Shown: positions 1 through 64,000 of the stretch, piece after piece | Position numbering within the stretch: the first letter of the stretch is position 1 | How the letters are laid out: each line of letters opens with the position of its first letter | From: a phage | Direction: 5' to 3' (one strand) | Sequence record: OZ413487.1 | Length of the DNA: 64,000 nt | Notes under the pieces: model-generated | What the model was told of the DNA's origin: nothing | Seen by the model: only the letters and a program-made list of their open reading frames with translations | The model's database searches: none | Translations under genes and position numbers: made by a program

Positions 1-1119
1 AAAACAGCGCTGGATGCTACAATTTCCGATACCAATAAAGCCACTGTGGACCTTATCAACGGCACAGCGTCAGCTATTCGTCAAGAACTTGCTGTTGCTA
101 AGCAGGAGATCATTGATGATGTTGGGGATGTGTCTGAGATCAGGGCTGCAGTAGCTACAACATCTAAGGCTGTAACCGACTTAGAGGGTAAAGTAAATGC
201 TCAATGGGGCACAAAAATACAGGTAGACTCCGCAGGGAATAAATATGTTGCAGGTATTCAGTTGGGGATGGAAGGGTCTGGAGGCCAAGTTCAATCCTAC
301 TTCATGGTTAGCGCAAACAATTTTGCGGTATACAACCCTGGCAATGGAACAGCAACCCTTGCTTTCGCAATCAAGAACAACCAAGCGTTCTTGAAAGACG
401 CTTTTATAGAGAATGGCACGATCTCCTCTGCCAAGATTGCACAAGAAATTTCGTCAAACAACTACGATGGCAACGGGTACCATAAATACGGTTGGTATAT
501 TAACAAGAACGGGCACGCCCAATTTATGGATGTGTGGGTGAAAGGCAACATCAACGCCAGTTCTGGTAACTTCACAGGGGCAGTTAACGCCACTAGTGGT
601 ACCTTCCGTGGGGATGTTTATGCCAATAATGGTAGCTTTAGAGGCACCATAGATGCAACCGGAGGTACCTTCCGTGGTCGTGTAGAAGCTTCTGTTATCC
701 GCGCTAACCAGTTCGAAGGTGCAATTGTTGCACACAGGACTTACGGAGATTGTGCTCCAGTATATAACTCCCAGCAAAGGGTTTGCCGTTGGAGGTGGAG
801 ATACGTAGATAACGTTTCAGGTCAGGGTAAGAACGTAACATTCTTCTTTAAACTGAATGGTACTCTTGCCAGCTCCCAACTGAATGCATGGATAGCTGGT
901 CATCAGATCCTTGCTGGCAAGAAGTATTTTAACGACAACAACGGCATGTGCGCGGTAGGGATAACAGGTCTTGGTGAACAAACTATAGACATTGTTATCG
1001 AGATTTACACACCGTGGTCAACGTCGAGCGTGACAGGTGTCACAATTTCCTGTCCTACTGTGATAGTAAGTCGTTCAAACTCTAGCTTCCAGGGACCTTG
1101 GAACGAGTCTCACGACTAA
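1..1119 (+). CDS. tail fiber / host-specificity protein, C-terminal fragment (5' end upstream of window)
   Basis: Reading frame is open from nt 1. Repetitive Gly-rich motifs (GNFTGAVNATSGTFRGDVYANNGSFRGT) and a KVNAQWGTKIQVDSAGNKYVAGIQLG segment resemble phage fiber / J-like C-terminal domains. A terminator follows. Confidence 0.7.
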   Translation, partial: KTALDATISDTNKATVDLINGTASAIRQELAVAKQEIIDDVGDVSEIRAAVATTSKAVTDLEGKVNAQWGTKIQVDSAGNKYVAGIQLGMEGSGGQVQSYFMVSANNFAVYNPGNGTATLAFAIKNNQAFLKDAFIENGTISSAKIAQEISSNNYDGNGYHKYGWYINKNGHAQFMDVWVKGNINASSGNFTGAVNATSGTFRGDVYANNGSFRGTIDATGGTFRGRVEASVIRANQFEGAIVAHRTYGDCAPVYNSQQRVCRWRWRYVDNVSGQGKNVTFFFKLNGTLASSQLNAWIAGHQILAGKKYFNDNNGMCAVGITGLGEQTIDIVIEIYTPWSTSSVTGVTISCPTVIVSRSNSSFQGPWNESHD

Positions 1120-1124
1120 CCTTT

Positions 1125-1153
1125 AAAGCCCCGCTTCGGCGGGGTTTATTTTT
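1125..1153 (+). terminator. rho-independent terminator (CCCCGC-UUCG-GCGGGG hairpin plus T-tract)
   Basis: 6-bp GC stem with UUCG tetraloop followed by TTTATTTTT, directly after the stop at 1119. Confidence 0.8.
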
Positions 1154-1162
1154 ATGCTCAGA

Positions 1163-1191
1163 TTGACTATTGTTACAAAATTTGGTAAAAT
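1163..1191 (+). promoter_or_regulatory. sigma70-type promoter (TTGACT-N17-TAAAAT)
   Basis: -35 TTGACT at 1163-1168, 17-nt spacer, -10 TAAAAT at 1186-1191, upstream of the baseplate gene. Confidence 0.55.
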
Positions 1192-1224
1192 ACCTTGTAG
1201 AGATTTTCATACCGGAGGAGTGAC

Positions 1225-2715
1225 GTGGCTAAGTATGGATTGACAGAGGCTGGTTTCGTTATACCAACCCTAAATGACCTAATCGTTGAAACTAAGCAAA
1301 GCCTGATCCGTGCTTTTGGCGAAAACTTCAACGTACAGAGTAACTCCGTTGCAGATAAGCTGACCACTATCTTCAACGAGCGAGAGTATCAACTTATTCT
1401 TATGGCAGCATCTGTATACGCATCACAGACGCTGTATGGGGCAGAAGGTATTTACCTAGATGAGCTTCTTGGAAGACAGGGTATTTACCGAAGAGGCCGT
1501 TCTAAATCATCAGGTACCTGCCAGTTGACAATCAACACAACTGTGCCGTACAATATGATTTATGATTCCAAAACTTATACACTGGATAGTGGCAACTTTG
1601 TTCTTAGCAATGATGTGCAGGTGGCAGGGAATCTTATTGCCCACAGAATAAATGCTCCAGACCTAAGGATTGGTAAATACAACTTTCAAATCACCAACCA
1701 GACAGATGGAAGTATCAAAACAAAAAGTCTGGTTTTAACAGATAAGTCTCTGGACTCTTCTGATCTGCCAAGCTTTTACGGAGAGATTAAGCAGTTCATT
1801 GTCGATAATACAACCCTGTTGAACGACGATTTGATTCAGATCGATATGTTGACAGGAACGTTGTGGATAGGGTACAATTCGAATCTTGATCAAGTTGGAC
1901 TTAATAGTAGGGTAGATTTCAGAGTATCCCCGATTGTAGGGGAAAGAACTATCACACTGGATGTTATCGCTAACGAGGCTGGTGAGCTGTCAAGAGAAGC
2001 AGAAACCGTGACAACAATGTCACCTACTCCTAGTGGATTTATCAAGCTTACCAACCGAGAAAGATTCAATGAGGGCAGGGATGTTGAGAAAGACTCAGAG
2101 TATCGCTTAAGAGCTTCCAGCACAAAACAGTTAACATCTAAGGCTACCCGTCCTGCAATCCTTAGCGCTGTAAGCGAGGTGAAAGGTGTTGAGAAAGTGA
2201 GAGTGTTCTCCAACAACACCGATAAAACTGATGCTAAAGGTATACCTCCTTACAAGTTCCAAGTGGTTGTGTTTGGTGGTGCAACGGAAGACATTTGCCA
2301 AGCACTTTACCAAACTATAGCCTGTACGAACAGGACTTATGGTAATATTTTCTACGATGTCACTACATCTGATGGTCAAACTGAAAGAATTTATTACTCC
2401 AAGGCAAATACCTACCGCCTAGATGTAAGAATTACCTACTCCGGTGCCGCACTTTCCACAACCGAAAAAGATGCCATTGTAGAGGCTCTTTTGCAGGTTG
2501 TTAACGGACTGGATGTTGCAGATACGTTGTATAATATCCAATTGGTCGGCGCTGCATCTGCTGCTGTATCAATAGGCAGATTTAATAGACTGGTAATTCA
2601 AGTTAAACCAGTAGGAGCTTCTGATGAAGCTTACACTACAAACGATATTGTTGCGAACATGACCGAGGTGTTTGACCTCGACGAAAGTAATATAACTTTC
2701 CAACAAACTATTTAA
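1225..2715 (+). CDS. baseplate J-like protein (baseplate wedge subunit)
   Basis: N-terminal region (GFVIPTLNDLIVETKQSLIRAFGENFN ... YGAEGIYLDELLGRQGIYRRGRSKSSG) matches the pattern of baseplate J family proteins. Lies in the tail module with a Shine-Dalgarno site (GGAGGAG). Confidence 0.65.
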   Translation: MAKYGLTEAGFVIPTLNDLIVETKQSLIRAFGENFNVQSNSVADKLTTIFNEREYQLILMAASVYASQTLYGAEGIYLDELLGRQGIYRRGRSKSSGTCQLTINTTVPYNMIYDSKTYTLDSGNFVLSNDVQVAGNLIAHRINAPDLRIGKYNFQITNQTDGSIKTKSLVLTDKSLDSSDLPSFYGEIKQFIVDNTTLLNDDLIQIDMLTGTLWIGYNSNLDQVGLNSRVDFRVSPIVGERTITLDVIANEAGELSREAETVTTMSPTPSGFIKLTNRERFNEGRDVEKDSEYRLRASSTKQLTSKATRPAILSAVSEVKGVEKVRVFSNNTDKTDAKGIPPYKFQVVVFGGATEDICQALYQTIACTNRTYGNIFYDVTTSDGQTERIYYSKANTYRLDVRITYSGAALSTTEKDAIVEALLQVVNGLDVADTLYNIQLVGAASAAVSIGRFNRLVIQVKPVGASDEAYTTNDIVANMTEVFDLDESNITFQQTI

Positions 2716-2726
2716 GGCGGCGAGAT

Positions 2727-3413
2727 ATGGCAGAGATTAAGTCGGATGTTAACCACATCCACACTCTGCCAGATTTTGTTCAGGGAGGTCTTGACTACCT
2801 GCCTGGAGATTTTCTGGCTGAGAAGGTTAATTTGGTCACATTCTTAACCGTGTACCTTAAAAGGTTGGAGGATGTTGATAAGATGCTGGTAGGTTTGGCT
2901 GAAGGAAGATTGCTTAACAATGCCAGCGGAAGATACCTTGACGAAGTTGGTAATCAACTTGGTATTCTTAGGAATGGACTTTCAGATGCTGATTTTCGTG
3001 CCACACTAATTATTCAGCAGGCCGCAGCATCAAGGGGCGGGACTCGCGAAGATGTCATCTCCACCTTGCGACAATTGTTCGGAAGAAACAATTTCGATAC
3101 GTGGAAAGGAGACAACTTCAGGTTTGACATAAATATTAGAAAAACTTGCTTTGACATATTGCAGTCTATCGATCAGATCTTAGATATGCTACCATTGCCT
3201 TGTCATTTGCGTCTTACAGAATCGCAAGGGCAAGCTTTTGGTTTTGAAGGGGACCATACAGCTCTTGGCTTCGGATCAGTGTGGGAAGAAAACCAATTCG
3301 GAGTTGGTGGGCTGGCTACTTTGCTGTATGTTCCTGACGTAAGACCTGATTGGGACACCACAACCATTTATTGTGAAAGTATTACAGTAAACGCAACTAG
3401 ACAGGAGGGTTAA
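2727..3413 (+). CDS. putative baseplate / tail protein
   Basis: 228-aa ORF coupled to the baseplate J-like gene; position analogous to gpI-like baseplate proteins. No motif verified. Confidence 0.45.
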   Translation: MAEIKSDVNHIHTLPDFVQGGLDYLPGDFLAEKVNLVTFLTVYLKRLEDVDKMLVGLAEGRLLNNASGRYLDEVGNQLGILRNGLSDADFRATLIIQQAAASRGGTREDVISTLRQLFGRNNFDTWKGDNFRFDINIRKTCFDILQSIDQILDMLPLPCHLRLTESQGQAFGFEGDHTALGFGSVWEENQFGVGGLATLLYVPDVRPDWDTTTIYCESITVNATRQEG

Positions 3414-5485
3414 TGGCAACAGCTATTTTTAAACCTTACCGTGATTACTCTACAATGGCTGCACGGTTTCATTACCGCACAGTTCAGGATACTGCAGTTC
3501 CTGGTAGGGATTATAATCATGTTGAGGGTGATGTAACTATCCCAATTGGGGCAACCAGTATTGAGATCCCAGTGGAAATTGTTGACAAATTACCCAACAG
3601 GTTGCCAAGAAGCTTCTTTATGGAGTTTTCATCAAAATCTCAAGGGGTGATGATTGGAACACAAAGGGCGAAATGTACAATAGTTTCAGATGAGAATCTT
3701 GACAGGATATCTTGGGATACTGTCGAGGAGAGAATGTTTCACCCAAGATATTGGGTTACATCTACCCAGCAGACTGAAAGCACCTGTATTGTTGCAGATA
3801 ATAACTGTTGTATTAACCGTTTAGTGTCAAGAACATATGGAGGTATGGCTGGGTGCATTTGGGAAACAGTTGACAAGTATGACCATTTCGGTATTGGGTT
3901 TGATGATCATTATGAGATGAGAAATACCAAGCTTTGGTTCAGAATGTCAATAACCAACGCCAGCAACTTCTCCACTCCTGAAAAGATGATTATGACTGTA
4001 GACCTTGTTGATGGCACAATCATCTATGTTCCTTTAGCTCAATATGCTGTCAGCATCTCAGAGGATAAGAATGTTGCAGAAATTCATATTGATTTCGAGG
4101 ACTGCGTCGGGATGGACCAGAACAACAATATGATGGGTGTTGATCCTCGACAGGTGAGAAGGATTTTAATACCGCTTATGCCTAAAGATTGGGTAAGCAA
4201 TAGCACAAACCCAAGAACGGAAAATGTAGAGTGTGAGTTGCGCCTAGATCTGCTTCAGCCAGACACAGGCTGGAAAATGATGCAACTTAACAATATTCAG
4301 GTGAAAGAACACGACGTTGGGATCTGCACAGCATATGACGATATGTGGAACGTGTCTCCTTTAAGGGTGTTGAACAATATCAAGCGTCTGGGCTATACCG
4401 GAACCATAAACCATTATGTTGGTATGAGTCATTATTATGACTACACATGGTCAGGAACTCAATGGTCTATAAACAGAACAGGAGCGCTAAACGCTGCAGC
4501 TTATAAATGGCATGATGATTTTATGTACAATGCCAAACGACATAACTTCGACGTTATGCAATCTGTAAGTTTTGAGCTTTTCAGCGATGCCTGCCCGTTG
4601 GAATGGACCCAAAGAGACTGGAACGATAACTACGCTAAAACAGGGTATACACCTTGTAGCTACCTCCTGTCTCCAACCATTGAAGAGGGTATGAATTTCC
4701 TTACTGCAGTATTTAAGAATTTTGCATCAGCCGCTATGAGAAACAACCTGCCAGTGATTATGCAGGTTGGTGAACCGTGGTGGTGGTACAATACCGATAC
4801 TCGTAGACCTTGTATTTATGATTACCCTACAAAGCAGGCGTTTTATGATGAGACAGGTGAGTATGCATTAGATATTGGGACTATTGACGATCCTAAAACT
4901 GGCGGTGTTTACGACAAGTATGTAGCATTTTGTCGTGGTAAGCTTGGCGCTCGTATTGCGGCTATTTCAAAGGCAATAAAGGCACACGCTGCATCAGCTC
5001 AGATGACAGCTCTACTGTTTTTCCCAACCATTATGGAAACCGAGCTTACGCAAAAGCTTAACCTTGCTGACCAATATAAAAAGGAAGCAGGTGCTCTTGA
5101 TTTCTTCTGCACCGAGTGCTACGATTGGGTGATGCAGGGAGGTATTGAAAAGGCAAAAGAGTCTGTAAACATACCTATCGTTAAGTTAGGTTGGCAACCG
5201 TCTGAAATACAATACCTTGCAGGGTTCGTTCCTAGTAAAGAGCTTGCTCCGGTATATGGTTACGACCCAACCAGGAATTACCAAGAATTTTTATGGAGAT
5301 GTATTTGCGGAAACATGGCAACTATAGAGTATAGATATCCTGAGGTAAAACAGTATGTGTGGGCATACCCGCAAGTAATGTCTGACAGCATCACTGTTAC
5401 CGCTAGAGATTCTACCGTGCTTCATATGGGGCAGGTTGCTCTGAAAGGGTATGTAGAAGATGTTGTCCCGCCAGACTTCTCATAA
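3413..5485 (+). CDS. putative tail or baseplate structural protein (690 aa)
   Basis: Long ORF with start overlapping the upstream stop (ATGA), inside the fiber/baseplate operon. No recognisable catalytic motif. Confidence 0.6.
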   Translation: MATAIFKPYRDYSTMAARFHYRTVQDTAVPGRDYNHVEGDVTIPIGATSIEIPVEIVDKLPNRLPRSFFMEFSSKSQGVMIGTQRAKCTIVSDENLDRISWDTVEERMFHPRYWVTSTQQTESTCIVADNNCCINRLVSRTYGGMAGCIWETVDKYDHFGIGFDDHYEMRNTKLWFRMSITNASNFSTPEKMIMTVDLVDGTIIYVPLAQYAVSISEDKNVAEIHIDFEDCVGMDQNNNMMGVDPRQVRRILIPLMPKDWVSNSTNPRTENVECELRLDLLQPDTGWKMMQLNNIQVKEHDVGICTAYDDMWNVSPLRVLNNIKRLGYTGTINHYVGMSHYYDYTWSGTQWSINRTGALNAAAYKWHDDFMYNAKRHNFDVMQSVSFELFSDACPLEWTQRDWNDNYAKTGYTPCSYLLSPTIEEGMNFLTAVFKNFASAAMRNNLPVIMQVGEPWWWYNTDTRRPCIYDYPTKQAFYDETGEYALDIGTIDDPKTGGVYDKYVAFCRGKLGARIAAISKAIKAHAASAQMTALLFFPTIMETELTQKLNLADQYKKEAGALDFFCTECYDWVMQGGIEKAKESVNIPIVKLGWQPSEIQYLAGFVPSKELAPVYGYDPTRNYQEFLWRCICGNMATIEYRYPEVKQYVWAYPQVMSDSITVTARDSTVLHMGQVALKGYVEDVVPPDFS

Positions 5486-5497
5486 TCAGGAGATAAA

Positions 5498-6538
5498 ATG
5501 TCAAAACCTAGTTTTCCATTAGAGATTTGGGCAGAGGAGGATCAGGTTCTGCCTAACACCCACAGACAGAACAGGCTACGCCCGATTGATGATTTGTGGA
5601 GAAAAGGTTGGGATCTTGGTCAAAAGCCCTCATGTGAAGAACTTAACTATATTTTCAATATGCTCGGGACTTGGGCAAAATACATCGCTGACGAGCAGAT
5701 CCCCGCTCAAGAAGGCCGTTATCTGGTACGTGATAATAACTTGAGTGATCTTTTGAACATTCCTGTTGCCCGTAGAAACCTTGGGATTATTACTAAGGAA
5801 GAGGCAGACGCCAGGTATGTAAAAGTTACAGGTGATACAATGACAGGCCCATTGGGTTTGCAACGTATCAACTTTAAAGCTGCCGAGTCAGATAAGGCTT
5901 GGATAGAGACAACTATTGGCCCAGATAAGACAACTCTCGACTTTGGGTTAAGTGATAATACCGGGTCGTTTGATGATGGTGGTACATCTACAGTGGATGC
6001 GTTCCGTTGGAGATTCCAGCCAACTCAGCCGGATATTAATCCAGAGTTCACTTTGATGTACCTTAACGCGATCACGGCTAACCGTGCGCTGTTGAAAGTG
6101 GTAGGCAATGTTGAAGTTGTCGATAACATGAGGTGCAATAACCTTACTATCAGCAATACAGCGACATTCACCAACTGTAATGTGGCTAGTCAGTTGACGG
6201 CTGGGTCAGTGTATGTTAATGGTGGTGCAAGTTGTGACAGTATGGTTGTAAGAAGCCAGCACTGTGTTGTCGGTAACAGAAATGTGGTTCGCTCTGTGAA
6301 CGGAGTGACGGCTAACGGTAACGGTGATGTAACGATCACTATCCCGCAGACAGGTGTGCAAGACATCAGAATCGGTGCAAGACTTGTTGACGGCGTTTCC
6401 GAATCTCCAATTCGCAACGGCTACGTTGTCACAGGCTGGCATTTCGGTGACAAAAAAGAGATGCGTGGTTCAACCTACTGGGCAGGACCTTTACAAAAAC
6501 TTGTAAACGGTCAATGGATCACTGTTAATTATGCATAG
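5498..6538 (+). CDS. tail fiber protein, paralogue A
   Basis: Contains the fiber-type motif KVTGDTMTGPLGLQRI. Homologous over its full length to 7553..8596, with conserved N-terminus (P.FPLEIWA) and C-terminus (QKLVNGQWITVNYA). Confidence 0.75.
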   Translation: MSKPSFPLEIWAEEDQVLPNTHRQNRLRPIDDLWRKGWDLGQKPSCEELNYIFNMLGTWAKYIADEQIPAQEGRYLVRDNNLSDLLNIPVARRNLGIITKEEADARYVKVTGDTMTGPLGLQRINFKAAESDKAWIETTIGPDKTTLDFGLSDNTGSFDDGGTSTVDAFRWRFQPTQPDINPEFTLMYLNAITANRALLKVVGNVEVVDNMRCNNLTISNTATFTNCNVASQLTAGSVYVNGGASCDSMVVRSQHCVVGNRNVVRSVNGVTANGNGDVTITIPQTGVQDIRIGARLVDGVSESPIRNGYVVTGWHFGDKKEMRGSTYWAGPLQKLVNGQWITVNYA

Positions 6539-6552
6539 ATCGGAGGACTAGC

Positions 6553-7137
6553 ATGAAAATACTTCAAGAGTTTAAACTTTACCAACCGGGATCTGGCGAA
6601 TACCACTCCAACAAGGAAACCAAGGAGCTGACCCCTCAAGAGGTTGAGGATTACACCGCATACACTGGGTATTTTTTACGTAATGATGATGGCGATTGGT
6701 ATGTGCAGTCACGAACATTACGACAAGAAAATCCGGGTTGTATCTTCCTACTTGTTGACGAGAAGGGAATTCTTAAGACATCTACAGAAGAACCTGATGC
6801 CTTATGGCCTGCTCCAGGTCTTCGTGTGGTTATCGCCAAAAAAGAAGAGGTACCAGAAAACATTATGCTTCACCACGACGCTTTGCGTTTAGTTGGTGAT
6901 GAATTTGTCACAGATAATGAATTCTTTGTTCAACAGGCAGAGGGTGTCATAGAGACAGAACTTGCTTGGGCTACTGCTAGAATTGGTGCCTATCAAGACA
7001 TGATTGACCTTGAATATGATCTTACTGATGACCAGAAACGTAACATCAGAGATTTGAAAATGTACAGGGTAAAACTTCTTGAAATAGATACATCTAAAGC
7101 CCCTGACATTTTCTTCCCGGAGCGACCTACCCTCTAA
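6553..7137 (+). CDS. hypothetical protein (possible fiber assembly or accessory protein)
   Basis: 194-aa ORF with RBS GGAGGA, located between the two fiber paralogues. Confidence 0.5.
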   Translation: MKILQEFKLYQPGSGEYHSNKETKELTPQEVEDYTAYTGYFLRNDDGDWYVQSRTLRQENPGCIFLLVDEKGILKTSTEEPDALWPAPGLRVVIAKKEEVPENIMLHHDALRLVGDEFVTDNEFFVQQAEGVIETELAWATARIGAYQDMIDLEYDLTDDQKRNIRDLKMYRVKLLEIDTSKAPDIFFPERPTL

Positions 7138-7148
7138 GAGGAGGTGTT

Positions 7149-7463
7149 GTGGAGTTGGATTTGGCGGCATTGTACGGTATCTGCATGGGTACCGTTGTCC
7201 CGATCTGTGTATGGGCTTTCAACCAGTGGCACACCAAATGGAAAGGCATTTCCAAGAGGTTGGATGAACTGGAGAAAGACCTCATCTTAGTGAAAAACAG
7301 TATGGTTACAAAAGATAAACTTGATTCCGTTATCGAGACCCGGTTAAGCAAGCTAGAGGCCGATATTAACGACCTTAAGCAGGATGTCAGGACAGATGTC
7401 TCCGGCATCCGAGCTGATGTACAAAAGATTTTGCACATGCTCGTAGAGCATAGTAAAAGGTAA
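7149..7463 (+). CDS. membrane-anchored coiled-coil protein
   Basis: GTG start after GAGGAGG. N-terminal hydrophobic segment (LAALYGICMGTVVPICVWAF) followed by a heptad-like coiled coil. Terminator downstream. Confidence 0.5.
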   Translation: MELDLAALYGICMGTVVPICVWAFNQWHTKWKGISKRLDELEKDLILVKNSMVTKDKLDSVIETRLSKLEADINDLKQDVRTDVSGIRADVQKILHMLVEHSKR

Positions 7464-7471
7464 ACAAAGGT

Positions 7472-7508
7472 CAGAACGGAAAGGACTCCGTTCTTGCATT
7501 TTGTTCTC
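7472..7508 (+). terminator. rho-independent terminator
   Basis: GAACGGA / TCCGTTC stem followed by a U-rich tract (TTGCATTTTGTTCTC). Confidence 0.6.
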
Positions 7509-7552
7509 TAAAGTGTTAAAATAGTCCTAAGGAATTTTCTCAGGAGAACGTG

Positions 7553-8596
7553 ATGACTAAACCAGTTATCCCTCTTGATATTTGGGCCAATCAGGATGTT
7601 GTGCTTGAAAATACGGGAGAGTTGAATAAATCTCAACCAAAAAAAGAAGAGAGATTGAAAGGTTGGGATATGACACAAAGAGTGGCATGTGAAGTTGTTA
7701 ACTTTGAACTCCACATGCTTTCTGCGTGGTTAAAGCATTTAACAGAAGATGTTGTCCCAGGATGGGATAATAGATTCTTAAGGGTCACTAATAATCTAGC
7801 AGACGTTCCAGACAAAGCTGCTGCACGTCAAGTTCTCAATGTATACTCGCCTGAAGAAATGGACGATCTGTATGTTGACAAGTCTGGAGACATAATGACT
7901 CAGACTCAAACTTTAGGCCTTCAAAGAATCGAGTTTGCATCTGCGTCAACAGACAATGCGGCAATATATACCACCATAACTCCAGACAAGACGACGATGG
8001 ATTTCTGGATTATGGACAACATCGGTGGTGCTGACGGCACAGACCTTGATGATCCTTCTCACCAAATAGACGGGTTCCGTTGGAGATTTCAACCTTCTGG
8101 TGGGCAGCCTGTGTTTTCGGCTATGAAGCTCAATGCTATAACTGCCAACCGTGCAAGACTGGCCATCCAAGGAAATCTTGAATGCAACGATGCAAAAAGT
8201 TCCTCTGCAAATGCCAATGCGGTCACGATACCAAGAGCCACTGTTAACGGACAACAATCCTGCGGAATCGCTCAAATAGGTGGAAGAGTTGATTGTAACG
8301 ATGAAACAGTCAGGGGTCAATATGCAACAGTTGGTGGAAGAAACGTGGTCCGCAGGGTAAATGGTAACGGCGCAGACAGTAGTGGTAACCTTACTATCCC
8401 TATGCCCAGCAGAGGGGTTGATGATGTAAGGATAGCAAACCGTTTCAAAACCACCTACAGAGAGTCAAGAGTCTACCCTGGACATGTGATGTGCTCTGGT
8501 AACTACGCTTATAAACACCCTTATCAAGGTGATTACTGGACAGGTGCTATCCAAAAACTTGTAAATGGTCAATGGATCACTATATCTTATGCTTAA
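7553..8596 (+). CDS. tail fiber protein, paralogue B
   Basis: ATG at 7553 preferred over the track GTG at 7550 because of AGGAGA spacing. Motif KSGDIMTQTQTLGLQRI and the shared termini with 5498..6538. Confidence 0.75.
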   Translation: MTKPVIPLDIWANQDVVLENTGELNKSQPKKEERLKGWDMTQRVACEVVNFELHMLSAWLKHLTEDVVPGWDNRFLRVTNNLADVPDKAAARQVLNVYSPEEMDDLYVDKSGDIMTQTQTLGLQRIEFASASTDNAAIYTTITPDKTTMDFWIMDNIGGADGTDLDDPSHQIDGFRWRFQPSGGQPVFSAMKLNAITANRARLAIQGNLECNDAKSSSANANAVTIPRATVNGQQSCGIAQIGGRVDCNDETVRGQYATVGGRNVVRRVNGNGADSSGNLTIPMPSRGVDDVRIANRFKTTYRESRVYPGHVMCSGNYAYKHPYQGDYWTGAIQKLVNGQWITISYA

Positions 8597-8607
8597 AAAG
8601 AGGGTAA

Positions 8608-8874
8608 ATGAAACTAACTCAGTTTTTATGGGGACTGGTTGCGGCATCTGATGACCCTACGAAAGTGTCCCAAACTAAGCTATGGTCGAACATAGGCATG
8701 GCGGTGATGACTGGGGTGTTTATTCATATGGGGTATAATGATACGCTTCCTGAATGGTATGCGTGGATATACGCGCCTTCAGTAGCTTGCCCCCAGCTTA
8801 TTAGCAAATTCATCTCGCTCCGGTGGGGTTGCCAGCACCCTGACCACGTTAAAAACGAAGAGCAAAAAGCTTAA
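8608..8874 (+). CDS. small membrane protein
   Basis: 88 aa with a hydrophobic helix (IGMAVMTGVFIHMGY); RBS GAGGG. Confidence 0.5.
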   Translation: MKLTQFLWGLVAASDDPTKVSQTKLWSNIGMAVMTGVFIHMGYNDTLPEWYAWIYAPSVACPQLISKFISLRWGCQHPDHVKNEEQKA

Positions 8875-8883
8875 GGAGAAATC

Positions 8884-10629
8884 ATGGCGCAAGACATGAC
8901 AAGCTTTGAGCAGGCGGTAGATCAAGTAATTGTTGATTCTGAACGTTTGCACCTGATTGTCAACGGTAACGCTGTGGATGAAGTTGTCGTAGAGGATGGG
9001 ACCACCATCCCTACGGTACGAAAAGCCATGCTTGACACCCTTTATTTTAAAACGCCACCGATCCCTTGGGCGTATGGTGCATCCACAACAGTTTTTAACC
9101 AGCTGTACGAGTTTAAAGGGGACACAGGCCCTCAGTGGTGGTACGCTCCCGCAGCATCAAAATCTAACCCGGTTAGAATGCCAGCAGATCCTTCACAATC
9201 TCCAAACTGGAGATTATATACCGATTCTGCAGTAATGGCAAAATACTACGCAAAACTTAACAGTCCGAGGTTCGAAGGTGACCCGCGAGTACCTACGCCT
9301 CCAATGGACGACAAATCCGAGTCTATAGCAAACACAGAGTTTGTTGTTGACTATGTGGATAGCATATTTGAAGCCATGGAGGGAATGAAAGTTACTGTAG
9401 GGTCTTTGGTGGTAAAAGGTCTTACAGAACTTGCTAACACTATAGTTGGTGGCACACTCACCTTACATGGGCCTGTTAATGGAGCAGATTCTACTGCACG
9501 CTTCAGGAACCTAATCCTCACGGCAAATACTTCTACACTTACTTTTGCGTGGAGTGATCCTAAGCATGCAGACTGGAGAAGCACAGAGCTGCAACCTCAT
9601 GAAGTGTCCACCCACAGGGTTATAGCTGACACTATAACTTCTGGGAAACCAGTGGCTAATAATAACGATGTGCATTTTGATGGTCTAGGTAATAACTTTT
9701 TTGACTACGTGTACATTCGTGGTAATGCCATGAAGGCAGCAACCGAACCGACATTGCAGGTAGATGGAACCACCAGGGTTAAGAACCTTGAGGTGACAGG
9801 CACTGTTACAGGGATAACCTACTCTGTCGATGGCACCATGATTTACCCTAGCTATATTGAAAGCACGGGGGACGCATTAATAAATGGTGATTTAGAAGTT
9901 GGCGGATCTGTAGTTATTCGAGGTACAGCCTCTATCCAAAACATAGCTCTGAATACCCTAAGAGTCAATGAGCGTGCAACTTTTGAAGGGGAAGGGCTTA
10001 CAGCCAACAAAGGTGTAATTACCGAGCTGACAACCACTACTTTAACTGCAACAACTGCAAACTCTGAAAACTGCAACGTTACCAGAAACTTGCAGGTAAA
10101 TGGAGATGTTAGTTTAAACGCAGCAGGGACGGGCACCACCTACCTTCACAACCTTGAAATATCCGGCACAGTGACTGGGTGGCTGCCAGACTTCTCTAAT
10201 GTCAACTTTGTTTGTAATGGCATTAACTCCAGTGGCAAGATAACCACCTCTCAAGAAATTGAGGCGGGTAAAACCATTACTGCCCCTACTTTCCACGCAG
10301 GAAAGGTAGATTTTGATTTAGAGGAGGTTGACGCGTCCAGTGGGACATGGACACCTAACGGGCAGGCCAGTATGTATGTTGTCCACGCGAAAGGGGATTT
10401 TACAATAGGACAATGGCCTGGTACATCAGCGGAAGATAAACCTTATCCATTCACTGCGGTTATCTATGTCATTCAGGATGCTGTAGGTCACAACGTGACT
10501 TTGCACGATAAGTATGCTATCCTGTCGGCAACGCCTGTTATTAATAACAAGGCTAATAGTGTTACCTTGCTGCAATTAACATATTGTGGTGTTGGTGATA
10601 TCGTAGACGTAGTAATTGCACAACGTTAA
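8884..10629 (+). CDS. tail fiber / tail spike protein (581 aa)
   Basis: Long beta-rich ORF with T/G/N-rich repeats, RBS GGAGAA, in the fiber module, followed by a terminator. Confidence 0.6.
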   Translation: MAQDMTSFEQAVDQVIVDSERLHLIVNGNAVDEVVVEDGTTIPTVRKAMLDTLYFKTPPIPWAYGASTTVFNQLYEFKGDTGPQWWYAPAASKSNPVRMPADPSQSPNWRLYTDSAVMAKYYAKLNSPRFEGDPRVPTPPMDDKSESIANTEFVVDYVDSIFEAMEGMKVTVGSLVVKGLTELANTIVGGTLTLHGPVNGADSTARFRNLILTANTSTLTFAWSDPKHADWRSTELQPHEVSTHRVIADTITSGKPVANNNDVHFDGLGNNFFDYVYIRGNAMKAATEPTLQVDGTTRVKNLEVTGTVTGITYSVDGTMIYPSYIESTGDALINGDLEVGGSVVIRGTASIQNIALNTLRVNERATFEGEGLTANKGVITELTTTTLTATTANSENCNVTRNLQVNGDVSLNAAGTGTTYLHNLEISGTVTGWLPDFSNVNFVCNGINSSGKITTSQEIEAGKTITAPTFHAGKVDFDLEEVDASSGTWTPNGQASMYVVHAKGDFTIGQWPGTSAEDKPYPFTAVIYVIQDAVGHNVTLHDKYAILSATPVINNKANSVTLLQLTYCGVGDIVDVVIAQR

Positions 10630-10637
10630 TATATATC

Positions 10638-10667
10638 TAACCGCTCCTGACGGGGCGGTTTTCTTAT
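10638..10667 (+). terminator. rho-independent terminator
   Basis: CCGCTCC / GGGGCGG stem followed by TTTTCTT. Confidence 0.7.
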
Positions 10668-10679
10668 CTGGAGAACACA

Positions 10680-13600
10680 ATGCTTCCAATCCCTTTGCTA
10701 AAACTTGGTCGTCATTTCCTCGATAAGAGGGGTGGAATTAAGGAACTTGCTGTTCTGTCATACCCAATAGACAACAGTGATGGTACAAGCAACACAGTAT
10801 CCTATGTAAATAGCTTAGCTATACTTTTTGATGATGGTCAGCTTAATATTACTGGCTATAATAGGTTCGGAGAGTGTCGGACTGGAGATCTTGATACAAT
10901 AAACTATCCTAATGAGGCAGCTTGGAACGTAGACCATGTTTGGAGAGCTGACCGTGCATTTGTAATCCGCACATTCGATAATAAATTTTTCTATATTGGT
11001 TGCACAGCTGGTCTTATCGGATCGGAGGCAGCAGGTGGAAACGATGTTTGTGTCAGAGAGTGGACACCTTTGCCGGAACAGATCGTAACAGGGTTGCATT
11101 TGGACACCCATCCTGAGAGACTTGTTGAAGTAATGGGTGGCGTAAACAATACAGTGTGGGTAATTGCTGCACCAGAGGCTGATGGTATGCTTCACCTGTA
11201 CGGCTCTGGCAATAATACTTACGGCTCTCTTCATGTTGACAAAAGTCAACACGCTACTCCAGTTAAGATCGGTGAAACATCTGAAAGTCCAGAGACAGGT
11301 CCTTGGAAAAATCCAAGAATTAATTGTGAAGTTCATGACAACTCGGTTATTTTTGGTGGTCCTAACGGATTCTGGATTGCAGGTTACGATTTCTTAAGAA
11401 ATAACAGCAAAAACACACTAGTTTATCCAGCCGAGCATGTGACTCTTGACCAGTTTAAAGGCATCCCGGTGGGCGAGACATGGAAAGGGTTCATGTGTGG
11501 ACCTAATGGTGCAATTATAGCCACAGAAAGGATGCACAAACCTGATGACCAACAGCTTGTTAACGTATTCTACGGGCAAGACGTCTGGGGAGATGACACA
11601 TGGCGTTCCTTAAATATCACCTACACCCATGAGGTGATAATGGCTCGTGGATACGGCACAAGTGGCATTTTCTTCAATAATGGCACTAAACAGTATCGTG
11701 GATTCTCTCGCAACTTGTGTAATGATATTGGTGCACAATCTGCAAACAATAGCCCTAGGGCTAATTTTATCCACTATCAGGCTCTTGCTACAGCTAAATA
11801 TGTTGAGCAACGCCTGCCAGTTAGCTGGACAGAGAGTGTTTATTTCCAAGGCATCCACAGGGAAGGTTTCTTAGGAACCTTTACTGTTGTTAATGGCAAA
11901 CTTTGGTGGTCAGGCATCCCAAGGGGGAGTTTTGCAGGATCTAACAACCTCTTTGGCGGCAGACTTAACAGCCAAGGGTTCACAGAGATTCCGGAGAATT
12001 GGTATAAAAATGTCCCGGTAGATAGCTGGGGTATCGAAGACATCTTTGATGTCAATGGTGTGAGCAATGTTAGCAACATTTACATCGGAGATACTGTCAA
12101 GATGAAATTGAAACCTCAGCCGGAGGGTGCTACGTTCATTATTGACAAGATTGAGTTGGTAAATGCTGCAGGCACTGTTGTTACAGATGCAAACTATCAG
12201 TTCTCCACTAACTGGAACCATGGTGGTGCTAACGAAGTTGTGGTCACCCAGTATAACCGTAACATCAACAGACGTGGTTTGTATTCTATCAAGATCACCT
12301 ACCATGACAAGCATGGCACTGGAAGAACCTGTACGACAAGGACTTTGAACTGGAACACTATAGTTCCTGCGTATCCGTCCAACGGCAAGTGGCATACCGT
12401 TGGTAGAAACAAGCAGTTCCATGTTAACGATACTGTATACTTTGGGCTGAATGGGACCCAGCCTGCAGTAGAAGGGGATACATCGTATATGGTCAGACTC
12501 CACAGAATGGATGCTGGATCAGTCACTTATGATGTGACCCAAGAGATCTACGATCAAAGACGCGCCACGTATGACAATATTGTGAAAACACAAGCCTTGT
12601 GGAAGTTCAATCCTAATGGCAAGGGTGGTAAAATGTTGCAGGTTAATGAGCAGAACGGAACGTCGTTGACTGTTCACGAACACCCAGACCCTTGGCCTGA
12701 TCCTGGAAAACCTCACCCGGGAGCTCGTACACTGAAAATTGTCAGCCATGATGCAGGGTATTTCGGAATACGCTGGGAAGCTACAGTAAGATATGTCGAC
12801 GGGACAACAAACAACATAGGGATTACACTTGGCGGCACTAGTGAAGATAACTCGCTGAAAATTGCCTACACGCCTAGAGGTATCTCTATTGATAATATGG
12901 ATGTTGTTCGCAATGGTTACGGCGATGTGAATGTCAAAGTTACTCTTGGCGAACATCTTGGTGGGGAAAGGATCATCATGTATGCCTTTGATCATGATCC
13001 ACGCACCAATGGAACTTATGCAAATCAGGCATGGAGTTACCTGATAAATGCACCTGAGCCGAATACTAAAGAGTTCTACTATGGTATGAAGCGAGATGTG
13101 TGCAAGAAAACAGGAACACATGACTGGATTGCTATCTGCGTTAAAGATGAGCGCACAGCTTGGGATGAGCCTGTTAACAGATGGTTCATAGGTATTCCTA
13201 CCAGAAGTGATAAGTATGTCGCAGAATATATTGTATGCATGGGCGGTACCAACCTAAACATGTGTTGGAACGAAGATGTAAACAAATACTCTGATTATGA
13301 CTATATGAGGGATTACTCTTGTAATTTGTGGTTTAACCAAACTACAGGTTACCCTCCGCGTCAGGCAAGGGTAAATCCTGCAATCTTTACAGATACGCAG
13401 GTTTTCTTGACAAAACAGGCCAACGAGGTTCAGACCTTCAAGAATAACTATGACCCTAACAAGTGGTTCTACAACTGTTACGGCGCATTTTTCTGGGGAC
13501 CTGGTGAGTTACCTGGTGGAGGATCTTGCTTGAATGAGGCAACTTACGCCAGTGACTACATCATGGGGCAGGTCAAGAAGTATAAGATAATCCCCGGTCC

Positions 13601-16316
13601 TGAGACTCTGGGCAATGCCGTTGACCCTTATATCATCATGACTGCACTGAGATCAAACATGGACGGGACATCCATGTCTATGCAAATTCCGGTAACAAAC
13701 GGGTACAAACGTGTTGTGATGATCATTAAGTGCGATCTGATCGGGAAGCAAGTTCTTGCAGAAAACGGGACATCCACACATCCTTTTGAGATCGCTCTGC
13801 ACTATCAGTTTGCTGACTCACCTTTTGCAGGGGATAAGAGAATATCTGATACAGACGCACAGCGTTGTAAGAAAGTATTGTTGGGTGCAGGTTGGTGGTG
13901 GTATGAGTTTGATTTAACAGACAAATTCACCGACACGTCTAAAGTTGTAACAGGACTTCGTCTAGACCTTGGCGAGAACATGCACAAAGCTGTTTGTGAT
14001 GGCACCTATGGTGACCCTACAATATACCTAAAATATGTTTCTTTTGAGCATCCGGAAGATGTTGTCTACGGTCCAAAACTGAGATTGTTTGGCAGCTGGA
14101 TTGCAAAAGATAGGGTAGGCATGGGTAAGAAGGTAAGAGGGCTCTTGGTTGATGCAGGAACAGAAGACATGCTGGTTAATGCAGTGTGGCCTGAATTACC
14201 TGGGACTCAGTGGGACAACTCAGCCAAATCTATAAACTGGTTTAACATTCATAGGGCCATGTGGACCACTAACTGCTACTTGTGGAGAGAGCTTAACGAT
14301 CAGGCCTTTGGATTCAGCGATGGTAGAAGGATGGCGATCATTTGCTGGACAACACTGCAAAGATGTTATGACCATGACTATGAGATTGGGGGCAGGGCAT
14401 GGAAAAATATCAGGGATAGAATCATAACCAATTTTGCAGACGACAACGGTGGTGGAGCACATAACTTTGGCACAAGCCGACTCATCCATTTGAACGGATC
14501 CTCAGCCTACAAGAAAGAAGGTTACTCTGGGTCTATGATCGAGTGGGGTCTGGTGAAAGATGCTCGCGTATTGATGGGCCAGCAACTTGCTGCCGCAATA
14601 GGTCCCAGCGCAGTGCAGTCGGTTAAACCAGCGTGGTTCGATATTCCATTGTGGTCACCCGGAACACCGGGAACTGCTGCAATCAACCCTACCACTGGGG
14701 ATCTAGAAATCTCCTGGGAGGACTTGAAGCAGGTCGGTGGTTGGGACAAAACAGGGTACCAGGTTCAGTGGTGGAGAGCTGATGGATCTTTAGCTGCTGA
14801 TGAGTTTGTTAAGGACAATTTCTACACTATGTCCTCTGCAAAAGCACAGCAATTATTTGGTCAGGCAACTCCGTCAACGATCACCATGTCTATGTGCTGT
14901 AAAGACAACAGGACTGGAGCTTTGGGGCCAAGGGTTGCTAAAGTTTTCTCAGGTATTAAATGGAATCTACCTGTCCAAAGTATTTCATGGAAGCAAATAG
15001 GTGATAACAAGCTGCTGGTTACCCCTGCCTGTCAGTTCAACGCAACTCTTAACGTTGATCCTGCTGTTGCGGCAAACTCAGCTAAAGCTTCTGACTTCTC
15101 TGTGTCTAACACTGCTATGGCAGATGTGAGGAAGATTGACACGCTGAACGCCAGAATTACCTGTAAAAACACTTATGGCACATTCCAGATCATCAACAAC
15201 TTCACAGATGCTGATTCTAAGGTAGTGAGGACAGCAAGCCAGACTTTGAGTTTAGGAACTCTGGCCTATGCGGCCCTGATCACTGAACAGTCGGCAACAC
15301 TCCAAGGAGGTGGTGTAGGCAAGTCCATTACAACACCTGTGTGGAAGCCAAATGAGTGGGTTGTGTTTGATTTGACTGTGGACTTCTCCAGCGATAATAA
15401 CTGGACATGGGTAAGGAATTGTTTGTCACAGTTGATGGGCGGTCCAAGCTCCGTTAGTGATAGTCACGACTCTACTGACCCGAGTGTGTTCCAGGTAGGT
15501 AAAACTCACCCAGAGACTGGAGAAACGTTGCCTGACAGGAAGTATGCTTTGGTTTGCATCTCTTACGGGAAGGCAGATGTCACCTTCTCAGGGACACACA
15601 CTTATAACGGAACCTACAACTTCTCAAGGAAGTATAGTCTCAAAGCAGGGAACATTATAGACGAGGTTGGTGTGCTGTATAATCCGGGCAACGGCATAGG
15701 GATTGTTGGTGGTAAACTGCAGATGCAGGAACCTTCTATTACCCCTTCCAACGTATCCGGGATTAGAAAGACTTGGGAAAGTAGTAATACCAACATTGCA
15801 ACAGTGGATGCCACCACAGGACTGGTAACATTTAAAGCTACTGGGAATGTCACCATAAAGTTTGTAGTTACAGATGATGCAGGGCGCAAAACGTCTTCAA
15901 CATCTTTTACTGTCAAACAGATGGCACCACAGTGGAGAATGTGGATAGGTACAGCAACAAACGGGGCATACCCTAATCCGGCAGGTACTTCTGGTATGAA
16001 GACTTTCTCTACAAGCAAACCGATGGAGTACGGCAGCGGTCCTAAGGTAGGGCAGATGGTGTACTTTGGTGCGTATATTCCTGAAATTATAGGGCTTCCG
16101 AGAAGTCAGCTTCAGTTGCTGTTTGGGGCTGGTGTTGACGATCTTGCCACTTTCGGGTATAGCGACAACATCGAGGCTGCAAGGAGTTCAGGATGGGTAG
16201 GGTTCAGAATGGAGTCTGGAAAGGAAGGCAGGATTCTAGGGACAGCCTCTATAGGTGTTATGTTCCCTGGTGACCAGCAGTATCGTCTAGAAGCCTACGC
16301 AACCTTTTCTCGTTAA
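10680..16316 (+). CDS. very large structural protein (1878 aa) with C-terminal Ig-like (Big_2-type) domain
   Basis: Single uninterrupted ORF with RBS GGAGAA. A C-terminal segment (ITPSNVSGIRKTWESSNTNIATVDATTGLVTFKATGNVTIKFVVTDDAGRKTSSTSFTVKQ) has the bacterial Ig-like group 2 pattern. Confidence 0.7.
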   Translation: MLPIPLLKLGRHFLDKRGGIKELAVLSYPIDNSDGTSNTVSYVNSLAILFDDGQLNITGYNRFGECRTGDLDTINYPNEAAWNVDHVWRADRAFVIRTFDNKFFYIGCTAGLIGSEAAGGNDVCVREWTPLPEQIVTGLHLDTHPERLVEVMGGVNNTVWVIAAPEADGMLHLYGSGNNTYGSLHVDKSQHATPVKIGETSESPETGPWKNPRINCEVHDNSVIFGGPNGFWIAGYDFLRNNSKNTLVYPAEHVTLDQFKGIPVGETWKGFMCGPNGAIIATERMHKPDDQQLVNVFYGQDVWGDDTWRSLNITYTHEVIMARGYGTSGIFFNNGTKQYRGFSRNLCNDIGAQSANNSPRANFIHYQALATAKYVEQRLPVSWTESVYFQGIHREGFLGTFTVVNGKLWWSGIPRGSFAGSNNLFGGRLNSQGFTEIPENWYKNVPVDSWGIEDIFDVNGVSNVSNIYIGDTVKMKLKPQPEGATFIIDKIELVNAAGTVVTDANYQFSTNWNHGGANEVVVTQYNRNINRRGLYSIKITYHDKHGTGRTCTTRTLNWNTIVPAYPSNGKWHTVGRNKQFHVNDTVYFGLNGTQPAVEGDTSYMVRLHRMDAGSVTYDVTQEIYDQRRATYDNIVKTQALWKFNPNGKGGKMLQVNEQNGTSLTVHEHPDPWPDPGKPHPGARTLKIVSHDAGYFGIRWEATVRYVDGTTNNIGITLGGTSEDNSLKIAYTPRGISIDNMDVVRNGYGDVNVKVTLGEHLGGERIIMYAFDHDPRTNGTYANQAWSYLINAPEPNTKEFYYGMKRDVCKKTGTHDWIAICVKDERTAWDEPVNRWFIGIPTRSDKYVAEYIVCMGGTNLNMCWNEDVNKYSDYDYMRDYSCNLWFNQTTGYPPRQARVNPAIFTDTQVFLTKQANEVQTFKNNYDPNKWFYNCYGAFFWGPGELPGGGSCLNEATYASDYIMGQVKKYKIIPGPETLGNAVDPYIIMTALRSNMDGTSMSMQIPVTNGYKRVVMIIKCDLIGKQVLAENGTSTHPFEIALHYQFADSPFAGDKRISDTDAQRCKKVLLGAGWWWYEFDLTDKFTDTSKVVTGLRLDLGENMHKAVCDGTYGDPTIYLKYVSFEHPEDVVYGPKLRLFGSWIAKDRVGMGKKVRGLLVDAGTEDMLVNAVWPELPGTQWDNSAKSINWFNIHRAMWTTNCYLWRELNDQAFGFSDGRRMAIICWTTLQRCYDHDYEIGGRAWKNIRDRIITNFADDNGGGAHNFGTSRLIHLNGSSAYKKEGYSGSMIEWGLVKDARVLMGQQLAAAIGPSAVQSVKPAWFDIPLWSPGTPGTAAINPTTGDLEISWEDLKQVGGWDKTGYQVQWWRADGSLAADEFVKDNFYTMSSAKAQQLFGQATPSTITMSMCCKDNRTGALGPRVAKVFSGIKWNLPVQSISWKQIGDNKLLVTPACQFNATLNVDPAVAANSAKASDFSVSNTAMADVRKIDTLNARITCKNTYGTFQIINNFTDADSKVVRTASQTLSLGTLAYAALITEQSATLQGGGVGKSITTPVWKPNEWVVFDLTVDFSSDNNWTWVRNCLSQLMGGPSSVSDSHDSTDPSVFQVGKTHPETGETLPDRKYALVCISYGKADVTFSGTHTYNGTYNFSRKYSLKAGNIIDEVGVLYNPGNGIGIVGGKLQMQEPSITPSNVSGIRKTWESSNTNIATVDATTGLVTFKATGNVTIKFVVTDDAGRKTSSTSFTVKQMAPQWRMWIGTATNGAYPNPAGTSGMKTFSTSKPMEYGSGPKVGQMVYFGAYIPEIIGLPRSQLQLLFGAGVDDLATFGYSDNIEAARSSGWVGFRMESGKEGRILGTASIGVMFPGDQQYRLEAYATFSR

Positions 16317-16329
16317 CAAGGGGGTAAAT

Positions 16330-16359
16330 AAAAAGGGGCCAAACGGCCCCTTTCTTTTT
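16330..16359. terminator. bidirectional rho-independent terminator between convergent genes
   Basis: AGGGGCC-AAAC-GGCCCCT hairpin flanked by an A-tract (5') and T-tract (3'), between the plus gene ending at 16316 and the minus gene ending at 16364. Confidence 0.8.
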
Positions 16360-16363
16360 ATAG

Positions 16364-16564
16364 TTAGTAATACTCCCAACATGCCCCATCTTCAGACGGC
16401 TTGACGCGCTTACCTTTATGGTCAACATAGGTATAGCCACAACCTTCACAAATAACAGGTGCTGCATAACCTTCCTTCCACTGCTTCTCCGTGATCAATC
16501 CTTTCAGATCTCCGCAGTCACGACCAAACAACTCTTCAGAACAGTCTTTACAAAAATCAGCCAT
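16364..16564 (-). CDS. small Cys-rich (zinc-ribbon-like) protein
   Basis: 66 aa with CxxC...CxxC spacing (CKDC ... CEGC). Confidence 0.55.
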   Translation of the reverse strand: MADFCKDCSEELFGRDCGDLKGLITEKQWKEGYAAPVICEGCGYTYVDHKGKRVKPSEDGACWEYY

Positions 16565-16633
16565 CTCTATCAGTCTCCATATTTAACCAATCTATATTAC
16601 ATATTGCCGAAGAAACAGTATTTCATTTCATTA

Positions 16634-16852
16634 TCACAGATCTCCAACAACTTCCCAAATACCCCAGTGAGCATCTATATCCTTGATAAAGTATCTTTCT
16701 CCACGGTTTGTCCACACACCTATCCCAACTTTACCATCTATCCCATTGTATACATCTGCCTCATACTCTTTGCCCGGTGTAAAGTGTACACCCATCATAA
16801 GGGCTGTTATTCCATTAGGATTTTTAAATTTAACAAATTTTACTTTGCTCAT
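16634..16852 (-). CDS. hypothetical protein
   Basis: 72-aa ORF in the minus-strand operon, tightly packed with its neighbours. Confidence 0.5.
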   Translation of the reverse strand: MSKVKFVKFKNPNGITALMMGVHFTPGKEYEADVYNGIDGKVGIGVWTNRGERYFIKDIDAHWGIWEVVGDL

Positions 16853-16853
16853 A

Positions 16854-17183
16854 TTACTTAATCCTTGCAGTTACAGTAGCGCTATACCCCATGTAGTTAT
16901 GAGACATAAAGAATGTAAGCCCTTTAAGTTCAGGATTCTTTCTAAGAAATCGTTTCAATTTTCGAATGCAATTAACACCATGATCATAGTTTGAGAAATT
17001 AAATTTAATACCCTGCTCCATCATAGTGCACACTTCTTCATGGGTATGCCATTGTCTATCGTGGTCACAAAACCAGTAACCAATACCTTCTTTTTCTTGG
17101 ATATGCAATCCCCAAAATACTTTATGCATTGGATATTTTGGTTTTCTACCATGATAATGTAGTTTAATATTCACATGTGCCAT
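16854..17183 (-). CDS. hypothetical His/Cys-rich protein
   Basis: 109-aa ORF; an upstream sigma70-like promoter is present on the minus strand. Confidence 0.5.
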   Translation of the reverse strand: MAHVNIKLHYHGRKPKYPMHKVFWGLHIQEKEGIGYWFCDHDRQWHTHEEVCTMMEQGIKFNFSNYDHGVNCIRKLKRFLRKNPELKGLTFFMSHNYMGYSATVTARIK

Positions 17184-17204
17184 TTTTTGTTACTCCGTTC
17201 TGTA

Positions 17205-17247
17205 TCTGTGATAATGAGAATAGCAAACTGGGGTGTGTGCTGTCAAC
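17205..17247 (-). promoter_or_regulatory. sigma70-type promoter (minus strand)
   Basis: On the reverse complement: TTGACA, 18-nt spacer, TATTCT, followed by RBS GGAG and the ATG at 17183. Confidence 0.45.
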
Positions 17248-17351
17248 AACATTTTTAAGCGTTTTGGGGAAGTTTTTTGAAAGGTGGGTGTAATCACAAG
17301 AGAGGGTGGAGTTATTGAAGGCACAGGCCTCTTTTGAGGCCTTAAAGTCGA

Positions 17352-17732
17352 TTATGACACTTTGACGTAGCGCTCTGACAGAGCTGGAAAGCCAAAAGCA
17401 GTACCTATACTACCGTATGCTACCCACCATTGAAGTTCATCGTGACACCATTTTCCGATCAGGAAGGTGCTGGGGTAGCGGGTCAGTATTTTGGCATAAG
17501 CTTTAGGGTCTGCATCTTCTGGGATAATGATACTTGGAACATCTTTGTTATGGCCACAGCAGCAGTTTAGAGTTTTCAATCCTGCCGCCCATAGACTCAT
17601 GATAGGCTTAGCCATGCACTTATCAAGGCACACACGTTTTTTGCCGTCACGGAGCTTTTTAGGCACATCAACGATAACATTTTGATGCTTGGCACCTTTC
17701 ACTTTCCAATTATAGGATTTACACTTGCACAT
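17352..17732 (-). CDS. hypothetical Cys-rich protein
   Basis: 126-aa ORF with multiple Cys clusters (CKC, CLDKC, NCCCGH). Confidence 0.5.
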   Translation of the reverse strand: MCKCKSYNWKVKGAKHQNVIVDVPKKLRDGKKRVCLDKCMAKPIMSLWAAGLKTLNCCCGHNKDVPSIIIPEDADPKAYAKILTRYPSTFLIGKWCHDELQWWVAYGSIGTAFGFPALSERYVKVS

Positions 17733-17762
17733 TTAATCAGTCTCCATCTAGAAAGCAATACT

Positions 17763-17933
17763 TTACTTAAAATCTTTGTCACCTATTACGATTGCACGAA
17801 TCCACTCATTGTGATGTTCAATGGCGGTAAGGTGTAACATAATGCAGTGATTGTCATTACCAAACACGGTGCGGTAAGCTTTAGCAGCACCATGATATAA
17901 CTTCCACATCAGGTAATGATATCTTCGCCTCAT
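17763..17933 (-). CDS. small hypothetical protein (56 aa, below the ORF-track threshold)
   Basis: Hand-translated from the reverse complement: MRRRYHYLMWKLYHGAAKAYRTVFGNDNHCIMLHLTAIEHHNEWIRAIVIGDKDFK. Its ATG overlaps the upstream stop (ATGA) and a GGAG RBS is present. Confidence 0.4.
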   Translation of the reverse strand: MRRRYHYLMWKLYHGAAKAYRTVFGNDNHCIMLHLTAIEHHNEWIRAIVIGDKDFK

Positions 17934-18409
17934 GGCTCTTTCTCCGGTTCAGGATCTGGGTAATCTTCAATAATAAAGGGCCATCCGTTCCGCTTAGCCT
18001 CAGACTTGTACTCAATCTCCTTCATTGCAAACTCTAACTGATTTTTAGCCGGAATACATGCCGGAGAATCATCAACCCAGATATCTGGGTAGATATCAAA
18101 CTGCGCCAGGTAGGCTGCCTTCTGAACACCGCCAGTATAAAACACACCAACATCGAGCTCCTTGCGCCAATACTCAATGTCCACATTGTCTTGAGTAATG
18201 AATCGGAAAGTCACAAGGTATACTGTCCACCCCTCCTTCTTCAGGTCCCTGATCAGGCGGGAGAAGATGAAAGGGCTCGCATTAAACGTTCCATCAAAGT
18301 CAATGGCAATGATGTGCGTGCCGTGGCGAGTCTCATATGGATTGCTTGTGGTAAGATTGCTGTAGTTAAAAGGGACCTCTTCCCCGCAGTAGCTGTAGTC
18401 CATATTCAC
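17930..18409 (-). CDS. HAD-superfamily phosphatase (5'-nucleotidase / deoxyribonucleotidase-like)
   Basis: HAD motif I DxDGT present (IIAIDFDGTF) and the size (159 aa) is typical of small HAD nucleotidases. Confidence 0.55.
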   Translation of the reverse strand: MNMDYSYCGEEVPFNYSNLTTSNPYETRHGTHIIAIDFDGTFNASPFIFSRLIRDLKKEGWTVYLVTFRFITQDNVDIEYWRKELDVGVFYTGGVQKAAYLAQFDIYPDIWVDDSPACIPAKNQLEFAMKEIEYKSEAKRNGWPFIIEDYPDPEPEKEP

Positions 18410-18681
18410 ACCTTCTCGTTGATAAATTTACGGGCGGTTTGGTGAGTTGTTTCTGCTGTCTTCAGAATAATATTAATTTTATCGTCAAGATCATTCATCT
18501 CAGCAGTTAATTCAGGAATCTCTCCGGCATGCATAGTGAAATCATACATAGACATGCCAAGAATCTCATTGATTCGGCGGTTGCATTCTGCAGCACGCTG
18601 GTTCATTTTCCAAGCTAACACCAGAGCCTCTTGCGTAGCCTCCAGTGCAAAGTCTAATACGTCAGCTTCTTCTTTCGTCAT
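18406..18681 (-). CDS. hypothetical protein
   Basis: 91-aa ORF coupled to its neighbours. Confidence 0.5.
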   Translation of the reverse strand: MTKEEADVLDFALEATQEALVLAWKMNQRAAECNRRINEILGMSMYDFTMHAGEIPELTAEMNDLDDKINIILKTAETTHQTARKFINEKV

Positions 18682-18736
18682 CTCAGTCTCTCTTGTTGTA
18701 TTGTTGGTAGGTGCATGAACACCTTATATCTCACTT

Positions 18737-19303
18737 TTATTCAAACTGCAATAGTAAGTCCACCACCGCGCTAGGTCTGTCAACAAATTCCCCAGGTCCA
18801 CATGCCCACAGAGGGTATCCGTCTACATACCGCCAAATCCAACCTGCGGTGTGGAGTTCGAGCAGGGCAGTGCCGTCCTTACTGTCAACCACTCTTTCCC
18901 ACAGTGTCGGGCAGCGAAGCTTGAGGATCGGATCCCCTCCCTTATACCCATCCATGTAGATACCCATTGCAAAGTTCAGCATCATCTTTTTGTGCACTGA
19001 TCTTTTACTGAGGGTACTCATCACTTCCTCTTTGTGAATGTTTGTAAGCTTCTCCTTGGCTACCCGCAGATCGTTGCAACCATTGTTCAGCAGATCTTCC
19101 AGACACTTGATCCGAAGGTCGTGAATGTCTTTGTCGTGTACCGTTGGCACAGGGTCGTAGCGGTATAGCACTGTTGATACAAGGTTGCTCGGGTGTGGGT
19201 CTGACAGCAACCCATAACCCCAATACTCTTCTGTATCTGAAAGGACAAGACACCCAATGTCTCTGTCAAGCTTTCCTGTGTTGTAAGCCACATTGACCGC
19301 CAT
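18737..19303 (-). CDS. hypothetical protein
   Basis: 188-aa ORF with no recognised motif. Confidence 0.5.
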   Translation of the reverse strand: MAVNVAYNTGKLDRDIGCLVLSDTEEYWGYGLLSDPHPSNLVSTVLYRYDPVPTVHDKDIHDLRIKCLEDLLNNGCNDLRVAKEKLTNIHKEEVMSTLSKRSVHKKMMLNFAMGIYMDGYKGGDPILKLRCPTLWERVVDSKDGTALLELHTAGWIWRYVDGYPLWACGPGEFVDRPSAVVDLLLQFE

Positions 19304-19305
19304 GA

Positions 19306-19551
19306 CTATAGCTCCACTAGCAAAGTGCTTTCAAAGTGCCGTTCATGCAAACCGTTGTAAGGGACCACTTCTACAACGCCATCACGGACATATGGGGCCA
19401 TCATGGTGGTATAATCTCCAAACGGGTTGGTATTGTCACTAACCACAACCACCTTCTGCCCTTCCTTGGCAGAGTGCCAAATAGATCTGCACTTCATCAG
19501 GTGTTCGAGAGCTCCAGGTAAAATTTTGTTACGTTCTTTACGGGTCTTCAT
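19306..19551 (-). CDS. hypothetical protein
   Basis: 81-aa ORF in the operon. Confidence 0.45.
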   Translation of the reverse strand: MKTRKERNKILPGALEHLMKCRSIWHSAKEGQKVVVVSDNTNPFGDYTTMMAPYVRDGVVEVVPYNGLHERHFESTLLVEL

Positions 19552-19997
19552 AACAGATATAGCTCCTTATGAAAGTGGTCTTTTAATTTCTCACTGAGAA
19601 ACTTCTTGATACCTTCCTCTAAAGTGTTTTCGATGTAGTCCAGCTTAACTGCTTCGATGGACATATCATAGATTGCCAGCTCTAAGCTGTCAAGTCCCAT
19701 CATAGCATGAACCATAAGATTTTCATCTTCAGATACATTCAGGGGACTTCCTATAACATCTGGAGGCAGAATAGTTTCCCAATTATTCTGGGTGGTAGTT
19801 CTCCCGCCATCTACTTTACGGCGCAGTTCGAATGTGTTCTTAGTGTAGAACACTTCATAAGAAACGATACGACTGTCACTCTCATAATAAACGAAGTTCA
19901 GGTAGGAGCCTAGCCGCAGTCGGCAAACTTCCACCCCAAACCATTGTTTCTTATAAGAATTCAGGCTAATGCTGTCGCATTCACGTTTGCTCAACAC
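19548..19997 (-). CDS. hypothetical protein
   Basis: 149-aa ORF overlapping the downstream start by 4 nt. Confidence 0.5.
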   Translation of the reverse strand: MLSKRECDSISLNSYKKQWFGVEVCRLRLGSYLNFVYYESDSRIVSYEVFYTKNTFELRRKVDGGRTTTQNNWETILPPDVIGSPLNVSEDENLMVHAMMGLDSLELAIYDMSIEAVKLDYIENTLEEGIKKFLSEKLKDHFHKELYLL

Positions 19998-20013
19998 GGC
20001 TATCTCCTTTTTG

Positions 20014-20247
20014 TTAATCTTCGTAAATCAGGATTTCTGCTTTAGGTTTTCGTGCTTTCAGATCCAGCTCTATCCAATGCACCATGGCTGTTTCAAGAAA
20101 AACAGCCTGGATGCATCCGTCCTCAGCGTGCCCTACCAACATAACAAGATCTTCACCTTCGTCATCTGCATCACGAACATACAGAATCTCTCCAGATTCA
20201 AAGTCTTTCACAACCTGATTGCTGGATAATTTACGAATTTTTGCCAT
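20014..20247 (-). CDS. small acidic protein
   Basis: 77 aa, acidic (DADDEGED). Confidence 0.5.
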   Translation of the reverse strand: MAKIRKLSSNQVVKDFESGEILYVRDADDEGEDLVMLVGHAEDGCIQAVFLETAMVHWIELDLKARKPKAEILIYED

Positions 20248-20248
20248 A

Positions 20249-20512
20249 TCAGAAACCCTCTAAAAAGCTCTTGTAGAAAACAATCTCAGTATCCACACCA
20301 GTCACAATCTTGTCGTTCCTGATTTCATCAGTAAGATAGGTGTCAAAACGCAGAACCTGTGTGGTATTGTCGCACATCCACTCAGCTGTGACCATGGCGA
20401 AAATCTTAGCATCCTCATTATCTGGTGTAAATGTTACCACCTCACCACATTTAAATTTTTCGATAGGTTGCGTGTTAGCTTTCGGTTCTGCAATAGTGAT
20501 TTTCGTGGTCAT
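20249..20512 (-). CDS. hypothetical protein
   Basis: 87-aa ORF. Confidence 0.5.
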   Translation of the reverse strand: MTTKITIAEPKANTQPIEKFKCGEVVTFTPDNEDAKIFAMVTAEWMCDNTTQVLRFDTYLTDEIRNDKIVTGVDTEIVFYKSFLEGF

Positions 20513-20769
20513 TACTCTTCCTCCATAGTTTCACCAAATACTTCGATACGAGCATCGAGCTCTGTTGCTTTCAGCTCCCCAACAAAATCTTTTAGTTCTT
20601 TCTCGTCCAGATCGTAAGCCCACACACAAGAAGAACATGCAGATTTCACAATCAGCAGCGTAGATACACGGCCTGACTCTGTGATCATGCTCACAATGGT
20701 TCCCACAGGGAACGTGTTGATAGCTTTTTTAACTGGGCGTTCAGATTTGATTACTACTTCTGTTGCCAT
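20512..20769 (-). CDS. small acidic protein
   Basis: 85 aa with an acidic C-terminus (GETMEEE). Confidence 0.5.
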   Translation of the reverse strand: MATEVVIKSERPVKKAINTFPVGTIVSMITESGRVSTLLIVKSACSSCVWAYDLDEKELKDFVGELKATELDARIEVFGETMEEE

Positions 20770-20784
20770 AAATAACGTCCTCTC

Positions 20785-22266
20785 TTACTTAGCGTACTCG
20801 ATTAATTCCACAGTTTTCCCAAAGCTCGGGATATAATTTTTATTATACCCTTCGGTGAGAACCCATAAAGTATCGTACTTTTTCCACTTGTTGTCAACAG
20901 CCTTTTGTTCAAAGTTATGCTCAAAGTATAGGTCGGTCAGGACGATGACATCTTTTGCATTTGGTATGTTGGCATCCAGATACTCGAACACGCAAGCAGC
21001 TGTTGTGCCCCATGTTGAGTGGACCTCATAGTTAATCATCTCATCGATGTTACCGCGAGTGTATACTTTAACCTCTCCAACCTCCGTTGACCAACAGAAC
21101 ATAGTAACCTTAAACTCTTTATACAAATTGCACAACCCGGTGATCTCATTGAACATTTTCTTTAAAGTTCTTTGTGAGATCGACCCAGAAACGTCTAAAG
21201 CCACTACAATATCTATAGTGTTTTCCGGATTACGACCAGGAACAATAACGTGTTGATTCTTGTTTATAGCTCCAACTTTTCGCATTGTGGTGGTCAAAGA
21301 CCCAGATCGGCGACCAGGTTTTCTGTAGGTTAACTCAGCCTTTCTTTTAGATAACATACGTTGCTTAATAATATCTATATAATTGATTACAGGCTTGCCT
21401 CTGTTTTTGACAAACTCGCGCACCGCCTCGGGGCAACGACCTCCTGAAGCTTGCATTGCTGCTTCCAACATGTCACCAGAGTCCTGCATGGCCTGATCTT
21501 TGTCAGATTGACTGATTACTGGTTGCGGCTGATCATACCCCATAGCCTTTCCAAGATCATCACTAGTGCCACCGTTCCCGCTCATGTGATCATCGGTTTG
21601 TCGTTTATCTCCTTGGGAGTTCTCACCTTTACCGTTCTTACTTTTACCGTTATTCTGATCTCTTTGCTTATCAAGAACTGCATAGACGTTCTCAGCAATC
21701 CATCCATGAAACCTCATGTCGCAGTAGCAATTAGCTAAGAAGCCAAAAGGCTTACCTTTTACGAACTCAGTGCTTTTCCCCTTCGGGAAGAAAACACAAG
21801 GAGGCTTACTAAAGTCAACCACAAGACCTGTGTTGATAACGTGATCACAAGCAATATTGAACAGTTCCGGCTCAAAGCTTTTACCACGGACCAGATGATC
21901 ACAGATAATATGCCCCACCTCATGTGACAGAAGAAAGGCCACCTCTTTCACAGATTTTGGGGAATAGAAAACCTCAGCCATCTCAAACTGCTTGTCAGTC
22001 AGAGATGCTTTAAGAATGGTTTTACGCTCATCCGCCAACCCCATAATGAACTCAGGGCTGTAGTAGATGCGTTTATGGTCGGTTGCCATGGTGGAGCACC
22101 ATGTGTGGTTTTCTACGAACTGCAACCCTGACAGTAGTGTGCCATAAAACGGCAGCTTTTCAAGGAGATACATACGTGCAGCCTGCAACATTCTCAGGGC
22201 ATCATCTTTCTGTGAGGCAATGATTTCTGAACTTCTGCTATCCATTAAAACTCCAGAAGGGGCCAT
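20785..22266 (-). CDS. VWA-domain protein with N-terminal HExxH metallopeptidase-like domain
   Basis: HExxH motif (LSHEVGHIICDH) in the N-terminal half and a MIDAS-type DxSGS motif (VVALDVSGSIS) in the C-terminal von Willebrand A-like half. Confidence 0.65.
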   Translation of the reverse strand: MAPSGVLMDSRSSEIIASQKDDALRMLQAARMYLLEKLPFYGTLLSGLQFVENHTWCSTMATDHKRIYYSPEFIMGLADERKTILKASLTDKQFEMAEVFYSPKSVKEVAFLLSHEVGHIICDHLVRGKSFEPELFNIACDHVINTGLVVDFSKPPCVFFPKGKSTEFVKGKPFGFLANCYCDMRFHGWIAENVYAVLDKQRDQNNGKSKNGKGENSQGDKRQTDDHMSGNGGTSDDLGKAMGYDQPQPVISQSDKDQAMQDSGDMLEAAMQASGGRCPEAVREFVKNRGKPVINYIDIIKQRMLSKRKAELTYRKPGRRSGSLTTTMRKVGAINKNQHVIVPGRNPENTIDIVVALDVSGSISQRTLKKMFNEITGLCNLYKEFKVTMFCWSTEVGEVKVYTRGNIDEMINYEVHSTWGTTAACVFEYLDANIPNAKDVIVLTDLYFEHNFEQKAVDNKWKKYDTLWVLTEGYNKNYIPSFGKTVELIEYAK

Positions 22267-22278
22267 TGGCCCCTGTCA

Positions 22279-23322
22279 TTATTTAACGTGTTTGAAAATA
22301 CCTGCCAACTCGGTCATTGTCATGCGGGTGGTCTTCATAAGATCTGTCATAGCTTTCTCCATAATTGGAGATACTACCATAAAGTTTCCTTTAGTGAAAC
22401 CTTTATTCCAGTCGGTCACCAACAGTGGTTTAAGTCCAGCTCTGAGACGTTCACCAGTTAAAGCACAGCATTTGCGAATATACGAACTCTTAAATTGGCT
22501 GAACGACAGATCAACTTTCATACCTGCATCGTAGAACGTTTGACAATAGAAAGTGTAAGCCTTAGCAATCTCAACATCATCAGGCAGTGCAGGAACCTCT
22601 TCTGCAATCCCCTCTTCGACCTCCTGAGGCTCTTTTTCCTCTTCAGAGTTCTGTTCTTCAACTTCTTCTGTCACAGTCTCGTTCACGATGTCTGAAATGT
22701 GTTTGTTGGCTGCACGATCAGCCATGAAATTTTTAAAGTCCTGCATTGGTGACATATCTTCTTCCTCTTCGTCAAATAGTGCTAGTTTATCTTCTTCTGT
22801 CCCGTATTGCAAGATGAAATCTTCAAAAGTATAATAACCTTTCAATTTCTCCATACGCTCTTCGCTCAGGTGGAGCATCATCTGCTGGACAATTTTTCGA
22901 TCAGTTTTGTCTTTAATCAGGATTGCAGTCTTTTTATCTACCAGACAGTCTTTCAGAGCATTGCACCTCAACCCTACCACACAACAATTGTCAATTGCGT
23001 AAGGACCTTCATCATCTATACGCTCCAAAGATGGGTAGAAAGGATTCCCCAGCCCGTTTTCATCTGTGTGCATGTCAAAAGGTATAAGGGTATAGTCGCA
23101 TACTCCATCTCCTAAAAGTTTTTTACCAAATAGGAGGTATTCTTCCCATGACAGGTCGAACTCTATATCTCGTTTCCGTGCGTTATTCTGTTTGCGTCTA
23201 TATTTTTTGAGCAAGCGCTCTAACTCTTCTGGTGTATAATATTTTTCAAGATTCATGAGTCGTCTCTCGTGCTCTGTAAGTGAAGAAATCGTATCAATTG
23301 TCTCAACAGATGTCAACATCAA
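22279..23322 (-). CDS. HNH-like domain protein with acidic linker (degenerate endonuclease or regulator)
   Basis: Segment GVCDYTLIPFD ... SLERIDDEGPYAIDNCCVVGLRCNALK resembles an HNH core with the usual His replaced, followed by a strongly acidic central linker. Weak assignment. Confidence 0.35.
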   Translation of the reverse strand: MMLTSVETIDTISSLTEHERRLMNLEKYYTPEELERLLKKYRRKQNNARKRDIEFDLSWEEYLLFGKKLLGDGVCDYTLIPFDMHTDENGLGNPFYPSLERIDDEGPYAIDNCCVVGLRCNALKDCLVDKKTAILIKDKTDRKIVQQMMLHLSEERMEKLKGYYTFEDFILQYGTEEDKLALFDEEEEDMSPMQDFKNFMADRAANKHISDIVNETVTEEVEEQNSEEEKEPQEVEEGIAEEVPALPDDVEIAKAYTFYCQTFYDAGMKVDLSFSQFKSSYIRKCCALTGERLRAGLKPLLVTDWNKGFTKGNFMVVSPIMEKAMTDLMKTTRMTMTELAGIFKHVK

Positions 23323-23329
23323 AAACGTG

Positions 23330-23358
23330 TTGACTTTACTCTAACTCTACAATATAGT
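23330..23358 (+). promoter_or_regulatory. sigma70-type promoter (TTGACT-N17-TATAGT)
   Basis: Lies in the divergent intergenic region, upstream of the 23399 gene, with RBS AGGAG. Confidence 0.6.
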
Positions 23359-23398
23359 GCACCCATTCGAAAGAAAACTAACATAGGAGCACTTACTT

Positions 23399-24298
23399 AT
23401 GGCAAATCTTAACAGTTTTAGTACGCGGTGGAAACAGGACATAACAACCAATCTTTCAGCTGGGGACATCCTTTCTGCAATTTACGAGGCTTTAGATGAT
23501 AAAGCTACTTCAAAAGCGGTTTGTACCAACCCGCTAATTCCTGTAGTGATGAAGGTTATTGAGCGTAGATTGGTATCTGGGTCTGATAAGTGGACATATT
23601 TAGATAATGAAGGACACACCTATTCCAATGGGTACGTCGATATAAAAGTAGAATACGCGGTATCATACCGCCGGAGCGGTTCTGTAACTTTCAACTTCTC
23701 TGGAGGTTTTCGATCTCTGGCTACCTCACCTTTTGTTTCCTCAGAGGAGAAGTATGAGCTGCCATTTCTTTGGATGATGGCTAACGCGACAGGAAAAACC
23801 CCCGTTAGCATCCGAGTAAAATACAACTACAACGGATCTAGTAAGATCTATGCCGAAAGTGTCTCAGCAAGTTTTTATTTTGTGATGGGGGATGGAATCC
23901 TCAAACATATAAAGATGTGCGATATGCATGATGTTATAAATGAAGTGACTGATAAGAATGTTCTAGTGAAAGACCTCAACAATTTTTATACACCCGGAGA
24001 CTATTACGTCAGCCGTCCACTGTGCATCTTTAATGCCGCACACCCTCTAGGTGAGTATTTGATCGCCAATAGCGATATTGCCAATAACCGCTTCGAGGTA
24101 GCAAGAGTTCAGAATGAGGTATTGACATCTTGCAAGAGCGGTGATAAGTTTACCGAAGAAGAGATGGGTGTTTTAGAAATGATGGGATATAAGTGTAGCC
24201 TTTGGGTAGATGAGGTGTTTAATGATTGCATCTATGGACAGGATATTTACCCATTAAAGAAGTATACTGATACAAGTTTAATTTATGCAAGGGTTTGA
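23399..24298 (+). CDS. hypothetical protein (299 aa)
   Basis: ORF with RBS TAGGAGCA; first gene of the plus-strand block. Confidence 0.6.
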   Translation: MANLNSFSTRWKQDITTNLSAGDILSAIYEALDDKATSKAVCTNPLIPVVMKVIERRLVSGSDKWTYLDNEGHTYSNGYVDIKVEYAVSYRRSGSVTFNFSGGFRSLATSPFVSSEEKYELPFLWMMANATGKTPVSIRVKYNYNGSSKIYAESVSASFYFVMGDGILKHIKMCDMHDVINEVTDKNVLVKDLNNFYTPGDYYVSRPLCIFNAAHPLGEYLIANSDIANNRFEVARVQNEVLTSCKSGDKFTEEEMGVLEMMGYKCSLWVDEVFNDCIYGQDIYPLKKYTDTSLIYARV

Positions 24299-24573
24299 CT
24301 ATGATGAAGGCATGTGGTAATGTATATTACGTCGGTGAACATGTTCAGGCAGACAGTGTGTGGAAATCTATTAAGTCCACCACTGACGATGCCTTTCTGA
24401 GTGGACTATGTTTCCCCAATCCGGGAGACATCCTCCCTCATCCTGGAGATTTTGTTGTCAACAAGATGGACGGTTATACCGTGTGCCTGATGGTTGAAAA
24501 AATCTTTTTAGACACTAGACACAATCACCGTCTTGTGTTAAAATTTCAAGAATGTAAAATGACAATTGCCTAA
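24295..24573 (+). CDS. hypothetical protein
   Basis: 92-aa ORF coupled to its neighbours. Confidence 0.5.
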   Translation: MTMMKACGNVYYVGEHVQADSVWKSIKSTTDDAFLSGLCFPNPGDILPHPGDFVVNKMDGYTVCLMVEKIFLDTRHNHRLVLKFQECKMTIA

Positions 24574-24586
24574 GGAGACCTTACCG

Positions 24587-24943
24587 ATGTCTAAAGTTAC
24601 TTATCGTGCAGCTATTTACTGCAATGAACACCCAATCAACAATGATGGTCACTGCCTTTTTAAAGAAAATCAGTTGGGATGTATTGTCCTCCCTGATGAA
24701 GGGAAAGGTTATCTGATTGCATTGACAGGGTTTGAACCTGAAGCTCTGGAAGCCAATCTGGACTACCTGGTAGAAGAGGGTGCTGCAGACCTGGTTGCCA
24801 ATGGCTTCTCCATAAGCCTTGACGAAGTGGAGCGCTTCATGGGCAATTACCGTGTAGTGCGTGAGTTTACTATCGAGGTGGAAACTCCAGAGTGGGGTAG
24901 CCATGAAACTAATGCCGAAGAAAAAGAAGAGGAGGTAGAATAA
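24587..24943 (+). CDS. hypothetical acidic protein
   Basis: ATG at 24587 with RBS AAGGAGA; the track start at 24566 is a TTG inside the RBS region. Confidence 0.55.
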   Translation: MSKVTYRAAIYCNEHPINNDGHCLFKENQLGCIVLPDEGKGYLIALTGFEPEALEANLDYLVEEGAADLVANGFSISLDEVERFMGNYRVVREFTIEVETPEWGSHETNAEEKEEEVE

Positions 24944-25200
24944 TGAAAGTGCAGATCTTGACTAATGCCGAGAAGATGTTTATTGAAGATACACCTTTTG
25001 AAGCTGGTGAGCTCCAGTTCATTTATTTTGTTGACTTAGATAAGGTGTTCCCTGCACTGAATCTTGGTCTGGATGAAGTTCCTCATAAGGTTTTGTGCCA
25101 AGTTGTTCGTGCATTAGCGGCAGATGGGGAGTTCCACACCCTTGAAGATGTCCAGACCTACGGGTATCTTGAACTACAACGAGAAGAAGAGGTGGACTGA
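24943..25200 (+). CDS. hypothetical protein
   Basis: 85-aa ORF with ATGA overlap. Confidence 0.5.
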   Translation: MKVQILTNAEKMFIEDTPFEAGELQFIYFVDLDKVFPALNLGLDEVPHKVLCQVVRALAADGEFHTLEDVQTYGYLELQREEEVD

Positions 25201-25202
25201 TA

Positions 25203-25583
25203 ATGGCCCGGTGGAAGACAACAGTTGACCTTCATGATCAGTGGTTAGGACGCATCACTGAAGACGGGAAGCTAGTGGAGTGGGACAATAAGCATGTTAG
25301 CGAGTTGGCAAGTATTGTGGCTGGCAAGTTACGCTCCAAGTTCCCTGAACAACTGGATCCTGATAGTTCAAAGTTCGATCCTGAGTTGGAGGATGTTGTA
25401 TACTACTTCGACACCGTTGATGACTACGACGCGTGGTTTGCAGCACGGGAGCTTTACCCACAAGGCTCTGCTATGCGTCAGATGGAAGAAGATTATCCTC
25501 CGTGTGAGCAATTCAATAGTGCAATGACTTGCCTCTATGATTGGGCAGATAAGAACCTTGTCTGGATTCGGACTGCATTTTAG
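25203..25583 (+). CDS. hypothetical protein
   Basis: 126-aa ORF. Confidence 0.5.
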   Translation: MARWKTTVDLHDQWLGRITEDGKLVEWDNKHVSELASIVAGKLRSKFPEQLDPDSSKFDPELEDVVYYFDTVDDYDAWFAARELYPQGSAMRQMEEDYPPCEQFNSAMTCLYDWADKNLVWIRTAF

Positions 25584-25627
25584 TGGGCAGGAATGGCGGC
25601 AAGGATGCTGCTTAAGGAGTAGTAGAG

Positions 25628-25897
25628 ATGTTATACCAGCAATATGAACTTCGTGCAGAAAAAGAGTTAAATTTTGACAAAGATATTCACAGATATTATT
25701 ATGGGAAAGTTAGAGGGCAAGCAAGAAAGTGTACTCCAACACTCTTTTATGCCAGCAGACGACTAGCGCCAGAAGAGGCAACAGCAGAAAGGGTTGCGTA
25801 CAACTGGAGAGTCACGTATGATATTGACAGATCCGATGTGATATCTGTTTTGGAAAACTTTGAAAACACTTACACACAAGTAGAGGACTTTTACTAA
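25628..25897 (+). CDS. hypothetical protein
   Basis: 89-aa ORF with RBS AAGGAG. Confidence 0.5.
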   Translation: MLYQQYELRAEKELNFDKDIHRYYYGKVRGQARKCTPTLFYASRRLAPEEATAERVAYNWRVTYDIDRSDVISVLENFENTYTQVEDFY

Positions 25898-27081
25898 TGT
25901 CAAGAAACGTATTCGAAAGTGGTCAAATCACTGTCCGTGAGTTGCCAGCTATTATTCAGTTTGCCCAACGTCATAGCCGATCTGTCCTAATTTTGGGACC
26001 AATGGGTGTGGGTAAAAGTCAGGTGATGAAGCAGATCGCTGATAATATGTTCGGTGAGCGAGATGACAACCTTGTTGACGTGCGACTGTCAGATAAAGAT
26101 CCTGCCGACTTATCTGGGCTACCTATCCCTGTAGAGGCGGATGGAACTACACGTACAGTGTTTGCAATTCCAGAATTTTGGCCTGCGGATCCTGACTGGA
26201 GCGGAATTATCTTTCTGGATGAGCTCACTCATGCAGATAACTACCTGCAAAAGGTTGCAATGCAAATTATGCTTGACCACAAGTGCGGTACCTATGCATT
26301 CCCTAAGGGTTCTGTTTTTGTGGCTGCTGGTAACCGTTCTACAGATGGTGCGGTTCTTTCGGCGCTCGAAGCCCCTCTGGCTAACCGTTTTATCATTGTA
26401 GAGGTTACAAGCAATGCAGAGGTGTTTATTGAGGACTACGCATTCCTTAATGGGGTGCACTCCTCTGTAATTGGATATCTGAAAAGAGTTCCATCAGCTA
26501 TCGATAATTATGAGGCCATGGCTGAGATTAATTGTCCATCTTTTGCCACACCGCGATCTTGGGTTGCTGCATCTGATATCTTGCACGATTTTGACAGCGG
26601 TATTATTTCTGACGCTATGGCCCGTGTTCTTCTGCAAGGTGCTATTGGTCACACTGCAGCGGTAGAGATCTGGACATACCACACCAAGAAACGCAATTTA
26701 CCTGAAATCGGTCGGATTATGGCAGGTGGTTGCAAAGAATACGTAGGTCCTAAGCAGCCAGACATTTTGTGGATTCTTGGATCTGAAGGTTGTATCGCTA
26801 TTCGTAATATGATGGAAAATGCAAGTATCTCAGACGAAGATCTTGTCAGCTGCGTGGCAAACTTCCTCGATTTCCTTTGGGAAAACTTCAAGGACGAGAA
26901 CCGAGATTTTGTATTCTCAGTCTTTATGGCGATGATGAAACCTAATGCCTTAGGAAATGCCTTGCTTATCGGCAAAGGGCGTGACAAGATTGTTGCTCAG
27001 CTGATCAAAGCATACCCAAACCTGATGAAGATTGTAAAAGAGTTTGGTGAAGAGTTTAGCGCCATTTTGGCTAAAGCTTAA
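25897..27081 (+). CDS. MoxR-like AAA+ ATPase (AAA_5 / CobS-like)
   Basis: Walker A (LILGPMGVGKSQ), Walker B (IIFLDELTHAD) and a sensor-1-like AAGN segment, in a 394-aa protein. Confidence 0.65.
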   Translation: MSRNVFESGQITVRELPAIIQFAQRHSRSVLILGPMGVGKSQVMKQIADNMFGERDDNLVDVRLSDKDPADLSGLPIPVEADGTTRTVFAIPEFWPADPDWSGIIFLDELTHADNYLQKVAMQIMLDHKCGTYAFPKGSVFVAAGNRSTDGAVLSALEAPLANRFIIVEVTSNAEVFIEDYAFLNGVHSSVIGYLKRVPSAIDNYEAMAEINCPSFATPRSWVAASDILHDFDSGIISDAMARVLLQGAIGHTAAVEIWTYHTKKRNLPEIGRIMAGGCKEYVGPKQPDILWILGSEGCIAIRNMMENASISDEDLVSCVANFLDFLWENFKDENRDFVFSVFMAMMKPNALGNALLIGKGRDKIVAQLIKAYPNLMKIVKEFGEEFSAILAKA

Positions 27082-27090
27082 GGGGGTTGT

Positions 27091-27471
27091 ATGGCTAAAG
27101 TAGGTAAGCGGGGAAACTGCCTGGTGGTATTGACCGAGGAGCCGGAGAAGGAGTACGAATGCAGCTCCACTTGCGTGATCGATATCCGAGAAAAAGATGT
27201 AGATGAAATCTGGTTTAAAATATTGGACGCTTGCGACAGCAGTGATTATTTCTTCATCTATGTCAACGATAAGGCTGGGTTCTTCCATGACGACGGAGAG
27301 TTGCCGTATGAAATCTATGAACTTGTAGAGGCTTGCCATCGTGGAGATGCGGAGTTGTTTGGCTTACGGCTGAAAAGCGGTAAATTCTTCTATCAAGATG
27401 AGTGCATGAATCTTCATAACTTTGTAGAGGGAACTTGCAACGATGGAGAGATTTTGGCACACTATGATTAA
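27091..27471 (+). CDS. hypothetical acidic protein
   Basis: 126-aa ORF followed by a terminator. Confidence 0.5.
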   Translation: MAKVGKRGNCLVVLTEEPEKEYECSSTCVIDIREKDVDEIWFKILDACDSSDYFFIYVNDKAGFFHDDGELPYEIYELVEACHRGDAELFGLRLKSGKFFYQDECMNLHNFVEGTCNDGEILAHYD

Positions 27472-27479
27472 TTTCTAAG

Positions 27480-27511
27480 ACCTCCCCCGCTTCGGCGGGG
27501 ATTTTCTATTT
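27480..27511 (+). terminator. rho-independent terminator (CCCCGC-UUCG-GCGGGG)
   Basis: Same hairpin core as the terminator at 1125, followed by ATTTTCTATTT. Confidence 0.7.
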
Positions 27512-27520
27512 GGAGTTATT

Positions 27521-28021
27521 GTGAAAATTAAGATCTTTGCTATTATTTTGAGCGCATTTTTATCGCTGCCTGTTGTTGCAGCACCAAAACAAAAAGTATA
27601 CCATACTTGCAAGCCATCAGATACTAAGGAAAACATTCTAGCATGCAATATCTACAGGGAAGCTAGAGGGGATGGCACGATGGGTATGCTGGCATCTGGG
27701 TTTGCCACCCTAAACAGGAAATCTCACCCCAAATACCCAGACACCATAAGAAAGATTGTCTACCAACCTAACCAGTTTTCGTGGACAAACCACGGCAAAA
27801 CTTTTAAGGTGACAGAAAAAGATTCATGGGATCACGCTAAAAGTCTTGCAAAGATGCTTCTAAAGGTCTATAATAACAACCATGTTGCATACATGGCTAT
27901 GGACATAACAGGTGGAGCAACACACTACCATACAACCAAAGTACGACCGAAATGGGCAAAAAAGATGCAGAGGACAGCTCAATTCGGGAGTCATATCTAC
28001 TACAAGGAGCGCAATAAATGA
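27521..28021 (+). CDS. secreted cell-wall hydrolase, SleB / Hydrolase_2-like
   Basis: N-terminal signal-peptide-like segment (MKIKIFAIILSAFLSLPVVAAP) and motifs NIYREARGDG ... VYQPNQFSW matching the spore-cortex-lytic / cell wall hydrolase family pattern. Confidence 0.6.
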   Translation: MKIKIFAIILSAFLSLPVVAAPKQKVYHTCKPSDTKENILACNIYREARGDGTMGMLASGFATLNRKSHPKYPDTIRKIVYQPNQFSWTNHGKTFKVTEKDSWDHAKSLAKMLLKVYNNNHVAYMAMDITGGATHYHTTKVRPKWAKKMQRTAQFGSHIYYKERNK

Positions 28022-28563
28022 TTGTAAACAGTAATGAAACTAAAGCAGTACTAACCGGAAATATGGAGGTCACCAGGGGCTCAATTTCTCTGAACAAAGA
28101 GACTTTTGGGCTAATCATTAAAGGGATTTACGAAGATAAGGTGCTGGCAAGCTGCCGTGAACCAATCTTCAATGCTGTGGACTCTCATGTTGAGTCTGGA
28201 CGGGGTGATGTACCGATCATCATTCACTCCCCTACAGACCTTGAACCATACTTCTTTGTGCAGGACGTTGGATTGGGTATGTCAGAAGAGATGGTCCGCA
28301 ACACTTTCATGAACCTCGGGGAGTCAACCAAGCGCAACAGCAACGCTCTGGTAGGTAATAAAGGTGTAGGTTCAAAGGCCCCGTTCAGCATGGTTGACCC
28401 TGCAGATGTGGTTAGTGTGCCATACCAACACAATAGCGCCAAGTGCCGTGCATGCCGCTATGAGATTGTGGTAGCTCCGGAAGCACGCAAAGATGGAGAC
28501 CCTATTGAATATGTAGTTGATCGTGACGGTAACACTATCGACATTCTTTACGAGGAGGCGTAA
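28018..28563 (+). CDS. small GHKL-fold (histidine-kinase-like ATPase) protein
   Basis: Bergerat-fold boxes in canonical order: N-box EPIFNAVD, G1 DVGLGM, G2 GNKGVGS. Confidence 0.4.
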   Translation: MIVNSNETKAVLTGNMEVTRGSISLNKETFGLIIKGIYEDKVLASCREPIFNAVDSHVESGRGDVPIIIHSPTDLEPYFFVQDVGLGMSEEMVRNTFMNLGESTKRNSNALVGNKGVGSKAPFSMVDPADVVSVPYQHNSAKCRACRYEIVVAPEARKDGDPIEYVVDRDGNTIDILYEEA

Positions 28564-29933
28564 TGGAAAAAGGGCAGTATGATGTAGGCACAGATGCTGC
28601 CCTCGTTGCAATCATGAGCGGTGAGAATGTCTTCGTTTCAGGACCTGCAGGTTGTGGGAAGACGTATCTCATCAACATGATCCAGTCGATGTATGGAGAC
28701 TCTTGCATAACGGTTGCCCCGACAGGGGTAGCCGCTTTAAACGTTAATGGAGCAACAGCACACCGAACCTTCGATCTTGCAGCAGGTGTGAGCATGGAGT
28801 CAGACTGGACCGCAATAAGGGCAAAAACAGCAAAGCCTTTGAAAAGCAAGGCATTTACCATCCTAATTATCGATGAAATCTCTATGATCCGTGCTGATAA
28901 GTTTATAGAGATGGATAGGAAACTCCGCTTCCTTCGAAAAAATGACAAACCTTTCGGAGGCATACAGGTCATATTGTTTGGCGATTTTTACCAGGCACCT
29001 CCTGTTGTCTCTTCTATGGAGAAGGAAGCCTACTTCAACTTCTACCATACGGACCTGTGTTGCTATACCGAATCTTGGAAAGAGCTTGACCTCCACAACA
29101 TAGCCCTAATAGATCAGTTCCGACAGGAGTCTATTCGATTTGCCACAATGCTCAACTGTGTTCGTGAGGGTCGTCGCATAAAAGAGGTTGTAGCAGAACT
29201 TAATGCTCGCTGTTACAAAGGAGGTGTACCAACAGATGCTCTCACAATTTGCGCCACCAACAAACAAGCAGAGGAAGTGAACAGAAGGTTCTATGATGCC
29301 ATCAACGCCCCAGAGAAGGTATACACTGGTGAAATGAAGGGTAAGTTTCCCTCCACCCTGCCAGTTGAGCAGGAGATGAAGTTGAAAATTGGCATGAAAG
29401 TTATGATAACCGCCAACGATGTTGACCCGACGCACAAAGTACCTTATTATGTTAACGGAACACGTGCCACAATTGTTAAATTTAAGAACAAGGCGGTGGT
29501 GGTAGAGCTTGAAGATGGAACACAGGTTGACATAGAGCAGAGGTTGTGGGAGAATAACGAGTATAAGCCATCTCAGAGATACAACATTGCAGAAAGGAAG
29601 ATGGAGAAGTTTATAGAGAGGGTAGTGATTGGGTCATACAGGCAACTTCCTCTGAAATCTGGGTATGCCGTAACATCTCATAAAAGTCAAGGACTTACGC
29701 TAGATTGTTACAACCTGGACCTTGGAAAGAACGGAGCTTTCTCTCCTGGGATGACGTATGTTGCTTTGAGTCGGGTTAAGACAATACAAGGAATAAACTT
29801 GTTGCGTCCACTAAGAGAAGTTGACATTATTGTTGACCCGCGAGTCGTAGAGTTTTACAATACAACATTCCCTGACTTAGACAAAATTGTCAGGAAAGAT
29901 TTTGAAACCAGAGCCGAAGAGGGGGACGTATGA
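28563..29933 (+). CDS. dda: Dda-like SF1 DNA helicase (RecD/Pif1-like)
   Basis: Walker A SGPAGCGKT, Walker B ILIIDEISM, C-terminal SHKSQGLT ... YVALSRVK motifs and a size (456 aa) comparable to T4 Dda. Confidence 0.7.
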   Translation: MEKGQYDVGTDAALVAIMSGENVFVSGPAGCGKTYLINMIQSMYGDSCITVAPTGVAALNVNGATAHRTFDLAAGVSMESDWTAIRAKTAKPLKSKAFTILIIDEISMIRADKFIEMDRKLRFLRKNDKPFGGIQVILFGDFYQAPPVVSSMEKEAYFNFYHTDLCCYTESWKELDLHNIALIDQFRQESIRFATMLNCVREGRRIKEVVAELNARCYKGGVPTDALTICATNKQAEEVNRRFYDAINAPEKVYTGEMKGKFPSTLPVEQEMKLKIGMKVMITANDVDPTHKVPYYVNGTRATIVKFKNKAVVVELEDGTQVDIEQRLWENNEYKPSQRYNIAERKMEKFIERVVIGSYRQLPLKSGYAVTSHKSQGLTLDCYNLDLGKNGAFSPGMTYVALSRVKTIQGINLLRPLREVDIIVDPRVVEFYNTTFPDLDKIVRKDFETRAEEGDV

Positions 29934-30271
29934 GTTTGTGGAGAAATATCGTTAACTACGTGTGCGGCAATCCAACTCCTGAAGAGAAGGATGTTGTGAT
30001 TCACGATTTTACTAAAAGATCTCGTGAAAAAGATCTACTGCTAACAAAGGTGACTGATAAAGATCCTGCAGTAGGGGACTGGGCAGGTTTTGCGTTTACA
30101 TCGGACAAATACACCTTTAACAAAGGTGACTACCTTGTTGTGGATTTTAACGAAGACATTGAGGGTGCTGAACCTTACTATCAAACCCTTATTGTTGCAG
30201 GGTGTGTTGATCTCTCTGCAGGCATGCACAGTTTGATTCTTTTTGAGCTTGACTCTGAAGACCTTGAGTAG
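29930..30271 (+). CDS. hypothetical protein
   Basis: 113-aa ORF with ATGA coupling. Confidence 0.5.
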   Translation: MSLWRNIVNYVCGNPTPEEKDVVIHDFTKRSREKDLLLTKVTDKDPAVGDWAGFAFTSDKYTFNKGDYLVVDFNEDIEGAEPYYQTLIVAGCVDLSAGMHSLILFELDSEDLE

Positions 30272-30331
30272 TAAGATGTGAGTATAAAGGGGAGGCACTC
30301 CTCCCCACAAAAACTAAGGAAGCACTAAACG

Positions 30332-30634
30332 ATGAAACGTTATAAACCATACACTTTTGAAATCGATTTCGAACTTGACGATATGTTTACTGTGGAAGCT
30401 CAGGCAGTAGTTCAGTTGCCAGATCCGGAGTGCCGGGATTCTGATGTTGACTGTTACGGATTTAGACAAATCACCGATGTGCATGTTTACCACAACGGTG
30501 AAGAGGTGGACTTCCACCAACTGCCAAACGATATGCGCCACTCAATTTACAAACGTGCAGCCCGTGAACTAGAGTCCTATCTGGATGCAGCGACGACAGC
30601 AGCTGCATTTGCTGAAGAAGTGGGAGGTTTCTGA
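30332..30634 (+). CDS. hypothetical protein
   Basis: 100-aa ORF with RBS AAGGAAG. Confidence 0.5.
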   Translation: MKRYKPYTFEIDFELDDMFTVEAQAVVQLPDPECRDSDVDCYGFRQITDVHVYHNGEEVDFHQLPNDMRHSIYKRAARELESYLDAATTAAAFAEEVGGF

Positions 30635-31029
30635 TGATTACAGGTGTGAAGATTATCCAATACCACTTAACCAAATTGGAAGATGCTGAAAAAGAGCTTG
30701 CAGAAGTTCTGAATAGTGGATATACTTTACTATCATGCGCCTGCTCAGACACATACGCTGTGTGGACACTTATCCGGAAGGAAGAGCCTGCGTGGATCTT
30801 GGTGCCAAACCCTAAGATCATTAGTGAGGTGGATGACTACGCTCAGGACGGCCTGCCAGAAGGCTGGGAAGTATGGGAAGGTGGTGAAAACCCTGCACCA
30901 GGTAAGTGGGTAAAATACAAACTACGTAGCGGTGCACAGTACGCTGACTACTCTGATGACCTGGACTGGAGTCATTCTTCACCAGGATCATCTGCAAGTT
31001 CATATGATATCGTAGCTTTTCAGGAATAA
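30634..31029 (+). CDS. hypothetical protein
   Basis: 131-aa ORF. Confidence 0.5.
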   Translation: MITGVKIIQYHLTKLEDAEKELAEVLNSGYTLLSCACSDTYAVWTLIRKEEPAWILVPNPKIISEVDDYAQDGLPEGWEVWEGGENPAPGKWVKYKLRSGAQYADYSDDLDWSHSSPGSSASSYDIVAFQE

Positions 31030-31041
31030 GGAGAAGAAGGT

Positions 31042-31524
31042 ATGTCAGATTTTATGTGGAAAGTAGGTTACGCAACCCCTGAAATGTGTGAGGCTTGCTT
31101 TGTTAAAATAGGCCGCGAGGATATCGACAAAGTGATCCTTAAGTTTCGTGATGTGGCTGTAATCGGCAACCGAGTGCTTAAGCACTTAAAGAATCTGAAG
31201 CTCACCAAAAAGAAGTTCTTTGGACTTTTCGAAGAGAAGGTTGATGCTTGGACCCATTGCATTCAGGAAGCTAAATCTCACTACAGTGCCATCGTTACTC
31301 CAGAACGGGTAGCAAAGATGGAAGGATTCATCAACAGCACAGAATTTGAGTGCCTAAAGGCTGCCCTTGATAGCTATCCAAAGTGCCTCAAACACCTTGA
31401 CAAGTATGCAGAAAAGGATGGTGAAATGTATCTCACCCTGGACGCATATTATGAGATGCAAGAAATTTTAAATTTAGATTTGACATTGGTATCCACCGAG
31501 TATACAATAGGTATCCGGGTTTAA
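31042..31524 (+). CDS. hypothetical protein
   Basis: 160-aa ORF with RBS AGGAGAAGAAGG; terminator downstream. Confidence 0.55.
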   Translation: MSDFMWKVGYATPEMCEACFVKIGREDIDKVILKFRDVAVIGNRVLKHLKNLKLTKKKFFGLFEEKVDAWTHCIQEAKSHYSAIVTPERVAKMEGFINSTEFECLKAALDSYPKCLKHLDKYAEKDGEMYLTLDAYYEMQEILNLDLTLVSTEYTIGIRV

Positions 31525-31528
31525 CACT

Positions 31529-31558
31529 AGGCCCTGCCCGAAAGGGTGGGGCTTTTTG
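31529..31558 (+). terminator. rho-independent terminator (GCCCUGCCC-GAAA-GGGUGGGGC)
   Basis: 8-bp stem with GNRA loop plus T-tract; an identical hairpin recurs at 42527. Confidence 0.75.
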
Positions 31559-31575
31559 CATTAGGAGACAGCAAA

Positions 31576-32340
31576 TTGAAATTTATCTACAAAGAACACT
31601 ACCACAAAGGTGTTGTGTGGAGTCTATTTGACGGGTCTGGTGGTGCAGTCATTGACTGGGCAAAAGCTGGGTACCTGTGCCTGTGCTTTAATGCAGAAGG
31701 TGCTGATCACGGCAGTTATGCAGAGGTTATAACCGATCATCCCAACATTCACTATGTGGATTATTGGATTGACCCATGGTTCCCTCAGGAAACTTTTTGC
31801 ATGTACCCAGCTCCAGACTTTATTCTTGCATTTCCTCCGTGCACGCATTTAGCGGTATCAGGTGCTGCACATTTTAAGAAAAAGCTGGCTAAGGACCCCA
31901 TGATCCAAATTAATGCTGTAAAGGATGCTCGGGTTGCGGAAGAGCTGGGAGAGATTTACGATTGCCCGTGGCATGTAGAGAATCCTGTGGGTGTTATGTC
32001 CACACTGTGGCGTAAACCTGATTACCGTTTTCATCCTTCTGACTATGGTGGGTATTTACCGGAGGATGATGTAAACCCTTGGTTTCCTGAATTTATAGCT
32101 CCACGTGATGCCTATCCAAAAATAACTTGCGGCTGGATAGGTAATGGATTTATAATCCCGCCCACAAAACCTGTCCCGCAAATAGTTGACGCGGTTAGCG
32201 GGTATTCCATGCAACACGCCAAGCTGGGTGGAAAGAGTGCAAGAACGAAGATGATTCGAAGCCTCACACCACGTGGCTGGGCAAAAGCCGTATTCTTAGC
32301 AAACGAGCCTGTAGTAAGGAGCAGAATTAATGGGAAGTAA
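31576..32340 (+). CDS. DNA (cytosine-5)-methyltransferase-like protein, compact form
   Basis: Motif I (LFDGSGG), motif IV (FPPCTH, with Thr in place of the usual Gln) and motif VI (HVENPVG) in canonical order. Start placed at TTG 31576 after AGGAGA, because the track start at 31546 lies inside the terminator hairpin. Confidence 0.5.
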   Translation: MKFIYKEHYHKGVVWSLFDGSGGAVIDWAKAGYLCLCFNAEGADHGSYAEVITDHPNIHYVDYWIDPWFPQETFCMYPAPDFILAFPPCTHLAVSGAAHFKKKLAKDPMIQINAVKDARVAEELGEIYDCPWHVENPVGVMSTLWRKPDYRFHPSDYGGYLPEDDVNPWFPEFIAPRDAYPKITCGWIGNGFIIPPTKPVPQIVDAVSGYSMQHAKLGGKSARTKMIRSLTPRGWAKAVFLANEPVVRSRINGK

Positions 32341-34408
32341 ATTTATGGCATCTGCATACAACCGTTTCGGTGAGCCAAACCCGAAAGCAACTAAGTATAA
32401 AAGTGGGGGAAGTGTGAAACGAGACTATCGTGATGAAAAAGAGATTGAAACTGTAGAGACTGTTTTAGAAAATACTAAAATCGTCCCTGTCCCACAACAA
32501 AATATCGGTCTGATGGCTGCACAATATTTTGGTGTGCGATCAGCATTGTCCCAAGAAGACGGTGTGACAGTTACTGCAACATATTTCCCATATTACGACC
32601 GCTACGGGAATCTGTCCGGTTTCAAAAAGCGTGACTGGACGATTCCTAAAGAGCAAAGGGGCCATTTCTCCGTTGTTGGCATAGTAAAGGCCAACTCCCA
32701 GATGTTTGGTCAAAAGCTGTGTGCATCTTCCAACAACCGTAAGCAGATTAACGTTTGTGAGGGGGAAGGTGATGTTATTGCAGCATGGCAGGCTGCATAT
32801 CAGATACAAGTAAAAGGGATTCTCACCAACGCTAAAGCCCCGGCAAAGGTGAAGCAGTGGGCTAAAGAAGTCCAGGACGGGATCGATGCAGTTATCAACG
32901 GTGGTGATCTGGCAGGAAAACCATGCCTGCCTTTTGTTGGAATTAACTGTGGATGTGCAAACGCAGTAGATACTTTTGCAAACAATGAGAAGTTTATCCG
33001 TAGCTATGGAACAGTTGTGCTGGCAATGGATAACGATGCAGCTAACGAGGTAGAGAAGCAAAAACACGTCATTAAAGGTGTTGAGGCCACGCACAATATC
33101 GCAGCATTTTTGATGGCTGATAACGTTTACCACGTAGAATACCCTGGTGAAGTAAACGACCCTGACGGTGTAAAAGATATCCGAGACATGCTGAAGGCTA
33201 AAAAGCTGGAAGATATTGTCAACATGTTCCGGCATCCTGTTAAATATGTGCCTGATGCGGTGTCGGATTTAGAAGACTTCTCTATCGAGTCTTTGCGGAA
33301 AAAGACTTCCAACGGGGTAGATATCAGCGCAGAGTTCCCAAAACTGCAAAAAATGCTAAAAGGCTTGCACAAAGGGACACTCGTAATGCTTACAGGTCCA
33401 TCAGGTGGCGGTAAAACAACCGTAGCTAAAAAACTGGAACACTGTATTGCAAGATACCTAATGGACCCGACATGCCCGAAGGCTGATGACTATGAAGAGG
33501 ATGATCGTCTATGTATGATCCATCTTGAGGAGGACCCAGAGGAAGCAATTAACTCCTTGTATGCAAACCAGTTAGGGTTTGATGTTAAAGAGTTTGTTGA
33601 AGATCCTAGCCAGTTTTTAACTGATCAAGAACACGCAGAGATTCACCAATCATGGGCAAAAGCTGGAAAAATCAAAGTGTTCAAACATTTCGGGTCTATT
33701 CCGGTGGATGAGTTGATTACCAAGCTTAAGCAAATGGTTTGCCTGTACCATTGCCGTTATATTGTGCTGGATCACCTGTCCATGGTAATTTCAGGGCTTA
33801 ATGTTAAGGATGAGCGAAAAGAACTGGACATGGCTATGACTCAGCTGGCTGCGTTTTGTAAGCAGTTTAACGTGTTTATCTTGGTGATCGCTCACCTCAA
33901 ACGTACAGAGATTGTGCCTCCTAAGGACAAGGATGGTAACCCGTTACCTTTCTGGTATCCTGTGCGAAAAGAGAATTTGCGAGGATCGGCGGGGCTTGAA
34001 CAGTTGAGTTGGGTAGTCATAGGTGTCGAGGCCGAAGAAATGGTGGATCGTTCTCGTGGACGTGTCCGTCTGGTAGGTCTTAAAAACCGTCCAGCAAAAA
34101 CTCTAGGTATTGCTGACACTTTGGTTATGGACCCGCACACAGGTAAGTTCCATGATGCCAGTAATTGGTACTGGGACAAAGAAATGCAGATGTTTACAGA
34201 CGGAGAAGGTGGGGAGGTTGTTTGGAGACCTCAGGCCATGTTTGAGGACCAAGAGCATGCAGTTGTAGAAACACCTATGGGCAAGGTTGTAGCCGATAAG
34301 GTTGTAACTCCTACTATTAAGCCTGTTGACACGCAGGAAGACCTCCAGTACGATGATCCATCCTCTGATCCGGTCCCCGGTTTTGAGGATGATGAAACAC
34401 CTTTTTAA
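32330..34408 (+). CDS. bifunctional DNA primase / helicase (T7 gp4-like)
   Basis: TOPRIM-like acidic motifs (VCEGEGDVIAAWQ, VLAMDNDAANE) in the N-terminal half; RecA-like helicase Walker A (LTGPSGGGKTT) and ILVIAHLKR in the C-terminal half. Confidence 0.7.
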   Translation: MGSKFMASAYNRFGEPNPKATKYKSGGSVKRDYRDEKEIETVETVLENTKIVPVPQQNIGLMAAQYFGVRSALSQEDGVTVTATYFPYYDRYGNLSGFKKRDWTIPKEQRGHFSVVGIVKANSQMFGQKLCASSNNRKQINVCEGEGDVIAAWQAAYQIQVKGILTNAKAPAKVKQWAKEVQDGIDAVINGGDLAGKPCLPFVGINCGCANAVDTFANNEKFIRSYGTVVLAMDNDAANEVEKQKHVIKGVEATHNIAAFLMADNVYHVEYPGEVNDPDGVKDIRDMLKAKKLEDIVNMFRHPVKYVPDAVSDLEDFSIESLRKKTSNGVDISAEFPKLQKMLKGLHKGTLVMLTGPSGGGKTTVAKKLEHCIARYLMDPTCPKADDYEEDDRLCMIHLEEDPEEAINSLYANQLGFDVKEFVEDPSQFLTDQEHAEIHQSWAKAGKIKVFKHFGSIPVDELITKLKQMVCLYHCRYIVLDHLSMVISGLNVKDERKELDMAMTQLAAFCKQFNVFILVIAHLKRTEIVPPKDKDGNPLPFWYPVRKENLRGSAGLEQLSWVVIGVEAEEMVDRSRGRVRLVGLKNRPAKTLGIADTLVMDPHTGKFHDASNWYWDKEMQMFTDGEGGEVVWRPQAMFEDQEHAVVETPMGKVVADKVVTPTIKPVDTQEDLQYDDPSSDPVPGFEDDETPF

Positions 34409-34466
34409 TGTTTAACAAAGAGTGGGAGGGGTAGTACAACCGCCTCCCCTTTAAGGAGAACTGTAT

Positions 34467-36890
34467 ATGAGCATGTGGTCGTTCGACTTTGAGTCATCCG
34501 GTTTGCTGGAAGACCCAGATCTTTATTATCACTGCGGCCTGTTTAAAGAGCTGAATAAGAACCGTTTTATGCTGTTCCTTCCTCTAAATGACCGCACACA
34601 CTACTCCGAGGAGGATATAGAAAAGGCTAAGAACTTCATTCTGGCAAAGAAAACTCTTTATAAAGATTTTGAAGTTCGCATAGCAGATTTTTCAGAGTTG
34701 GAAGGTTGGCTTACAGGAAATTCTGACTGGTCACCAACAGCTTTGAACTGCCATAACTGCTACAGTTATGACTTTATGCTGATGGAAAGATTATCTGGTA
34801 TTCATTTTGATATGTTCCGTGATCCTAAATGTATGGGGACTATCAACGATCACCAGGTTAACCTGTTTGATACGTTGGCGATGAGCCGAATCTTGTGGCC
34901 TGATCGCCCTTTACCAAAAGGTTGTCCGGACTCTGTATTCAACCCGGTTACTAAGAAAATGCAGCCTGTTGGTCCTCACGGCCTTATGGCATGGGGCTAC
35001 GCCCTTGGTAACCAGAAAGTTCAAATTGATGACTGGCGCGATCTTCCGTTGTGGAAGTATGTGGATCGTGTATTCGAGGACGTTATCATCCAGGAGCTGC
35101 TCTGGAAAGAGCTGGTAGCGGAATCAAAAGGTGTATTCTACGGCAAATCTGACATGCAGAACTTTATGTACGATCCGGCCAAAGAGAAGCCGAAAGGGTT
35201 CAAGAAGATCACCTGGAAGAACGCATTACGTCGAGGCATGCTGCAGCACTTCCTGATGGAGCTGCAGGCCCGTCAGGGTGTATACTTCGACATAGATGGA
35301 GCTATTGCTTTACGTGACCGTTGCGATGCGTGGATGAAAGAAATCGCTGATCGTGTTGAACCACAACTACCTTTAAAAGAGCTGTCAATGTCTCAGCGGC
35401 CCAAGTTCCCTGAAAAGCCGTTTAACCAAGACGGGACAATCTCTAATAATGGTTGGAAATGGTTAAAAGATAAGCTTGGCTATCCTGTAGACATGAGTGC
35501 TTTAGAGTTCAAAGCCCTGCCTAAGCGAGCATTTACCTCTACAGGAGATGTCAGCAAGATGGGGATAAAATGGTGTGAAGAGATGGGCTGCAAAGACCCC
35601 GATAAGATGGCTGATTTCTTGAGAGGCTATATTAAGGGCACCTCCACACCACAACCCTTACCTAAAGAGCTGATGGATCAGGCAATAAGTGATCTGCAGC
35701 AGAAGCGAATGCCTGACTGCAAGATACCTATGAAAATCAGCAATCAGGACGACATCAAGCGATACCTAATCAGTGCTGGTTGGCTCCCAACAATGTGGAG
35801 AACTAAAGATGTAACTAAAGACAGCAAGAAGAAAGCTTTACCTGATGCAGATGTTGATGCACGAGTATATGCATATATGGACGAGCTTTTGGAGTCAGAG
35901 TATTGTGACCTAATTATCAACTTCTGGAACAAAACTGATGCTAAGTTCCAGACAACCGTGCACAAGTTCCGAAGCTTTCCTAACTCCGAAAGGATTAAAA
36001 AGGAAGTATTCGGGAAAATACGTAGAAAAGCCAGGGCACTTATTACTTCTCCGCAACTGAAAGATACGTTTGGACACCTATGCCCAAATCTTGAAAAATT
36101 GAACGGAGAGATGGCTAAAGATATCGTCTTGTGGTTATCATTGCGAAACCGCAGATCGGTCCTTGATCCAATCAAGGAGGATAAGGTTGATACTGGTCTT
36201 CTTAATCACCCACGTTTGAAGATTGACCATAAGCTTCCTGCTAAAAGCTCTGGATTAACAAACACTTCCAGACAGAAACACAGTATTTGTGCAAACATGC
36301 CTAAACCATCTCCTAAAGTAGTTATGGGTAAAGAGATGCGTAGTCTGTGGGGTGTTCCTCCAGGATACTTTGAGATCGGTATTGACGGGTCCAACTTAGA
36401 GCAGCTCATCGGGGCTTGGGGTGCCTTTGAGTTCGACAACGGCTTGTATTATGATGTTGTAAGTAACGGAGACGCACACCAAAACAATGCTGAGGCATAT
36501 ACAAAAGTGGCAGGCAGAGAGGTGTCCCGTAACGACGGTAAACCTATCACGTATGGGGTTATGTACGGGGCACAAAAAGATAAAGTTGCAGATATGCTGG
36601 ACATCTCCCCAGAGTTGGGACAAAGGGTAATCGATGCACTCTGGGATGCCAACCCAGGTCTTAAGGGGCGCAAAGAGGATCTGGAGAAATTCTGGGAAGC
36701 AACAGGTAAGAAGTTTATCTACTCTTTTGATGGTCATGCTATCTGGACCCGATCTAAACACTCTTTACTTAATGCATACCAACAAAATGGCGGTGCATCG
36801 TTGTGTGACTTAGTTGGAATACTCATGCACCACCAGATGGTGAAGCGTGGGTGGTACGATGAAGGTGTTCGTCGTATTATTTATTACCAT
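34467..36890 (+). CDS. family A DNA polymerase (T7 gp5-like), exon 1 (ends at the His codon of the HDE motif)
   Basis: 3'-5' exo motifs (FDFESSGL, YSYDFM), HGLMAWGYALG (compare T7 HALEAWGYRLG), polymerase motif A (GIDGSNLEQL), motif B (RNDGKPITYGVMYG) and QQNGGASLCDL. The reading frame hits a stop two codons after ...IIYYH. Confidence 0.8.
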
Positions 36891-37166
36891 AAATAACATT
36901 GTGGCTTCATAGAGTAATCTATGTCGAATAACCTCTTTAACTGCGGGAAGCCTAAACCTTATGGCAAGGTAATCCGCAACGAAGCGCTCAAAAGAGCGAA
37001 CGCTCAGAGGCCATTCCGAAAGGAAGTAGACCAGCAAGTGCGGTCGAAATGGGAGGATTCCTGTGGTTGCTTATCATAGGAATATGAGATGGTCCGATCC
37101 TACGTGAAAACGTATGGCTATGCACGTAATGGTGCGGGGTAGCTTAACGACCTACCTGAACTATTG
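36891..37166 (+). other. intervening sequence in the DNA polymerase gene; candidate group I self-splicing intron
   Basis: 276 nt with no credible ORF. The 5' exon ends in U (CAU), the insert ends in G (...CUAUUG), and a GUGG near its 5' end can pair with exon CCAU to form P1 with a U-G wobble. Joining the flanks restores IIYYH-DEYQLQV. Confidence 0.6.
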
Positions 37167-37520
37167 GATGAGTACCAACTTCAAGTGCCTGACACACCGA
37201 AGTATAAGACTGTGTACACCTTCGACACAATTGAAGAACTGGAAGCATTTAAGGCAGAGCAGGAAGCCAAACTTCATGTGTTCGACGGTCATAAGTACAA
37301 AAAGGCACGCAAGGATGAGGACGGAAACGAAGTGGTTGACAGAGACGGAAACACGGTGTACGATCCTATCCTGAACGATGACGGAAAGCTTGAACTTATC
37401 TGGAGCCCTGTGGGTGAAATGGTGGTACATTGCTTCTGGCAAGCTTCTAAAATGATGGGAGTCCCGTTCCAGATCACAGGTGAATACTTGTGTGGTCGTA
37501 ATTGGGGTGATTGTCACTAA
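37167..37520 (+). CDS. family A DNA polymerase, exon 2 (C-terminal segment)
   Basis: Begins with DE, completing HDE. Ends ...ITGEYLCGRNWGDCH, like the T7 gp5 C-terminus (...GKMGPNWAICH). No RBS or ATG of its own. Confidence 0.7.
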   Translation, partial: DEYQLQVPDTPKYKTVYTFDTIEELEAFKAEQEAKLHVFDGHKYKKARKDEDGNEVVDRDGNTVYDPILNDDGKLELIWSPVGEMVVHCFWQASKMMGVPFQITGEYLCGRNWGDCH

Positions 37521-37569
37521 TGTAAACTATCAACACATGGAAGTGTTGTTGAGCAAAGAGGAGACTTTT

Positions 37570-37854
37570 ATGGTAGTAGAACCAACAAAAACATTTACAT
37601 CCATGACTATCCCTGTTATTATGCAGGTGGAGTGTGTTCAGGTATCTCAAGTGTGGCCTGGCACCAAAATCCCAACAGGGCCTGATTTCTTTCAGGTTGG
37701 GAAAGTGTACAATGTCTGGAAGGCACCAGATTGTTACCCTTTCATTAAAGATGACCGTGGGATGCTGTGGTACCTTGGAAATGACTTGACACTGCACCTT
37801 GGGAATACTATTATTGCAGTATTCAGACTTAACAAGAAGGAGACCGATCAATGA
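37570..37854 (+). CDS. small protein, paralogue family member (FxxGKxY ... DDxG.W motif)
   Basis: ATG at 37570 after AGAGGAGA. Carries FQVGKVYNVW ... KDDRGMLWYL. Confidence 0.55.
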   Translation: MVVEPTKTFTSMTIPVIMQVECVQVSQVWPGTKIPTGPDFFQVGKVYNVWKAPDCYPFIKDDRGMLWYLGNDLTLHLGNTIIAVFRLNKKETDQ

Positions 37855-38078
37855 CGACTTTGGTTAAAGCTACCTTTGTAGAAGAAAAGATGACAGACCT
37901 GTCATTCTTTAAAGAAGGAAAGACCTACGAGGTTTATTACGATAAAGCTCGTGCAAACAAAATGATTAAAGACGAGGAAGGGGTTGCCTGGTATATCTCT
38001 CACCTGGCAAACGGTGAGTATCATATCTACGGAACCACTTTGCTTGCCAAGTTTGTAGTTGTTGAAGAGGACCTATGA
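37851..38078 (+). CDS. small protein, paralogue family member
   Basis: FKEGKTYEVYY ... KDEEGVAWYI; ATGA coupling. Confidence 0.55.
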   Translation: MTTLVKATFVEEKMTDLSFFKEGKTYEVYYDKARANKMIKDEEGVAWYISHLANGEYHIYGTTLLAKFVVVEEDL

Positions 38079-38269
38079 AAGTAAAGTATCTTGCTGAAGG
38101 TATGAATAGGTATTTTACCCTTGGTGAAGAATATTGGCCCTTTACAAACAACGGCGATGTCTACGTGAAAGATAATTTCGGCACGCCGTGGTTTCTGCAC
38201 TCTAATGGGCTGGGATACTCCATTTACTGCGGTGCAGTGAACAACACAACTCTTGCAGAGTTCGTTTAG
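38075..38269 (+). CDS. small protein, paralogue family member
   Basis: FTLGEEYWPF ... DNFGTPWFL. Confidence 0.5.
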   Translation: MKVKYLAEGMNRYFTLGEEYWPFTNNGDVYVKDNFGTPWFLHSNGLGYSIYCGAVNNTTLAEFV

Positions 38270-38279
38270 AGGAGGTAGG

Positions 38280-38651
38280 ATGTTAGTAAAAGGTACCCAC
38301 ACAGTCAAACAACGTATTGAAGTTGAGATTGATGATTGTGAGCTGAAGCATATTTTACGGTCATGCTCCAACGTTTTGCTCCTTAGTATTCTTCAGGAGC
38401 GAGCGGAGAACGAGTTCTTAAATGCATTGGCAGGCCGTCCCGGTGACTTCTGTGTGCGTAAGCGTGGTGACAACAAGTCGTGGTTGTGGGAGATCGATGC
38501 CGACTGGGATTACCACAAAAATGAGGGTATAGATGAGCCTATTCGTGAACTGACGGACAAAGAGATTCAGATGTACAATGAAGTTTGTCATTGGGCAACA
38601 CGCCAACAAATTTACCTAGACCCTGTGTGGCTGATTGAAAATAGTCGTTGA
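38280..38651 (+). CDS. hypothetical protein
   Basis: ATG at 38280 after GGAGGTAGG. Confidence 0.55.
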   Translation: MLVKGTHTVKQRIEVEIDDCELKHILRSCSNVLLLSILQERAENEFLNALAGRPGDFCVRKRGDNKSWLWEIDADWDYHKNEGIDEPIRELTDKEIQMYNEVCHWATRQQIYLDPVWLIENSR

Positions 38652-38676
38652 CAAGAAGTAAGGCTAGATGTAAGAT
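38648..38676 (+). promoter_or_regulatory. sigma70-type promoter (TTGACA-N17-TAAGAT)
   Basis: Upstream context AATAGTCGTTGACAA recurs at 47229. Confidence 0.5.
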
Positions 38677-38727
38677 ACTCCCCACAAACAGAGTATTGAT
38701 TGTTAAATAATTAAGGAGACCTCTAAG

Positions 38728-38982
38728 ATGAAAATCATGTTGAAACCAGAATGCGTTGCAAACGACCGAGCTTTTAAAGATTGCACACTTGGCGCTACTT
38801 ATGAAGCAGAGTTTTGTGAGAACCCTTTGGTAAAAGCCCTTTTGGAAGAAGGGGCCCCTCTATCACAAGAAGAGCTTGATGAGCTGGAAAACTCAGCACA
38901 GTGCCTTACCTTTAAAGATGATGAAGGAGACTCTGTCTGGTGCACTGTTAATGAAGTAGTTTTTGTAAAACCTGAACATTAA
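38728..38982 (+). CDS. small acidic protein, paralogue family member
   Basis: CTLGATYEAEF ... KDDEGDSVWC; RBS AAGGAGA. Confidence 0.55.
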   Translation: MKIMLKPECVANDRAFKDCTLGATYEAEFCENPLVKALLEEGAPLSQEELDELENSAQCLTFKDDEGDSVWCTVNEVVFVKPEH

Positions 38983-38985
38983 TAC

Positions 38986-39014
38986 TTGACAACAGTGATG
39001 GGGCCTAATATAAT
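38986..39014 (+). promoter_or_regulatory. consensus sigma70 promoter (TTGACA-N17-TATAAT)
   Basis: Perfect -35 and -10 hexamers with a 17-nt spacer. Confidence 0.65.
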
Positions 39015-39045
39015 GGCCCTATCAAAACGAAAGGGGACCACAGCA

Positions 39046-39306
39046 ATGACCAAACAATATCAACGAATTAAAGCCAAGGTTAAGCCAGACTATCTGGAGA
39101 AAGACTCTGCTTTTCGGGACTGCACAGCCGACAAAGTTTACACAGGGGCTGTCCTGTTGAACGATAAACTTGAAGTAGATGTGCTGGGTAAAGAGGCCGT
39201 TATCGAGGATGACAACGGTGACTGGGTTTTCTGCACCACACGAGAGCTAGAAGTCTTAGAATATTTCGGTGAAATCTTCAACTCCTTAGACGACGAGGAA
39301 GCGTGA
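39046..39306 (+). CDS. small acidic protein, paralogue family member
   Basis: Start moved to the ATG at 39046, downstream of the promoter. CTADKVYTGAV ... EDDNGDWVFC. Confidence 0.5.
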   Translation: MTKQYQRIKAKVKPDYLEKDSAFRDCTADKVYTGAVLLNDKLEVDVLGKEAVIEDDNGDWVFCTTRELEVLEYFGEIFNSLDDEEA

Positions 39307-39695
39307 TGAAAAATATTTGGGATATCGATATCTTTGAAGCCTCTAAGCTTGACGGTGCTGATGGAGTGATTATGGTGTCTGATGGCAAGGCAACACTAAC
39401 TTCCGGAGATATCATCTATGCCTTGGACGAGCTGGCGCTTCTGAAATCTACCGGTAACACTTTGGAGGAGCGTCTTCAAGGATTCGCTTTCAAAGAAGGT
39501 ACAAATACAGCCATGATGTGCACCACACGGACAGTTCAGGTTGGTAACGGTGTCTATATGATTATTGCTGTGTGTCCTAAATTCAGCAACGTCAACAAAG
39601 ATGATGCTGACGCGGTCAACGATGTGGTTGTTCTCTTCGTGGGTGACGCTATGGCAGATCTGATGAATGCAGGAGAAGCAGCAAATGAAGACTGA
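39306..39695 (+). CDS. hypothetical protein
   Basis: ATG at 39306 overlapping the upstream stop. Confidence 0.5.
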   Translation: MKNIWDIDIFEASKLDGADGVIMVSDGKATLTSGDIIYALDELALLKSTGNTLEERLQGFAFKEGTNTAMMCTTRTVQVGNGVYMIIAVCPKFSNVNKDDADAVNDVVVLFVGDAMADLMNAGEAANED

Positions 39696-39987
39696 AAACA
39701 TCACCCCAGCAGGGTTCTTAAAAGTATACCGTGAACTGCTATATACTACAGAGGACAGTGTTCTAGAGTATCCAGAATATCTTTTGCTGTATAAGTATCT
39801 GCAGGAGGCTGGTGAAAATCTGCCAGTTAGTGCAGAAGGTGGTCCAAACTGGATATACAGCGCATGGAGAAAGGTTGACATTCTCCCAGACCCAGGTAAA
39901 GATATGGTAGTTTGGCAGCTTATCAACAACATCGGGATTCCAATCTTTGATGAAGCTGTTAAAATCTATTTTGAACTTGACGATTAA
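39667..39987 (+). CDS. hypothetical protein
   Basis: 106-aa ORF; the true start may be the ATG at 39685. Confidence 0.45.
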   Translation: MQEKQQMKTENITPAGFLKVYRELLYTTEDSVLEYPEYLLLYKYLQEAGENLPVSAEGGPNWIYSAWRKVDILPDPGKDMVVWQLINNIGIPIFDEAVKIYFELDD

Positions 39988-40004
39988 TATCAGGAGACCT
40001 TAAG

Positions 40005-40250
40005 ATGACTGAAGCAGTTGCTCGCGCAGGACAGAAAGTACGTTGTGTTGAAGTAGGTTTTGGTGGCAAAGGGTGTCAAAACTTGACTCAAGGTAAGGAA
40101 TACGCTGTTATCTCTGGGGGTGGAGACGAAAGTATTGTGTTCGAGGGCCACATCCTGGATGCTGAAAACTTTGAAATCTTTGACGACGATGGGGACCCGA
40201 TCACCTGCCTGCTGGACGGGAATTGGGGAACTTTCGAAGTGATTGGCTAA
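40005..40250 (+). CDS. small protein, paralogue family member
   Basis: LTQGKEYAVIS ... DDDGDPITC; RBS CAGGAGA. Confidence 0.55.
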   Translation: MTEAVARAGQKVRCVEVGFGGKGCQNLTQGKEYAVISGGGDESIVFEGHILDAENFEIFDDDGDPITCLLDGNWGTFEVIG

Positions 40251-40333
40251 CAAATACCTATTGTAATTTACAGAAGGGGATGCTAAAATAGTGTCTCCTT
40301 CTATGTTGTTCAAATAAAATCGGAGATTCCATA

Positions 40334-40699
40334 ATGGAACAAATGAACGATCAAGCGTCGGTTGCGATGAACGAGCAAGAACAACCTCAAGAATTTTTCT
40401 TAGGGTTAAGTAAAGATCAAGTGTCTCTTCTGCTAGTGCTTTCTTCTTTCATGGGAAGACTTCAGGAGCTTACACAACAGCCAGAGGCTGAACAATTATT
40501 CCAGGCTCTGCGTGAAGAAGAAAAATATCGTCGTTTGGACTATGCCTTAGGTTGGGTAGCTCAACAACGAGATATGCTGATGGCCCTCTCTGGGACCACA
40601 AGTTTTGCAATGGGCCTGTTGGCTCAAGTTCAGGACAAATTAATTCAAGCAGGGTTTGCACACACGGCAAACACTAACGAAGAACAAGGAGATAAATAA
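40334..40699 (+). CDS. hypothetical protein
   Basis: 121-aa ORF with RBS GGAGA. Confidence 0.5.
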   Translation: MEQMNDQASVAMNEQEQPQEFFLGLSKDQVSLLLVLSSFMGRLQELTQQPEAEQLFQALREEEKYRRLDYALGWVAQQRDMLMALSGTTSFAMGLLAQVQDKLIQAGFAHTANTNEEQGDK

Positions 40700-41925
40700 T
40701 GAGCGTTATTCAACAATTCGCTAACCCGATGAATCCGCGTGAAACTGTTTTACTAGCTCACGGCATGATTAAACGTGTCAGCATCAAGCCTATCAAAGGT
40801 GCTGATCCTACAACAGGTATTAAAACCACTGTGTGGCAAGGTAAGAAAATTGAATCCAGCCACACCATCTCTTTACTGATTTCTGAACTGGATTCCTCTG
40901 ATAACCTACTTCAAGGTGGTGAAGAAGTTTGGATCAGTATGGGCGATAAGCTGCTTAAACCAGGTCATCAAGACTCTGTCTCTGTTAAAATTGATGACAA
41001 GTGGGAAACCGTAACGCCAGGATGGATCGTAAATATCCCTTTGAAGGCAAACGAGCATAACGGTAAGACCTACTACAAAGGCTCACTGGCTAAGATGGTT
41101 AAGCTGGGTGCAGGAGAGGCTCCAGCAGCGACTCAGCAGCAAAAACAGCAACAAGGTGCACAATCACAAGGCCAGAAGCAGAAACCTCAGCAGAATGCCA
41201 ATCAGGACGTTTTACGCATCTATGGTGATGTGACTCAGATTGTTGGCAACGTGGTTACTGTTAATGACCACAAGATTGGCGAAGGTGCTATGGTTGTCAC
41301 TGATGAGCAGCTTAAAGACCTGGTGGTAGGTGGTCGTGTTGCAGCCATTGTTGACAAAGACACCGGAAACATTATCAGTGGCTTCAAGGCCTATCCTCCT
41401 AAGGCAGAGAACGGCACTCAAGGCTCTGGTGGCAAGCGTAAATCCTCTTACGACCCTATCGGTGTGGAGACGGGACATAGCATCAATGCGTTGCAGATCA
41501 TCCTGGATCGCGGGTTTAAGGTGGACGACCCACTAGGCGTGGCTAAAACACTGCACGTAGTCACCATTGAGCTTAAGAAAGAGTATGCTCAAGCCACCAA
41601 CCGAACTGAAGATGAAGTAGGTGCCAGTGTCGGCAATGCGGTGTTGAACGCTTGTCGCCGTATTGACAAGAAAACGAAAGTTGATGATTTTGCAGCGGCA
41701 ATTACTGCAGAAGCAAAAGATGTCTTGACTAATCTGGCTGAGCCGTTGTACGATTGGATCAAGAACGGTGCTGGGTCCACTGACCATCAAGAACCTCAAG
41801 CTGCCAAACAGGAAGCAGCTCCACAGCAAAACACTGTAGACGCTCCTCCTGTAAATGACGAGGAAGATGACCCGATGGATCAGAATCCAGCACAGTATGA
41901 GTTCGATGACTCGATCCCTTTCTGA
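40699..41925 (+). CDS. single-stranded DNA-binding protein-like (acidic C-terminal tail)
   Basis: C-terminus ...EFDDSIPF resembles the SSB acidic tail (E. coli SSB ends DDDIPF). Q-rich low-complexity linker. Adjacent to the replication genes. Confidence 0.5.
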   Translation: MSVIQQFANPMNPRETVLLAHGMIKRVSIKPIKGADPTTGIKTTVWQGKKIESSHTISLLISELDSSDNLLQGGEEVWISMGDKLLKPGHQDSVSVKIDDKWETVTPGWIVNIPLKANEHNGKTYYKGSLAKMVKLGAGEAPAATQQQKQQQGAQSQGQKQKPQQNANQDVLRIYGDVTQIVGNVVTVNDHKIGEGAMVVTDEQLKDLVVGGRVAAIVDKDTGNIISGFKAYPPKAENGTQGSGGKRKSSYDPIGVETGHSINALQIILDRGFKVDDPLGVAKTLHVVTIELKKEYAQATNRTEDEVGASVGNAVLNACRRIDKKTKVDDFAAAITAEAKDVLTNLAEPLYDWIKNGAGSTDHQEPQAAKQEAAPQQNTVDAPPVNDEEDDPMDQNPAQYEFDDSIPF

Positions 41926-41933
41926 GGTCAGTT

Positions 41934-42512
41934 ATGAAATGCAAACGTTGTGGAGAGGACAAGGAGGCCTCCGACTTCTACACCAGTAACAAATCAACGT
42001 GCAAAGAGTGTTGCAAGAAGGCCAGCAGGGAGGCTGACCAATTTGCTAAAGACTCTTCAGAAAAAGGTGTAATACGTGTGTTGTACAAGGCTCAAAAGTG
42101 CAACAGCAAGCAAAGAGGTCACCCTCCTCCGACTTACACCAAAAAAGAGTTTAAGGAGTGGCTATACCTTAACGGTTACAAAGAGTTGTATGATCAGTGG
42201 GTAGCCAGCGGATACGACAAAAGGAAAAAGCCTTCTTGTGACAGGATAGATGATTTCAAAGGGTACTCTTTTGATAATATCCGTTTAACGACTTGGGGAG
42301 AAAATAAAGACAAGCAGACAGAGGATATTCTGTTACATAGAAGCACCAGCGGTAGACGGTGCAAAAATGTAAGGAGGTTGGACATGAATGGTAACGTTCT
42401 TAAAGAATGGGTATCTCACAACTCTTGTAGCAGAGAAACCGGAATATATATTGGTTACTACATTCATGAAAAAATTCCAGCTCCAGATGGATACTTATAC
42501 GAATACTTTTAA
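41934..42512 (+). CDS. HNH-family endonuclease-like protein with N-terminal zinc ribbon
   Basis: CKRCG ... CKECC zinc ribbon and a DRIDDFKGYSFDNIRLTTWGEN core resembling HNH_3-type homing endonucleases, with the His position substituted. Confidence 0.4.
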   Translation: MKCKRCGEDKEASDFYTSNKSTCKECCKKASREADQFAKDSSEKGVIRVLYKAQKCNSKQRGHPPPTYTKKEFKEWLYLNGYKELYDQWVASGYDKRKKPSCDRIDDFKGYSFDNIRLTTWGENKDKQTEDILLHRSTSGRRCKNVRRLDMNGNVLKEWVSHNSCSRETGIYIGYYIHEKIPAPDGYLYEYF

Positions 42513-42526
42513 CACATAACTAACAT

Positions 42527-42557
42527 AGCCCTGCCCGAAAGGGTGGGGCATTTTTGT
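42527..42557 (+). terminator. rho-independent terminator (same hairpin as 31529)
   Basis: CCCTGCCC-GAAA-GGGTGGGG hairpin plus TTTTTG. Confidence 0.75.
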
Positions 42558-42574
42558 ATAAGGAGATCTGAAAA

Positions 42575-42991
42575 ATGACATTAGAAGATATCATTGTTAA
42601 ACCTGAGAACTATGACCAATACAACCTGTCAACTCAATCTGTAGACCTTGGATGCGCCACAGTTAGTGCGTGGCTGGTTAATGGAAAAGAGCTGGACAAG
42701 TGCTTAGAAGCTCACATGTCTGTTAACAAGTTTCTGGATGAAAATACTCACTGGCTTGAGGGTGCTGGAGTATATGCTTCATGGTTGGAGAGCATGGGCT
42801 TTGACTATCAATCTGATGAAGGGTGGTGGAGCTATCTGGCTATCTGTCCAGAAACACTGCAATGCTTCATGAAATACTCTGAAGATCTTGAGTACCGAGC
42901 GGTGGTTGATAGTGCTATTGCCCGTTATAGCCGTAAACCTTTTTCCCATGACATTAAAACTGTGGAAGAATTTGTTGAAGTTTTCTGTTGA
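42575..42991 (+). CDS. hypothetical protein
   Basis: 138-aa ORF with RBS AAGGAGA. Confidence 0.55.
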   Translation: MTLEDIIVKPENYDQYNLSTQSVDLGCATVSAWLVNGKELDKCLEAHMSVNKFLDENTHWLEGAGVYASWLESMGFDYQSDEGWWSYLAICPETLQCFMKYSEDLEYRAVVDSAIARYSRKPFSHDIKTVEEFVEVFC

Positions 42992-43087
42992 CACAGGTTG
43001 AAAGGTGTGCAATTATAACTTCATAAAACGGGAGGACGCGATGAACGAAGAAAACTGGGATGTATAACTAACAGGAGACCACTGCCC

Positions 43088-43285
43088 ATGATTTATCGAA
43101 TCCGTGTAAGAGAAGATGCACCAGGCTGTTACTTTGACTGGCGTGGGTGGTGGTTTCTCCACCCGATGGATGGACTCACAGATAGAATGCTGGATGCTGC
43201 CCTTTATACAGATACCGACATAGAATATAATCTTTATCTGAAGGACGGTATAGATAACGGCCTATTTGAAGCAATTCCTGTGTAA
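43088..43285 (+). CDS. hypothetical protein
   Basis: 65-aa ORF with RBS AGGAGA; a TTGACA promoter-like element lies at about 42990. Confidence 0.45.
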   Translation: MIYRIRVREDAPGCYFDWRGWWFLHPMDGLTDRMLDAALYTDTDIEYNLYLKDGIDNGLFEAIPV

Positions 43286-43353
43286 GAGACTGCGATAGCC
43301 ATGTTTTATGATCTTCCTGTAGCACCACCACCTATTGAACCCGGAGAACCAAG

Positions 43354-43773
43354 ATGATCTATGAAATGCCAAAATTGATCCGTGACGATGCCCAAAACCA
43401 CACCATTATTATGGGTAAACGCATGAATATCCTTTGCCGTAACGATTTCTGTGGTGGAGAATACGTTGCAGACTACTTCGGTGAGAATGGTAAACACCCT
43501 GTTCAGTTCTTCCTTGACCATGAGGATAACATTATCTGGGAGTTTGAAACTGAAGATATCCGCAACCTCTTCATCTTCCTCGGTGTCAAGGTTAAGGCCA
43601 ATTTCGCAGAAGGTGAGTGCGACGATTGTGGATTTTATGAGGTGACAGACTTTTATCTCCCGAGTGGCAAGAACCTTTACTATGAGAGTCACTTCGGAAA
43701 CACCAACATGCCTCAAAGCTGGGAAGAATTTTTCAGTATCGTAGAAGAGGAGCTGGCATACCGTGATTATTGA
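43354..43773 (+). CDS. hypothetical protein
   Basis: 139-aa ORF with RBS GGAGAA. Confidence 0.5.
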   Translation: MIYEMPKLIRDDAQNHTIIMGKRMNILCRNDFCGGEYVADYFGENGKHPVQFFLDHEDNIIWEFETEDIRNLFIFLGVKVKANFAEGECDDCGFYEVTDFYLPSGKNLYYESHFGNTNMPQSWEEFFSIVEEELAYRDY

Positions 43774-44221
43774 TACTGTAAAGGGAGATTTAATCTCCCT
43801 TTTTAAGAGCGGTGCTGGTCACCTGATCCACGGTTGTAACTGCTTCCACACAATGGGTAAAGGTATAGCAAAACAGATTGCCCGTGAGTTCCCTCAAGCA
43901 TTGGCAGCCGACAAAGAGACGAGACACGGTTGCCTAAGTAAACTGGGTGCGTTCTCCCGATGGGAGCACTTATCTCCGATAGGTATTGTCTACGGAATCA
44001 ATCTGTATACTCAGTTCTACCCAGGGCCTAATGCTGAATATTTCTCAATCCTGAAAGGCTTTGAGCTAGTCAATGAGGTATTCAAGGGATCGACTTTACC
44101 ATTCTACATCCCTAAGATCGGGTGCGGCATAGGCGGTTTGAAGTGGGAGCACGTAGAGGACGTTATTAACCTCGCCACTTTTGATATAGATATTATCGTG
44201 GTGGAGTACAAAGAGTGTTGA
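43763..44221 (+). CDS. macro-domain protein (ADP-ribose binding / processing)
   Basis: LIHGCNCFHTMGKGIAKQIAREFP matches the macro-domain N-terminal signature and IGCGIGGLKWEHV the C-terminal G-x-G-I-x-G signature. GTG start. Confidence 0.55.
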   Translation: MIIDTVKGDLISLFKSGAGHLIHGCNCFHTMGKGIAKQIAREFPQALAADKETRHGCLSKLGAFSRWEHLSPIGIVYGINLYTQFYPGPNAEYFSILKGFELVNEVFKGSTLPFYIPKIGCGIGGLKWEHVEDVINLATFDIDIIVVEYKEC

Positions 44222-44246
44222 CAGCTGGCTTTTGAGATGGTATAGT
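44218..44246 (+). promoter_or_regulatory. sigma70-type promoter (TTGACA-N17-TATAGT)
   Basis: Hexamers with a 17-nt spacer, upstream of the 44275 gene. Confidence 0.55.
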
Positions 44247-44274
44247 CACCACAACGATTGAGAGAGGGAGCACT

Positions 44275-44475
44275 ATGGAGACTAAAATCTTAATTCTGGC
44301 TGTGATAGATACGACCGAAGGGGCCGTGTTCGAATCTGCAGGAGGGTATTTCTACCTGCCCTACGGAAAAAGAACTTCCGAACCGAGTAAAGATTCAATC
44401 CTTAAAGTGTTCCCTTGTGCTTTCTGGCTGGAGATTCTGGTAGAAGATTGCAGAGGATTGGGGAGAGAATTATGA
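44275..44475 (+). CDS. hypothetical protein
   Basis: 66-aa ORF with RBS GAGGGAG. Confidence 0.5.
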   Translation: METKILILAVIDTTEGAVFESAGGYFYLPYGKRTSEPSKDSILKVFPCAFWLEILVEDCRGLGREL

Positions 44476-44666
44476 GAAACAAGAAAGAGCTTTACTCTGG
44501 CGAGTGGATCAACGATCAACAGGTCGGAGAGGTAACCTGCTTCCGATGTTTTACCAGGTACAATCTTAAAACTGCACCAAAAAGTGTTCCAAAGACTGAT
44601 GGTTATTATATAAAAGAACCTCATTGCCCAAAATGTAAATGCCGATTGTACTGGAGCAATCTGTAA
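44472..44666 (+). CDS. small zinc-ribbon protein
   Basis: ATG at 44472 after GGGGAGAG. CFRC ... CPKCKC Cys pairs. Confidence 0.5.
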   Translation: MRNKKELYSGEWINDQQVGEVTCFRCFTRYNLKTAPKSVPKTDGYYIKEPHCPKCKCRLYWSNL

Positions 44667-44670
44667 GAGG

Positions 44671-44698
44671 TTGACATCTGAAAACTGCAGTGTATAAT
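44671..44698 (+). promoter_or_regulatory. sigma70-type promoter (TTGACA-N16-TATAAT)
   Basis: Consensus hexamers with a TG immediately upstream of the -10. Confidence 0.6.
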
Positions 44699-44729
44699 AT
44701 ACGCATAAACTAACAGAGAGCGATGTATT

Positions 44730-44921
44730 ATGGTAATTTTTAACCGGGATGGTATCATAGTTAGACAGCACCCGTTCCTTGAATACTATCAAATTGAGCA
44801 ATGGTGCTACGGGGATTGCAGTCACTCCTATGGGCAAAGTTGGGGATACCGTACAGTTTTTGAATCCACAGACCTTGACAAAGTAAGACAGAAAGTTTTA
44901 GAACTTATTAACAACAAGTGA
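44730..44921 (+). CDS. hypothetical protein
   Basis: 63-aa ORF. Confidence 0.45.
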   Translation: MVIFNRDGIIVRQHPFLEYYQIEQWCYGDCSHSYGQSWGYRTVFESTDLDKVRQKVLELINNK

Positions 44922-44928
44922 GTATGAT

Positions 44929-45261
44929 ATGGTAACATTAGAAAGACGTAAAGCTATTGCCGCCACACTGGCAGACATCTTTTGGGATTGTAATTTAAAA
45001 TCTACCCGAAATTGTGGCGCATCTGTAGATGTATTATTCCCACGGCCTACTATTGTTGCAATGGGCAACCTTCTTGATGTGGTATATGGAGCATGGGACA
45101 AGGAAGGTGGATTCTATATCTGGCAACCTGACTACGGGACTTGGAAAGAGGTTAGTGGTTCTACGGACTTCACTCCTGCAGTGGCTAAAATGGATGGCTG
45201 GAAAATCTATGTCGGTAACGACATGGAACTGAAAGGCGAAATTGTTTACTGGTTACCTTAA
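44929..45261 (+). CDS. hypothetical protein
   Basis: 110-aa ORF. Confidence 0.5.
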   Translation: MVTLERRKAIAATLADIFWDCNLKSTRNCGASVDVLFPRPTIVAMGNLLDVVYGAWDKEGGFYIWQPDYGTWKEVSGSTDFTPAVAKMDGWKIYVGNDMELKGEIVYWLP

Positions 45262-45282
45262 GAGAATGCAGGAGATAAAGTT

Positions 45283-45528
45283 ATGAACAAAGGGTGGACA
45301 TTTGTAGACGGCGTTAAAAACATGCCTCTAGGAAAGTATATTGTAGCCATGGCTGATGAGGATGGCAATGTGGATTTCGGAGCTTGCGAGGTTGTTCTTG
45401 CAGGATCTGGTAACTATGTGGACAAAACCGGGATAATTAACGGTCAGTTCTACTTTGATCACAACCCTGTTGTAGCGTATATGGCTATGCCAGAGTTTAA
45501 GTTCCCAAAGGATGGTGCTGATGTTTAA
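45283..45528 (+). CDS. hypothetical protein
   Basis: 81-aa ORF with RBS CAGGAGA. Confidence 0.5.
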   Translation: MNKGWTFVDGVKNMPLGKYIVAMADEDGNVDFGACEVVLAGSGNYVDKTGIINGQFYFDHNPVVAYMAMPEFKFPKDGADV

Positions 45529-45718
45529 GCTTAAATCCGCATGGAGCATTGCTGTGGGTGATGAGATCCGTATCCCCGGTGGGAAGACCATTATGAAGAT
45601 ATCTCGTATTGAGTACGAAGGTGACCGTGTATTCCACATCTTCGCAGAAGATGGTCGAGAAATTTATATACAGGCAGGTTCTCACATTTATATCCGTAAG
45701 AAAGGGGACGACAAATGA
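45512..45718 (+). CDS. hypothetical protein
   Basis: 68-aa ORF. Confidence 0.45.
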   Translation: MVLMFKLKSAWSIAVGDEIRIPGGKTIMKISRIEYEGDRVFHIFAEDGREIYIQAGSHIYIRKKGDDK

Positions 45719-46044
45719 CAGAAATCATCATTTCAACTGCAGGGTATGTGTTCCTGACAATCATTGCACTGACTATTTTGGTGACAGTGTATGGGTTTGT
45801 TATCCTTCCTATCCTTGAGACATTTAGTTTGTGTCGGTGTTGGAGAAAAGCTTACGGTCCACAACCATGGAAGGACTGGCCCCACCTGGTGCGCTTAGCG
45901 TTCTCTTATGCTTACGATCACTCCAGTAGTGCATGCATAACCGGATACCACGCCCACAACTGGAGCTGGGAAGGGTTGAGGAAATGGAATGTTACAAAGA
46001 CCATACCTCTGCGCATGTACAAACCTAAAAACAAAGACAACTGA
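45715..46044 (+). CDS. small membrane protein
   Basis: N-terminal transmembrane segment (YVFLTIIALTILVTVYGFVILPIL); RBS AAGGGGA. Confidence 0.55.
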   Translation: MTEIIISTAGYVFLTIIALTILVTVYGFVILPILETFSLCRCWRKAYGPQPWKDWPHLVRLAFSYAYDHSSSACITGYHAHNWSWEGLRKWNVTKTIPLRMYKPKNKDN

Positions 46045-46086
46045 TACTTGAAAATTCTTGGCATATCAAGTATAAGGGGGATTTCT

Positions 46087-46533
46087 AAAATGGATTTCCT
46101 CCTTTTGATATTTCACCGGGCCGGATATTTTAAAATTCTTAGAAAATCAGAAAATGGATCGAAAACTAAAATGGATTTTTCAGAGTAGGCGCGACAAGCT
46201 GAATAACTCATCCTATCGTTTGCACCATATTCCAGGCCACCATTATAGATTTCCCACACATGCTAACCTCCCTCTACTAGAACTTCCTCCACTTACCCTT
46301 GACCTTCTATGGTAACAATCTAACCGCTATCTTGAAGTTGCTGTGCAGCTTTCCAGGTACTCGATCTACTTTTCATTTCAGGGCTTGGATTTTCTGAAAA
46401 TTTTTCTCGATAAATTTCTCAGTACTCGATCTGTTTTTCGTTTTCTGAATCGGATTTTCTGGAAATCGTTCCGGCTCTCGACCTGAAATTTTTGGGGACG
46501 AAATCGATTTTTCGTTTTCAGAAATGGATTTTT
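46087..46533. repeat. iteron-like array of short direct and inverted repeats (AAAATGGATTTT / GGATTTTCTGAAA, TACTCGATCT)
   Basis: Seven or more copies of the core and its complement within about 450 bp of ORF-free DNA. Confidence 0.6.
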
Positions 46534-46680
46534 AAAATTTCTATATGGGAATATTTTATGGGATACTGTTTTATAGGAAATTGTTACGGAGGGTAATTAG
46601 CGTGCTAATTAAATTTATTAAATGCGAGGAGTTCTCATTTAGAATTTTGAATGATAATCATTCTCGTTTGCAGAATAACG

Positions 46681-46703
46681 GGCAGGCCCGGTGATTGTCT
46701 CCC
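46681..46703 (+). repeat. 23-bp motif GGCAGGCCCGGTGATTGTCTCCC (left copy; a variant lies at 46821-46837)
   Basis: Exact reverse-complement copy at 54121-54143; embedded in a roughly 60-bp imperfect direct repeat (46640-46705 versus 46780-46840). Confidence 0.6.
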
Positions 46704-47060
46704 GGCCCCTACTGCCCCGGCTTGTTATTATAGTATCACACAGGACAAAGAAAGCAAGGATTTTTTGCATAAATTTTTAAATGATAATGATAACCGTTCT
46801 CATTTTATGCAGCGCCCATCCCCGGTGGTTGTCTCCCCCGTCACCGGTGCCTGCCGTCCTTTCGATAGGTATATCGTGCCACCTGGCGGGGCCGCTGTCA
46901 ACACTTTTCAAAAAATTTTTCTAACCTGATGCGCTAACCGCTGCAACCTGGCGGGGTCAGCCTGGCAGGACCTAACTGACCGGGTAGGAGAGAATGAAGG
47001 CTTGTAAACCTGGTGGGCCTATGCTACAGGATAGGTAACAATTGAAGAGGAGGTACAAAA

Positions 47061-47228
47061 ATGAAAGGTAATATGATCCCCCTAGAAAATGTAGCTATTA
47101 ATGACGCTGAGGCTATCGCCCTGGTTGAAAAGGCTATGGCGGGAGCGTTGGAACATAAAGAAGAGTACGAAAAATGGTGGTTAACCTGGCGGGGGCGGCA
47201 GGTGGATTCTATCATAAAAATAATTTAA
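47061..47228 (+). CDS. small protein (55 aa, below the ORF-track threshold)
   Basis: Strong RBS GAAGAGGAGG 7 nt before the ATG. Hand translation MKGNMIPLENVAINDAEAIALVEKAMAGALEHKEEYEKWWLTWRGRQVDSIIKII. Confidence 0.5.
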   Translation: MKGNMIPLENVAINDAEAIALVEKAMAGALEHKEEYEKWWLTWRGRQVDSIIKII

Positions 47229-47236
47229 AATAGTCG

Positions 47237-47265
47237 TTGACAACAAGGTTAATCATGGTATTATT
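47237..47265 (+). promoter_or_regulatory. sigma70-type promoter (TTGACA-N17-ATTATT)
   Basis: -35 hexamer in the same AATAGTCGTTGACAA context seen at 38641. Confidence 0.5.
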
Positions 47266-47315
47266 ACCCTACAAGGTGAACAACACCGCACTAACCAGTA
47301 AAGAGGATAAATTTA

Positions 47316-47512
47316 TGAACGCATACGGGATCAAAGTACGTCGCAACACTCGCCAGGTGGTCACCAATCAAGTGATTTGCCGGGTGGATGTAACCATCAA
47401 CAACGGGCAAGGCCTTTATAAATTTCGTCGCGGTCATAGCTATACCCTGCAACAGCTTAATCGTTGCGCCCTGACAAAAGGTCAGATCAACCATTGGTTT
47501 AATAAAAAATAA
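47316..47512 (+). CDS. small basic protein
   Basis: ATG after AAAGAGGATAAA; the N-terminal extension in the track ORF (47237) overlaps the promoter. Confidence 0.5.
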
Positions 47513-47515
47513 GTA

Positions 47516-47544
47516 TTGACATACAGTCCGACACCAAATACACT
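47516..47544 (+). promoter_or_regulatory. sigma70-type promoter (TTGACA-N17-TACACT)
   Basis: Upstream of the 47577 gene. Confidence 0.55.
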
Positions 47545-47576
47545 AAAAGCACAAAAGACACTAAGAGGATAAAATC

Positions 47577-47975
47577 ATGAAAACCACTACCTTTAATTTT
47601 GATAATGCAGACTTTTCTTTTTCTGATGTCAAGAACTGCCGCCGTGATCGTGGATTTTACAAGGCTTATAATCTGGTGGGCCTGGACGATGACAATAATT
47701 TGCACGAAGTAGCTGAGATCCGGTATTATGCCGCCGCCAGCGGTAACACTAACTACTGCGTTTTTTGGATACACGACAACAAGAACAATAAGTACGGTTA
47801 TACTGGTGGCAAGGCTAGCGGTCACGGTTATGATAAAGCCAACGCTGCACTTGAAAGCGCATTAAATGCCATGGGAATCACTGCCGACGGCTGGATCTAT
47901 GAAGAAGAGTTTTTGGCGGCACTTGCTGCCCACCTGGGCTATAAAAAGCACATTGTAACATGCGCCCACGAATAA
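47577..47975 (+). CDS. hypothetical protein
   Basis: 132-aa ORF with RBS AAGAGGA. Confidence 0.55.
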   Translation: MKTTTFNFDNADFSFSDVKNCRRDRGFYKAYNLVGLDDDNNLHEVAEIRYYAAASGNTNYCVFWIHDNKNNKYGYTGGKASGHGYDKANAALESALNAMGITADGWIYEEEFLAALAAHLGYKKHIVTCAHE

Positions 47976-47986
47976 AAAAAAAATTA

Positions 47987-48014
47987 TTGACACGCTGCAA
48001 AATTCAAGTAAACT
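47987..48014 (+). promoter_or_regulatory. sigma70-type promoter followed by 5' UTR hairpin GGCGGGAATGTTTCCCGCC (48025-48043)
   Basis: TTGACA at 47987, then a stable hairpin between the -10 and the RBS. Confidence 0.5.
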
Positions 48015-48062
48015 AGGCACAAAAGGCGGGAATGTTTCCCGCCAACACGAAGGAAAAAGATC

Positions 48063-48458
48063 ATGAATAAAAACGTACGCCGCATCATGAACGAACTGGC
48101 AAACGATGAAAAAATTATTGATATGCATTTGGTCAACATTTGCCGCCGTTGTGTAACATATAACAACCGCGCCGCAAAAGCGCGTGAGATGAACGCAAAA
48201 GGCACCTTAAAGCCCTTTCAGGTGGTTGTAAAATCTATGACCAGTGCAGCAGGCCAGGCGCATGACCACAACAACGGGAGCACTAATATTGATCCATCTT
48301 ACGTAATGAAACGGATCCGGACTTGCAAGAATAAAGAGCAGGTGTATAACGTCATAGATTGGCTGGACTCCCTGGGTGACGTGGTTTACAATAGGTTTTC
48401 TGCAGCTATTGAAATTCAGTTAGACAGGTTGGACGGGAAAGTACTGAAAACTTACTGA
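48063..48458 (+). CDS. hypothetical protein
   Basis: 131-aa ORF. Confidence 0.55.
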   Translation: MNKNVRRIMNELANDEKIIDMHLVNICRRCVTYNNRAAKAREMNAKGTLKPFQVVVKSMTSAAGQAHDHNNGSTNIDPSYVMKRIRTCKNKEQVYNVIDWLDSLGDVVYNRFSAAIEIQLDRLDGKVLKTY

Positions 48459-48460
48459 GT

Positions 48461-48505
48461 TTATTTTTAGATGGCCTTGACTCCAGGGCCATCAATAAAG
48501 TAAAC
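48461..48505 (+). repeat. 45-bp intergenic element TTATTTTTAGATGGCCTTGACTCCAGGGCCATCAATAAAGTAAAC (copy 1)
   Basis: Nearly identical copies at 49089-49133 and 52804-52848 and a variant at 49425-49470, each immediately after a stop codon. Contains the palindrome GATGGCC ... GGCCATC. Confidence 0.7.
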
Positions 48506-48538
48506 TAATCCCAGTTAAGCGAAAAAGGAGGCTTGAAG

Positions 48539-48658
48539 ATGAGCACTACACGCCAGCACACAAAGGTAACTATTATCGTTTGCATCATTGGTTATATCCT
48601 GGCGCAAATGTTGATGGGTAGCGCTAACGGTGTCGCAAAATTTTTCTTAAACTTTTAA
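48539..48658 (+). CDS. small hydrophobic peptide (39 aa)
   Basis: RBS AAAAAGGAGG; hand translation MSTTRQHTKVTIIVCIIGYILAQMLMGSANGVAKFFLNF, with a single transmembrane-like segment. Confidence 0.4.
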   Translation: MSTTRQHTKVTIIVCIIGYILAQMLMGSANGVAKFFLNF

Positions 48659-48686
48659 TTGACAAGCTAACTTAGATCAGTATACT
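48659..48686 (+). promoter_or_regulatory. sigma70-type promoter (TTGACA-N16-TATACT)
   Basis: Followed by a small 5' UTR hairpin and RBS AAAGGAGAAAACAT. Confidence 0.55.
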
Positions 48687-48735
48687 AAACACATAAACGG
48701 GAAAACTTCCCAGAACACCAAAAGGAGAAAACATT

Positions 48736-49086
48736 ATGAATACTTCCATCACTATGACCGCCGAAGAAAAAGCCCTGCAGATCGCCGCTCTGAAAAAACA
48801 GATTGCAGAACTTGAAGACAAGATCGACAATTTTGAAATCGACGAAGACAAATACGACGATAAATATGATGAATGGTTGGACGAGATCTACGGCGAAATT
48901 ATGATCGGAAACATTTCTTTTCTTCCGTCGCGTATCCTCAAGGAGCTAGATCCTATCGCTTACCGCTGCGGATTTAGCGACTACATCGACAGCCTGGATA
49001 TTGAGGACGATGAAGAATACCAGGAATTGCAGACAGAGCTTGAAGAAGTGAAAGAAGAGCTTGCAGAACTGGAAGAAAACGAGTAA
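48736..49086 (+). CDS. highly acidic coiled-coil protein
   Basis: 116 aa, rich in D/E with heptad character (IAELEDKIDNFEIDEDKYDDKYDEW ... EELQTELEEVKEELAELEENE). Confidence 0.6.
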   Translation: MNTSITMTAEEKALQIAALKKQIAELEDKIDNFEIDEDKYDDKYDEWLDEIYGEIMIGNISFLPSRILKELDPIAYRCGFSDYIDSLDIEDDEEYQELQTELEEVKEELAELEENE

Positions 49087-49088
49087 GA

Positions 49089-49133
49089 TTATTTTTAGAT
49101 GGCCTTGACTCCAGGGCCATCAATAAAGTAAAC
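49089..49133 (+). repeat. 45-bp intergenic element (copy 2)
   Basis: Identical to 48461-48505. Confidence 0.7.
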
Positions 49134-49175
49134 TTTATACTGTTAACACTGAACTAATGCATAGGAGTTAAAACC

Positions 49176-49421
49176 ATGGCAGCACTAATCACCAAATATT
49201 ATGCCCCTACCAACACCAAAAGCGCCCGTATCATGGTAAAAGGCTTCGGACGTAAAAAGGTTTACACTTGGGATTATTCCCTAGACATGGAAGACAACTA
49301 CACCAACGCGATGACCGATTTTATTAATGAACTAAATAAGCAGATCTTAACCAATTATAAGGTGACCGACATCGCCTATGTTGGGGAAGGTGGGATCTGT
49401 TTTGTCGGTATTGTCAAATAA
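49176..49421 (+). CDS. hypothetical protein
   Basis: 81-aa ORF with RBS ATAGGAG. Confidence 0.5.
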   Translation: MAALITKYYAPTNTKSARIMVKGFGRKKVYTWDYSLDMEDNYTNAMTDFINELNKQILTNYKVTDIAYVGEGGICFVGIVK

Positions 49422-49424
49422 GCT

Positions 49425-49470
49425 GTTTTTTCGGTGGTCCTGGTGGCAGGGCCATCTATAAAGATAGTTT
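49425..49470 (+). repeat. variant of the 45-bp intergenic element
   Basis: Shares GGCAGGGCCATC-TATAAAG-TA with the other copies. Confidence 0.45.
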
Positions 49471-49496
49471 ATTAACACCATGAAAGGAGAAAGTAC

Positions 49497-49850
49497 ATGA
49501 TCAGCGGGGCTAGTTTTATTATTGGCGCTATTGCTACAGCTTTAATTGTAAACAAGATCCAGGATAAAAAGGAAAGAGGAAGTACCGCCCTTGCAGAATA
49601 TCCATTTTGGACATTCAACGATAACGAAGATTATATTATAAAGTATAAAAATAAAGAAGGTGACCAAGTAACACCGCGACCGATCCCGGCTTACAAGATG
49701 CAGGAAACACTATACCGCTTGGAGGCAGGGGGCGCAAAAATTGTGGACTTTTGGGGATACGATCACACAGATCAGGAAGTTATAAAGCGCCGTATCCGGG
49801 CTATTCAGGCCAATATTGAAGTTAGCAAGGGGGGAATATATGAAGATTAA
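49497..49850 (+). CDS. hypothetical protein with N-terminal transmembrane segment
   Basis: RBS GAAAGGAGAAAG; N-terminus MISGASFIIGAIATALIV. Confidence 0.55.
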   Translation: MISGASFIIGAIATALIVNKIQDKKERGSTALAEYPFWTFNDNEDYIIKYKNKEGDQVTPRPIPAYKMQETLYRLEAGGAKIVDFWGYDHTDQEVIKRRIRAIQANIEVSKGGIYED

Positions 49851-50037
49851 TTTTGAGAAAATTGTAAAGCGATCTCATGATTCCGAAGAGCTGCCGGAAC
49901 GCCGCCAGCGTAACAATAAACTGAATAAGCCAAAAAGATTTGGGAAGATCTGGCGGAATCATTATGATCGTAAATTGCCGGGCCTCCTTTTGGAACGTGA
50001 ACGGCAGGCGGAACGATACCGCCACAAAGGCAACTAA
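49840..50037 (+). CDS. small basic protein
   Basis: ATG at 49840 after AAGGGGGGAA; terminator downstream. Confidence 0.45.
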   Translation: MKINFEKIVKRSHDSEELPERRQRNNKLNKPKRFGKIWRNHYDRKLPGLLLERERQAERYRHKGN

Positions 50038-50043
50038 CAACCA

Positions 50044-50074
50044 ACGCCCCGCCATCGTGCGGGGCTTTTTATTT
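50044..50074 (+). terminator. rho-independent terminator
   Basis: GCCCCGC ... GCGGGGC hairpin plus TTTTTATTT. Confidence 0.75.
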
Positions 50075-50195
50075 CTACCCTACGAATAGCGCCCCTGGTT
50101 GGCCCCACAACGCCCTAAAAGCCCCCTACCCATGCAATCCCATTTCTTAACCTGAAAACATCGTCAAAGGCTGTTTTAAAGCGTTAAAAATATTG

Positions 50196-50224
50196 TTGAC
50201 ATCTAAAATATTCTAGATATACTA
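50196..50224 (+). promoter_or_regulatory. sigma70-type promoter (TTGACA-N17-ATACTA)
   Basis: Upstream of the 50259 gene with RBS AAGGAG. Confidence 0.5.
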
Positions 50225-50258
50225 ATCACATCAAAGCGAGAAGTAAGGAGTAAACGCC

Positions 50259-50519
50259 ATGCGTAAATTAAAAAATTTTGATAAAGTTGATATTGTCCTG
50301 AATAATTTTTACTACTGCAATAACAAGGCCGTTTGGTGGCGTGATAGTTCCACCGATAAAGTCAAGGCGCGCTTTCTCCAGGGGCACTGGCAAGGCCGCC
50401 CAGTGATTAAAATCATGGGGCAATTGGTAGCGTTTAAAAATTGCCGCCGTGTTGATGACGTTGAAGAGATTTTAAACATTTTGCGCCACAATAATTTAAA
50501 AAATAGTGTTGACAAGTAA
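50259..50519 (+). CDS. hypothetical protein
   Basis: 86-aa ORF. Confidence 0.55.
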   Translation: MRKLKNFDKVDIVLNNFYYCNNKAVWWRDSSTDKVKARFLQGHWQGRPVIKIMGQLVAFKNCRRVDDVEEILNILRHNNLKNSVDK

Positions 50520-50536
50520 ATCTCAATAAGTATAAT
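50509..50536 (+). promoter_or_regulatory. consensus sigma70 promoter (TTGACA-N16-TATAAT) followed by 5' UTR hairpin GGCGGGAAAACTTCCCGCC (50547-50565)
   Basis: Overlaps the 3' end of the upstream gene; the hairpin is 8 bp with a 3-nt loop. Confidence 0.6.
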
Positions 50537-50593
50537 TAAAAACACAGGCGGGAAAACTTCCCGCCACTAACAAAGAAAACAGGAGAAAATATC

Positions 50594-51217
50594 ATGACCA
50601 CCGTTAACATTACCACAGGTTACAATTTATCTTTCGACGTGCTGACCGACGAACAAAAAGAAAAAGCCGTGGAAATGGTCCGCGAAAGAGAAGAACACAG
50701 CGGGGATAACTTTTTTGCAGAAAGTGTAATTGAGTACTATAAAGAATATGTTTTTCCAGAGTACGGCCTTGAAGATACCGATGTACATTGGTCAGGCTTT
50801 TGGTGCCAGGGTGACGGCGCGTCAATCAGTGCGGAAAACGTGGATTTAGAAAAATTCTTGCGTAAAGTCAAGTCTCTGACTAAATTCCGCTCAATTCGTC
50901 ACTTGTTCGGCACAATGCACGATGGCGAGTTATCCGCAAGTGTTGAGCGTGATCCATATAGCCGCTATAGTCACGAAAACACTGTAAACGGATACATCGA
51001 TACTACATGGCTAGACCTGACCACCAAACAAGAAAACAAAGTGGAAGATCTGGAAGAGCTGATCACCGAGACGGTACGGGAGTTATCCCGCAAGGTTTAC
51101 GTAGACCTGGAGGAGGCCTATCTTGAACAATTCACCGCCGAAAACTTGATCGGCCTTATCGAGGCCAATGATTGGCGGTTTGATGTCGATGAACACGGTA
51201 AGATGACTTTTTCATAA
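50594..51217 (+). CDS. hypothetical acidic protein (207 aa)
   Basis: RBS AACAGGAGAAAA; no recognised motif. Confidence 0.6.
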   Translation: MTTVNITTGYNLSFDVLTDEQKEKAVEMVREREEHSGDNFFAESVIEYYKEYVFPEYGLEDTDVHWSGFWCQGDGASISAENVDLEKFLRKVKSLTKFRSIRHLFGTMHDGELSASVERDPYSRYSHENTVNGYIDTTWLDLTTKQENKVEDLEELITETVRELSRKVYVDLEEAYLEQFTAENLIGLIEANDWRFDVDEHGKMTFS

Positions 51218-51224
51218 ATAAAGT

Positions 51225-51252
51225 GTTGCAATAACCTAAAAACCTGCTATAT
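51225..51252 (+). promoter_or_regulatory. sigma70-type promoter (TTGCAA-N16-TATATT) followed by 5' UTR hairpin (51264-51282)
   Basis: Same cassette architecture as at 50509. Confidence 0.45.
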
Positions 51253-51305
51253 TAAAACTCAAGGGGCAAGACGTTTGCCCCACACAAAACAAAGAGGTAA
51301 ACATT

Positions 51306-51686
51306 ATGAAAAACACTACTAAAGCTATTGACACCGTTATGTTTAACCTGGTTACATTCCGTGAAGATATGAAAGATCTTCCACGTGAAACAGTGTGCGA
51401 TCACATTGAAAACTATCGCAAACTAATCAAAGAGTTGCCTTTAAAACGTGACCAGTATGCGGCTAACGCTATGCTTAACGCCATGATCAAAAAGATGATT
51501 CAGTGTGATTTAACTCTGGCCTATGATTATGCAGGTGGTCGTTTTGCAGTATACAATCAGCCCGTGCCTGGTATGAGCACCACCGAAGAATTGCACGCGT
51601 TAAATCTGAAACAAGATGTATGGGATAACATGCCCCGCGTGGTGGTGTGGGCAGAAAGCGGAAAGATTTACGGCGATAATTTTTAA
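51306..51686 (+). CDS. hypothetical protein
   Basis: 126-aa ORF with RBS AAAGAGGTAAACATT. Confidence 0.55.
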   Translation: MKNTTKAIDTVMFNLVTFREDMKDLPRETVCDHIENYRKLIKELPLKRDQYAANAMLNAMIKKMIQCDLTLAYDYAGGRFAVYNQPVPGMSTTEELHALNLKQDVWDNMPRVVVWAESGKIYGDNF

Positions 51687-51750
51687 TCAGGTAACAGGCG
51701 GCATATTTGCCGCCTTATTGTTAAACAGAACTGCAAAAGAGGTACATAGA

Positions 51751-52122
51751 ATGGAATTTATTATTTTGGCTGTAGTAGTTGCCTTGTTCAACGCCTGGAT
51801 CGCTGGCAAGATAGGTAGATCCGCTTTTCTATGGTTTGTTATATCTATTTTCCTGGGAGTGGTTGCAACTATTGTATTGGTTATCCTTGCAATTGTTGAC
51901 AAGGGCGATAATAGAAAGGGTAAAGTGTTTTCCGACCTGTATGACGCACAAACGTTTGTCAACGCCTATTATAGTGATCTTCCAGTCTCCCTACGCTGCA
52001 GCCTGGCACAACAGGTTTTTGATGAGGCTAAAACCAGAGACCAAGCCCATGAGATATGTTTAACTGAAGCGGATCGCCTATTTGAGAGGAATAGAAAATA
52101 TGTGGACCAGCCGTTTAAATAA
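51751..52122 (+). CDS. membrane protein (two predicted transmembrane helices)
   Basis: ATG at 51751 after AAAAGAGG; hydrophobic helices FIILAVVVALFNAWIAG and LWFVISIFLGVVATIVLVILAIV. Confidence 0.55.
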   Translation: MEFIILAVVVALFNAWIAGKIGRSAFLWFVISIFLGVVATIVLVILAIVDKGDNRKGKVFSDLYDAQTFVNAYYSDLPVSLRCSLAQQVFDEAKTRDQAHEICLTEADRLFERNRKYVDQPFK

Positions 52123-52321
52123 CGCCACGTTAATTAATCCCTTTAGTGAAGATTTGAAGCCAGCCGCCTGGCGTGACGGATTCAATAACGAACGCTTTAT
52201 TTTCAGGCCTGATCTTGAGGAATTTTATAACAATGGATCGAACAACAGCGGAGATAATTTTTCTTGTGGTGTGCGTGGTGATAGGACTCCTGGGGGCCAT
52301 TGTAAACCACGTCACTACTAA
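52100..52321 (+). CDS. hypothetical protein (uncertain)
   Basis: ATG after GAGAGGAATAG; low-complexity N/G/S-rich. Overlaps an alternative-frame small membrane ORF at 52233..52358. Confidence 0.3.
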   Translation: MWTSRLNNATLINPFSEDLKPAAWRDGFNNERFIFRPDLEEFYNNGSNNSGDNFSCGVRGDRTPGGHCKPRHY

Positions 52322-52341
52322 CAGGAGGGAAGGGGGAGACG

Positions 52342-52461
52342 ATGACAACCAAAGATAAGCCATGCGCTGATAAGGTGCGCCGTGTTATGGTATGGCTTGA
52401 GATTATCGCCCTTGAAATATTGTTAGGCGTAGGGATGTACTTTATCGCTGTAAGTAACTAA
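52342..52461 (+). CDS. small membrane peptide (39 aa, uncertain)
   Basis: GGGGGAG just upstream; hydrophobic core VMVWLEIIALEILLGVGMYFIAV; terminator immediately downstream. Confidence 0.35.
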   Translation: MTTKDKPCADKVRRVMVWLEIIALEILLGVGMYFIAVSN

Positions 52462-52463
52462 GA

Positions 52464-52494
52464 GCGGCCCCCGATCATGGGGGCCTATCTTTTA
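52464..52494 (+). terminator. rho-independent terminator
   Basis: GGCCCCC-GATCAT-GGGGGCC hairpin plus TATCTTTT. Confidence 0.7.
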
Positions 52495-52515
52495 AAAAAT
52501 TTTTCTTCCGGGGTG

Positions 52516-52544
52516 TTGCAATCCGGTCCGGAATGTGGATAATA
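52516..52544 (+). promoter_or_regulatory. sigma70-type promoter (TTGCAA-N17-ATAATA)
   Basis: Followed by a 5' UTR hairpin and RBS AGAAAGGAGAAA. Confidence 0.5.
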
Positions 52545-52599
52545 ACAATCAACGGGGAGCTAATCCCCACCACCACAAAAACCAGAAAGGAGAAACAAA

Positions 52600-52800
52600 A
52601 TGAGCAACAATATCCGCGTTATTAACTTCAAAAAAGAAGAAAAAATTGCCGTGCTGATTGACGGTCAAGAAATCTTCAAGGGCGACTATGAAGATCATCA
52701 AACGGCGATTAGTATCACTCGCGTGATTGGTTATCATAATTTCTACCCCCAAGGCGCTGAGGCAGCAGTTAAACGAATCAAAGAGATTGTAGGCCTGTAA
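52600..52800 (+). CDS. hypothetical protein
   Basis: 66-aa ORF. Confidence 0.55.
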   Translation: MSNNIRVINFKKEEKIAVLIDGQEIFKGDYEDHQTAISITRVIGYHNFYPQGAEAAVKRIKEIVGL

Positions 52801-52803
52801 AAT

Positions 52804-52848
52804 TTATTTTTAGATGGCCTTGACTTCAGGGCCATCGATAAAGTAAAT
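52804..52848 (+). repeat. 45-bp intergenic element (copy 3)
   Basis: Two mismatches relative to copy 1. Confidence 0.7.
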
Positions 52849-52893
52849 TTAAACCCTGTTAAAATACCACGCAGTTAACAAGGAGTGATAGAC

Positions 52894-53193
52894 ATGTTTA
52901 TCCAGGCTAATAATCTTTATTTCTTTGATGGTCAGATCGTAGATGGTGTGGAAGTGGAGATCACCGGGTGCCCTGGCGGTCAGGCTATGACTTTTCGGAA
53001 TAATGCCTTTGATGATTCTCATATCGTTATAAGAATGGAAGTTACGAAGCTGGACGACAAGAAAACACTTATTGACTATTCTGTGAAAGATCATCCAGAC
53101 TACCGCATGATCCATGGTGATTTGTGCATTGTTGACCGTGACAAGGTGGGCGGCATTGTGATCGCTATTGTGAACGATGTTTTCTCAAACTAA
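52894..53193 (+). CDS. hypothetical protein
   Basis: ATG at 52894 after AAGGAG. Confidence 0.55.
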   Translation: MFIQANNLYFFDGQIVDGVEVEITGCPGGQAMTFRNNAFDDSHIVIRMEVTKLDDKKTLIDYSVKDHPDYRMIHGDLCIVDRDKVGGIVIAIVNDVFSN

Positions 53194-53210
53194 TTTCAGC
53201 AGGCGATTTT

Positions 53211-53561
53211 ATGAAAGTCAAACTATATTACCTTAATGAGCTTAACCCCCTTGCCCAGGTCCGCGCCCTAGCTAATACCTTGATTTGTGAGAAATCTGTA
53301 TATTGTGTTGAGCTTAACGCCATGCGTGAACGTCTCAAAGGTGGTTACTTTGACATCCATGCTGCAATCAACGGCCTGAATATGGAATTTATACGCTTAC
53401 GTAACAGCCGCCGGAATCTGGCAAGAATGGAACAAGATCCGGCCCACCTTCGTAAACTGGTTATTGAAAATCATCTGATGTTTAATGCCGAGGGGGATTA
53501 TTACCATTTTCACCGCAAACGCTGGTACCGTGGCGGCAATACAGGCAAGAATGCAAAATAA
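53211..53561 (+). CDS. hypothetical basic protein
   Basis: 116-aa ORF; two hairpins and a terminator downstream. Confidence 0.55.
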   Translation: MKVKLYYLNELNPLAQVRALANTLICEKSVYCVELNAMRERLKGGYFDIHAAINGLNMEFIRLRNSRRNLARMEQDPAHLRKLVIENHLMFNAEGDYYHFHRKRWYRGGNTGKNAK

Positions 53562-53596
53562 GGCCCCTAGCAGGGCCTGCAGCAATATAATCACAT

Positions 53597-53631
53597 AAAG
53601 GCCATGCGGTTGCATGGCCTTTATTATTTTG
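53597..53631 (+). terminator. rho-independent terminator
   Basis: GGCCATGC-GGTT-GCATGGCC hairpin plus TTTATTATTTT. Confidence 0.75.
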
Positions 53632-53678
53632 GCGTTACAACGGCATACGGGGCGCTTAAAAAATTTTTAAAGAAGTAC

Positions 53679-53706
53679 TTGCATCATTCCCGACAATATG
53701 GATAAT
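53679..53706 (+). promoter_or_regulatory. sigma70-type promoter (TTGCAT-N16-GATAAT)
   Basis: Followed by hairpin GGGGGAGGCCCCC and an RBS; downstream coding is ambiguous. Confidence 0.45.
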
Positions 53707-54120
53707 AAGAGTTGTCGAGGGGGAGGCCCCCAATCGTTGACCAGATAGATAGGAGTTAAAATCATGGCTATTGTTACCGCTGGCTATCTTCAAAGATGCG
53801 GAAGCAAAACAACGCCGGATCTCAATACATGAGATCATCAACCTTAACGCTGGAGGCACACCATACCGCCCAGGACCTGGCCGTGAGATGGACAATACGC
53901 TAGCGATCCTGAAGATACGCCGTAAACGGTCCTCCCTTACTCTGGACTCATTACACACAATGCAGCCTCCGTTCCAGGTGACCGGGAAACGGATCGCCAG
54001 GTCCTGGACAAAGGCCAATGATCGGACCGTATAAATAAAAGTGTTTTGGTACTGATTTTGGGGTTGACTTGTTCGGCCCCTTTTGCTATTCTTATTAAAC
54101 GGGCGGCACTTGGGAACAGG

Positions 54121-54143
54121 GGGAGACAATCACCGGGCCTGCC
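54121..54143 (-). repeat. 23-bp motif, inverted copy of 46681-46703
   Basis: Exact reverse complement (GGGAGACAATCACCGGGCCTGCC). Confidence 0.6.
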
Positions 54144-54168
54144 TGTCATATAAGAACTATAAAAACCG

Positions 54169-54197
54169 TTGACATCTGCCATGGGGTGGGGTAACAT
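54169..54197 (+). promoter_or_regulatory. sigma70-type promoter (TTGACA-N17-TAACAT)
   Basis: Upstream of the 54252 gene. Confidence 0.5.
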
Positions 54198-54251
54198 TTA
54201 TCTTGAAGGGGCAAAAGTGCCCACACAACAACCAAGAGAGAGGAAAACACT

Positions 54252-54524
54252 ATGTCAAACTGGATTAATCAAGAAGTCGAATCACGTTTTAATGCTATTT
54301 GGGATCTCATCGAAAAAGAAGACGGCACATCAAGCCCCTACCTCAACAATTTGGAATTCCATTTTGTGGAAGCGATGAACGCAGAACATGATCACGAAGG
54401 TGGCGCGGATGAGTTCGCTAAAGGTTATGGCTTTAACAATGCCAACGAAATGATCGAGGCGGTAGTACTCCAGGCTGAGGAAGATTATCAACTAAAAACG
54501 CTTGAATTCTGCCGCCGCAAGTAA
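54252..54524 (+). CDS. hypothetical acidic protein
   Basis: 90-aa ORF with RBS AGAGAGGAAAACAC. Confidence 0.55.
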   Translation: MSNWINQEVESRFNAIWDLIEKEDGTSSPYLNNLEFHFVEAMNAEHDHEGGADEFAKGYGFNNANEMIEAVVLQAEEDYQLKTLEFCRRK

Positions 54525-54584
54525 TAAGATAATGACACGGGCCAAAAGGCCCACTAATCAGAACCGCACAAAGAGGTAAACATC

Positions 54585-54848
54585 ATGAAACGTCTTGATC
54601 AGCTCAAATTAGTTCAATATATGGCTTATCGTGTTCTTGAAGTCCAGAAAGGTAGCAAAAAAGAGGTTTGCGAGAAAGCTTATAAGATCTTCACTCGCAA
54701 AAAAGATGACTGGATGCTACGCCAGACTAAAAAGGCTGACATCTTGGGGTACCTGGAAGAAGAGATCCGCCTTGAAGAGCAAGAAGAGATCCGCCGTAGT
54801 GAGGCAGATTATCAGGCAGCTTGGGAAAACTGGATGAGCAACAAATAA
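54585..54848 (+). CDS. hypothetical protein
   Basis: 87-aa ORF with RBS AAAGAGGTAAACAT; terminator downstream. Confidence 0.55.
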   Translation: MKRLDQLKLVQYMAYRVLEVQKGSKKEVCEKAYKIFTRKKDDWMLRQTKKADILGYLEEEIRLEEQEEIRRSEADYQAAWENWMSNK

Positions 54849-54865
54849 TACAACAAGGTGCACGG

Positions 54866-54894
54866 TCAGGGGCTTAAAGCCCCTTTCTTTTTGT
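54866..54894 (+). terminator. rho-independent terminator
   Basis: GGGGC-TTAAA-GCCCC hairpin plus TTTCTTTTT. Confidence 0.75.
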
Positions 54895-55772
54895 CTCCTC
54901 TTTTCCTACCACAAATGGCCCCGCCTGGCAAATGGAATAATCAACAAGCCAGCAATTAACCCCACTGTACAAACATACATATAAAATAACTATTGCATAA
55001 TTTTTCATTGTGTGGTAGCAGTGCCATTTTTACACGTTTTTCCTTCCAAAATTGCACGTAATGCAGCATTTGCACAAAATTTAACCTGATGCATATCTTC
55101 AATAGCTTGTCAACAACTAAAAATCTTTATAAGTCATACACTTACATAACTACAAAAACGTTTTCTACGTGAAAAATCGAGTATAACTATAGCCGCCAGA
55201 TCTCAGAATTTACGTACGCTCGCCATTCTATAGCCTGCTAAGCATTTATTCCAACCATAGAATAACGGAATAGTCAATACCTGCATAAAATAATTATTCG
55301 TGTAAACTGCATAACATAAATCGGCCCAGGTGTCAACATTTTTCGTAAACAGTCTGGAATTGTCACGTTAGGTTACCATAAGCAGAGAAATCTTTAGTCG
55401 TCTAATGTTTACTGTACATTACTATACTGACTGGAATCATTAGATGACTAAGAGAAAGATAAGAAATAATTAATAATGTAATTATTTTACCTGTAACAAT
55501 AAGGCAACTATGCAAACGAATGGCATGGCGCGACGGAGTCGCGACATAATATAAAAGCAGTAACCATCACCCCCGTGATAGTTTGTCTGCAAACTATTAA
55601 TCAGATCATAGTTGCCTTGTATTTAGTTAATCATGACATGACAAGCAAGGCAACTATAGATCTGCTAATAGTTGCCCTGCTTTTATATTATGTCATGCTA
55701 ATTATAATCAGTGCGATTATTGTCATGTATAATTATTGTCATGCAAACGAATGGCATGGCTGATTATCGGTG

Positions 55773-55859
55773 TGTAAACAGTCAATCATGTAAATGGTTA
55801 GCATGTGAACAATCAGGAATGTAAACAATCCAGTGTGTAAACTAATAGGTGTGTAAAAG
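55773..55859. repeat. iteron array: six copies of (G/A)TGT(A/G)AA(C/T) at roughly 16-bp spacing
   Basis: GTGTAAACA, ATGTAAATG, ATGTGAACA, ATGTAAACA, GTGTAAACT, GTGTAAAAG. Confidence 0.6.
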
Positions 55860-56135
55860 TGTCATGTTGTGTCAGTTAGGTCACATTATGTCAGACAAGT
55901 TTTTCTCCTCTTTGTCAAGTGCTGCATGAAAAATTTACAAGCTTGTATGGTAGCATTTTTGCGGCCCTGTTTACATTCAGTAATGTATGTATAATCCTTG
56001 TTGTGTGGGCGTTTAGACGTCTAGACGGTTGGAAGTCCACAGGTCAATATCTAATCTATCGGCTGCTAACTATATCCCACACAAATAGTAAGAAATATGA
56101 TTGTTATATGCGTAAACTGTAACTCATGTTATCAA

Positions 56136-56505
56136 TCCCTGTATGGATCGCCAGTGGTGCGCATAATAGGTATTATGTTAAATTGCCCGTAATGATAACA
56201 GTTCTCACAATGATAGGTATTCTCATTCATCCACACAAAATAGGTTGCAAATGTTGTGCCACTGTGTGAACGGCCTGGCCTATTAATTTCTCTCACTGCC
56301 TCGATATTTGAGAATTGTTATCCCTGTATGGATCGCCAGTGGTGCGCATAATAGGTATTATGTTAAATTGCCCGTAATGATAACAGTTCTCACAATGATA
56401 GGTATTCTCATTCATCCACACAAAATAGGTTGCAAATGTTGTGCCACTGTGTGAACGGCCTGGCCTATTAATTTCTCTCACTGCCTCGATATTTGAGAAT
56501 TGTTA
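56136..56505. repeat. perfect tandem direct repeat, 2 x 185 bp
   Basis: Copy 1 (56136-56320) and copy 2 (56321-56505) appear identical base for base when read by eye. Confidence 0.8.
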
Positions 56506-57564
56506 TAAGAATGAGAAGTATTCCCATTCCGTCCGCCTGGCAGCACTCCTGTAGGTCCTGCAAGGACTCTAGCTGAAAGCTAGACCCTTCGGGCCTCCCT
56601 GTAGGTCAGGTCAAAATCGTGGTAGAATTGGGCCTGTTCAGATATTTCTGGCTGACTCTTCAGGTCTGTGTGGGAAAAGCCAACCTCTCCGGCGGGGCAG
56701 GGGGTCATGACGGGAAAATTGCAGGTCAATTAAAAAATTTACGTGGTGTATGAAGCGCTCTTCAGGTAAGGCATGTATTATGGGATGAAACCCTCTTCAG
56801 GCAATGATATTTGTGGGTGTGATATTTGCTGGAAAGCCAGATATGACGGGACTCCCGGCGGGGATGGGGTAGTACAGACAGGGAAAATATGAGAATGTAG
56901 TTGGGGAAATTGATCAGACAGGTAGAGTATGGAATATGTTACAAGTATGTTAAATATGGAGGTTGAATATCTGTAGGATTTGTGTGTAAAATCAAAGACT
57001 TAAGGGGTGTTGTGGTATTTTCTATAAATAATTCAAGTTTAATAGGCAATATTTGTCTCTATCCGCTTTGTGTGGTAAACAGATTCAGATTAGATTGGTT
57101 TACAAGTGTATACATAATATACAAATTAAAGATACAAGAAACCCCCCTCCCCCTTCGGCTACCATTCACCTTTTCCTCTGACTGGTACTTAAACACTTAT
57201 TCAGACTCTTCAGGTTATCACCCATATATCATATGGCAGTGACTGGTGTCCTCCGGCCCCTCTTTCGTCACCCGTCCGCTTCGCCATGCTAATGCCATAG
57301 CCAATGGTTCGGTTGTTCACTCTGTTCACTCAGGTGTATCTCCATACCCCTTCAAACCGAAGAGAACAGAAAACCCGAATTACTCGGTAAAAGAAAAGAG
57401 AAGAACTTAATTTTATCAGGATAGGCAAGAATGTCAAGGCATGACTGCTCACTAAACAAGCAAACAGTCATGTGTGGAAGGTAAGTGATTGTGGTGGTGG
57501 GAAATTTAGTTGAAAGATGTGTTATAGGTGCTCCCAGCACTTTAGCCGGGTAGCTAATTGTGTG

Positions 57565-57846
57565 TCAGTCCAGTGGTTCATCACCTACTTCACTGAAATC
57601 AATGTTCATGGTCTCCTCCCAACCATCAATCTCAGCACCAGAGTAGAGATCTTTAGGACTTACTCCCAAAGCATCAGCAACAGAGTCCATATTTAACACC
57701 TCTGGCAGGTATGATTCATCGAATTCAAGGTAAATCAGGCCACGAGTGTTGTCAGCTCCACCAAATATTTCTATCTTCATGAAATCTCCTCTGGGAATGA
57801 GAGTGTGAACAGGGTTTATACGTTCCAATGCGCTGGAATTATGCAC
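57565..57846 (-). CDS. small acidic protein
   Basis: 93-aa ORF, first of the minus-strand block. Confidence 0.5.
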   Translation of the reverse strand: MHNSSALERINPVHTLIPRGDFMKIEIFGGADNTRGLIYLEFDESYLPEVLNMDSVADALGVSPKDLYSGAEIDGWEETMNIDFSEVGDEPLD

Positions 57847-57900
57847 GTTTGCCTCTTCAGGCCATGCTTCAGCATGAGGAACCTGTGTGGGCTCGGTGCT

Positions 57901-58113
57901 TCATAGTCTACCACCCCTGAACTCTTCGTGCTCAGGCATAATAGAGAACCAGATATCTACGATGTCTTCCCACGTCAGGTCATCAGCCTCAGGATCTACC
58001 TGGAGCGAAGATGAAGAATCTTCAGAATCGAAGTTTTCCTCTTGCACTGGCTCAGTCAAGGGACATATAGTCACTCCTTTGGATGTCTCTTCAGATGCAT
58101 GTGTGTTTATCAT
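57901..58113 (-). CDS. small acidic protein
   Basis: 70 aa, D/E/S-rich. Confidence 0.45.
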   Translation of the reverse strand: MINTHASEETSKGVTICPLTEPVQEENFDSEDSSSSLQVDPEADDLTWEDIVDIWFSIMPEHEEFRGGRL

Positions 58114-58232
58114 GTTCCACCCGTGAGTATTCCGGCAACAGCTGCTATGGACGTAATGATCATCAGGATCACCACTAAAACTTCGGACAATGTTCTCATT
58201 GTGTACTCCATATTCTACAAACTATGTGTGGA

Positions 58233-58261
58233 TACTATCACTGGATCGGTAATGTGTCAAC
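58233..58261 (-). promoter_or_regulatory. sigma70-type promoter (minus strand, TTGACA-N17-TAGTAT)
   Basis: Reverse complement of 58233-58261 reads TTGACA, a 17-nt spacer, then TAGTAT. Confidence 0.5.
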
Positions 58262-58418
58262 AGAAACGCCGCGAGGGTTTGGTTAAAATCCGAGCGTATG
58301 GTGATTTGGGTCAAAACGGACGTGCGTTCTCGCTACGCTCGAAATATGGAGTTGTTTGTAGGGAGCTCTTAAACGCTCTGTAATGAAATTAACTACCCAA
58401 GGTATGCAATCGTGCACC

Positions 58419-58449
58419 AGACAAAGAAAAGGACGCCACAGAGCGTCCT
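58419..58449 (-). terminator. rho-independent terminator (minus strand)
   Basis: AGGACGC / GCGTCCT hairpin followed on the minus strand by TTTCTTTGT, just downstream of the gene ending at 58474. Confidence 0.6.
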
Positions 58450-58473
58450 AGGTGTCTTAAATTTGATATTTTG

Positions 58474-58785
58474 CTATACCCACGAGGGCTTATCAAGGTT
58501 GGAGTAGCTGAAAGGTGTCAAAAGGTGACTGTCAAAATCTCTCAAACTATCCAAATCTTTTTCCTCGTCCTGACACCATCTGTGCCTACATTTGTTGTTG
58601 TAGTGCATGGAATGCATAGCGTTCTGCAACTTAACAGGCACAAGTGATTCAGGAGTAGATAGTATTGTTGGGTATGCCAGAACCACCTCAAACAGTGGAA
58701 ACACATCGAAACTAAAGTCTACCTCTGCAGAGGTTGATGGCATATAGGAGTATTTAGCCGCCTTTGTAGACATAATCCACCTCAC
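58474..58785 (-). CDS. hypothetical protein
   Basis: 103-aa ORF. Confidence 0.5.
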   Translation of the reverse strand: MRWIMSTKAAKYSYMPSTSAEVDFSFDVFPLFEVVLAYPTILSTPESLVPVKLQNAMHSMHYNNKCRHRWCQDEEKDLDSLRDFDSHLLTPFSYSNLDKPSWV

Positions 58786-59114
58786 ACAGGTTTGATAATA
58801 CCTTCACCGAATAGCTCTTCGTATCTAATCTTGTCCGGATCCCACTCCTGTATAATTTCGAAGACAATATCCAACCCAGGAACAATCACTTCTCCAGTGT
58901 CAAGCTTAGCAAGAACAAAACCGGAAGGTTGAATGGTTTCCCAGTTACGGCGATCAGAATAAAATACTTCGAAAATATCACCAACCTCAATCCGTTTCTG
59001 TTGCTCAAGATGCTGAAGGTTCTCTTTCATACGGATGCAGCGTATTTTTCGTGCAGGCCATAGACCACCTGCATCACGTTCATTCAATTCTTTTACAGTG
59101 ATCGGTATACCCAT
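58782..59114 (-). CDS. hypothetical protein
   Basis: 110-aa ORF overlapping the downstream gene by 4 nt. Confidence 0.5.
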   Translation of the reverse strand: MGIPITVKELNERDAGGLWPARKIRCIRMKENLQHLEQQKRIEVGDIFEVFYSDRRNWETIQPSGFVLAKLDTGEVIVPGLDIVFEIIQEWDPDKIRYEELFGEGIIKPV

Positions 59115-59169
59115 CTCAAGTCTCCTTCATGGATAGTAAAAAGAGGGGCCTAAGCCCCCCTCTTTGTCA

Positions 59170-59475
59170 TTATTCTACAGAGCGTTTGAACAGAATGTCT
59201 GCCTCAGACATGTGCTCAACCTCTTCTTCGATTTTAGCTCGACGTTTTTCAGCCTCATATCGAATATCGAACTCGGTAGCCACCAGAGATTTGATGAATT
59301 TAGGAGAATACAGATGATCCTGCTTCTCAACAAGAATGATATCCTTGATGGCATCTTTCAAATCTTTAATCTGAAGCTGGAGTTCCACCAGTTCTTCAAT
59401 TGTTTTGCGAAGGCGATCACGTTCTGCAGTGTCAGAAGGAAGAGAGGTGAACAGTTCAACTTTAGATTTAGCCAT
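59170..59475 (-). CDS. coiled-coil protein
   Basis: 101 aa, charged and heptad-rich; preferred over the overlapping plus-strand ORF. Confidence 0.5.
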   Translation of the reverse strand: MAKSKVELFTSLPSDTAERDRLRKTIEELVELQLQIKDLKDAIKDIILVEKQDHLYSPKFIKSLVATEFDIRYEAEKRRAKIEEEVEHMSEADILFKRSVE

Positions 59476-59503
59476 AGTAAGAGTCTCCTTATGTTGTTTT
59501 AAA

Positions 59504-59821
59504 TTAACGTTCTACAAAAATACCGTTCAGTTCAATAACCAGGAATTTCTGGTCTTCACTATCGTCTCGTGCCAGCACCTCACAGACGTATCGGTCATCC
59601 CCATCATCATCGCAGTCAAATACAAGACTGAGGACTTTATCATGGTAAACCTTCGCCACTACCGCCTCGTAAGTATTGCCGATTGTGAATCCAAGATAAT
59701 CTCCGATGCATTTGACAACAACATGGTCTCCAGCATTTAAGTCAATCTTCGTCATTACTGCGCTCCTTGGGTAATAATACTGTATGTAAAACTTTAACCA
59801 GAGATGTGAATAACGCCCCAA
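59504..59821 (-). CDS. small protein, paralogue family member (FxxG.xY ... DDDGD motif)
   Basis: GFTIGNTYEAVV ... DCDDDGDDRYVCEV; the true start is probably the internal Met (MTKIDLNAG). Confidence 0.5.
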   Translation of the reverse strand: MGRYSHLWLKFYIQYYYPRSAVMTKIDLNAGDHVVVKCIGDYLGFTIGNTYEAVVAKVYHDKVLSLVFDCDDDGDDRYVCEVLARDDSEDQKFLVIELNGIFVER

Positions 59822-59910
59822 AACACACCGATAGCGCTAAAACAGACAAGGCCATCATTAAAGCTTCAGTAAAATCCGTCATTCCTCACCTCTTGTTAGT
59901 CACTATACTA

Positions 59911-60174
59911 TCATTTATCCTTGTCGTCAAGAACTTTTTTAAATCTTTCAGGGATATCTCCCGTTCTTAGATAGTTCATGACCTCGCAAGGTTCCCACTT
60001 GAATTTCTTACAGAGCAGGGCGGCTGAGATTGTTTCATTGCGAAAAGAAAGGATATTAATATCCCACTCTGAGAACCCCAACTTCCGAAGGGTAGCTACA
60101 GAAATCCTCACCGCAACCCAGCAGCAAAAACATGCAACAAACGCCACTGCTACAACCCACATCAGGATGTTCAT
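59911..60174 (-). CDS. small membrane protein
   Basis: N-terminal transmembrane segment MNILMWVVAVAFVACFCCWVAV. Confidence 0.5.
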   Translation of the reverse strand: MNILMWVVAVAFVACFCCWVAVRISVATLRKLGFSEWDINILSFRNETISAALLCKKFKWEPCEVMNYLRTGDIPERFKKVLDDKDK

Positions 60175-60263
60175 ATAAGCACCTTACTGAAATACAAGAC
60201 ACAGTGTTAAGGTTACTGACCAGCAAATAATTAACAGTGCCGTTGCAACCTTGGCAAGATTTA

Positions 60264-60551
60264 TCATAGTGCCTCTAAGATTTCATATCCTTCGGGTCGG
60301 AATACAAGCCACTCCGTGGCTCCGTTTGGTCGATACGCTTTATACAGAACAACCTGATCTCGGCACATGCACATGGCTACATAGTTTTCATCCACACCTG
60401 CAGCCTGCATTGCATCTTCTTCTCCGGCAACCGCTTTGCTTACAACTTCCTTGGTAGGCAGGTGTGCGATCAGCTCGTCACCATCATTAATTCCAAAATG
60501 GCTGAGTTCTCCATTGGTATCTTTGATCTTAATCTTAACCAGATCTTTCAT
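60264..60551 (-). CDS. small acidic protein
   Basis: 95-aa ORF. Confidence 0.5.
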   Translation of the reverse strand: MKDLVKIKIKDTNGELSHFGINDGDELIAHLPTKEVVSKAVAGEEDAMQAAGVDENYVAMCMCRDQVVLYKAYRPNGATEWLVFRPEGYEILEAL

Positions 60552-60880
60552 TAGTCTTTCTCCAGGTTCAAAGGTCCTAAGATTTCATATGCCAGATTAG
60601 AAGTTACAAGAGGGTCTTCTGCGTCTTTAGTATTATACCACCCGTGAATAACCAGAGTCCCACTTTGTTTCATGTCCAACTGTAACTCTTCTGCCGTTTC
60701 CTCATCCAGCTCCAAGATTTCCATAAGGTATTTGATGTTAGGGAGGTATGCAGCTGTTACAGTCCCCTCTACCAGACCTTCAGGCCAACCTACATCTGGA
60801 TGACAAGTAGGAACCAGGTTGGTCAGCTTAATGGTGTACGCTTTTTCTGCACGAGCCTTCAGTAACGGGTCAATCTTCAT
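60551..60880 (-). CDS. small acidic protein
   Basis: 109-aa ORF. Confidence 0.5.
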   Translation of the reverse strand: MKIDPLLKARAEKAYTIKLTNLVPTCHPDVGWPEGLVEGTVTAAYLPNIKYLMEILELDEETAEELQLDMKQSGTLVIHGWYNTKDAEDPLVTSNLAYEILGPLNLEKD

Positions 60881-61230
60881 TATTCGTCCTCCTCTTCGGT
60901 ACCTGCTTCCAGTAATAAGTTAAGAATATCTTCTGCACAAGGCTCATAGAACTCTTGGCCTTCATTATCGATGATTTTATAGTCATCTCCACGAATAATC
61001 AGGGGATCACTCTCAAAATTATCGAGACCTTTAACAACGACAACACGATCGATTGCCATCATTGTAAGAACTTTATCGACATCTTCCTCTGCTACACCAT
61101 ACTGCAGCAGAATGTCTTTGGTAGGAGGAACAGCATCCACCACAACGCCGTTACCAAAACCTTCTGGAAGTTTAGCTAAAATATCTTCCGGAACCACATT
61201 CACATCAAAACCGGTAATTTCTACTTTCAT
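60880..61230 (-). CDS. small acidic protein
   Basis: 116 aa with acidic C-terminus (EAGTEEEDE). Confidence 0.5.
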   Translation of the reverse strand: MKVEITGFDVNVVPEDILAKLPEGFGNGVVVDAVPPTKDILLQYGVAEEDVDKVLTMMAIDRVVVVKGLDNFESDPLIIRGDDYKIIDNEGQEFYEPCAEDILNLLLEAGTEEEDE

Positions 61231-61491
61231 TTACAGCACCTCTTCGTCAACTACTTCATAAAAATGGCCTGGGATTGCAATAGCGTTCTCACCTTCACCT
61301 ACAAACACAGTTCCGTCAAGAATCAACATCATAAGAATTTCTGTAATATCCTCTTCCGGAACGTTGCCAAAACCTTTAATCAGCTCGTAGGTTGGAATAT
61401 TTACCTCTAAGATGTCACCATCTTTAGAACGGAAATCAACACCGTCCTGAATCTCTGCCGTTTCAAGGTTTTTCAATTTAATCTTCATCAA
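61231..61491 (-). CDS. small acidic protein
   Basis: 86-aa ORF. Confidence 0.5.
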   Translation of the reverse strand: MMKIKLKNLETAEIQDGVDFRSKDGDILEVNIPTYELIKGFGNVPEEDITEILMMLILDGTVFVGEGENAIAIPGHFYEVVDEEVL

Positions 61492-61567
61492 TCGGTCTCC
61501 TGTCTTGTTAAGATGAAGGTATTATTTCACACAGGGTTGGCGTTGTCAACACCTGTGTGCAAGAAAA

Positions 61568-61963
61568 TTACTGAAACAGTGCGGATAAATTACCTTCTGG
61601 TGGGAACTTATCTGCCAAAAACGGTGTTAGCACAGTAGCCCTCTGAAGATCTGGGGTCCACTCGTTGTTCAGAACATCCCAGTAGTACGCAATGTTGCTG
61701 TGTGGGTGCCGCATTACGAACTTTTTCCCTTCGTAGTCATCTGAAACCTCTACAGAAGAAATAACAACAGAATCTTCAAGGGTTTCTTCATAGAAAGATC
61801 CACCTTCAAATTTCCAACGAGATGCAAGAGCCCCTGCCTTGAACGCTGCAGATAACGGACTGTCGGCAAGAACATACATTTCTTGCACTCTGTCGCTGCG
61901 ATCTTTGCTTCTTACGTTGTATACAGTATCTGAGCTATACTCAACACGGTATAGGCTTACCAT
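61568..61963 (-). CDS. hypothetical protein (HP.S..YW....WTP motif family)
   Basis: Shares FV.RHPHS...YYWDVLNNEWTP with the ORF at 63770..63961. Confidence 0.5.
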   Translation of the reverse strand: MVSLYRVEYSSDTVYNVRSKDRSDRVQEMYVLADSPLSAAFKAGALASRWKFEGGSFYEETLEDSVVISSVEVSDDYEGKKFVMRHPHSNIAYYWDVLNNEWTPDLQRATVLTPFLADKFPPEGNLSALFQ

Positions 61964-62322
61964 TACCGAACCTCCTCAATAACTTCCACATCTGAACCTA
62001 CCACAAATGCAAAAGGACAGGTTTCATGAAAGATATCCGGATCGCCGCCAAGCTTGCTAACAATTTCTCCACCACTAATAAACACAAGCTCACCGATATT
62101 CATCAGATTGCTGAAATAGTACCCATAATGATTAAAGAATGCAGCAGGGTCAGGTAGACTAGTAGCCTCAAGCACTACATCGGTTGAGGTTACTTTCTTA
62201 TCATAACCTCTCGCCTTTTGAGATGCAAGATCTGCAGAATCCTCAGGCGACCGGAGATGCACAGGAATTGTTTCACCAATAAAGCGTACTTTCATATTAT
62301 CACCCAACAACCATAGCTTCAA
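61963..62322 (-). CDS. hypothetical protein
   Basis: 119-aa ORF. Confidence 0.5.
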   Translation of the reverse strand: MKLWLLGDNMKVRFIGETIPVHLRSPEDSADLASQKARGYDKKVTSTDVVLEATSLPDPAAFFNHYGYYFSNLMNIGELVFISGGEIVSKLGGDPDIFHETCPFAFVVGSDVEVIEEVR

Positions 62323-62563
62323 AAGGAGTCATGAACGAATAAACGGCATCATCATCTGCTTCAGGGAATGCTCCCAAAGACTTCATATCTGAGCCCTTGA
62401 CAAATACAAGGTTTTGATCAAAGGCTTCTTGGGGGTCAATCCGATACATATTTCGTAAAATATCGCTTACCTCCTCATCAAGAGGTGAGTATGCTGTGCA
62501 CGTTTTTCCGATCAAGCTTTGAGAATCAGGGTATCCACCTGAAGTTTTAAAATAAACAATCAT
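62300..62563 (-). CDS. hypothetical protein
   Basis: 87-aa ORF. Confidence 0.45.
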   Translation of the reverse strand: MIVYFKTSGGYPDSQSLIGKTCTAYSPLDEEVSDILRNMYRIDPQEAFDQNLVFVKGSDMKSLGAFPEADDDAVYSFMTPFEAMVVG

Positions 62564-62654
62564 ATAGTATCACCTCTGGTAAGAGATTGGGACTCCTTTC
62601 CCACAAATAATTACAAATCTTCCTTAGCGAGGAAGTATGCTAATCCAAGCAGGA

Positions 62655-62924
62655 TTATTCCTCTACAATCTCATACACATCAGGAGTTACAATCAACTCT
62701 TCTCCGTTACCCGGTGCAACAAACACCACCAAACCTTCAGGTGTGTGCTTTTTAGCCATCTCGATAACATCTTCTCGCAGAGCTGGCTCCATCAGATCAA
62801 AACCTTCACCTAGGGCATCACGAACCACCTTCATATAGTCCACTGGTTGTGCTTCAACAATCATGCCTTCAACCAGTCCACAATTTTTGTCTGCCAGCTC
62901 AGTTTGGAATAATTTAATTTTCAT
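62655..62924 (-). CDS. small acidic protein
   Basis: 89-aa ORF. Confidence 0.5.
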   Translation of the reverse strand: MKIKLFQTELADKNCGLVEGMIVEAQPVDYMKVVRDALGEGFDLMEPALREDVIEMAKKHTPEGLVVFVAPGNGEELIVTPDVYEIVEE

Positions 62925-63061
62925 TTAGAGGTCTCCTCAATTATTTGATATTAATAGCCGTAACCTAACACATTAACTACAACTGCGATTGCAAACATAA
63001 TTTCAAAGCATGCAATCTCTACATTTGGGACTAATTTCTTAATCACACCCATTGTAGCACC

Positions 63062-63379
63062 TCATTCTCCAAAGTCAATCTTTACTTTGCCTTTCCCCTT
63101 ACCTTTCTTTCCACCGCATTTAGCCAGCTGACGTGCTGCAACATCTACCATACGGTCAGTTGCCTCGTAAGCATCACTGCCTTTAGCCTTGGCAATAACT
63201 TCTTTTCCAGAATTGTCAAAAATGAACGCCATAACTTCCTGGTGATCATTTTCAACTTTTACACTCACACGTGCATAGTTGGCAGAGGGATGCAAACGCT
63301 CCAACTTAGACATTTTGTGGGAAATGAAAGACACCATACCTTCAGTGATTTCTACGTTGCCAGTGATTTCAATTTGCAT
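63062..63379 (-). CDS. hpf: ribosome hibernation-promoting factor homologue (HPF / YfiA / RaiA family, short form)
   Basis: MQIEITGNVEITEGM...KLERLH...VSVKVEN...DAYEA.D..VD.AARQL.K aligns with the short bacterial HPF pattern (E. coli HPF begins MQLNITGNNVEITEALREFV). Confidence 0.6.
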   Translation of the reverse strand: MQIEITGNVEITEGMVSFISHKMSKLERLHPSANYARVSVKVENDHQEVMAFIFDNSGKEVIAKAKGSDAYEATDRMVDVAARQLAKCGGKKGKGKGKVKIDFGE

Positions 63380-63461
63380 AACGTGTTCCTTTTAAAGAAG
63401 AGGGAACCGAACCCTCTTTGAAAACAATGATACTAAATCTGAAGCGTTGTGTCAACAGTTT

Positions 63462-63752
63462 TTACAGATTGTTGTCGATAGTTTTTAAAATATCCACAGC
63501 AAGATCTGCCATTTTTCGAACATACTCTGCAAACTCAACAGGATCCTTGATCAAAGAATTCACAGGGTCGTACCCTAGAGCGTTCAAAATGGCTGCAGCA
63601 TCTACAACCTTCTCATCATTTGCGAAGATCTCTCCATCAAACTTGTAGGTCCATTTTGAGTCAATCTTGGCAGGGAATGATTGGTCAACGCTTGTTACAC
63701 CATCCTTTTTAAACGCTCCGGTGTTATCAGTGTCTAGAACTAAATCCATCAT
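63462..63752 (-). CDS. hypothetical protein
   Basis: 96-aa ORF. Confidence 0.5.
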   Translation of the reverse strand: MMDLVLDTDNTGAFKKDGVTSVDQSFPAKIDSKWTYKFDGEIFANDEKVVDAAAILNALGYDPVNSLIKDPVEFAEYVRKMADLAVDILKTIDNNL

Positions 63753-63769
63753 GTTAGTACCTCACCGTT

Positions 63770-63961
63770 TCAGTTTAGCTTTTCTTCAACAACCCCATAG
63801 CTCGGGACAGAGTCAAGAGCTTTCTGGTTTAAAAGTGGTGTAGCAGAATCTGCAAACGGTGTCCAAGTTTTTGTTCTGGCGTTCCAGTAATGCTTCACTC
63901 TGGAATCTGGATGCACTATAACAAAAACTTTTTCACTTGTCAACACATTAATTTCTTCCAC
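63770..63961 (-). CDS. hypothetical protein (paralogue of 61568..61963)
   Basis: FVIVHPDSRVKHYWNARTKTWTP motif. Confidence 0.45.
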   Translation of the reverse strand: MEEINVLTSEKVFVIVHPDSRVKHYWNARTKTWTPFADSATPLLNQKALDSVPSYGVVEEKLN

Positions 63962-64000
63962 ACCCCTGCTGATAATTTCTCCGTCATATCCCCCGGTCTG

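Follow-up and report, generated by a model that had tools for sequence, protein, structure and literature searches.

A Probable Hairpin-Promoter Element and Exchangeable Small-Gene Cassettes in an rV5-like Coliphage

Introduction

The promoter-early stem-loop elements (PeSLs) of T4-like phages share a layout that opens with a stop codon set in AT-rich sequence and continues with a sigma70 promoter, a stem-loop, a Shine-Dalgarno (SD) sequence, and a start codon. The stem-loop, which has G-T pairs, may overlap the −35 box or sit past the −10 box, and in a reporter assay, the drop in lacZ expression caused by one of them was as strong as that caused by rrnB T1. PeSLs occur in hyperplastic regions, ahead of ORFans, and at indel boundaries. 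In the early region of T7, where gene 1.1 sits among the class I/II early genes, intergenic sites form hairpins in which an internal loop separates a GC-rich upper stem (9–13 bp) from a lower stem that is AU-rich. For phage rV5, the genome publication already gives most promoters and terminators of the region studied here, and its authors found sigma70-like promoters throughout the whole genome; such a promoter alone is therefore not proof of early expression. For Vequintavirus, our literature search turned up neither a transcriptome nor any mapping of transcription starts, 3′ ends, or cleavage sites; expression timing, promoter activity, and RNA processing are therefore treated below as predictions.

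Results

The window, the whole stretch of 64,000 nt that was analyzed, belongs to an rV5-like Escherichia coli phage (Vequintavirus), with 93–97% nucleotide identity to 124 Vequintavirus records. We found that positions 47061–54848 match isim, Murica, 10C2, and rV5 gene for gene, and comparison with these relatives identifies them as a variable (hyperplastic) accessory-gene region, roughly rV5 ORFs 165–197. The region holds 21 plus-strand ORFs with SD sites. An earlier, sequence-only reading had seen about 20 small genes here, and 20 were found, the remaining ORF (53764–53832, 22 aa) being the scar of a deletion and not a gene.

The array opens with gene 1 (47061–47228; 55 aa, acidic), which is missing from phage Murica, followed by gene 2 (47315–47512; 65 aa, basic), gene 3 (47577–47975; 132 aa), and gene 4 (48063–48458; 131 aa). 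Gene 5 (48539–48658; 39 aa, one hydrophobic segment) is missing from ime, magaca, and L004, an IMG/VR contig; gene 6 (48736–49086; 116 aa, pI 4.1, coiled-coil-like) is missing from ime and was transferred to KKE7M. Gene 7 (49176–49421; 81 aa) precedes gene 8 (49497–49850; 117 aa, hydrophobic segment at the N terminus), whose end is overlapped by gene 9 (49840–50037; 65 aa). Next come gene 10 (50259–50519; 86 aa), gene 11 (50594–51217; 207 aa, acidic), gene 12 (51306–51686; 126 aa), which has a 76% nucleotide homolog in KKE7M, and gene 13 (51751–52122; 123 aa, membrane), overlapped at its end by gene 14 (52100–52321; 73 aa). The right-hand part comprises gene 15 (52342–52461; 39 aa, hydrophobic), gene 16 (52600–52800; 66 aa), gene 17 (52894–53193; 99 aa, acidic), gene 18 (53211–53561; 116 aa), which is missing from rV5, gene 20 (54252–54524; 90 aa, acidic), which has homologs in unrelated sipho- and myoviruses, and gene 21 (54585–54848; 87 aa).

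The products had been described as frequently acidic or membrane anchored; five are acidic (pI < 5.3) and four have a hydrophobic segment, together less than half, and seven are basic. The sole match above thresholds in a Pfam search of the products was that of gene 9 to PF08200 (E = 9.5e-11), which makes its product a homolog of gp1.1, an early T7 protein. Every product belongs to a PHROG family of unknown function. A PDB sequence search with four products returned nothing below E = 0.15. Gene 11 gave a confident AlphaFold model without a fold assignment, its fold search yielding no significant match.

On the plus strand between 46900 and 54900, nine sites agree with TTGACA/TATAAT in at least 10 of the 12 positions, compared with 1.3 ± 1.2 expected from 200 dinucleotide shuffles, and seven of the nine are intergenic, 33–58 nt upstream of an ATG. 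The statement that nearly every gene has a near-consensus promoter was too strong, because only ∼13 of the 21 genes are preceded by a sigma70-like promoter of their own (counting weaker sites, including those inside the 49-nt element described below), seven of them near consensus; the remaining eight are coupled or cotranscribed. Six promoters coincide with published rV5 promoters: TTGACA-17-TACACT at 47516–47544 (P195 in rV5 Table S4, P195A in the RefSeq record), TTGACA-16-TAAACT at 47987–48014 (P194), TTGACA-16-TATACT at 48659–48686 (P192) and again at 50196–50223 (P186), the 12/12 match TTGACA-16-TATAAT at 50509–50536 (P185), and TTGACA-17-TAACAT at 54169–54197 (P168). Further plus-strand promoters are TTGACA-16-TATTAT at 47237–47264 (11/12, extended −10), TTGCAA-16-TATATT at 51226–51253 (9/12, extended −10), TTGCAA-16-GATAAT at 52516–52543 (9/12, downstream of an A/T-rich tract), and a weak TTGCAT-16-GATAAT at 53679–53706, read by eye.

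Three classes of hairpin can be told apart by position and tail. Leader hairpins start 8–12 nt after a −10 box, with at most one U among the 10 nt that follow; those of the element class begin at −1 or 0, counted from the stop codon; and the six canonical terminators have 5–8 U in the 10 nt directly 3′ of the stem. Seven leader hairpins begin 8–12 nt past a −10 box, and one more lacks a clear promoter; a strong GC hairpin begins 7–13 nt downstream of 5 of 12 −10 boxes, compared with 2.9% of positions chosen at random (binomial P = 1.5e-5). The two leader hairpins reported by the sequence-only reading are both present, GGCGGGAAAACTTCCCGCC at 50547–50565 and its variant GGCGGGAATGTTTCCCGCC at 48025–48043, each 11 nt past a −10 box and the latter without a U tail. 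Others lie at 48698–48712 (CGGGAAAACTTCCCA, 12 nt past the −10 box), 51263–51281 (GGGGCAAGACGTTTGCCCC, where an extra G and C in relatives lengthen the stem), 52554–52568 (GGGGAGCTAATCCCC), 53714–53738 (after the weak promoter), and 54208–54223 (after P168), all on the plus strand. The plus-strand intrinsic terminators are at 50046–50065 (with a T run), 51696–51715 (rV5 t184), 52466–52485 (t181), 53595–53624 (t177), 54060–54080, and 54868–54884 (t164).

A “45-bp element” with the palindrome GATGGCC/GGCCATC had been noted after three stop codons, along with a variant at a fourth site. All four copies were found at those sites, but the conserved unit is 49 nt long and the palindrome is only its upper helix. 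Three canonical copies (48458–48506, 49086–49134, and 52801–52849) and one variant (49421–49469), all on the plus strand, are present in 64 kb, and no match appeared in 100 shuffles. In three copies, the element begins with the final base of the stop codon; in the fourth, it begins one base later. Each copy folds into a 20-bp two-helix hairpin (−20 to −25 kcal/mol) with a GC-rich helix above an A-U helix, and the plus strand folds more stably than the minus strand. Canonical copies are 92–98% identical to each other and the variant is 67% identical to them, keeping both helices by compensatory and G-U changes. Across the helices, 97.6% of cells pair and compensatory changes are present, a covariation signal that comes mostly from canonical vs. 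variant copies. The three copies are almost identical across 121 genomes, and differences among genomes sit in the loop while the stems remain paired; conservation alone is weak evidence here because the relatives are close (83–97% identity). Taken together, the pairing patterns show selection for the hairpin on the mRNA-sense strand, which makes the suggestion of RNA processing a reasonable guess, although G-T pairs would also stabilize a same-strand single-stranded DNA hairpin, so that RNA is not proven to be the folding molecule.

The three canonical copies also contain a promoter-like sequence, TTGACT-N18-TAAACT in copies 1 and 2 and TTGACT-18-TAAATT in copy 3, whereas the variant has neither a −35 nor a −10 box. 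The embedded −10 region, AAGTAAACT, is the same as in the promoter at 47987 and can be aligned with the −10 region of TTGCAA-16-TAAACT, a promoter without a hairpin in the phi92-like phage PD114. Against a promoter here stand the 18-nt spacer and a match of only 9/12. Part of TTGAC lies inside the stem, and its invariance therefore counts for little as evidence of a −35 box. The element is best described as an RNA hairpin joined to a probable promoter. Overall, the features of the earlier reading exist where it had placed them, and two of its statements were overstated.

Comparison with relatives shows that repeated regulatory sequences are sites where these phages deleted, inserted, or exchanged cassettes. 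Three genomes (ime, magaca, and L004) have lost exactly 628 bp between element copies 1 and 2; ime has a single element where the window has two, copy 1 being the left repeat of its deletion, and magaca and L004 have the same junction. The phi92-like phage KKE7M (Justusliebigvirus) shares only window positions 48658–49138, at 89.9% identity, beginning at the P192 promoter. Its left crossover lies inside the promoter TTGACAAG.TAACT and its right crossover inside AATAAAGTAAA(C/T)T. By this alignment, a single cassette entered KKE7M through two crossovers that each fall within promoter sequence, an exchange between two phage subfamilies. A 563-nt insertion in L005 ends at the −35 box of P186, and in ime and rV5, an insertion of 257 nt is flanked by, and ends at, a 36-nt leader/SD repeat (54553–54588), which follows the plus-strand hairpin GGGCCAAAAGGCCC (54539–54552). 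Loss of the 542-nt ORF164 cassette between two terminator hairpins, which left the hybrid terminator at 54868–54884, is polymorphic and common to nimi, nomo, C12, and C14. Four of eight mapped indels, however, end at plain microhomologies within coding sequence and not at regulatory repeats. At the deletion junction 53777–53787 (microhomology CCGCTGGC), ∼2.2–2.3 kb and about eight genes are gone that all relatives examined still have. Among 116 records, no deletion was found between copies 1 or 2 and copy 3. The part of the elements as joints of gene gain, loss, and swap had escaped the sequence-only reading.

Discussion

We propose, at a probability of roughly 0.7, that this is an accessory region of self-contained cassettes in which the 49-nt element acts as a composite PeSL-type joint. 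T4-like phages are already known to carry elements of this kind, and the kind is matched here, as judged from sequence, in an rV5-like coliphage: published layout, hyperplastic setting, and indel-boundary position all agree. Each cassette would pair a small ORF and its strong ribosome-binding site with a promoter of the host sigma70 type and, in many cases, a GC hairpin right at the transcript’s 5′ end; the six canonical terminators close groups of cassettes. In transcripts from upstream, the element would form its two-helix hairpin beginning on the stop codon; as DNA, three of the four copies would restart transcription for the next gene.

Might the hairpin simply be a Rho-independent terminator or attenuator of the upstream gene, its promoter-like hexamers being incidental? 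The phage Murica record labels two of the sites as 45-nt terminators, the hairpin is stable and begins on the stop codon, the PeSL reporter result offers a precedent, and the variant is conserved without a promoter. In intrinsic termination, an A-U helix at the base of a hairpin hinders transcript release, and the element has just such a base. The sequence after its GC-rich helix is AAUAAAG, and no more than 3–6 scattered U occur in the 10 nt past the full hairpin, unlike the U tracts directly after the stems of the region’s six clear terminators. The rV5 ARNold/MFOLD terminator list also omits these sites, and we regard this explanation as unlikely. It is quite improbable that the copies are recent, recombination-spread duplicates of one promoter region whose functionless hairpin is conserved by youth. 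The high identity of the canonical copies and of the available genomes (83–97%) would fit, and the shuffle control for pairing leaves relatedness in place; yet the variant, at 67% identity, keeps both helices through U-A to C-G and A-U to U-A changes and G-U wobbles, differences among genomes are confined to the loop, and the register with the stop codon is preserved in all four copies. Co-regulation of the three promoters through a duplex operator, GATGGCC-N10-GGCCATC, bound by a dimeric phage or host regulator is very improbable, even though in three copies, which hardly vary in 121 genomes, the −35 hexamer sits between the two arms of the palindrome. The variant pairs through G-U wobbles and compensatory changes, leaving half-sites that differ as duplex (GGTGGTC vs. 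GATGGCC), and has no promoter to regulate; pairing runs on into the A-U helix with compensatory changes, and the strong strand asymmetry in folding energy would be meaningless for a duplex operator. Half-sites of dimeric operators are usually one or two turns apart, a spacing from which these centers, ∼17 bp apart, depart.

That the ORFs encode host-takeover or anti-defense effectors expressed right after infection is a claim about proteins and, therefore, compatible with the composite-joint explanation. Sigma70-type promoters need no phage factor, gene 9 belongs to a family whose T7 member is an early gene, the genes are dispensable and vary between isolates like accessory genes, and gene 20 homologs are scattered across unrelated phages. 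However, no product resembles a characterized takeover or anti-defense protein in the Pfam, PHROG, or PDB sequence comparisons or the gene 11 fold search, rV5 carries sigma70-like promoters genome-wide, and the literature search gave no expression data for Vequintavirus. An anti-defense role is unsupported because no product function was found beyond the gp1.1 homolog, and we consider the effector proposal tentative and somewhat doubtful. The block of sigma70-driven small accessory genes is nonetheless consistent with early expression, and we infer that its promoters fire early.

Under the composite-joint explanation, the element hairpin would be a transcript-end or processing structure, not a canonical terminator. 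Its GC-rich upper and A-U lower helices can be set beside the intergenic fold of the T7 early region, and RNase III-type processing is plausible; the leading candidate is an RNase III-type site that would leave a protective 3′ hairpin, as in T7. The leader hairpins may stabilize the mRNAs against 5′-end-dependent decay. A further motif, GGCAGGCCCGGTGATTGTCTCCC, occurs as an inverted copy on the minus strand at 54121–54143 and as plus-strand copies at 46681 and 46815.

Gene Content and Relatives of the Array

We compared the gene array (47061–54848, + strand) with a phage collection, in which 124 records matched it at 80–99% nucleotide identity, nearly all of them Vequintavirus. The best match was vB_EcoM_10C2_SA_NWU (97.4% nucleotide identity). 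Querying IMG/VR with gene 7 yielded two loci only, so the comparisons are carried by GenBank phages. Host labels look unreliable in one group of records: 17–22 MG0656xx entries named "Campylobacter phage" have >90% identity to E. coli rV5-like or phi92-like phages. The array contains 21 + strand ORFs with Shine–Dalgarno (SD) sites, and these correspond one-to-one with genes annotated in isim, Murica, 10C2, and rV5. The region is approximately equivalent to rV5 ORFs 165–197 and forms the distal part of the small-gene unit 10-1-238-164 in rV5 numbering (Kropinski et al. 2013, PMC3606486). A 41-aa ORF with a hydrophobic segment (MDRTTAEIIFLVVCVVIGLLGAIV...) was also observed in another frame at 52233–52358 (+), overlapping the 3′ half of gene 14.

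Gene 9 encodes a member of the T7 gp1.1 family (Pfam PF08200; score 42.4 bits, gathering cut-off 21; E 9.5e-11), and the Murica record bears an identical note. The other array products belong to PHROG families of unknown function, and beyond gp1.1, Pfam returned only subthreshold coiled-coil noise for the array products. PDB sequence searches with genes 3, 4, 11, and 12 were empty, and the confident model of the gene 11 product (pLDDT 86.8) had no meaningful structural neighbor. For gene 3, just three close homologs are available, which does not suffice for an informative alignment. A sequence-only reading had cast the array as a host-takeover or anti-defense early module; in the Pfam, PHROG, and PDB searches, however, no product was related to a characterized inhibitor or takeover factor. 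With a T7 gp1.1 homolog, PHROGs of unknown function, and empty PDB and structure searches, such a role for the array products is possible but unsupported. No published Vequintavirus transcriptome was found in the literature searched.

Promoters, Terminators, and Leader Hairpins

On the + strand of 46900–54900, we found nine sites that match TTGACA/TATAAT at at least 10 of 12 positions, compared with 1.3 ± 1.2 in 200 dinucleotide shuffles. Seven of the nine are intergenic and lie 33–58 nt upstream of an ATG, and all but one of these seven (six) are published rV5 promoters. The + strand promoters at 47516, 47987, 48659, 50196, 50509, and 54169 occupy the same sites as rV5 P195, P194, P192, P186, P185, and P168, respectively, and the + strand terminators at 51696, 52466, 53595, and 54868 the same sites as t184, t181, t177, and t164 (PMC3606486, Table S4). 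Much of the promoter and terminator map of the array is already known from rV5. The promoters are nonrandom, as had been proposed, but the proposal that one precedes nearly every gene was overstated: even with weaker sites counted, only about 13 of the 21 genes have their own, and the remainder overlap or directly adjoin the preceding gene.

The hairpins of the array fall into three classes that are cleanly separated by position and tail. Six terminators carry 5–8 U in the next 10 nt; they lie 4–33 nt past a stop codon or, at 54060, in untranslated sequence. Seven leader hairpins, plus one without a clear promoter, start 8–12 nt past a −10 box and have 0–1 U in the next 10 nt; their 3′ ends lie 20–29 nt upstream of the ATG. 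The third class is a repeated 49-nt hairpin, hereafter the element. A strong GC hairpin starts 7–13 nt downstream of 5 of 12 −10 boxes, as against 2.9% of random positions (P = 1.5e-5). The same order of promoter, ∼10 nt, GC hairpin, and SD sequence is present in the phi92-like phage PD114.

Stem-loops of the ompA type, located near the transcript start, slow 5′-end–dependent decay; the ompA leader was reportedly described by Emory, Bouvet, and Belasco in 1992 as a 5′-terminal stabilizing stem-loop of bacterial mRNA. The leader hairpins of the array would sit at approximately +2 to +6 of the predicted transcripts and would slow such decay. They resemble the ompA leader in having a GC hairpin a few nucleotides from the predicted 5′ end, followed by 20–29 nt of single-stranded sequence before the start codon. 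The authors who described promoter-early stem-loops (PeSLs) take such hairpins as a terminator or attenuator of upstream transcription, and the starts considered here are predicted. T4 Srd stimulates RNase E. An Srd homolog is reported by the rV5 authors (PMC3606486); should it have the same effect on that enzyme, protection of the phage messages could be understood, which is speculation.

A 49-nt Hairpin with a Probable Embedded Promoter

The element is present on the + strand in three canonical copies (48458–48506, 49086–49134, and 52801–52849), each a hairpin with a predicted promoter, and in a variant fourth copy (49421–49469) that keeps both helices and has lost the −35 and −10 boxes. It starts on the last base of the stop codon (three copies) or on the next base (fourth copy) and folds into a 10-bp A-U helix, a 2/3-nt internal loop, a 10-bp G-C helix, and a tetraloop. 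The 45-bp palindromic element described earlier does occur at four sites; its palindrome, however, is only the upper helix of the 49-nt hairpin. By BLAST, 121 records of the phage collection carry the element, usually three times per genome, and apart from KKE7M, a Justusliebigvirus of a different subfamily, it is limited in that collection to Vequintavirus. When the 64-kb window and the phi92-like loci were searched with a covariance model of the element, no additional copy emerged.

Among 17 distinct copies from nine genomes, standard pairs fill 97.6% of cells, compared with 37–58% after sliding of the partner columns. In the lower helix, four pairs are changed on both sides (e.g., U-A to C-G and A-U to U-A); in the upper helix, the changes affect three pairs and yield only G-U. 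The predicted RNA folding energy is −20 to −25 kcal/mol on the + strand vs. −8 to −16 kcal/mol on the − strand. The variant copy keeps both helices despite the loss of its −35 and −10 boxes. Judging by these comparisons together, the structure is selected for itself and on the mRNA strand.

In the canonical copies (n = 3), TTTATTTTT is followed by TTGACT, 18 nt, and TAAACT or TAAATT, and a T-rich tract precedes these boxes. The embedded −10 region, AAGTAAACT, is identical to that of the promoter at 47987 (rV5 P194) and aligns with the −10 of a normal, hairpin-less promoter of PD114. These matches lend indirect support to a real embedded promoter, the predicted 18-nt spacer being not optimal.

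The element is absent from the rV5 regulatory map, as are the leader hairpins, and the word "repeat" appears nowhere in the text of that paper (PMC3606486). Three substrings of the element had no match in the literature searched, where we also found no description of it. Rfam at gathering thresholds returned nothing in 47061–54848; the single weak match obtained at E ≤ 1, Clostridium-PBP at 51239–51308, scored 33.5 bits where the gathering score is 94.4 and is taken as a chance match.

Indels and Cassette Exchange at Regulatory Repeats

Alignment of the window with seven relatives revealed eight indels within ∼10 kb, half of which (four) end in repeated regulatory sequence and half at short microhomologies inside coding sequence. 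In phage ime, a single element stands in place of copies 1 and 2, and 628 bp with genes 5 and 6 are exactly missing: the window segments 45003–48506 and 49086–53787 both adjoin one identical 49 nt. The same 628-bp junction recurs in magaca and in L004, an IMG/VR contig. At 54866–54885, the window is without a 542-nt cassette of rV5 ORF164 and its promoter P164, the junction being a hybrid of two similar terminator hairpins; this loss is common to nimi, nomo, C12, and C14. In both ime and rV5, an additional 257-nt gene has a 36-nt leader-and-SD repeat on either side, and the metagenomic relative L005 has an extra 563 nt between two −35 boxes.

One of the microhomology events, at 53777–53787, is a 2.2- to 2.3-kb deletion at CCGCTGGC that removed approximately eight genes kept in all relatives examined; it leaves the opening codons of one gene joined, in a different frame, to the interior of a second gene. 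Its junction is found in no other of 118 records, and the 22-aa ORF at 53764–53832 is a deletion scar. Microhomologies inside coding sequence also account for the loss of gene 18 in rV5, for the loss of gene 1 in Murica (with its junction in two AACCTGG motifs), and for a 192-nt indel near 44450. Across 116 records, we found none with a large deletion running from element copy 1 or 2 to copy 3.

The clearest exchange involves KKE7M, which shares with the window only 48658–49138, at 89.9% over 483 nt, a segment that comprises the promoter, the leader hairpin, and gene 6, up to the element. Compared with its relative PD114, KKE7M has a 216-nt gene replaced. The left crossover lies inside the shared promoter, TTGACAAG.TAACT.A.ATC, and the right crossover inside AATAAAGTAAA(C/T)T. 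Taken together, the sequence comparisons show the regulatory repeats to be exchange points between related phages.

Comparison with PeSLs

PeSLs are described from the T4-like phages RB49/phi1, T4/PST, and KVP40/nt-1 (Arbiol et al. 2010, PMC2839356; Comeau et al. 2014, PMC4122927). Each combines a sigma70-like promoter and a stem-loop, placed after a stop codon that sits in an AT-rich tract and before an SD sequence with its start codon; the stem-loop lies over the −35, between the boxes, over the −10, or just after it, and stems contain G-T pairs. They occur in hyperplastic regions before ORFans, where indels end in the motifs and recombination between neighboring copies excises the intervening genes, with circular excision products (PMC2839356, PMC4122927).

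The published RB49/phi1 description fits the array point by point. The element carries a predicted promoter and an AT-rich tract with the upstream stop codon, its hairpin spans the −35 box, and the seven leader hairpins follow a −10 box by 8–12 nt. The region is hyperplastic, with small ORFs whose products fall into PHROGs of unknown function. Indel or replacement boundaries lie in elements (ime, magaca, and L004) and in promoter sequence (both crossovers of KKE7M/PD114), and others fall in a −35 box, a leader repeat, and terminator hairpins, although four of the eight indels lie at plain microhomology. The genome is that of a Vequintavirus (and, via exchange, of a Justusliebigvirus) rather than a T4-like phage, a difference of taxonomic scope and not of any mechanistic feature. 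The repeated element is a longer, two-helix 20-bp hairpin with an internal loop, whereas PeSLs have a short G(n)-loop-C(n) stem. This two-helix version has only four copies per genome, and approximately eight more promoter-plus-hairpin units in the array are of the simple kind. The element appears to be a joint of the PeSL kind that is new for rV5-like and phi92-like phages.

The rV5 annotation (L008, NC_011041; 16670–16942 and upstream) describes ORFs 167, 205, 206, 209, and 210 as similar to hypothetical proteins from RB49, on which the definition of PeSLs is based. Homologs of gene 20 occur in siphoviruses and myoviruses that are unrelated, a distribution that fits a mobile accessory gene; RB49 is not among the best 30 of 148 records in a tblastn search with this gene.

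Proposed Function of the Element

Several readings of the hairpin were weighed. The Murica record annotates it as a terminator, but in the element the GC helix leads into AAUAAAG, and the 10 nt past the complete hairpin hold just 3–6 dispersed U, whereas six genuine terminators nearby carry 5–8 U. Termination or attenuation of upstream transcription has been ascribed to PeSL stem-loops; for the element, canonical termination is unlikely, since the U tail of the phage's own terminators is missing. We also considered the single-stranded DNA promoter of the F-plasmid Frpo type and the N4-type hairpin promoter. Both were rejected, because the fold makes no duplex promoter: the −35 box occupies the apex of the hairpin (the end of the upper stem plus the loop), and just one arm carries the −10 box.

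Our leading reading is that the element is a processing or 3′-end–protecting structure. Upstream transcripts would fold the hairpin immediately after the stop codon, and new transcripts would begin at the embedded promoter, without the hairpin. The T7 RNase III sites R0.3, R0.5, R1, R1.1, and R1.3 offer a comparison, their positions and cleavage behavior reportedly being those given by Dunn and Studier in 1983. When folded here, the T7 early sites show a GC-rich upper stem (9–13 bp) and an A-U lower stem, with an internal loop between them. The element is likened to these processing hairpins by its approximately two helical turns (10 + 10 bp) interrupted by the 2/3-nt internal loop, and it too is intergenic and on the sense strand. 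In both cases the hairpin lies between small genes, with T7 gp1.1 having a homolog here, and in T7 the hairpins lie on polycistronic early mRNA made by host RNA polymerase. In contrast to the T7 sites, the element has a smaller internal loop (2 and 3 nt) and a longer lower helix (10 bp), and it shows neither sequence similarity to them nor an Rfam match; T7 sites, for their part, are without a host-polymerase promoter of the element's sort. On this analogy, RNase III may cleave the element, a tentative proposal to which we give somewhat less than even odds.

Combining these features, we propose with a rough probability of one in four that the element is a portable three-in-one joint, serving as an RNase III-type hairpin at the RNA level, a sigma70 promoter for the next gene at the DNA level, and a homology patch that moves ORFan cassettes within Vequintavirus and over to phi92-like phages. 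If this is true, a terminating ribosome must melt the lower helix, since that helix starts on the stop codon, and processing of the upstream message would be coupled to translation. The comparison extends promoter-plus-stem-loop joints from T4-like phages to rV5-like and phi92-like phages, phages that are common components of therapy cocktails and of collections of E. coli phages. Three exact excisions and one cassette move between subfamilies help explain accessory-gene turnover and mark dispensable genes and natural insertion points for engineering, and the two-helix hairpin is a compact candidate signal for mRNA processing or stability. The architecture of the array is real and nonrandom, largely explained by known biology, and modestly new in detail; current views are not overturned.

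Sequences Flanking the Array

Upstream of the array, 46050–47060 comprises ∼1 kb without convincing ORFs, and the rV5 paper mentions a "non-coding" box (PMC3606486). The region contains three ∼65-nt direct repeats (46347, 46412, and 46486) and two repeats spaced by ∼130 nt that begin AATGATAAT (46650 and 46780). Four AACCTGGCGGGG-like motifs are located at 46883, 46948, 47008, and 47185, and the junction of the Murica gene 1 loss falls in two of these AACCTGG motifs. The motif GGCAGGCCCGGTGATTGTCTCCC brackets the gene array, with + strand copies at 46681–46703 and 46815–46837 and a − strand copy at 54121–54143, and Rfam gave no match for it. Two of the copies, the first forward one and the inverted one, read GGCACCCCC... 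in rV5, a change made in concert at sites ∼8.8 kb apart. The inverted 29-nt motif pair (46675 and 54121) was also considered as transposon-like, a reading that was rejected: there is no transposase, and homology extends over only ∼25–30 nt.

Downstream, 55000–61500 has no ORF of at least 120 aa, and GC skew becomes negative in 55000–64000. In relatives, small genes are annotated across 55000–64000, including a ribosome hibernation promotion factor/sigma-54 modulation protein, and this region is the convergent end of the neighboring transcription unit. Elsewhere in the window, 36881–37116 (+) matches the Rfam group I intron family RF00028 (64.7 bits, E 4e-14). The match begins at the end of an 809-aa ORF (34467–36896), an arrangement that suggests an intron-interrupted gene.

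Follow-up and report, generated by a model that had tools for sequence, protein, structure and literature searches.

In the T7 model of DNA packaging, concatemers carry a single copy of the terminal repeat, and packaging, which is coupled to pausing of the phage RNA polymerase at the junction, includes synthesis of the second. Among rV5-like phages, EdH4 and HdK5 were linearised where their sequencing reads stopped abruptly (Korf et al. 2019, PMC6563267); that paper gives the terminal redundancy one sentence and does not describe the cut-site motif, boxes, and flanking arrays considered here. For KPP-1, a Klebsiella phage of the genus Mydovirus, a 514-bp repeat was deduced from two-fold coverage and a T7-type PhageTerm call (PMC9862379). 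In the Vibrio phage ICP1, PhageTerm peaks lie at 431 (+) and 891 (-) within a 1.3-kb ORF-free space, and the same reports present a proven 14-bp packaging signal that is mimicked by the PLE satellite (PMC7145576, PMC11417361).

We analyzed a 64,000-nucleotide stretch of phage DNA (the window) and focused on its gene-free zone at 54895-57564. The zone is 86-97% identical to 122 Vequintavirus records, making the window part of an rV5-like Escherichia coli phage. As initially annotated, plus-strand genes (ending at 54848) and minus-strand genes (ending at 57565) converge on it, and small-gene blocks converge on the region in all relatives compared for synteny. Its ORF-free character also held, as none of 12 candidate ORFs had an excess of changes at the third codon position and most were broken among 25 genomes; a search for hidden small genes, based on the integrity and codon-position bias of these ORFs in the same genomes, returned nothing coding-like. 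The ORFs of the spacer at 54895-55509 are likewise broken in relatives, without codon-position bias, and no tRNA was found in the window. The description of the zone as AT-rich applies to 54800-56400 (GC 0.35-0.40) but not to 56200-57000 (GC 0.44-0.475). The repeats listed for it are all present, with corrections to one length and one palindrome given below, and exceed chance: direct 10-mer repeats cover 59 positions with the second 185-bp copy left out, against 11 +/- 7 in Markov simulations and 18 +/- 17 in other windows of the same genome, and inverted repeats number 46 against 14 +/- 7 expected. Along the zone lie terminators, a variable short-repeat array, a cut site, the terminal repeat, a second cut site, and indel-prone modules (Table 1).

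Table 1. Features in and around the proposed terminus (window positions; vertical bars in motifs mark predicted cuts)
Feature	Position	Strand	Remarks
Intrinsic terminator closing the + strand gene block	54868-54884	+	Stem-loop then T-run; fold z = -2.4
Conserved non-coding spacer	54895-55509	.	GC ~0.35-0.38; 84-97% column identity to 10 relatives
20-bp direct repeat ATGCAAACGAATGGCATGGC, copy 1	55510-55529	+	
Two face-to-face intrinsic terminators, common tail CTGCTTTTATATTATGTC	55543-55694	.	Inverted repeats, folds, terminator scan
Terminator hairpin	55562-55583	-	Fold z = -3.7
Terminator hairpin	55643-55682	+	Fold z = -4.6
20-bp direct repeat ATGCAAACGAATGGCATGGC, copy 2	55741-55760	+	
Variable short-repeat array adjoining the terminal repeat	55761-55893	+	
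Predicted cut site 'b', perfect 9-bp palindrome TGTCA|GACA	55889-55897	.	End between 55893 and 55894
Direct terminal repeat equivalent	55894-56537		644 bp here; 458-461 bp in relatives
185-bp unit, copy 1	56135-56319	+	Terminal repeat offsets 242-426
AATGAGAA box 1	56220-56227	-	Repeated at 56405-56412 in the extra 185-bp copy
185-bp unit, copy 2 (extra)	56320-56504	+	Unique to the window genome
AATGAGAA box 2	56510-56517	+	Conserved in relatives
Predicted cut site 'a', GCC|TGGCA (revcomp TGCCA|GGC)	56535-56542	.	End between 56537 and 56538
Three-allele indel cassette	56552-56600	.	Bordered by CCTGTAGGTC direct repeats; starts 14 bp beyond the terminal repeat
Conserved G-rich module region	56656-57214	+	CTCTTCAGG x4, CCGGCGGGG x2, ATGACGGGA x2; GC skew +0.39
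Nearly invariant non-coding block	57150-57450	-	Near-consensus sigma-70 promoter TTGACA-16-TAAAAT, 57437-57410

Judged by its sequence, this zone is very likely the concatemer junction, and hence the physical terminus, of the Vequintavirus chromosome. We reach this reading because the repeat of EdH4 and HdK5 maps here, the Pr121LW record was opened here, and KPP-1 and ICP1 have independently mapped ends at the same motif; of the functions initially suggested for the zone, physical genome ends or a packaging site are thus the ones borne out. The EdH4 and HdK5 records carry an exact 459-bp repeat at each end that maps to 55894-56537, and their record ends map to cut site 'b', while position 1 of the HdK5, EdH4, bov11CS3, and bov25_3 records maps to 56537. 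Pr121LW, whose record ends in TGTCA and begins with GACAAG, was opened at the same nucleotide as cut site 'b'. By homology to these read-defined ends, the ends of the window genome would lie at the two cut sites in Table 1. The motif-to-motif interval is 458-461 bp in 22/22 relatives, in which the repeat is single-copy; the window genome, with 644 bp between its cut sites, is the sole outlier among 23 genomes because it holds an extra 185-bp copy, so that repeat offsets 242-426 occur twice. In the alignment of relatives the repeat is a conserved block with variable DNA on either side, and conservation breaks at both of its boundaries: the array, 106-211 bp long, ends at 55888, and the indel cassette lies 14 bp past 56537.

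Both cut sites are strongly conserved, site 'b' being invariant in 22 relatives and site 'a' changed by at most one base in 22 Vequintavirus genomes. The KPP-1 ends, CGGTGCTA|GACGGACA and TATTGCTA|AACACAAT, are homologous to the two sites of the window. Counterparts of site 'b' read TGCTA|AACA in KPP-1 and TGCTT|AACA in ICP1, and those of site 'a' read GTGCTA|GACGGACA in KPP-1 and Seunavirus and TGTTA|AGC in ICP1. A quasi-palindromic 8-9-bp consensus, TGYYW|RRC(A), which was built post hoc from four sites, fits 6/6 mapped ends in three lineages as well as the predicted sites in three Seunavirus genomes. The ICP1 sites provide an independent test, with a chance of about 3e-5 for two motif matches within +/-2 nt. 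The consensus occurs about 35 times per strand in the 64 kb and is therefore insufficient alone to specify cutting. Reading the two sites as inverted copies of one motif was also rejected, since the consensus is itself a degenerate palindrome and leaves their orientation undefined.

Between the cut sites lie two AATGAGAA boxes with the consensus RAATGAGAATnnTT. Box 1 stands at repeat offset 327 in 22/22 relatives, and GAATGAGAA, a 9-mer of box 2, has no other occurrence in the window. In the window lineage, KPP-1, and ICP1, each single-copy repeat has exactly two boxes, against about 0.02 expected by chance. In Seunavirus, counts were taken over whole scanned segments in which the a-to-b interval was not delimited, giving 1, 2, and 2 exact boxes with one PVP-SE1 box mismatched; the Seunavirus alignment is conserved only at box 2.

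The flanks hold several of the short repeats that drew attention to the zone. The 19-bp direct repeat first reported is present but is 20 bp long and begins one base earlier (ATGCAAACGAATGGCATGGC at 55510 and 55741); in phage FV3, a deletion removes exactly the DNA between its two copies. The segment 55578-55597, described as a perfect 20-bp palindrome, does belong to a hairpin (z = -3.7) but consists of two 8-bp inverted arms separated by a 4-nt spacer that is not palindromic. Inverted copies of TAGTTGCC / GGCAACTA were confirmed at 55503, 55609, 55649, and 55669. These motifs and the palindromes are accounted for by the two face-to-face terminators, which, like the one at 54868, are annotated as terminators in phages Alma and Murica. 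Beyond them begins the array, the least conserved part of the zone, with 1-8 strict units in 25 genomes. Its first part (55773-55857) consists of GTRAAY units every 15-16 bp; of the six iterons initially counted, five read TGTRAAY (55773, 55789, 55804, 55820, and 55836) at that spacing, but the sixth (55851) is TGTAAAA. Its second part consists of four TGTCA/GGTCA half-sites 9-10 bp apart (55860, 55870, 55879, and 55889). On the other side, the indel cassette has a column occupancy of 0.38 in the alignment of relatives. It is followed by the G-rich region, where CTCTTCAGG lies, as first noted, at 56656, 56758, 56793, and 57206 (4/5 of the plus-strand copies in 64 kb), CCGGCGGGG at 56689 and 56855, and ATGACGGGA at 56707 and 56843, with an indel hot spot at 56700-56730. 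Some candidate elements were rejected: a conserved TTGACA near cut site 'b' has, on direct inspection of the sequence, the wrong spacing to any -10-like hexamer for a sigma-70 promoter, and a single 1-mismatch DnaA box, TCATCCACA at ~56225, is at chance level.

Cutting of the concatemer is most likely site-specific and T7-like. The virion DNA would be linear and non-permuted, starting at 55894 and ending at 56537 after one genome length, so that each end would carry 55894-56537 as a short direct terminal repeat. The concatemer, like a collapsed assembly, would hold one repeat copy, flanked to the left and right by ~1 kb of non-coding sequence. Terminase could be positioned by the internal RAATGAGAAT boxes and, outside the repeat, by phased arrays of half-sites and short repeats, and could then nick opposite strands at the two motifs. 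Extension of the 3' ends through the repeat with strand displacement would give every daughter genome a full repeat copy, as in the T7 model. The terminators at 55543-55694 and 54868 may keep convergent transcription off the junction.

Other functions have been or could be assigned to this zone, and each has something in its favor. It could be a pac site from which a circularly permuted genome is packaged by headful, in which case the 459-bp repeat of the records would be a curation choice. The rV5 paper does call the genome circularly permuted, PhageTerm returned 'circular permutated' for the bov phages and headful for BpE1AUH, and the ICP1 papers name their site pac/headful. However, headful packaging predicts neither a pair of sharply defined cuts whose spacing stays at 458-461 bp across 22 genomes, nor the recurrence of one motif at both cuts in different lineages whose ends have been mapped, nor TGYYW|RRC(A) at the predicted Seunavirus sites, and the rV5 statement was based on 3.6-fold Sanger shotgun coverage. 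Libraries made with transposase blur termini. Abrupt read ends at both sites (Korf 2019) and the strictly bounded two-fold coverage block of KPP-1 are also not expected from headful cutting, and we consider this reading very improbable. The zone might instead be, or also contain, a replication origin, one of the functions suggested at the outset, with the TGTAAAC-type repeats as initiator iterons and the AT-rich DNA as an unwinding element. In favor of this, the zone has direct repeats, a GC content as low as 0.35, and a turn in GC skew, the rV5 paper places a skew change at 104425-105475, inside the corresponding region, and in ICP1, a distant relative, late rolling-circle replication starts beside the terminus. 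Yet the array, with its 15-16-bp period, has anywhere from 1 to 8 strict units and measures 106-211 bp in different viable relatives, and the zone has no initiator gene next to it (gp075, the 'replication initiation protein' of rV5, is encoded ~40 kb away). The skew also turns where transcription changes direction, as the authors of the rV5 paper pointed out, and the primary theta origin of ICP1 is elsewhere in its genome. The zone has the AT-richness of an iteron-type origin but not its conserved, helically phased repeats or its neighbouring initiator gene, and the proposal draws on the analogy with ICP1; we regard an origin here as unlikely, though with some chance of being correct. Parts of the zone may also encode non-coding RNAs, one on the minus strand from the 57437-57410 promoter and others ending at the face-to-face terminators. 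That promoter has 11/12 matches and an extended TG, the block 57150-57450 hardly varies across 24-25 genomes, the strong terminators have no upstream ORF, and ICP1 expresses abundant non-coding RNAs. Against this, a permissive Rfam 15 search of 53500-59000 returned only a chance-level mir-7131 (E = 4.8), fold energies are no better than those of shuffled sequence (z ~ -0.5), covariation is not measurable because the block does not vary, and no counterpart was detected in KPP-1. A structured RNA in the invariant block at 57130-57403 was rejected, with fold z-scores of -0.5 and -0.4 on either strand, and non-coding RNAs seem an improbable explanation.

Although the terminal repeat of this group is already published, the 185-bp duplication is seen in the window genome alone and lies outside the normal architecture of the terminus. 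The exact 2 x 185-bp tandem was confirmed, its copies being 100% identical, and it is the only large tandem repeat within the 64-kb window. It lies wholly inside the terminal repeat, for which the chance is ~0.002 at a random location in 137 kb. Its junction, GAATTGTTAT|CCCTG, also written GAGAATTGTTAT|CCCTGTATGG, has a 2-nt (AT) microhomology. The duplication was absent from ~140 relatives examined, the second copy was absent from 24 aligned relatives, and no junction-spanning match occurred in the best 30 of 120 phage records. The comparison called for in the initial annotation thus found the unit single-copy in all relatives examined, those found by exact-protein match included. The junction was also absent from the IMG/VR and JGI metagenomes, a weak negative because positive controls showed only one Vequintavirus contig in each collection; the phage records are the stronger control. 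The suggestion that the duplication represents juxtaposed terminal repeats does not hold, since juxtaposed repeats would be 2 x 459 bp, the repeat is collapsed to one copy here, and the 185-bp unit is internal to it. A modified version, in which a contig kept a partly eroded repeat at either end and was then re-circularised, is possible. We lean toward an assembly artefact of this kind, in which partial terminal repeats overlapping by 185 bp were re-circularised or rotated untrimmed. The duplication could alternatively be real, very recent, and present in both terminal repeats (a 644-bp repeat), having arisen by slippage, unequal exchange, or a microhomology-mediated event in a recombination-prone terminal region; this has a substantial chance, albeit somewhat short of even. 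The microhomology fits such an origin, as do the frequent indels in the flanks of the terminal repeat. An overlap of 185 bp would be an unusual, non-standard k-mer overlap for an assembler, and the ends of the duplication differ from the physical ends, which is not what simple end-to-end joining would give; both observations count against an artefact. A real duplication, however, has to contend with the complete identity of the copies, its absence from every relative checked, a repeat length that is otherwise fixed at 458-461 bp (514-515 bp in other genera), and a location in the one region where assemblers mishandle coverage and read ends.

Comparable arrangements occur outside Vequintavirus. 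In Seunavirus the two predicted sites, separated by 515 bp, lie within an ORF-free convergence zone of 2.2 kb, and the sequences cease to be alignable past them. ICP1 TerL is 34% identical to rV5 TerL over 94% of its length, and the sequences at the two ICP1 peaks, which are separated by 461 bp, are TGTTA|AGC and TGCTT|AAC. It is conceivable, and perhaps a little less than an even prospect, that paired TGYYW|RRC(A) sites 459-515 bp apart together with two RAATGAGAAT boxes form a common packaging signal of the whole TerL clade. The clade meant here comprises the rV5-like phages, Mydovirus, Seunavirus, and ICP1, and possibly the phAPEC8-, PAK_P1-, and Felix O1-like phages. If so, phages of this clade, ICP1 included, would be short-terminal-repeat packagers rather than headful ones, and the boxes would be docking sites of a predicted small terminase. 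They might also include the 14-bp signal mimicked by PLE.

These findings may help in interpreting existing genomes. Most of the ~120 deposited Vequintavirus genomes have been treated as circularly permuted and opened arbitrarily, and sequence alone could locate their true ends to the nucleotide (TGTCA|GAC ... GCC|TGGCA). The conflict between 'circularly permuted' and '458-bp terminal redundancy' would then be reconciled in favor of fixed ends. Caution is needed with the 185-bp duplication, which should be verified before this genome serves as a reference or for phage engineering. More broadly, the motif and internal box common to Vequintavirus, Mydovirus, Seunavirus, and ICP1 amount to a proposal for DNA recognition by this terminase clade. 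They also suggest that the ICP1 'pac site' may be a ~461-bp terminal repeat, which bears on the hijacking of packaging by PLE and on ICP1's missing small terminase.

Compared with described systems, the window is closest to EdH4 and HdK5, whose terminal redundancy is 94-95% identical to it, has the identical boundaries TGTCA|GACAAG and GTCCGCC|TGGCAGC, and occupies the same place between convergent small-gene blocks, but is 459 bp long instead of 644 bp. KPP-1 shares the architecture: its gene-poor zone is convergent, both of its ends have cut sites homologous to those of the window, its repeat holds two AATGAGAA boxes, and a terminal module of ~50 bp is conserved (TTGTAAATTT...CTTGACAAGGAG...TGT|T); it differs in its 514-bp repeat, in boxes that lie near the other repeat end, and in shorter non-coding flanks. 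Direct nucleotide homology to KPP-1 was also sought, and the matches were weak, the relationship being visible only at the mapped boundaries and the boxes. The ICP1 'pac site' (gp1-gp2) is likewise ORF-free, with two AATGAGAA boxes between cuts at the same motif and extra read coverage between them, although its flanking genes diverge and the published interpretation is a headful pac site. The TerL gene is split in both lineages: rV5 has an insertion encoding an HNH homing endonuclease, and the ICP1 lineage a gene with a T5orf172 domain.

The proposed Vequintavirus ends would resemble those of the T7 type in being fixed, in carrying a repeat of a few hundred bp, and in having that repeat single in concatemers and doubled at packaging. 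Short-repeat arrays adjoin the repeat here as they reportedly do in T7, where they are called SRL and SRR, and rV5-like phages have a T7-type replisome composed of a family A polymerase and a gp4-like primase-helicase. Unlike T7, the window phage is a 137-kb myovirus that uses host RNA polymerase, and T7-style coupling of packaging to phage RNA polymerase pausing cannot apply to it. Its genes converge on the ends rather than running left to right, and its TerL belongs to the rV5 / Felix O1 / PAK_P1 / ICP1 clade.

The non-coding zone at 54850-57600 matched rV5-like coliphages of the genus Vequintavirus in 122 records at 86-97% identity, none of them identical, and baseplate and tail genes are found elsewhere in the window, together with a T7-like replisome (PIF1 helicase, DnaB/gp4-type primase-helicase, and family A polymerase). 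As the initial annotation described, gene blocks converge on the zone, with plus-strand genes stopping at 54848 and minus-strand genes at 57565. Its lack of genes was borne out by comparison with relatives, in which most of 12 candidate ORFs are broken and none of the 12 has a third-position excess; at the corresponding coordinates, "no observable ORFs" had been noted without explanation in the rV5 genome paper. A 139-aa gene annotated "Rel homology domain" is additionally present at the zone's left edge in many relatives (rV5, Murica, and several metagenomic contigs); the window, between 54848 and 54895, lacks it, as do nomo and FV3. Across the zone, nineteen records (MG0656xx) with "Campylobacter phage" in their names share 87-94% identity with E. 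coli Vequintavirus, and those among the listed matches to the large terminase (TerL) have a TerL that is 99.6% identical; probably the host was assigned wrongly, or else they are contaminants.

The zone was initially proposed to hold the genome ends or packaging site, and several lines of sequence evidence point the same way. The terminal repeat of Vequintavirus is already published, with terminal redundancies of 458 bp in EdH4 and HdK5 (Korf et al., 2019; PMC6563267). When we compared both ends of these two records, each had an exact repeat of 459 bp, and this read-defined repeat maps to 55894-56537, which measures 644 bp in the window (459 + 185). The Pr121LW record is opened at the same nucleotide (end ...TATGTCA, start GACAAG...), and the records of bov11CS3 and bov25_3 have the equivalent of 56537 as their first base. 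In alignments of 10 and 25 relatives, a strongly conserved block sets in at TGTCA/GACAAG (55889; slash, cut), directly after the part of the zone with the lowest conservation, and ends 14 bp past 56537 at the onset of an indel cassette, a pattern that gives both boundaries independent support. The boundary motifs lie 458-461 bp apart in all 22 relatives that span them (exactly 459 bp in 18), leaving the window genome with its 644 bp as the only length outlier; the array just outside the repeat, by contrast, varies from 106 to 211 bp.

Features of the non-coding zone
Feature	Position	Description
Direct repeats	55510-55760	20 bp, starting at 55510 and 55741; flank both terminators
Two intrinsic terminators, face to face	55543-55694	shared tail CTGCTTTTATATTATGTC; fold z -4.6 and -3.7
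GTRAAY variable-number array	from second direct repeat toward cut site	unit ~15.5 bp
Four TGTCA/GGTCA half-sites	55860-55893	spacing 9-10 bp (one helical turn); run straight into cut site TGTCAGACA
Left boundary (b)	55893/55894
Tandem duplication	56135-56319, 56320-56504	2 x 185 bp, copies 100% identical
Right boundary (a)	56537/56538
Three-allele indel cassette	56552-56600	14 bp outside repeat; flanking CCTGTAGGTC direct repeats
Conserved G-rich modules	past right boundary, with the indel cassette	CTCTTCAGG, CCGGCGGGG, ATGACGGGA
Near-invariant block	57150-57450	~300 bp, 24-25 genomes; near-consensus sigma-70 promoter 57437-57410, minus strand

The density of repeats noted in the initial annotation is far above expectation even when the extra 185-bp copy is removed, with direct 10-mer repeats covering 59 positions (11 +/- 7 in simulations) and inverted repeats covering 46 (14 +/- 7). 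Inverted TAGTTGCC copies, TGTRAAY units with a period of 15-16 bp, CCGGCGGGG/ATGACGGGA pairs, and CTCTTCAGG in four copies (the plus strand of the window has 5 in all) were all recovered, while two descriptions needed correction: the direct repeat extends over 20 bp rather than 19, and the "20-bp palindrome" is an inverted repeat of 8 bp with a 4-nt spacer. The palindromes described there are paired intrinsic terminators, annotated as a terminator at the equivalent place in two relatives, and they plausibly shield the junction against convergent transcription. In FV3 (relative L013) exactly the 231 bp between the direct repeats are missing, both terminators included, probably through recombination between these repeats; the terminator module is thus dispensable. 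Pr121LW and rV5 have phased half-site runs comparable to that of the window. Of the three alleles of the indel cassette, one is a hairpin-rich 49-bp insert (found in the window), another is a different insert, and the third lacks an insert. The near-invariant block is conserved more strongly than the adjacent genes, and no Rfam match, fold signal, or coding signature was found in it.

The 185-bp duplication is the sole large tandem repeat within 64 kb and lies wholly within the terminal repeat (offsets 242-426), where a random site in 137 kb would fall with a chance of ~0.002. The unit occurs once in each of 24 aligned relatives, and no alignment spanned the junction in the best 30 of 120 phage records matching a junction-centered query. 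It had been suggested that the duplication represents juxtaposed terminal repeats, but these would yield 2 x 459 bp, and the junction is not an end-to-end join. With the repeat divided into A (241 bp), B (185 bp), and C (33 bp), a linear contig with eroded ends, beginning in B C and finishing in A B, would turn into precisely A B B C once rotated or circularized untrimmed. Contigs ending in partial repeats are a documented difficulty in assembling such phages, and we lean toward an assembly artifact, against which it counts that 185 is unusual as a k-mer overlap. A real, very recent duplication retains a considerable if lesser probability, and the 2-nt microhomology at the junction is compatible with real slippage.

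The consensus TGYYW/RRC(A), a degenerate 9-bp palindrome, fits all six mapped ends from Vequintavirus, Klebsiella phage KPP-1, and Vibrio phage ICP1. The window boundaries read (reverse complement) TGCTGCCA/GGCGGACG and TTATGTCA/GACAAGTT, the left site TGTCAGACA being a perfect palindrome. A random position in the region falls within +/-2 nt of the motif with p = 0.0055, and since the two ICP1 sites were left out of the motif definition and served as an independent test, their joint chance is ~3e-5. With ~35 occurrences on each strand of the window, the motif cannot suffice for cutting by itself. Each single-copy repeat also holds exactly two AATGAGAA boxes (extended consensus RAATGAGAATnnTT; chance expectation ~0.02 per repeat), at offsets 327 (-) and 432 (+) in 22 of 22 relatives, and GAATGAGAA is absent from the rest of the 64-kb window.

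In the standard model of T7-type ends, nicking and strand displacement duplicate the repeat. Here, the T7-like replisome would produce concatemers with one repeat copy per junction, and terminase would select the junction and introduce nicks, on opposite strands, at both quasi-palindromic sites, after which strand-displacement synthesis would double the 459 bp. The positions, the shared motif, the boxes, and the constant length of the repeat are direct observations, and we infer the nicking polarity, a role of the boxes as small-terminase sites, and one of the arrays in loading or spacing. Headful packaging of a circularly permuted genome seems improbable, given two precise sites, a conserved spacing, and one motif across lineages, none of which it predicts, even though the rV5 paper called its genome circularly permuted and ICP1 and other isolates were classed by PhageTerm as permuted or headful. 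The further reading of the zone as a replication origin is unproven: a late rolling-circle origin adjoins the terminus of ICP1, but the array is too variable and its phasing odd for classical iterons, and the GC-skew turn falls where transcription changes direction.

Comparable boundary sites recur in other lineages. KPP-1 (Mydovirus, same subfamily; L030) has a 514-bp terminal repeat established from two-fold coverage and PhageTerm (PMC9862379) in a convergent, gene-poor zone like that of the window, with boundaries CGGTGCTA/GACGGACA and (reverse complement) TATTGCTA/AACACAAT and boxes at 3414 and 3455. The Seunavirus phages PVP-SE1 (L036, 482-2722), R7, and EspYZU15 likewise keep both cut sites in a ~2.2-kb ORF-free convergence zone, 515 bp apart, and alignability is lost directly outside them, so a 515-bp terminal repeat is predicted for PVP-SE1-like phages. 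Only one of the two KPP-1 boxes still aligns there as a conserved box, and the segments scanned in three genomes hold 1, 2, and 2 exact copies. The last ~50 bp at the b end (TTGTAAATTT...CTTGACAARGAG...TGTY/T) can be aligned across Vequintavirus, Mydovirus, and Seunavirus.

The ICP1 terminus is located in an ORF-free space of 1.3 kb, where PhageTerm placed peaks at 431 (+) and 891 (-), a spacing of 461 bp (PMC7145576). At these peaks ICP1_2006_E (L032) reads GGGTGTTA/AGCTCG and (reverse complement) TATTGCTT/AACAAC, with boxes at 722 (-) and 777 (+). Because this spacing comes with a Vequintavirus-type motif and two enclosed boxes, ICP1 may package with a short terminal repeat instead of by headful. 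The parts worth pursuing are the cut site and boxes common to these lineages and the implication that the published ICP1 "pac site" would be a ~461-bp terminal repeat. ICP1 and rV5 TerL are 34% identical over 94% of their length, and the gene is split in both, by a T5orf172-domain gene in ICP1 and an HNH homing-endonuclease insertion in rV5. The rV5 TerL (L035, 10028-12873) also has full-length homology to those of Rheinheimera Barba phages (51.5%) and of phAPEC8-like (40%), PAK_P1-like (37.5%), and Felix O1-like (35%) phages, and this one TerL clade of rV5, Barba, phAPEC8, PAK_P1, Felix O1, and ICP1 may have a common type of genome end.

What the first reader, a model, noticed from the sequence alone, without database searches (positions are those of the whole stretch)
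63062..63379. Phage-encoded ribosome hibernation factor homologue among early-type genes
The 105-aa product aligns along its length with short-form HPF / YfiA proteins and has a Lys/Gly-rich tail. A phage copy could silence host ribosomes, protect ribosomes during takeover, or retune translation toward phage mRNAs.
Basis: partly seen in the sequence, partly recalled or inferred. Interest (0 to 1): 0.6.

Follow-up and report, generated by a model that had tools for sequence, protein, structure and literature searches.

The report
Known rV5 phage hibernation-factor homologue
This is a real phage copy of the bacterial ribosome hibernation factor HPF, but it was annotated in phage rV5 in 2006 and described and tested in 2019, so only its function during infection is still open.

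Summary
The ORF is real: 63062..63379 on the minus strand, 105 aa. It is a true member of the HPF/YfiA (Pfam S30AE) family, with Pfam E=1.8e-12. [quoted passage not shown]

The window is an rV5-like coliphage (Vequintavirus). The protein is 100% identical to rV5 ORF144, annotated in 2006 as "sigma 54 modulation factor" with its own sigma70 promoter. Mizuno et al. 2019 listed it as a phage HPF and expressed it in E. coli. They found no stable presence in high-salt 70S/100S fractions and no effect on 100S. The finding is correct but already known.

What I add:
- It derives from short HPF (37-45% identity), not RaiA (21-28%), and sits on a long isolated branch.
- It is under strong purifying selection (pN/pS 0.03-0.12) and is kept at the same position in a divergent rV5-like lineage (64% identity).
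- Both lineages replace near-invariant cellular residues, including the helix-2 lysine (K80 to V/T), R17, T53, H55 and R33.
- Both carry a conserved basic tail about 8-10 residues longer than HPF's.

Best guess, unproven: a weak, reversible, RaiA-like occupant of idle host ribosomes made early in infection.

The parts
63062..63379 (-). hpf-like CDS, 105 aa plus stop; equals rV5 ORF144 / ABI79209
   Evidence: ORF listing. Pfam PF02482 above the gathering cut-off. 100% identical to DQ832317 ORF144.
63113..63379 (-). Residues 1-89: folded S30AE core (strand 2-7, helix 13-29, strands 33-42, 47-55, 60-67, helix 70-89)
   Evidence: AF2 model with core pLDDT about 90 or more. The top 36 Foldseek PDB hits are all HPF/RaiA/pY, with rmsd 1.1 A to 4hei and 6h4n_x.
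63065..63112 (-). Residues 90-105: Lys/Gly-rich C-terminal tail (GKKGKGKGKVKIDFGE; the basic stretch starts at C88), predicted disordered, about 10 residues longer than E. coli HPF
   Evidence: pLDDT below 50 for residues 91-105. No counterpart in HPF. Window vs L006 shows 5 synonymous and 1 non-synonymous change in the tail. The tail is basic and of similar length in the divergent lineage P0004.
63427..63455 (-). Sigma70-type promoter TTGACA-17-TATCAT (rV5 'P144')
   Evidence: 11/12 consensus match. Such matches number 18 in the window against 1.4 expected. Conserved in 10 Vequintavirus loci, and the TTGACA -35 hexamer is also present in the divergent lineage L002. Annotated as promoter P144 in DQ832317.
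63380..63420 (-). Predicted 5' leader with a 7-bp hairpin (63398..63418) and an AAGGA Shine-Dalgarno (63387..63391)
   Evidence: Sequence. Fold of -9.9 kcal/mol but z=-0.68, so not better than shuffles. The hairpin is absent in L002. Its role is unproven.
63051..63078 (-). Second promoter-like site TTGACT-16-TG-n-TACAAT, embedded in the last hpf codons (I101-D102-F103 = ATTGACTTT)
   Evidence: Both hexamers are conserved across Vequintavirus loci while the spacer varies. Predicted independently in phage Gotham.

Best explanation
This is the known HPF homologue of rV5-type coliphages (rV5 ORF144). It is a copy of the gammaproteobacterial short hibernation-promoting factor, taken up long ago and now fully adapted to the phage genome. 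It is transcribed from its own near-consensus sigma70 promoter, so probably by unmodified host RNA polymerase soon after infection (inferred). The protein keeps the HPF fold and three of the four conserved basic residues on helices 1 and 2 (K25, R28, R83), plus K87 and K91. It therefore most likely still docks where HPF and RaiA dock, in the tRNA/mRNA channel of idle 30S/70S ribosomes (inferred). Both phage lineages have replaced several residues that are near-invariant in cellular homologues and that contact 16S rRNA, uS9 or E-site tRNA: K80 to V/T, R17 to V, T53 to F/R, H55 to F, R33 to S/T. They have also added a conserved, flexible, strongly basic tail about 8-10 residues longer than HPF's. 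I infer weaker, salt-labile, easily reversed binding. The tail would run along the E-site/mRNA-exit path towards the RMF site, as the RaiA extension is thought to do. The net effect would be RaiA-like: idle host ribosomes are parked and shielded as 70S monomers, in competition with host HPF/RaiA/RMF. It would not drive 100S dimers or shut translation down.
For: Identity: Pfam, NCBIfam and PDB sequence matches. The AF2 fold with 36 of the top 36 PDB hits being HPF/RaiA/pY. 37-45% identity to Enterobacterales HPF against 21-28% to RaiA.

Functional gene: pN/pS is 0.03-0.12 within the genus. The tail shows 5 synonymous to 1 non-synonymous change. A syntenic 64%-identical copy exists in a divergent lineage, with synonymous sites saturated (pS 0.81) and pN 0.25. 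It is the best conserved of 10 neighbouring genes.

Contact residues: K25, R28, R83, K87 and K91 are kept. K80 is K in 132 of 136 cellular sequences but V/T in the phage; R17 is R in 124 of 136 but V in the phage; T53, H55 and R33 are also changed. Residue roles come from PMC4889938, bioRxiv 10.1101/2025.10.07.680626 and 10.1101/382572.

The RaiA extension is thought to reach the RMF site (PMC7913689).

Promoter.

Published experiment: expression in E. coli left ribosome profiles unchanged, did not alter 100S, and the protein was not retained on high-salt-washed ribosomes (PMC6375957). That fits weak binding without a dimerising role.
Against: No ribosome binding has ever been shown. The only experiment found none in 70S/100S fractions, and its authors list genuine loss of binding as one possible reason. 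The tail's path on the ribosome is pure inference; no complex could be modelled here. Early expression rests on consensus promoter matches, not on transcript data. The cellular comparison set is dominated by Enterobacterales sequences. Basic C-terminal extensions also occur in some cellular short HPFs (P0135, P0136), so the tail is not uniquely viral.
Confidence: 0.5

Rival explanations
1. It is a canonical hibernation factor. It binds like host HPF and, with host RMF, converts ribosomes to silent 100S dimers, or otherwise blocks initiation. The effect would be host shut-off, or putting the infected cell into stasis.
For: It is clearly HPF-derived rather than RaiA-derived. It keeps K25, R28, R83 and K87. 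It has an early-type promoter.
Against: Expression in E. coli did not change 100S levels or 70S profiles, and the protein was absent from 100S fractions (PMC6375957). The helix-2 lysine is lost: in S. aureus HPF the K84A/R87A double mutant abolishes dimerisation but not binding (PMC4889938). The terminal K93/H95 contacts of E. coli HPF are replaced by a longer tail, which by analogy with RaiA would clash with RMF. Silencing ribosomes early would work against a lytic phage's own protein synthesis.
Confidence: 0.15
2. It has taken on a new role and no longer binds the ribosome. The dsRBD-like fold plus the basic tail would bind another RNA or protein, such as phage mRNA, tRNA or a host defence or stress factor.
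For: Negative MS result for ribosome fractions, with the protein present in lysate. Five or six near-invariant family positions are replaced in both phage lineages. It sits on a long isolated branch: in 1.84 billion representatives only one hit falls below 1e-10. It scores far below the HPF equivalog cut-off, 55.8 against 125. Weaker fold hits are dsRNA-binding domains.
Against: The best-conserved parts between phage and cellular proteins are the family hallmarks on the ribosome-facing elements: the N-terminal MQxxITG-N-VEIT, K25-L-E, the D69-x-Y71 motif, and R83-Q-L-x-K87. In S. aureus HPF all four basic residues had to be mutated to abolish binding. The high-salt wash and growing cells used are poor conditions for detecting hibernation factors, as the authors themselves note.
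Confidence: 0.25
3. It is a passenger gene picked up from a host, with no function for the phage.
For: No phenotype has been reported. Deleting hpf or yfiA in E. coli is reported to cause no strong cellular defect (introduction of PMC4889938).
Against: It is present in 118 phage records at 94% identity or more. pN/pS is 0.03-0.12. It is retained at the same position in a lineage whose synonymous sites are saturated, and it is the most conserved of 10 neighbours. It has a dedicated conserved promoter. Its GC and GC3 match its neighbours.
Confidence: 0.03

Closest known systems
E. coli / Enterobacterales short HPF (YhbH; NCBIfam NF007780; PDB 2rql, 6h4n)
   Same: Same fold, rmsd 1.1 A. 37-45% identity over residues 1-87. 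Same N-terminal strand motif, the K-L-E of helix 1, D-x-Y, and R-Q-L-x-K of helix 2. The 106-aa phage variants even restore 'TGNNVEIT' exactly.
   Different: Scores 55.8 bits against the 125-bit equivalog cut-off. K80, R17, T53, H55 and R33 are replaced. The tail is 10 residues longer and Lys/Gly-rich, in place of ...KDKLKQH with its K93/H95 contacts. It is phage-borne with a sigma70 promoter. No effect on 100S was seen in the one published test.
E. coli RaiA (YfiA / protein Y; NF007654)
   Same: Same fold and presumably the same binding site. Both have a C-terminal extension beyond HPF, and RaiA's is thought to reach the RMF site and block 100S formation. This is the closest functional analogy.
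   Different: Only 21-28% identity and 17.6 bits against a 158-bit cut-off. The RaiA tail is about 26 residues past K87 with net charge -4 and an acidic end. The phage tail is 18 residues past K87 with net charge +4.
rV5 ORF144 / 'viral HPF' of Mizuno et al. 2019 (PMC6375957)
   Same: The same protein, 100% identical.
   Different: Nothing differs. This report adds residue-level, selection, promoter and divergent-lineage analysis only.
HPF-like proteins of jumbo phages (Cronobacter phage GAP32 K4F6Q6, Escherichia phage PBECO4 L7TII8; phrog_8990)
   Same: The same S30AE fold encoded by virulent enterobacterial myoviruses.
   Different: Only 19-22% identity over the structural alignment, and a separate PHROG family. 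The window protein belongs to phrog_12469 (E=7.5e-71) and hits phrog_8990 only at 1.5e-06. This points to independent acquisitions. Mizuno et al. place GAP32 elsewhere in the tree.

Membership tests
HPF/YfiA superfamily (Pfam PF02482 Ribosomal_S30AE; TIGR00741) | Sequence match above the curated cut-off | tested here: met
   PF02482 scores 48.3 bits against 23.7. TIGR00741 scores 45.9 against 40.9.
HPF/YfiA superfamily (Pfam PF02482 Ribosomal_S30AE; TIGR00741) | [quoted passage not shown] | tested here: met
   The AF2 model gives E2-7, H13-29, E33-42, E47-55, E60-67, H70-89. The top 36 PDB fold hits are all family members. This is a prediction built on a family alignment, not an experimental structure.
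HPF/YfiA superfamily (Pfam PF02482 Ribosomal_S30AE; TIGR00741) | Four conserved basic residues on helices 1 and 2 (S. aureus K27, R30, K84, R87; PMC4889938) | tested here: inconclusive
   Three of four are kept (K25, R28, R83). The K84/K80 equivalent is V in this phage and T in P0004, against K in 132 of 136 cellular sequences.
HPF/YfiA superfamily (Pfam PF02482 Ribosomal_S30AE; TIGR00741) | Binds the 30S decoding channel of vacant ribosomes | not testable with these tools
   The only published test was negative under high salt in growing cells, and its authors call it inconclusive (PMC6375957).
Short HPF (YhbH) equivalog, NF007780 | Equivalog-level sequence score (125 bits or more) | tested here: not met
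   55.8 bits. At most 45% identity to any cellular HPF.
Short HPF (YhbH) equivalog, NF007780 | About 95 aa with the short C-terminus ...KDKLKQH, whose K93 contacts E-site tRNA and whose H95 stacks on G693 | tested here: not met
   105 aa. The tail is CGGKKGKGKGKVKIDFGE with no terminal His.
Short HPF (YhbH) equivalog, NF007780 | Promotes the 90S to 100S conversion together with RMF | not testable with these tools
   The published expression test saw no effect on 100S.
RaiA (YfiA/pY) equivalog, NF007654 | Equivalog-level sequence score (158 bits or more) | tested here: not met
   17.6 bits. 21-28% identity.
RaiA (YfiA/pY) equivalog, NF007654 | C-terminal extension beyond HPF that reaches the RMF site | tested here: inconclusive
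   An extension exists, 10 residues beyond HPF against 18 for RaiA, but with opposite net charge. Whether it reaches the RMF site could not be modelled.

The most novel reading that the evidence does not exclude
The rV5-type protein is an anti-hibernation and ribosome-shielding factor rather than a hibernation factor. Its weakened core contacts would let initiation factors and phage mRNA displace it easily. Its conserved basic tail would occupy the E-site/anti-SD path, exclude RMF, and protect the 16S 3' end from YbeY/RNase R. That would keep ribosomes of starved gut E. coli as usable 70S monomers for the phage.
Probability: 0.25. Interest if true: 0.6.

Novelty: already known. Interest (0 to 1): 0.25.

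Why it matters
How lytic phages handle the host's ribosome pool is poorly understood, especially in slow-growing or starved cells where ribosomes are hibernating. A phage-adapted HPF maintained under strong selection in a whole genus of therapeutic-candidate coliphages is a ready-made probe for that question. The existence and identity of the gene are already published. Only its function remains open, and nothing computed here settles it. The phage-specific substitutions (V16, F54, V/T80) and the conserved tail give concrete mutants to test.

Tried and rejected
1. The word-indexed homologue search with the single protein returned only the phage clade. I needed a mixed alignment and the exhaustive HMMER search to reach cellular relatives.

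2. P0122 ranked second in the exhaustive search (1160 aa, 8 matched stretches). It is a PPC-repeat protein and a spurious hit.

3. The 5' leader hairpin looked like a terminator or stabiliser, but it folds no better than shuffles (z=-0.68) and is absent from the divergent lineage. I make no claim for it.

4. Several GenBank records label the 89-aa downstream gene as a second 'sigma 54 modulation factor'. It has no S30AE or any other Pfam match. The label traces to a shifted annotation in APCEc02.

5. The truncated tails in APCEc02 and Murica come from single-base indels in G/A runs in two isolated records. I read these as probable sequencing errors, not natural tail-less variants.

6. The search for related loci with the diverse alignment failed because no stretch was conserved enough. 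With the single protein it found only two IMG/VR contigs.

7. Literature searches found no follow-up experiments on the phage HPF after 2019. Polikanov et al. 2012 could not be read.

8. 'Recent transfer', as suggested in PMC6375957, does not fit the data. Identity to any cellular HPF is at most 45%, composition matches the phage, and a syntenic lineage has saturated synonymous sites.

Full report
**Observation.** The ORF exists exactly as stated: 63062..63379 on the minus strand, ATG start, 105 aa. An AAGGA Shine-Dalgarno lies 8 nt upstream. The similarity to hibernation factors is not chance.
- Pfam PF02482 (Ribosomal_S30AE) matches residues 3-88 with E=1.8e-12, 48.3 bits against a gathering cut-off of 23.7.
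- TIGR00741 passes its cut-off, 45.9 against 40.9.
- The best solved-structure match is E. coli HPF, E=5e-12, aligned 1-89.
- The tail (CGGKKGKGKGKVKIDFGE) is Lys/Gly-rich and has no counterpart in HPF.

**Whose gene it is, and prior knowledge.** The region is 98-99% identical to rV5-like coliphages of the genus Vequintavirus. The protein is 100% identical to rV5 ORF144. The 2006 rV5 record already calls it 'sigma 54 modulation factor' and annotates a 'Sigma70-type promoter; P144' in front of it. 118 phage records carry it at 94% identity or more, under names such as ribosome hibernation factor, RaiA or hpf.

Mizuno et al. 2019 (PMC6375957) list rV5 ABI79209 (105 aa) as a viral HPF, with HHpred probability 99.96%. 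They expressed it in E. coli from pBAD24. MS detected it in crude extract but not in high-salt-purified 70S or 100S particles, and 100S levels did not change. They named three possible reasons: the wrong growth phase, loss during salt washes, or real loss of binding. They also speculated that viral HPF might compete with host homologues and prevent dimers. Mathieu et al. 2020 repeat the observation 'as already described'. I found no later experimental work. The finding is therefore correct but already known.

**Family placement and fold.** The protein is closer to short HPF than to RaiA.
- Identity is 37-45% to Enterobacterales HPF and 21-28% to RaiA.
- NCBIfam gives 55.8 bits for the HPF model and 17.6 for RaiA. 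Both fall far below the equivalog cut-offs of 125 and 158.
- An AlphaFold2 model built on 37 aligned sequences has mean pLDDT 83.5. The core is at about 90 or more and residues 91-105 are disordered. [quoted passage not shown]
- All 36 Foldseek PDB hits with E of 0.001 or less are HPF, RaiA or pY. The rmsd is 1.1 A to Vibrio HPF (4hei) and to E. coli HPF inside the 100S ribosome (6h4n_x).

The model does depend on a family alignment.

**What differs from cellular factors.** I aligned the two phage lineages with 136 cellular HPF/RaiA sequences. About 115 of these are Enterobacterales, so the sample is biased. I compared positions that published structures and mutants identify as contacts (S. 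aureus numbering verified). Numbering below is E. coli HPF. "Phage" is the window protein and "P0004" is the divergent lineage described in the next section.

| Position (role, where published) | Cellular sequences | Phage | P0004 |
|---|---|---|---|
| K26 (16S phosphates) | K in 129/136 | kept (K25) | kept (K25) |
| Q29 (16S phosphates; S. aureus R30) | K 64, Q 57, R 11 | R28 | R28 |
| R83 (16S rRNA) | R in 132/136 | kept | kept |
| K87 (16S rRNA) | K in 125/136 | kept | kept |
| K91 (16S rRNA) | K in 127/136 | kept | S |
| D69, Y71 (family motif) | D and Y each in 135/136 | kept | kept |
| K80 (helix 2; S. aureus K84) | K in 132/136 | V | T |
| R17 | R in 124/136 | V | V |
| T53 (contacts m2G966) | T in 114/136 | F | R |
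| H55 (pairs with the uS9 C-terminus) | H or N | F | F |
| R33 (E-site tRNA) | R or H | S | T |
| N4 | N in 119/136 | E | D |

In S. aureus HPF the K84A/R87A double mutant abolishes dimerisation but not binding. Only the quadruple mutant abolishes binding. The E. coli HPF C-terminus (K93 to the E-site tRNA, H95 stacking on G693) is replaced by a tail 10 residues longer with net charge +4. The HPF tail has +2 and the RaiA tail -4. Some cellular short HPFs also carry basic extensions (P0135, P0136), so the tail is unusual but not uniquely viral.

**Selection and history.** The exhaustive search of 1.84 billion representatives found only one relative below 1e-10. This is P0004, 103 aa and 64-65% identical. 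The next hit is at 2.5e-7.
- P0004 is encoded at the syntenic position in a divergent rV5-like phage, assembled as contigs of about 125-137 kb. That phage is not in the phage collection: only about a third of the 8-kb region aligns to Vequintavirus, at about 75% identity.
- Between the two lineages, synonymous sites are saturated (pS 0.81) while pN is 0.25. hpf is the best conserved of ten neighbouring genes, 64% against 29-60%.
- Within Vequintavirus, the core has pN/pS of 0.03-0.12. The tail shows 5 synonymous to 1 non-synonymous change between the window and L006. The tail is therefore selected at the protein level.
- GC (42.5%) and GC3 (0.39) match the neighbouring genes.
- Other Vequintavirinae hosted by Klebsiella, Salmonella, Pectobacterium and Cronobacter match the polymerase region but show no HPF hit.

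Together this indicates one old acquisition at the base of the Vequintavirus/P0004 group, followed by divergence and long-term retention. It does not fit the 'relatively recent' transfer suggested in 2019. Jumbo phages GAP32 and PBECO4 carry only distantly similar S30AE proteins (19-22% identity), which are probably independent captures.

**Expression signals.**
- A TTGACA-17-TATCAT promoter lies at 63455..63427 on the minus strand.
- Matches of 11/12 or better number 18 in the window against 1.4 expected. They fall into a plus-strand block (1.5-50.5 kb), with two isolated minus-strand matches among them at 9.2 and 19.7 kb, and a minus-strand block (57-64 kb).
- The promoter is conserved in all ten Vequintavirus loci examined, and its TTGACA -35 hexamer is also present in the divergent lineage.
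- A second conserved promoter-like site, TTGACT-16-TG-n-TACAAT, is embedded in the last hpf codons. Its hexamers are fixed while the spacer varies. In the divergent lineage the equivalent promoter lies after the stop codon, yet the tail still ends K-W-D-Y, compared with K-I-D-F here.

'Early' expression is a reasonable inference from these signals. It is not demonstrated.

**Mechanism.**
- Shown: family membership, the predicted fold, purifying selection on core and tail, the phage-specific substitutions, and the conserved promoter.
- Inferred: the protein still docks in the decoding channel of idle ribosomes but binds more weakly. The tail extends along the E-site/mRNA-exit path towards the RMF site, as the RaiA extension is thought to do. 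It thereby keeps idle host ribosomes as protected 70S monomers, given that hibernation factors shield 16S rRNA from YbeY/RNase R. It would compete with host HPF/RaiA/RMF rather than make 100S dimers.

This reading fits the absence of any change in ribosome profiles or 100S levels, and the loss on high-salt washing. I give it about 0.5. The rivals are a new non-ribosomal role (0.25), canonical HPF/100S or shut-off activity (0.15), and a functionless passenger gene (0.03, contradicted by the selection data).

**Verdict.** This is a real, correctly interpreted and well-supported feature that is already in the literature and in GenBank annotation. Part of the proposed experiment has been done, with a negative and inconclusive result. 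What I add is incremental: HPF rather than RaiA ancestry, shared substitutions at near-invariant contact positions, a selected basic tail, a divergent syntenic lineage, an old rather than recent acquisition, and the promoter architecture. Interest is low to moderate, because the function of phage HPFs remains an open and testable question.

Noticed in passing
window 36881-37116 (+): A group I intron (Rfam RF00028, 64.7 bits, E=4e-14) starts right at the end of the 809-aa DNA polymerase ORF (34467..36896). The rV5 RefSeq record lists 'DNA polymerase (x2)' there, so the polymerase gene appears to be split by an intron.
   Followed up: partly
window 1-64000, both strands: There are 18 near-consensus sigma70 promoters (11/12 or better) against 1.4 expected by chance. 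Twelve are on the plus strand (1.5-50.5 kb) and four on the minus strand at 57-64 kb, with two more minus-strand matches at 9.2 and 19.7 kb.
   Followed up: partly
window 62951-63052 (-): A 33-aa hydrophobic ORF (MGVIKKLVPNVEIACFEIMFAIAVVVNVLGYGY) lies 9 nt after hpf, with a GAGGTG Shine-Dalgarno. It is annotated in several relatives and absent from the divergent L002 lineage. The -10 of the embedded promoter overlaps its ATG, so it would have to be translated from the hpf transcript.
   Followed up: partly
GenBank relatives (MT884008-11, OR062525/30; KR698074 APCEc02_082; MN850xxx): Annotation errors have propagated. hpf is labelled 'ATP-dependent protease La type I' in some records. The unrelated 89-aa downstream gene (window 62655..62924, no Pfam hit) is labelled 'sigma 54 modulation factor' in others.
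   Followed up: yes
phage collection records MG0656xx: Eighteen records named 'Campylobacter phage' (host C. jejuni) are rV5-like coliphage genomes 97-100% identical in this gene. The host assignment looks wrong, or the preparations were contaminated.
   Followed up: no
L002-L004 (Logan contigs ERR6997038_58, ERR4623478_391, SRR25571739_58736): A divergent rV5-like phage lineage with the same gene order but only 29-64% protein identity in this block. It is not in the phage collection, and NCBI attributes its HPF (P0004) to 'Escherichia coli'. It is probably an undescribed species or genus.
   Followed up: partly
L007, L012 (phages V18, nomo); L008, L009 (APCEc02, Murica): Two kinds of length polymorphism occur. 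The 106-aa variants carry an extra Asn that restores the cellular 'TGNNVEIT'. Two records have tails truncated by 1-nt indels in G/A runs, probably sequencing errors.
   Followed up: yes
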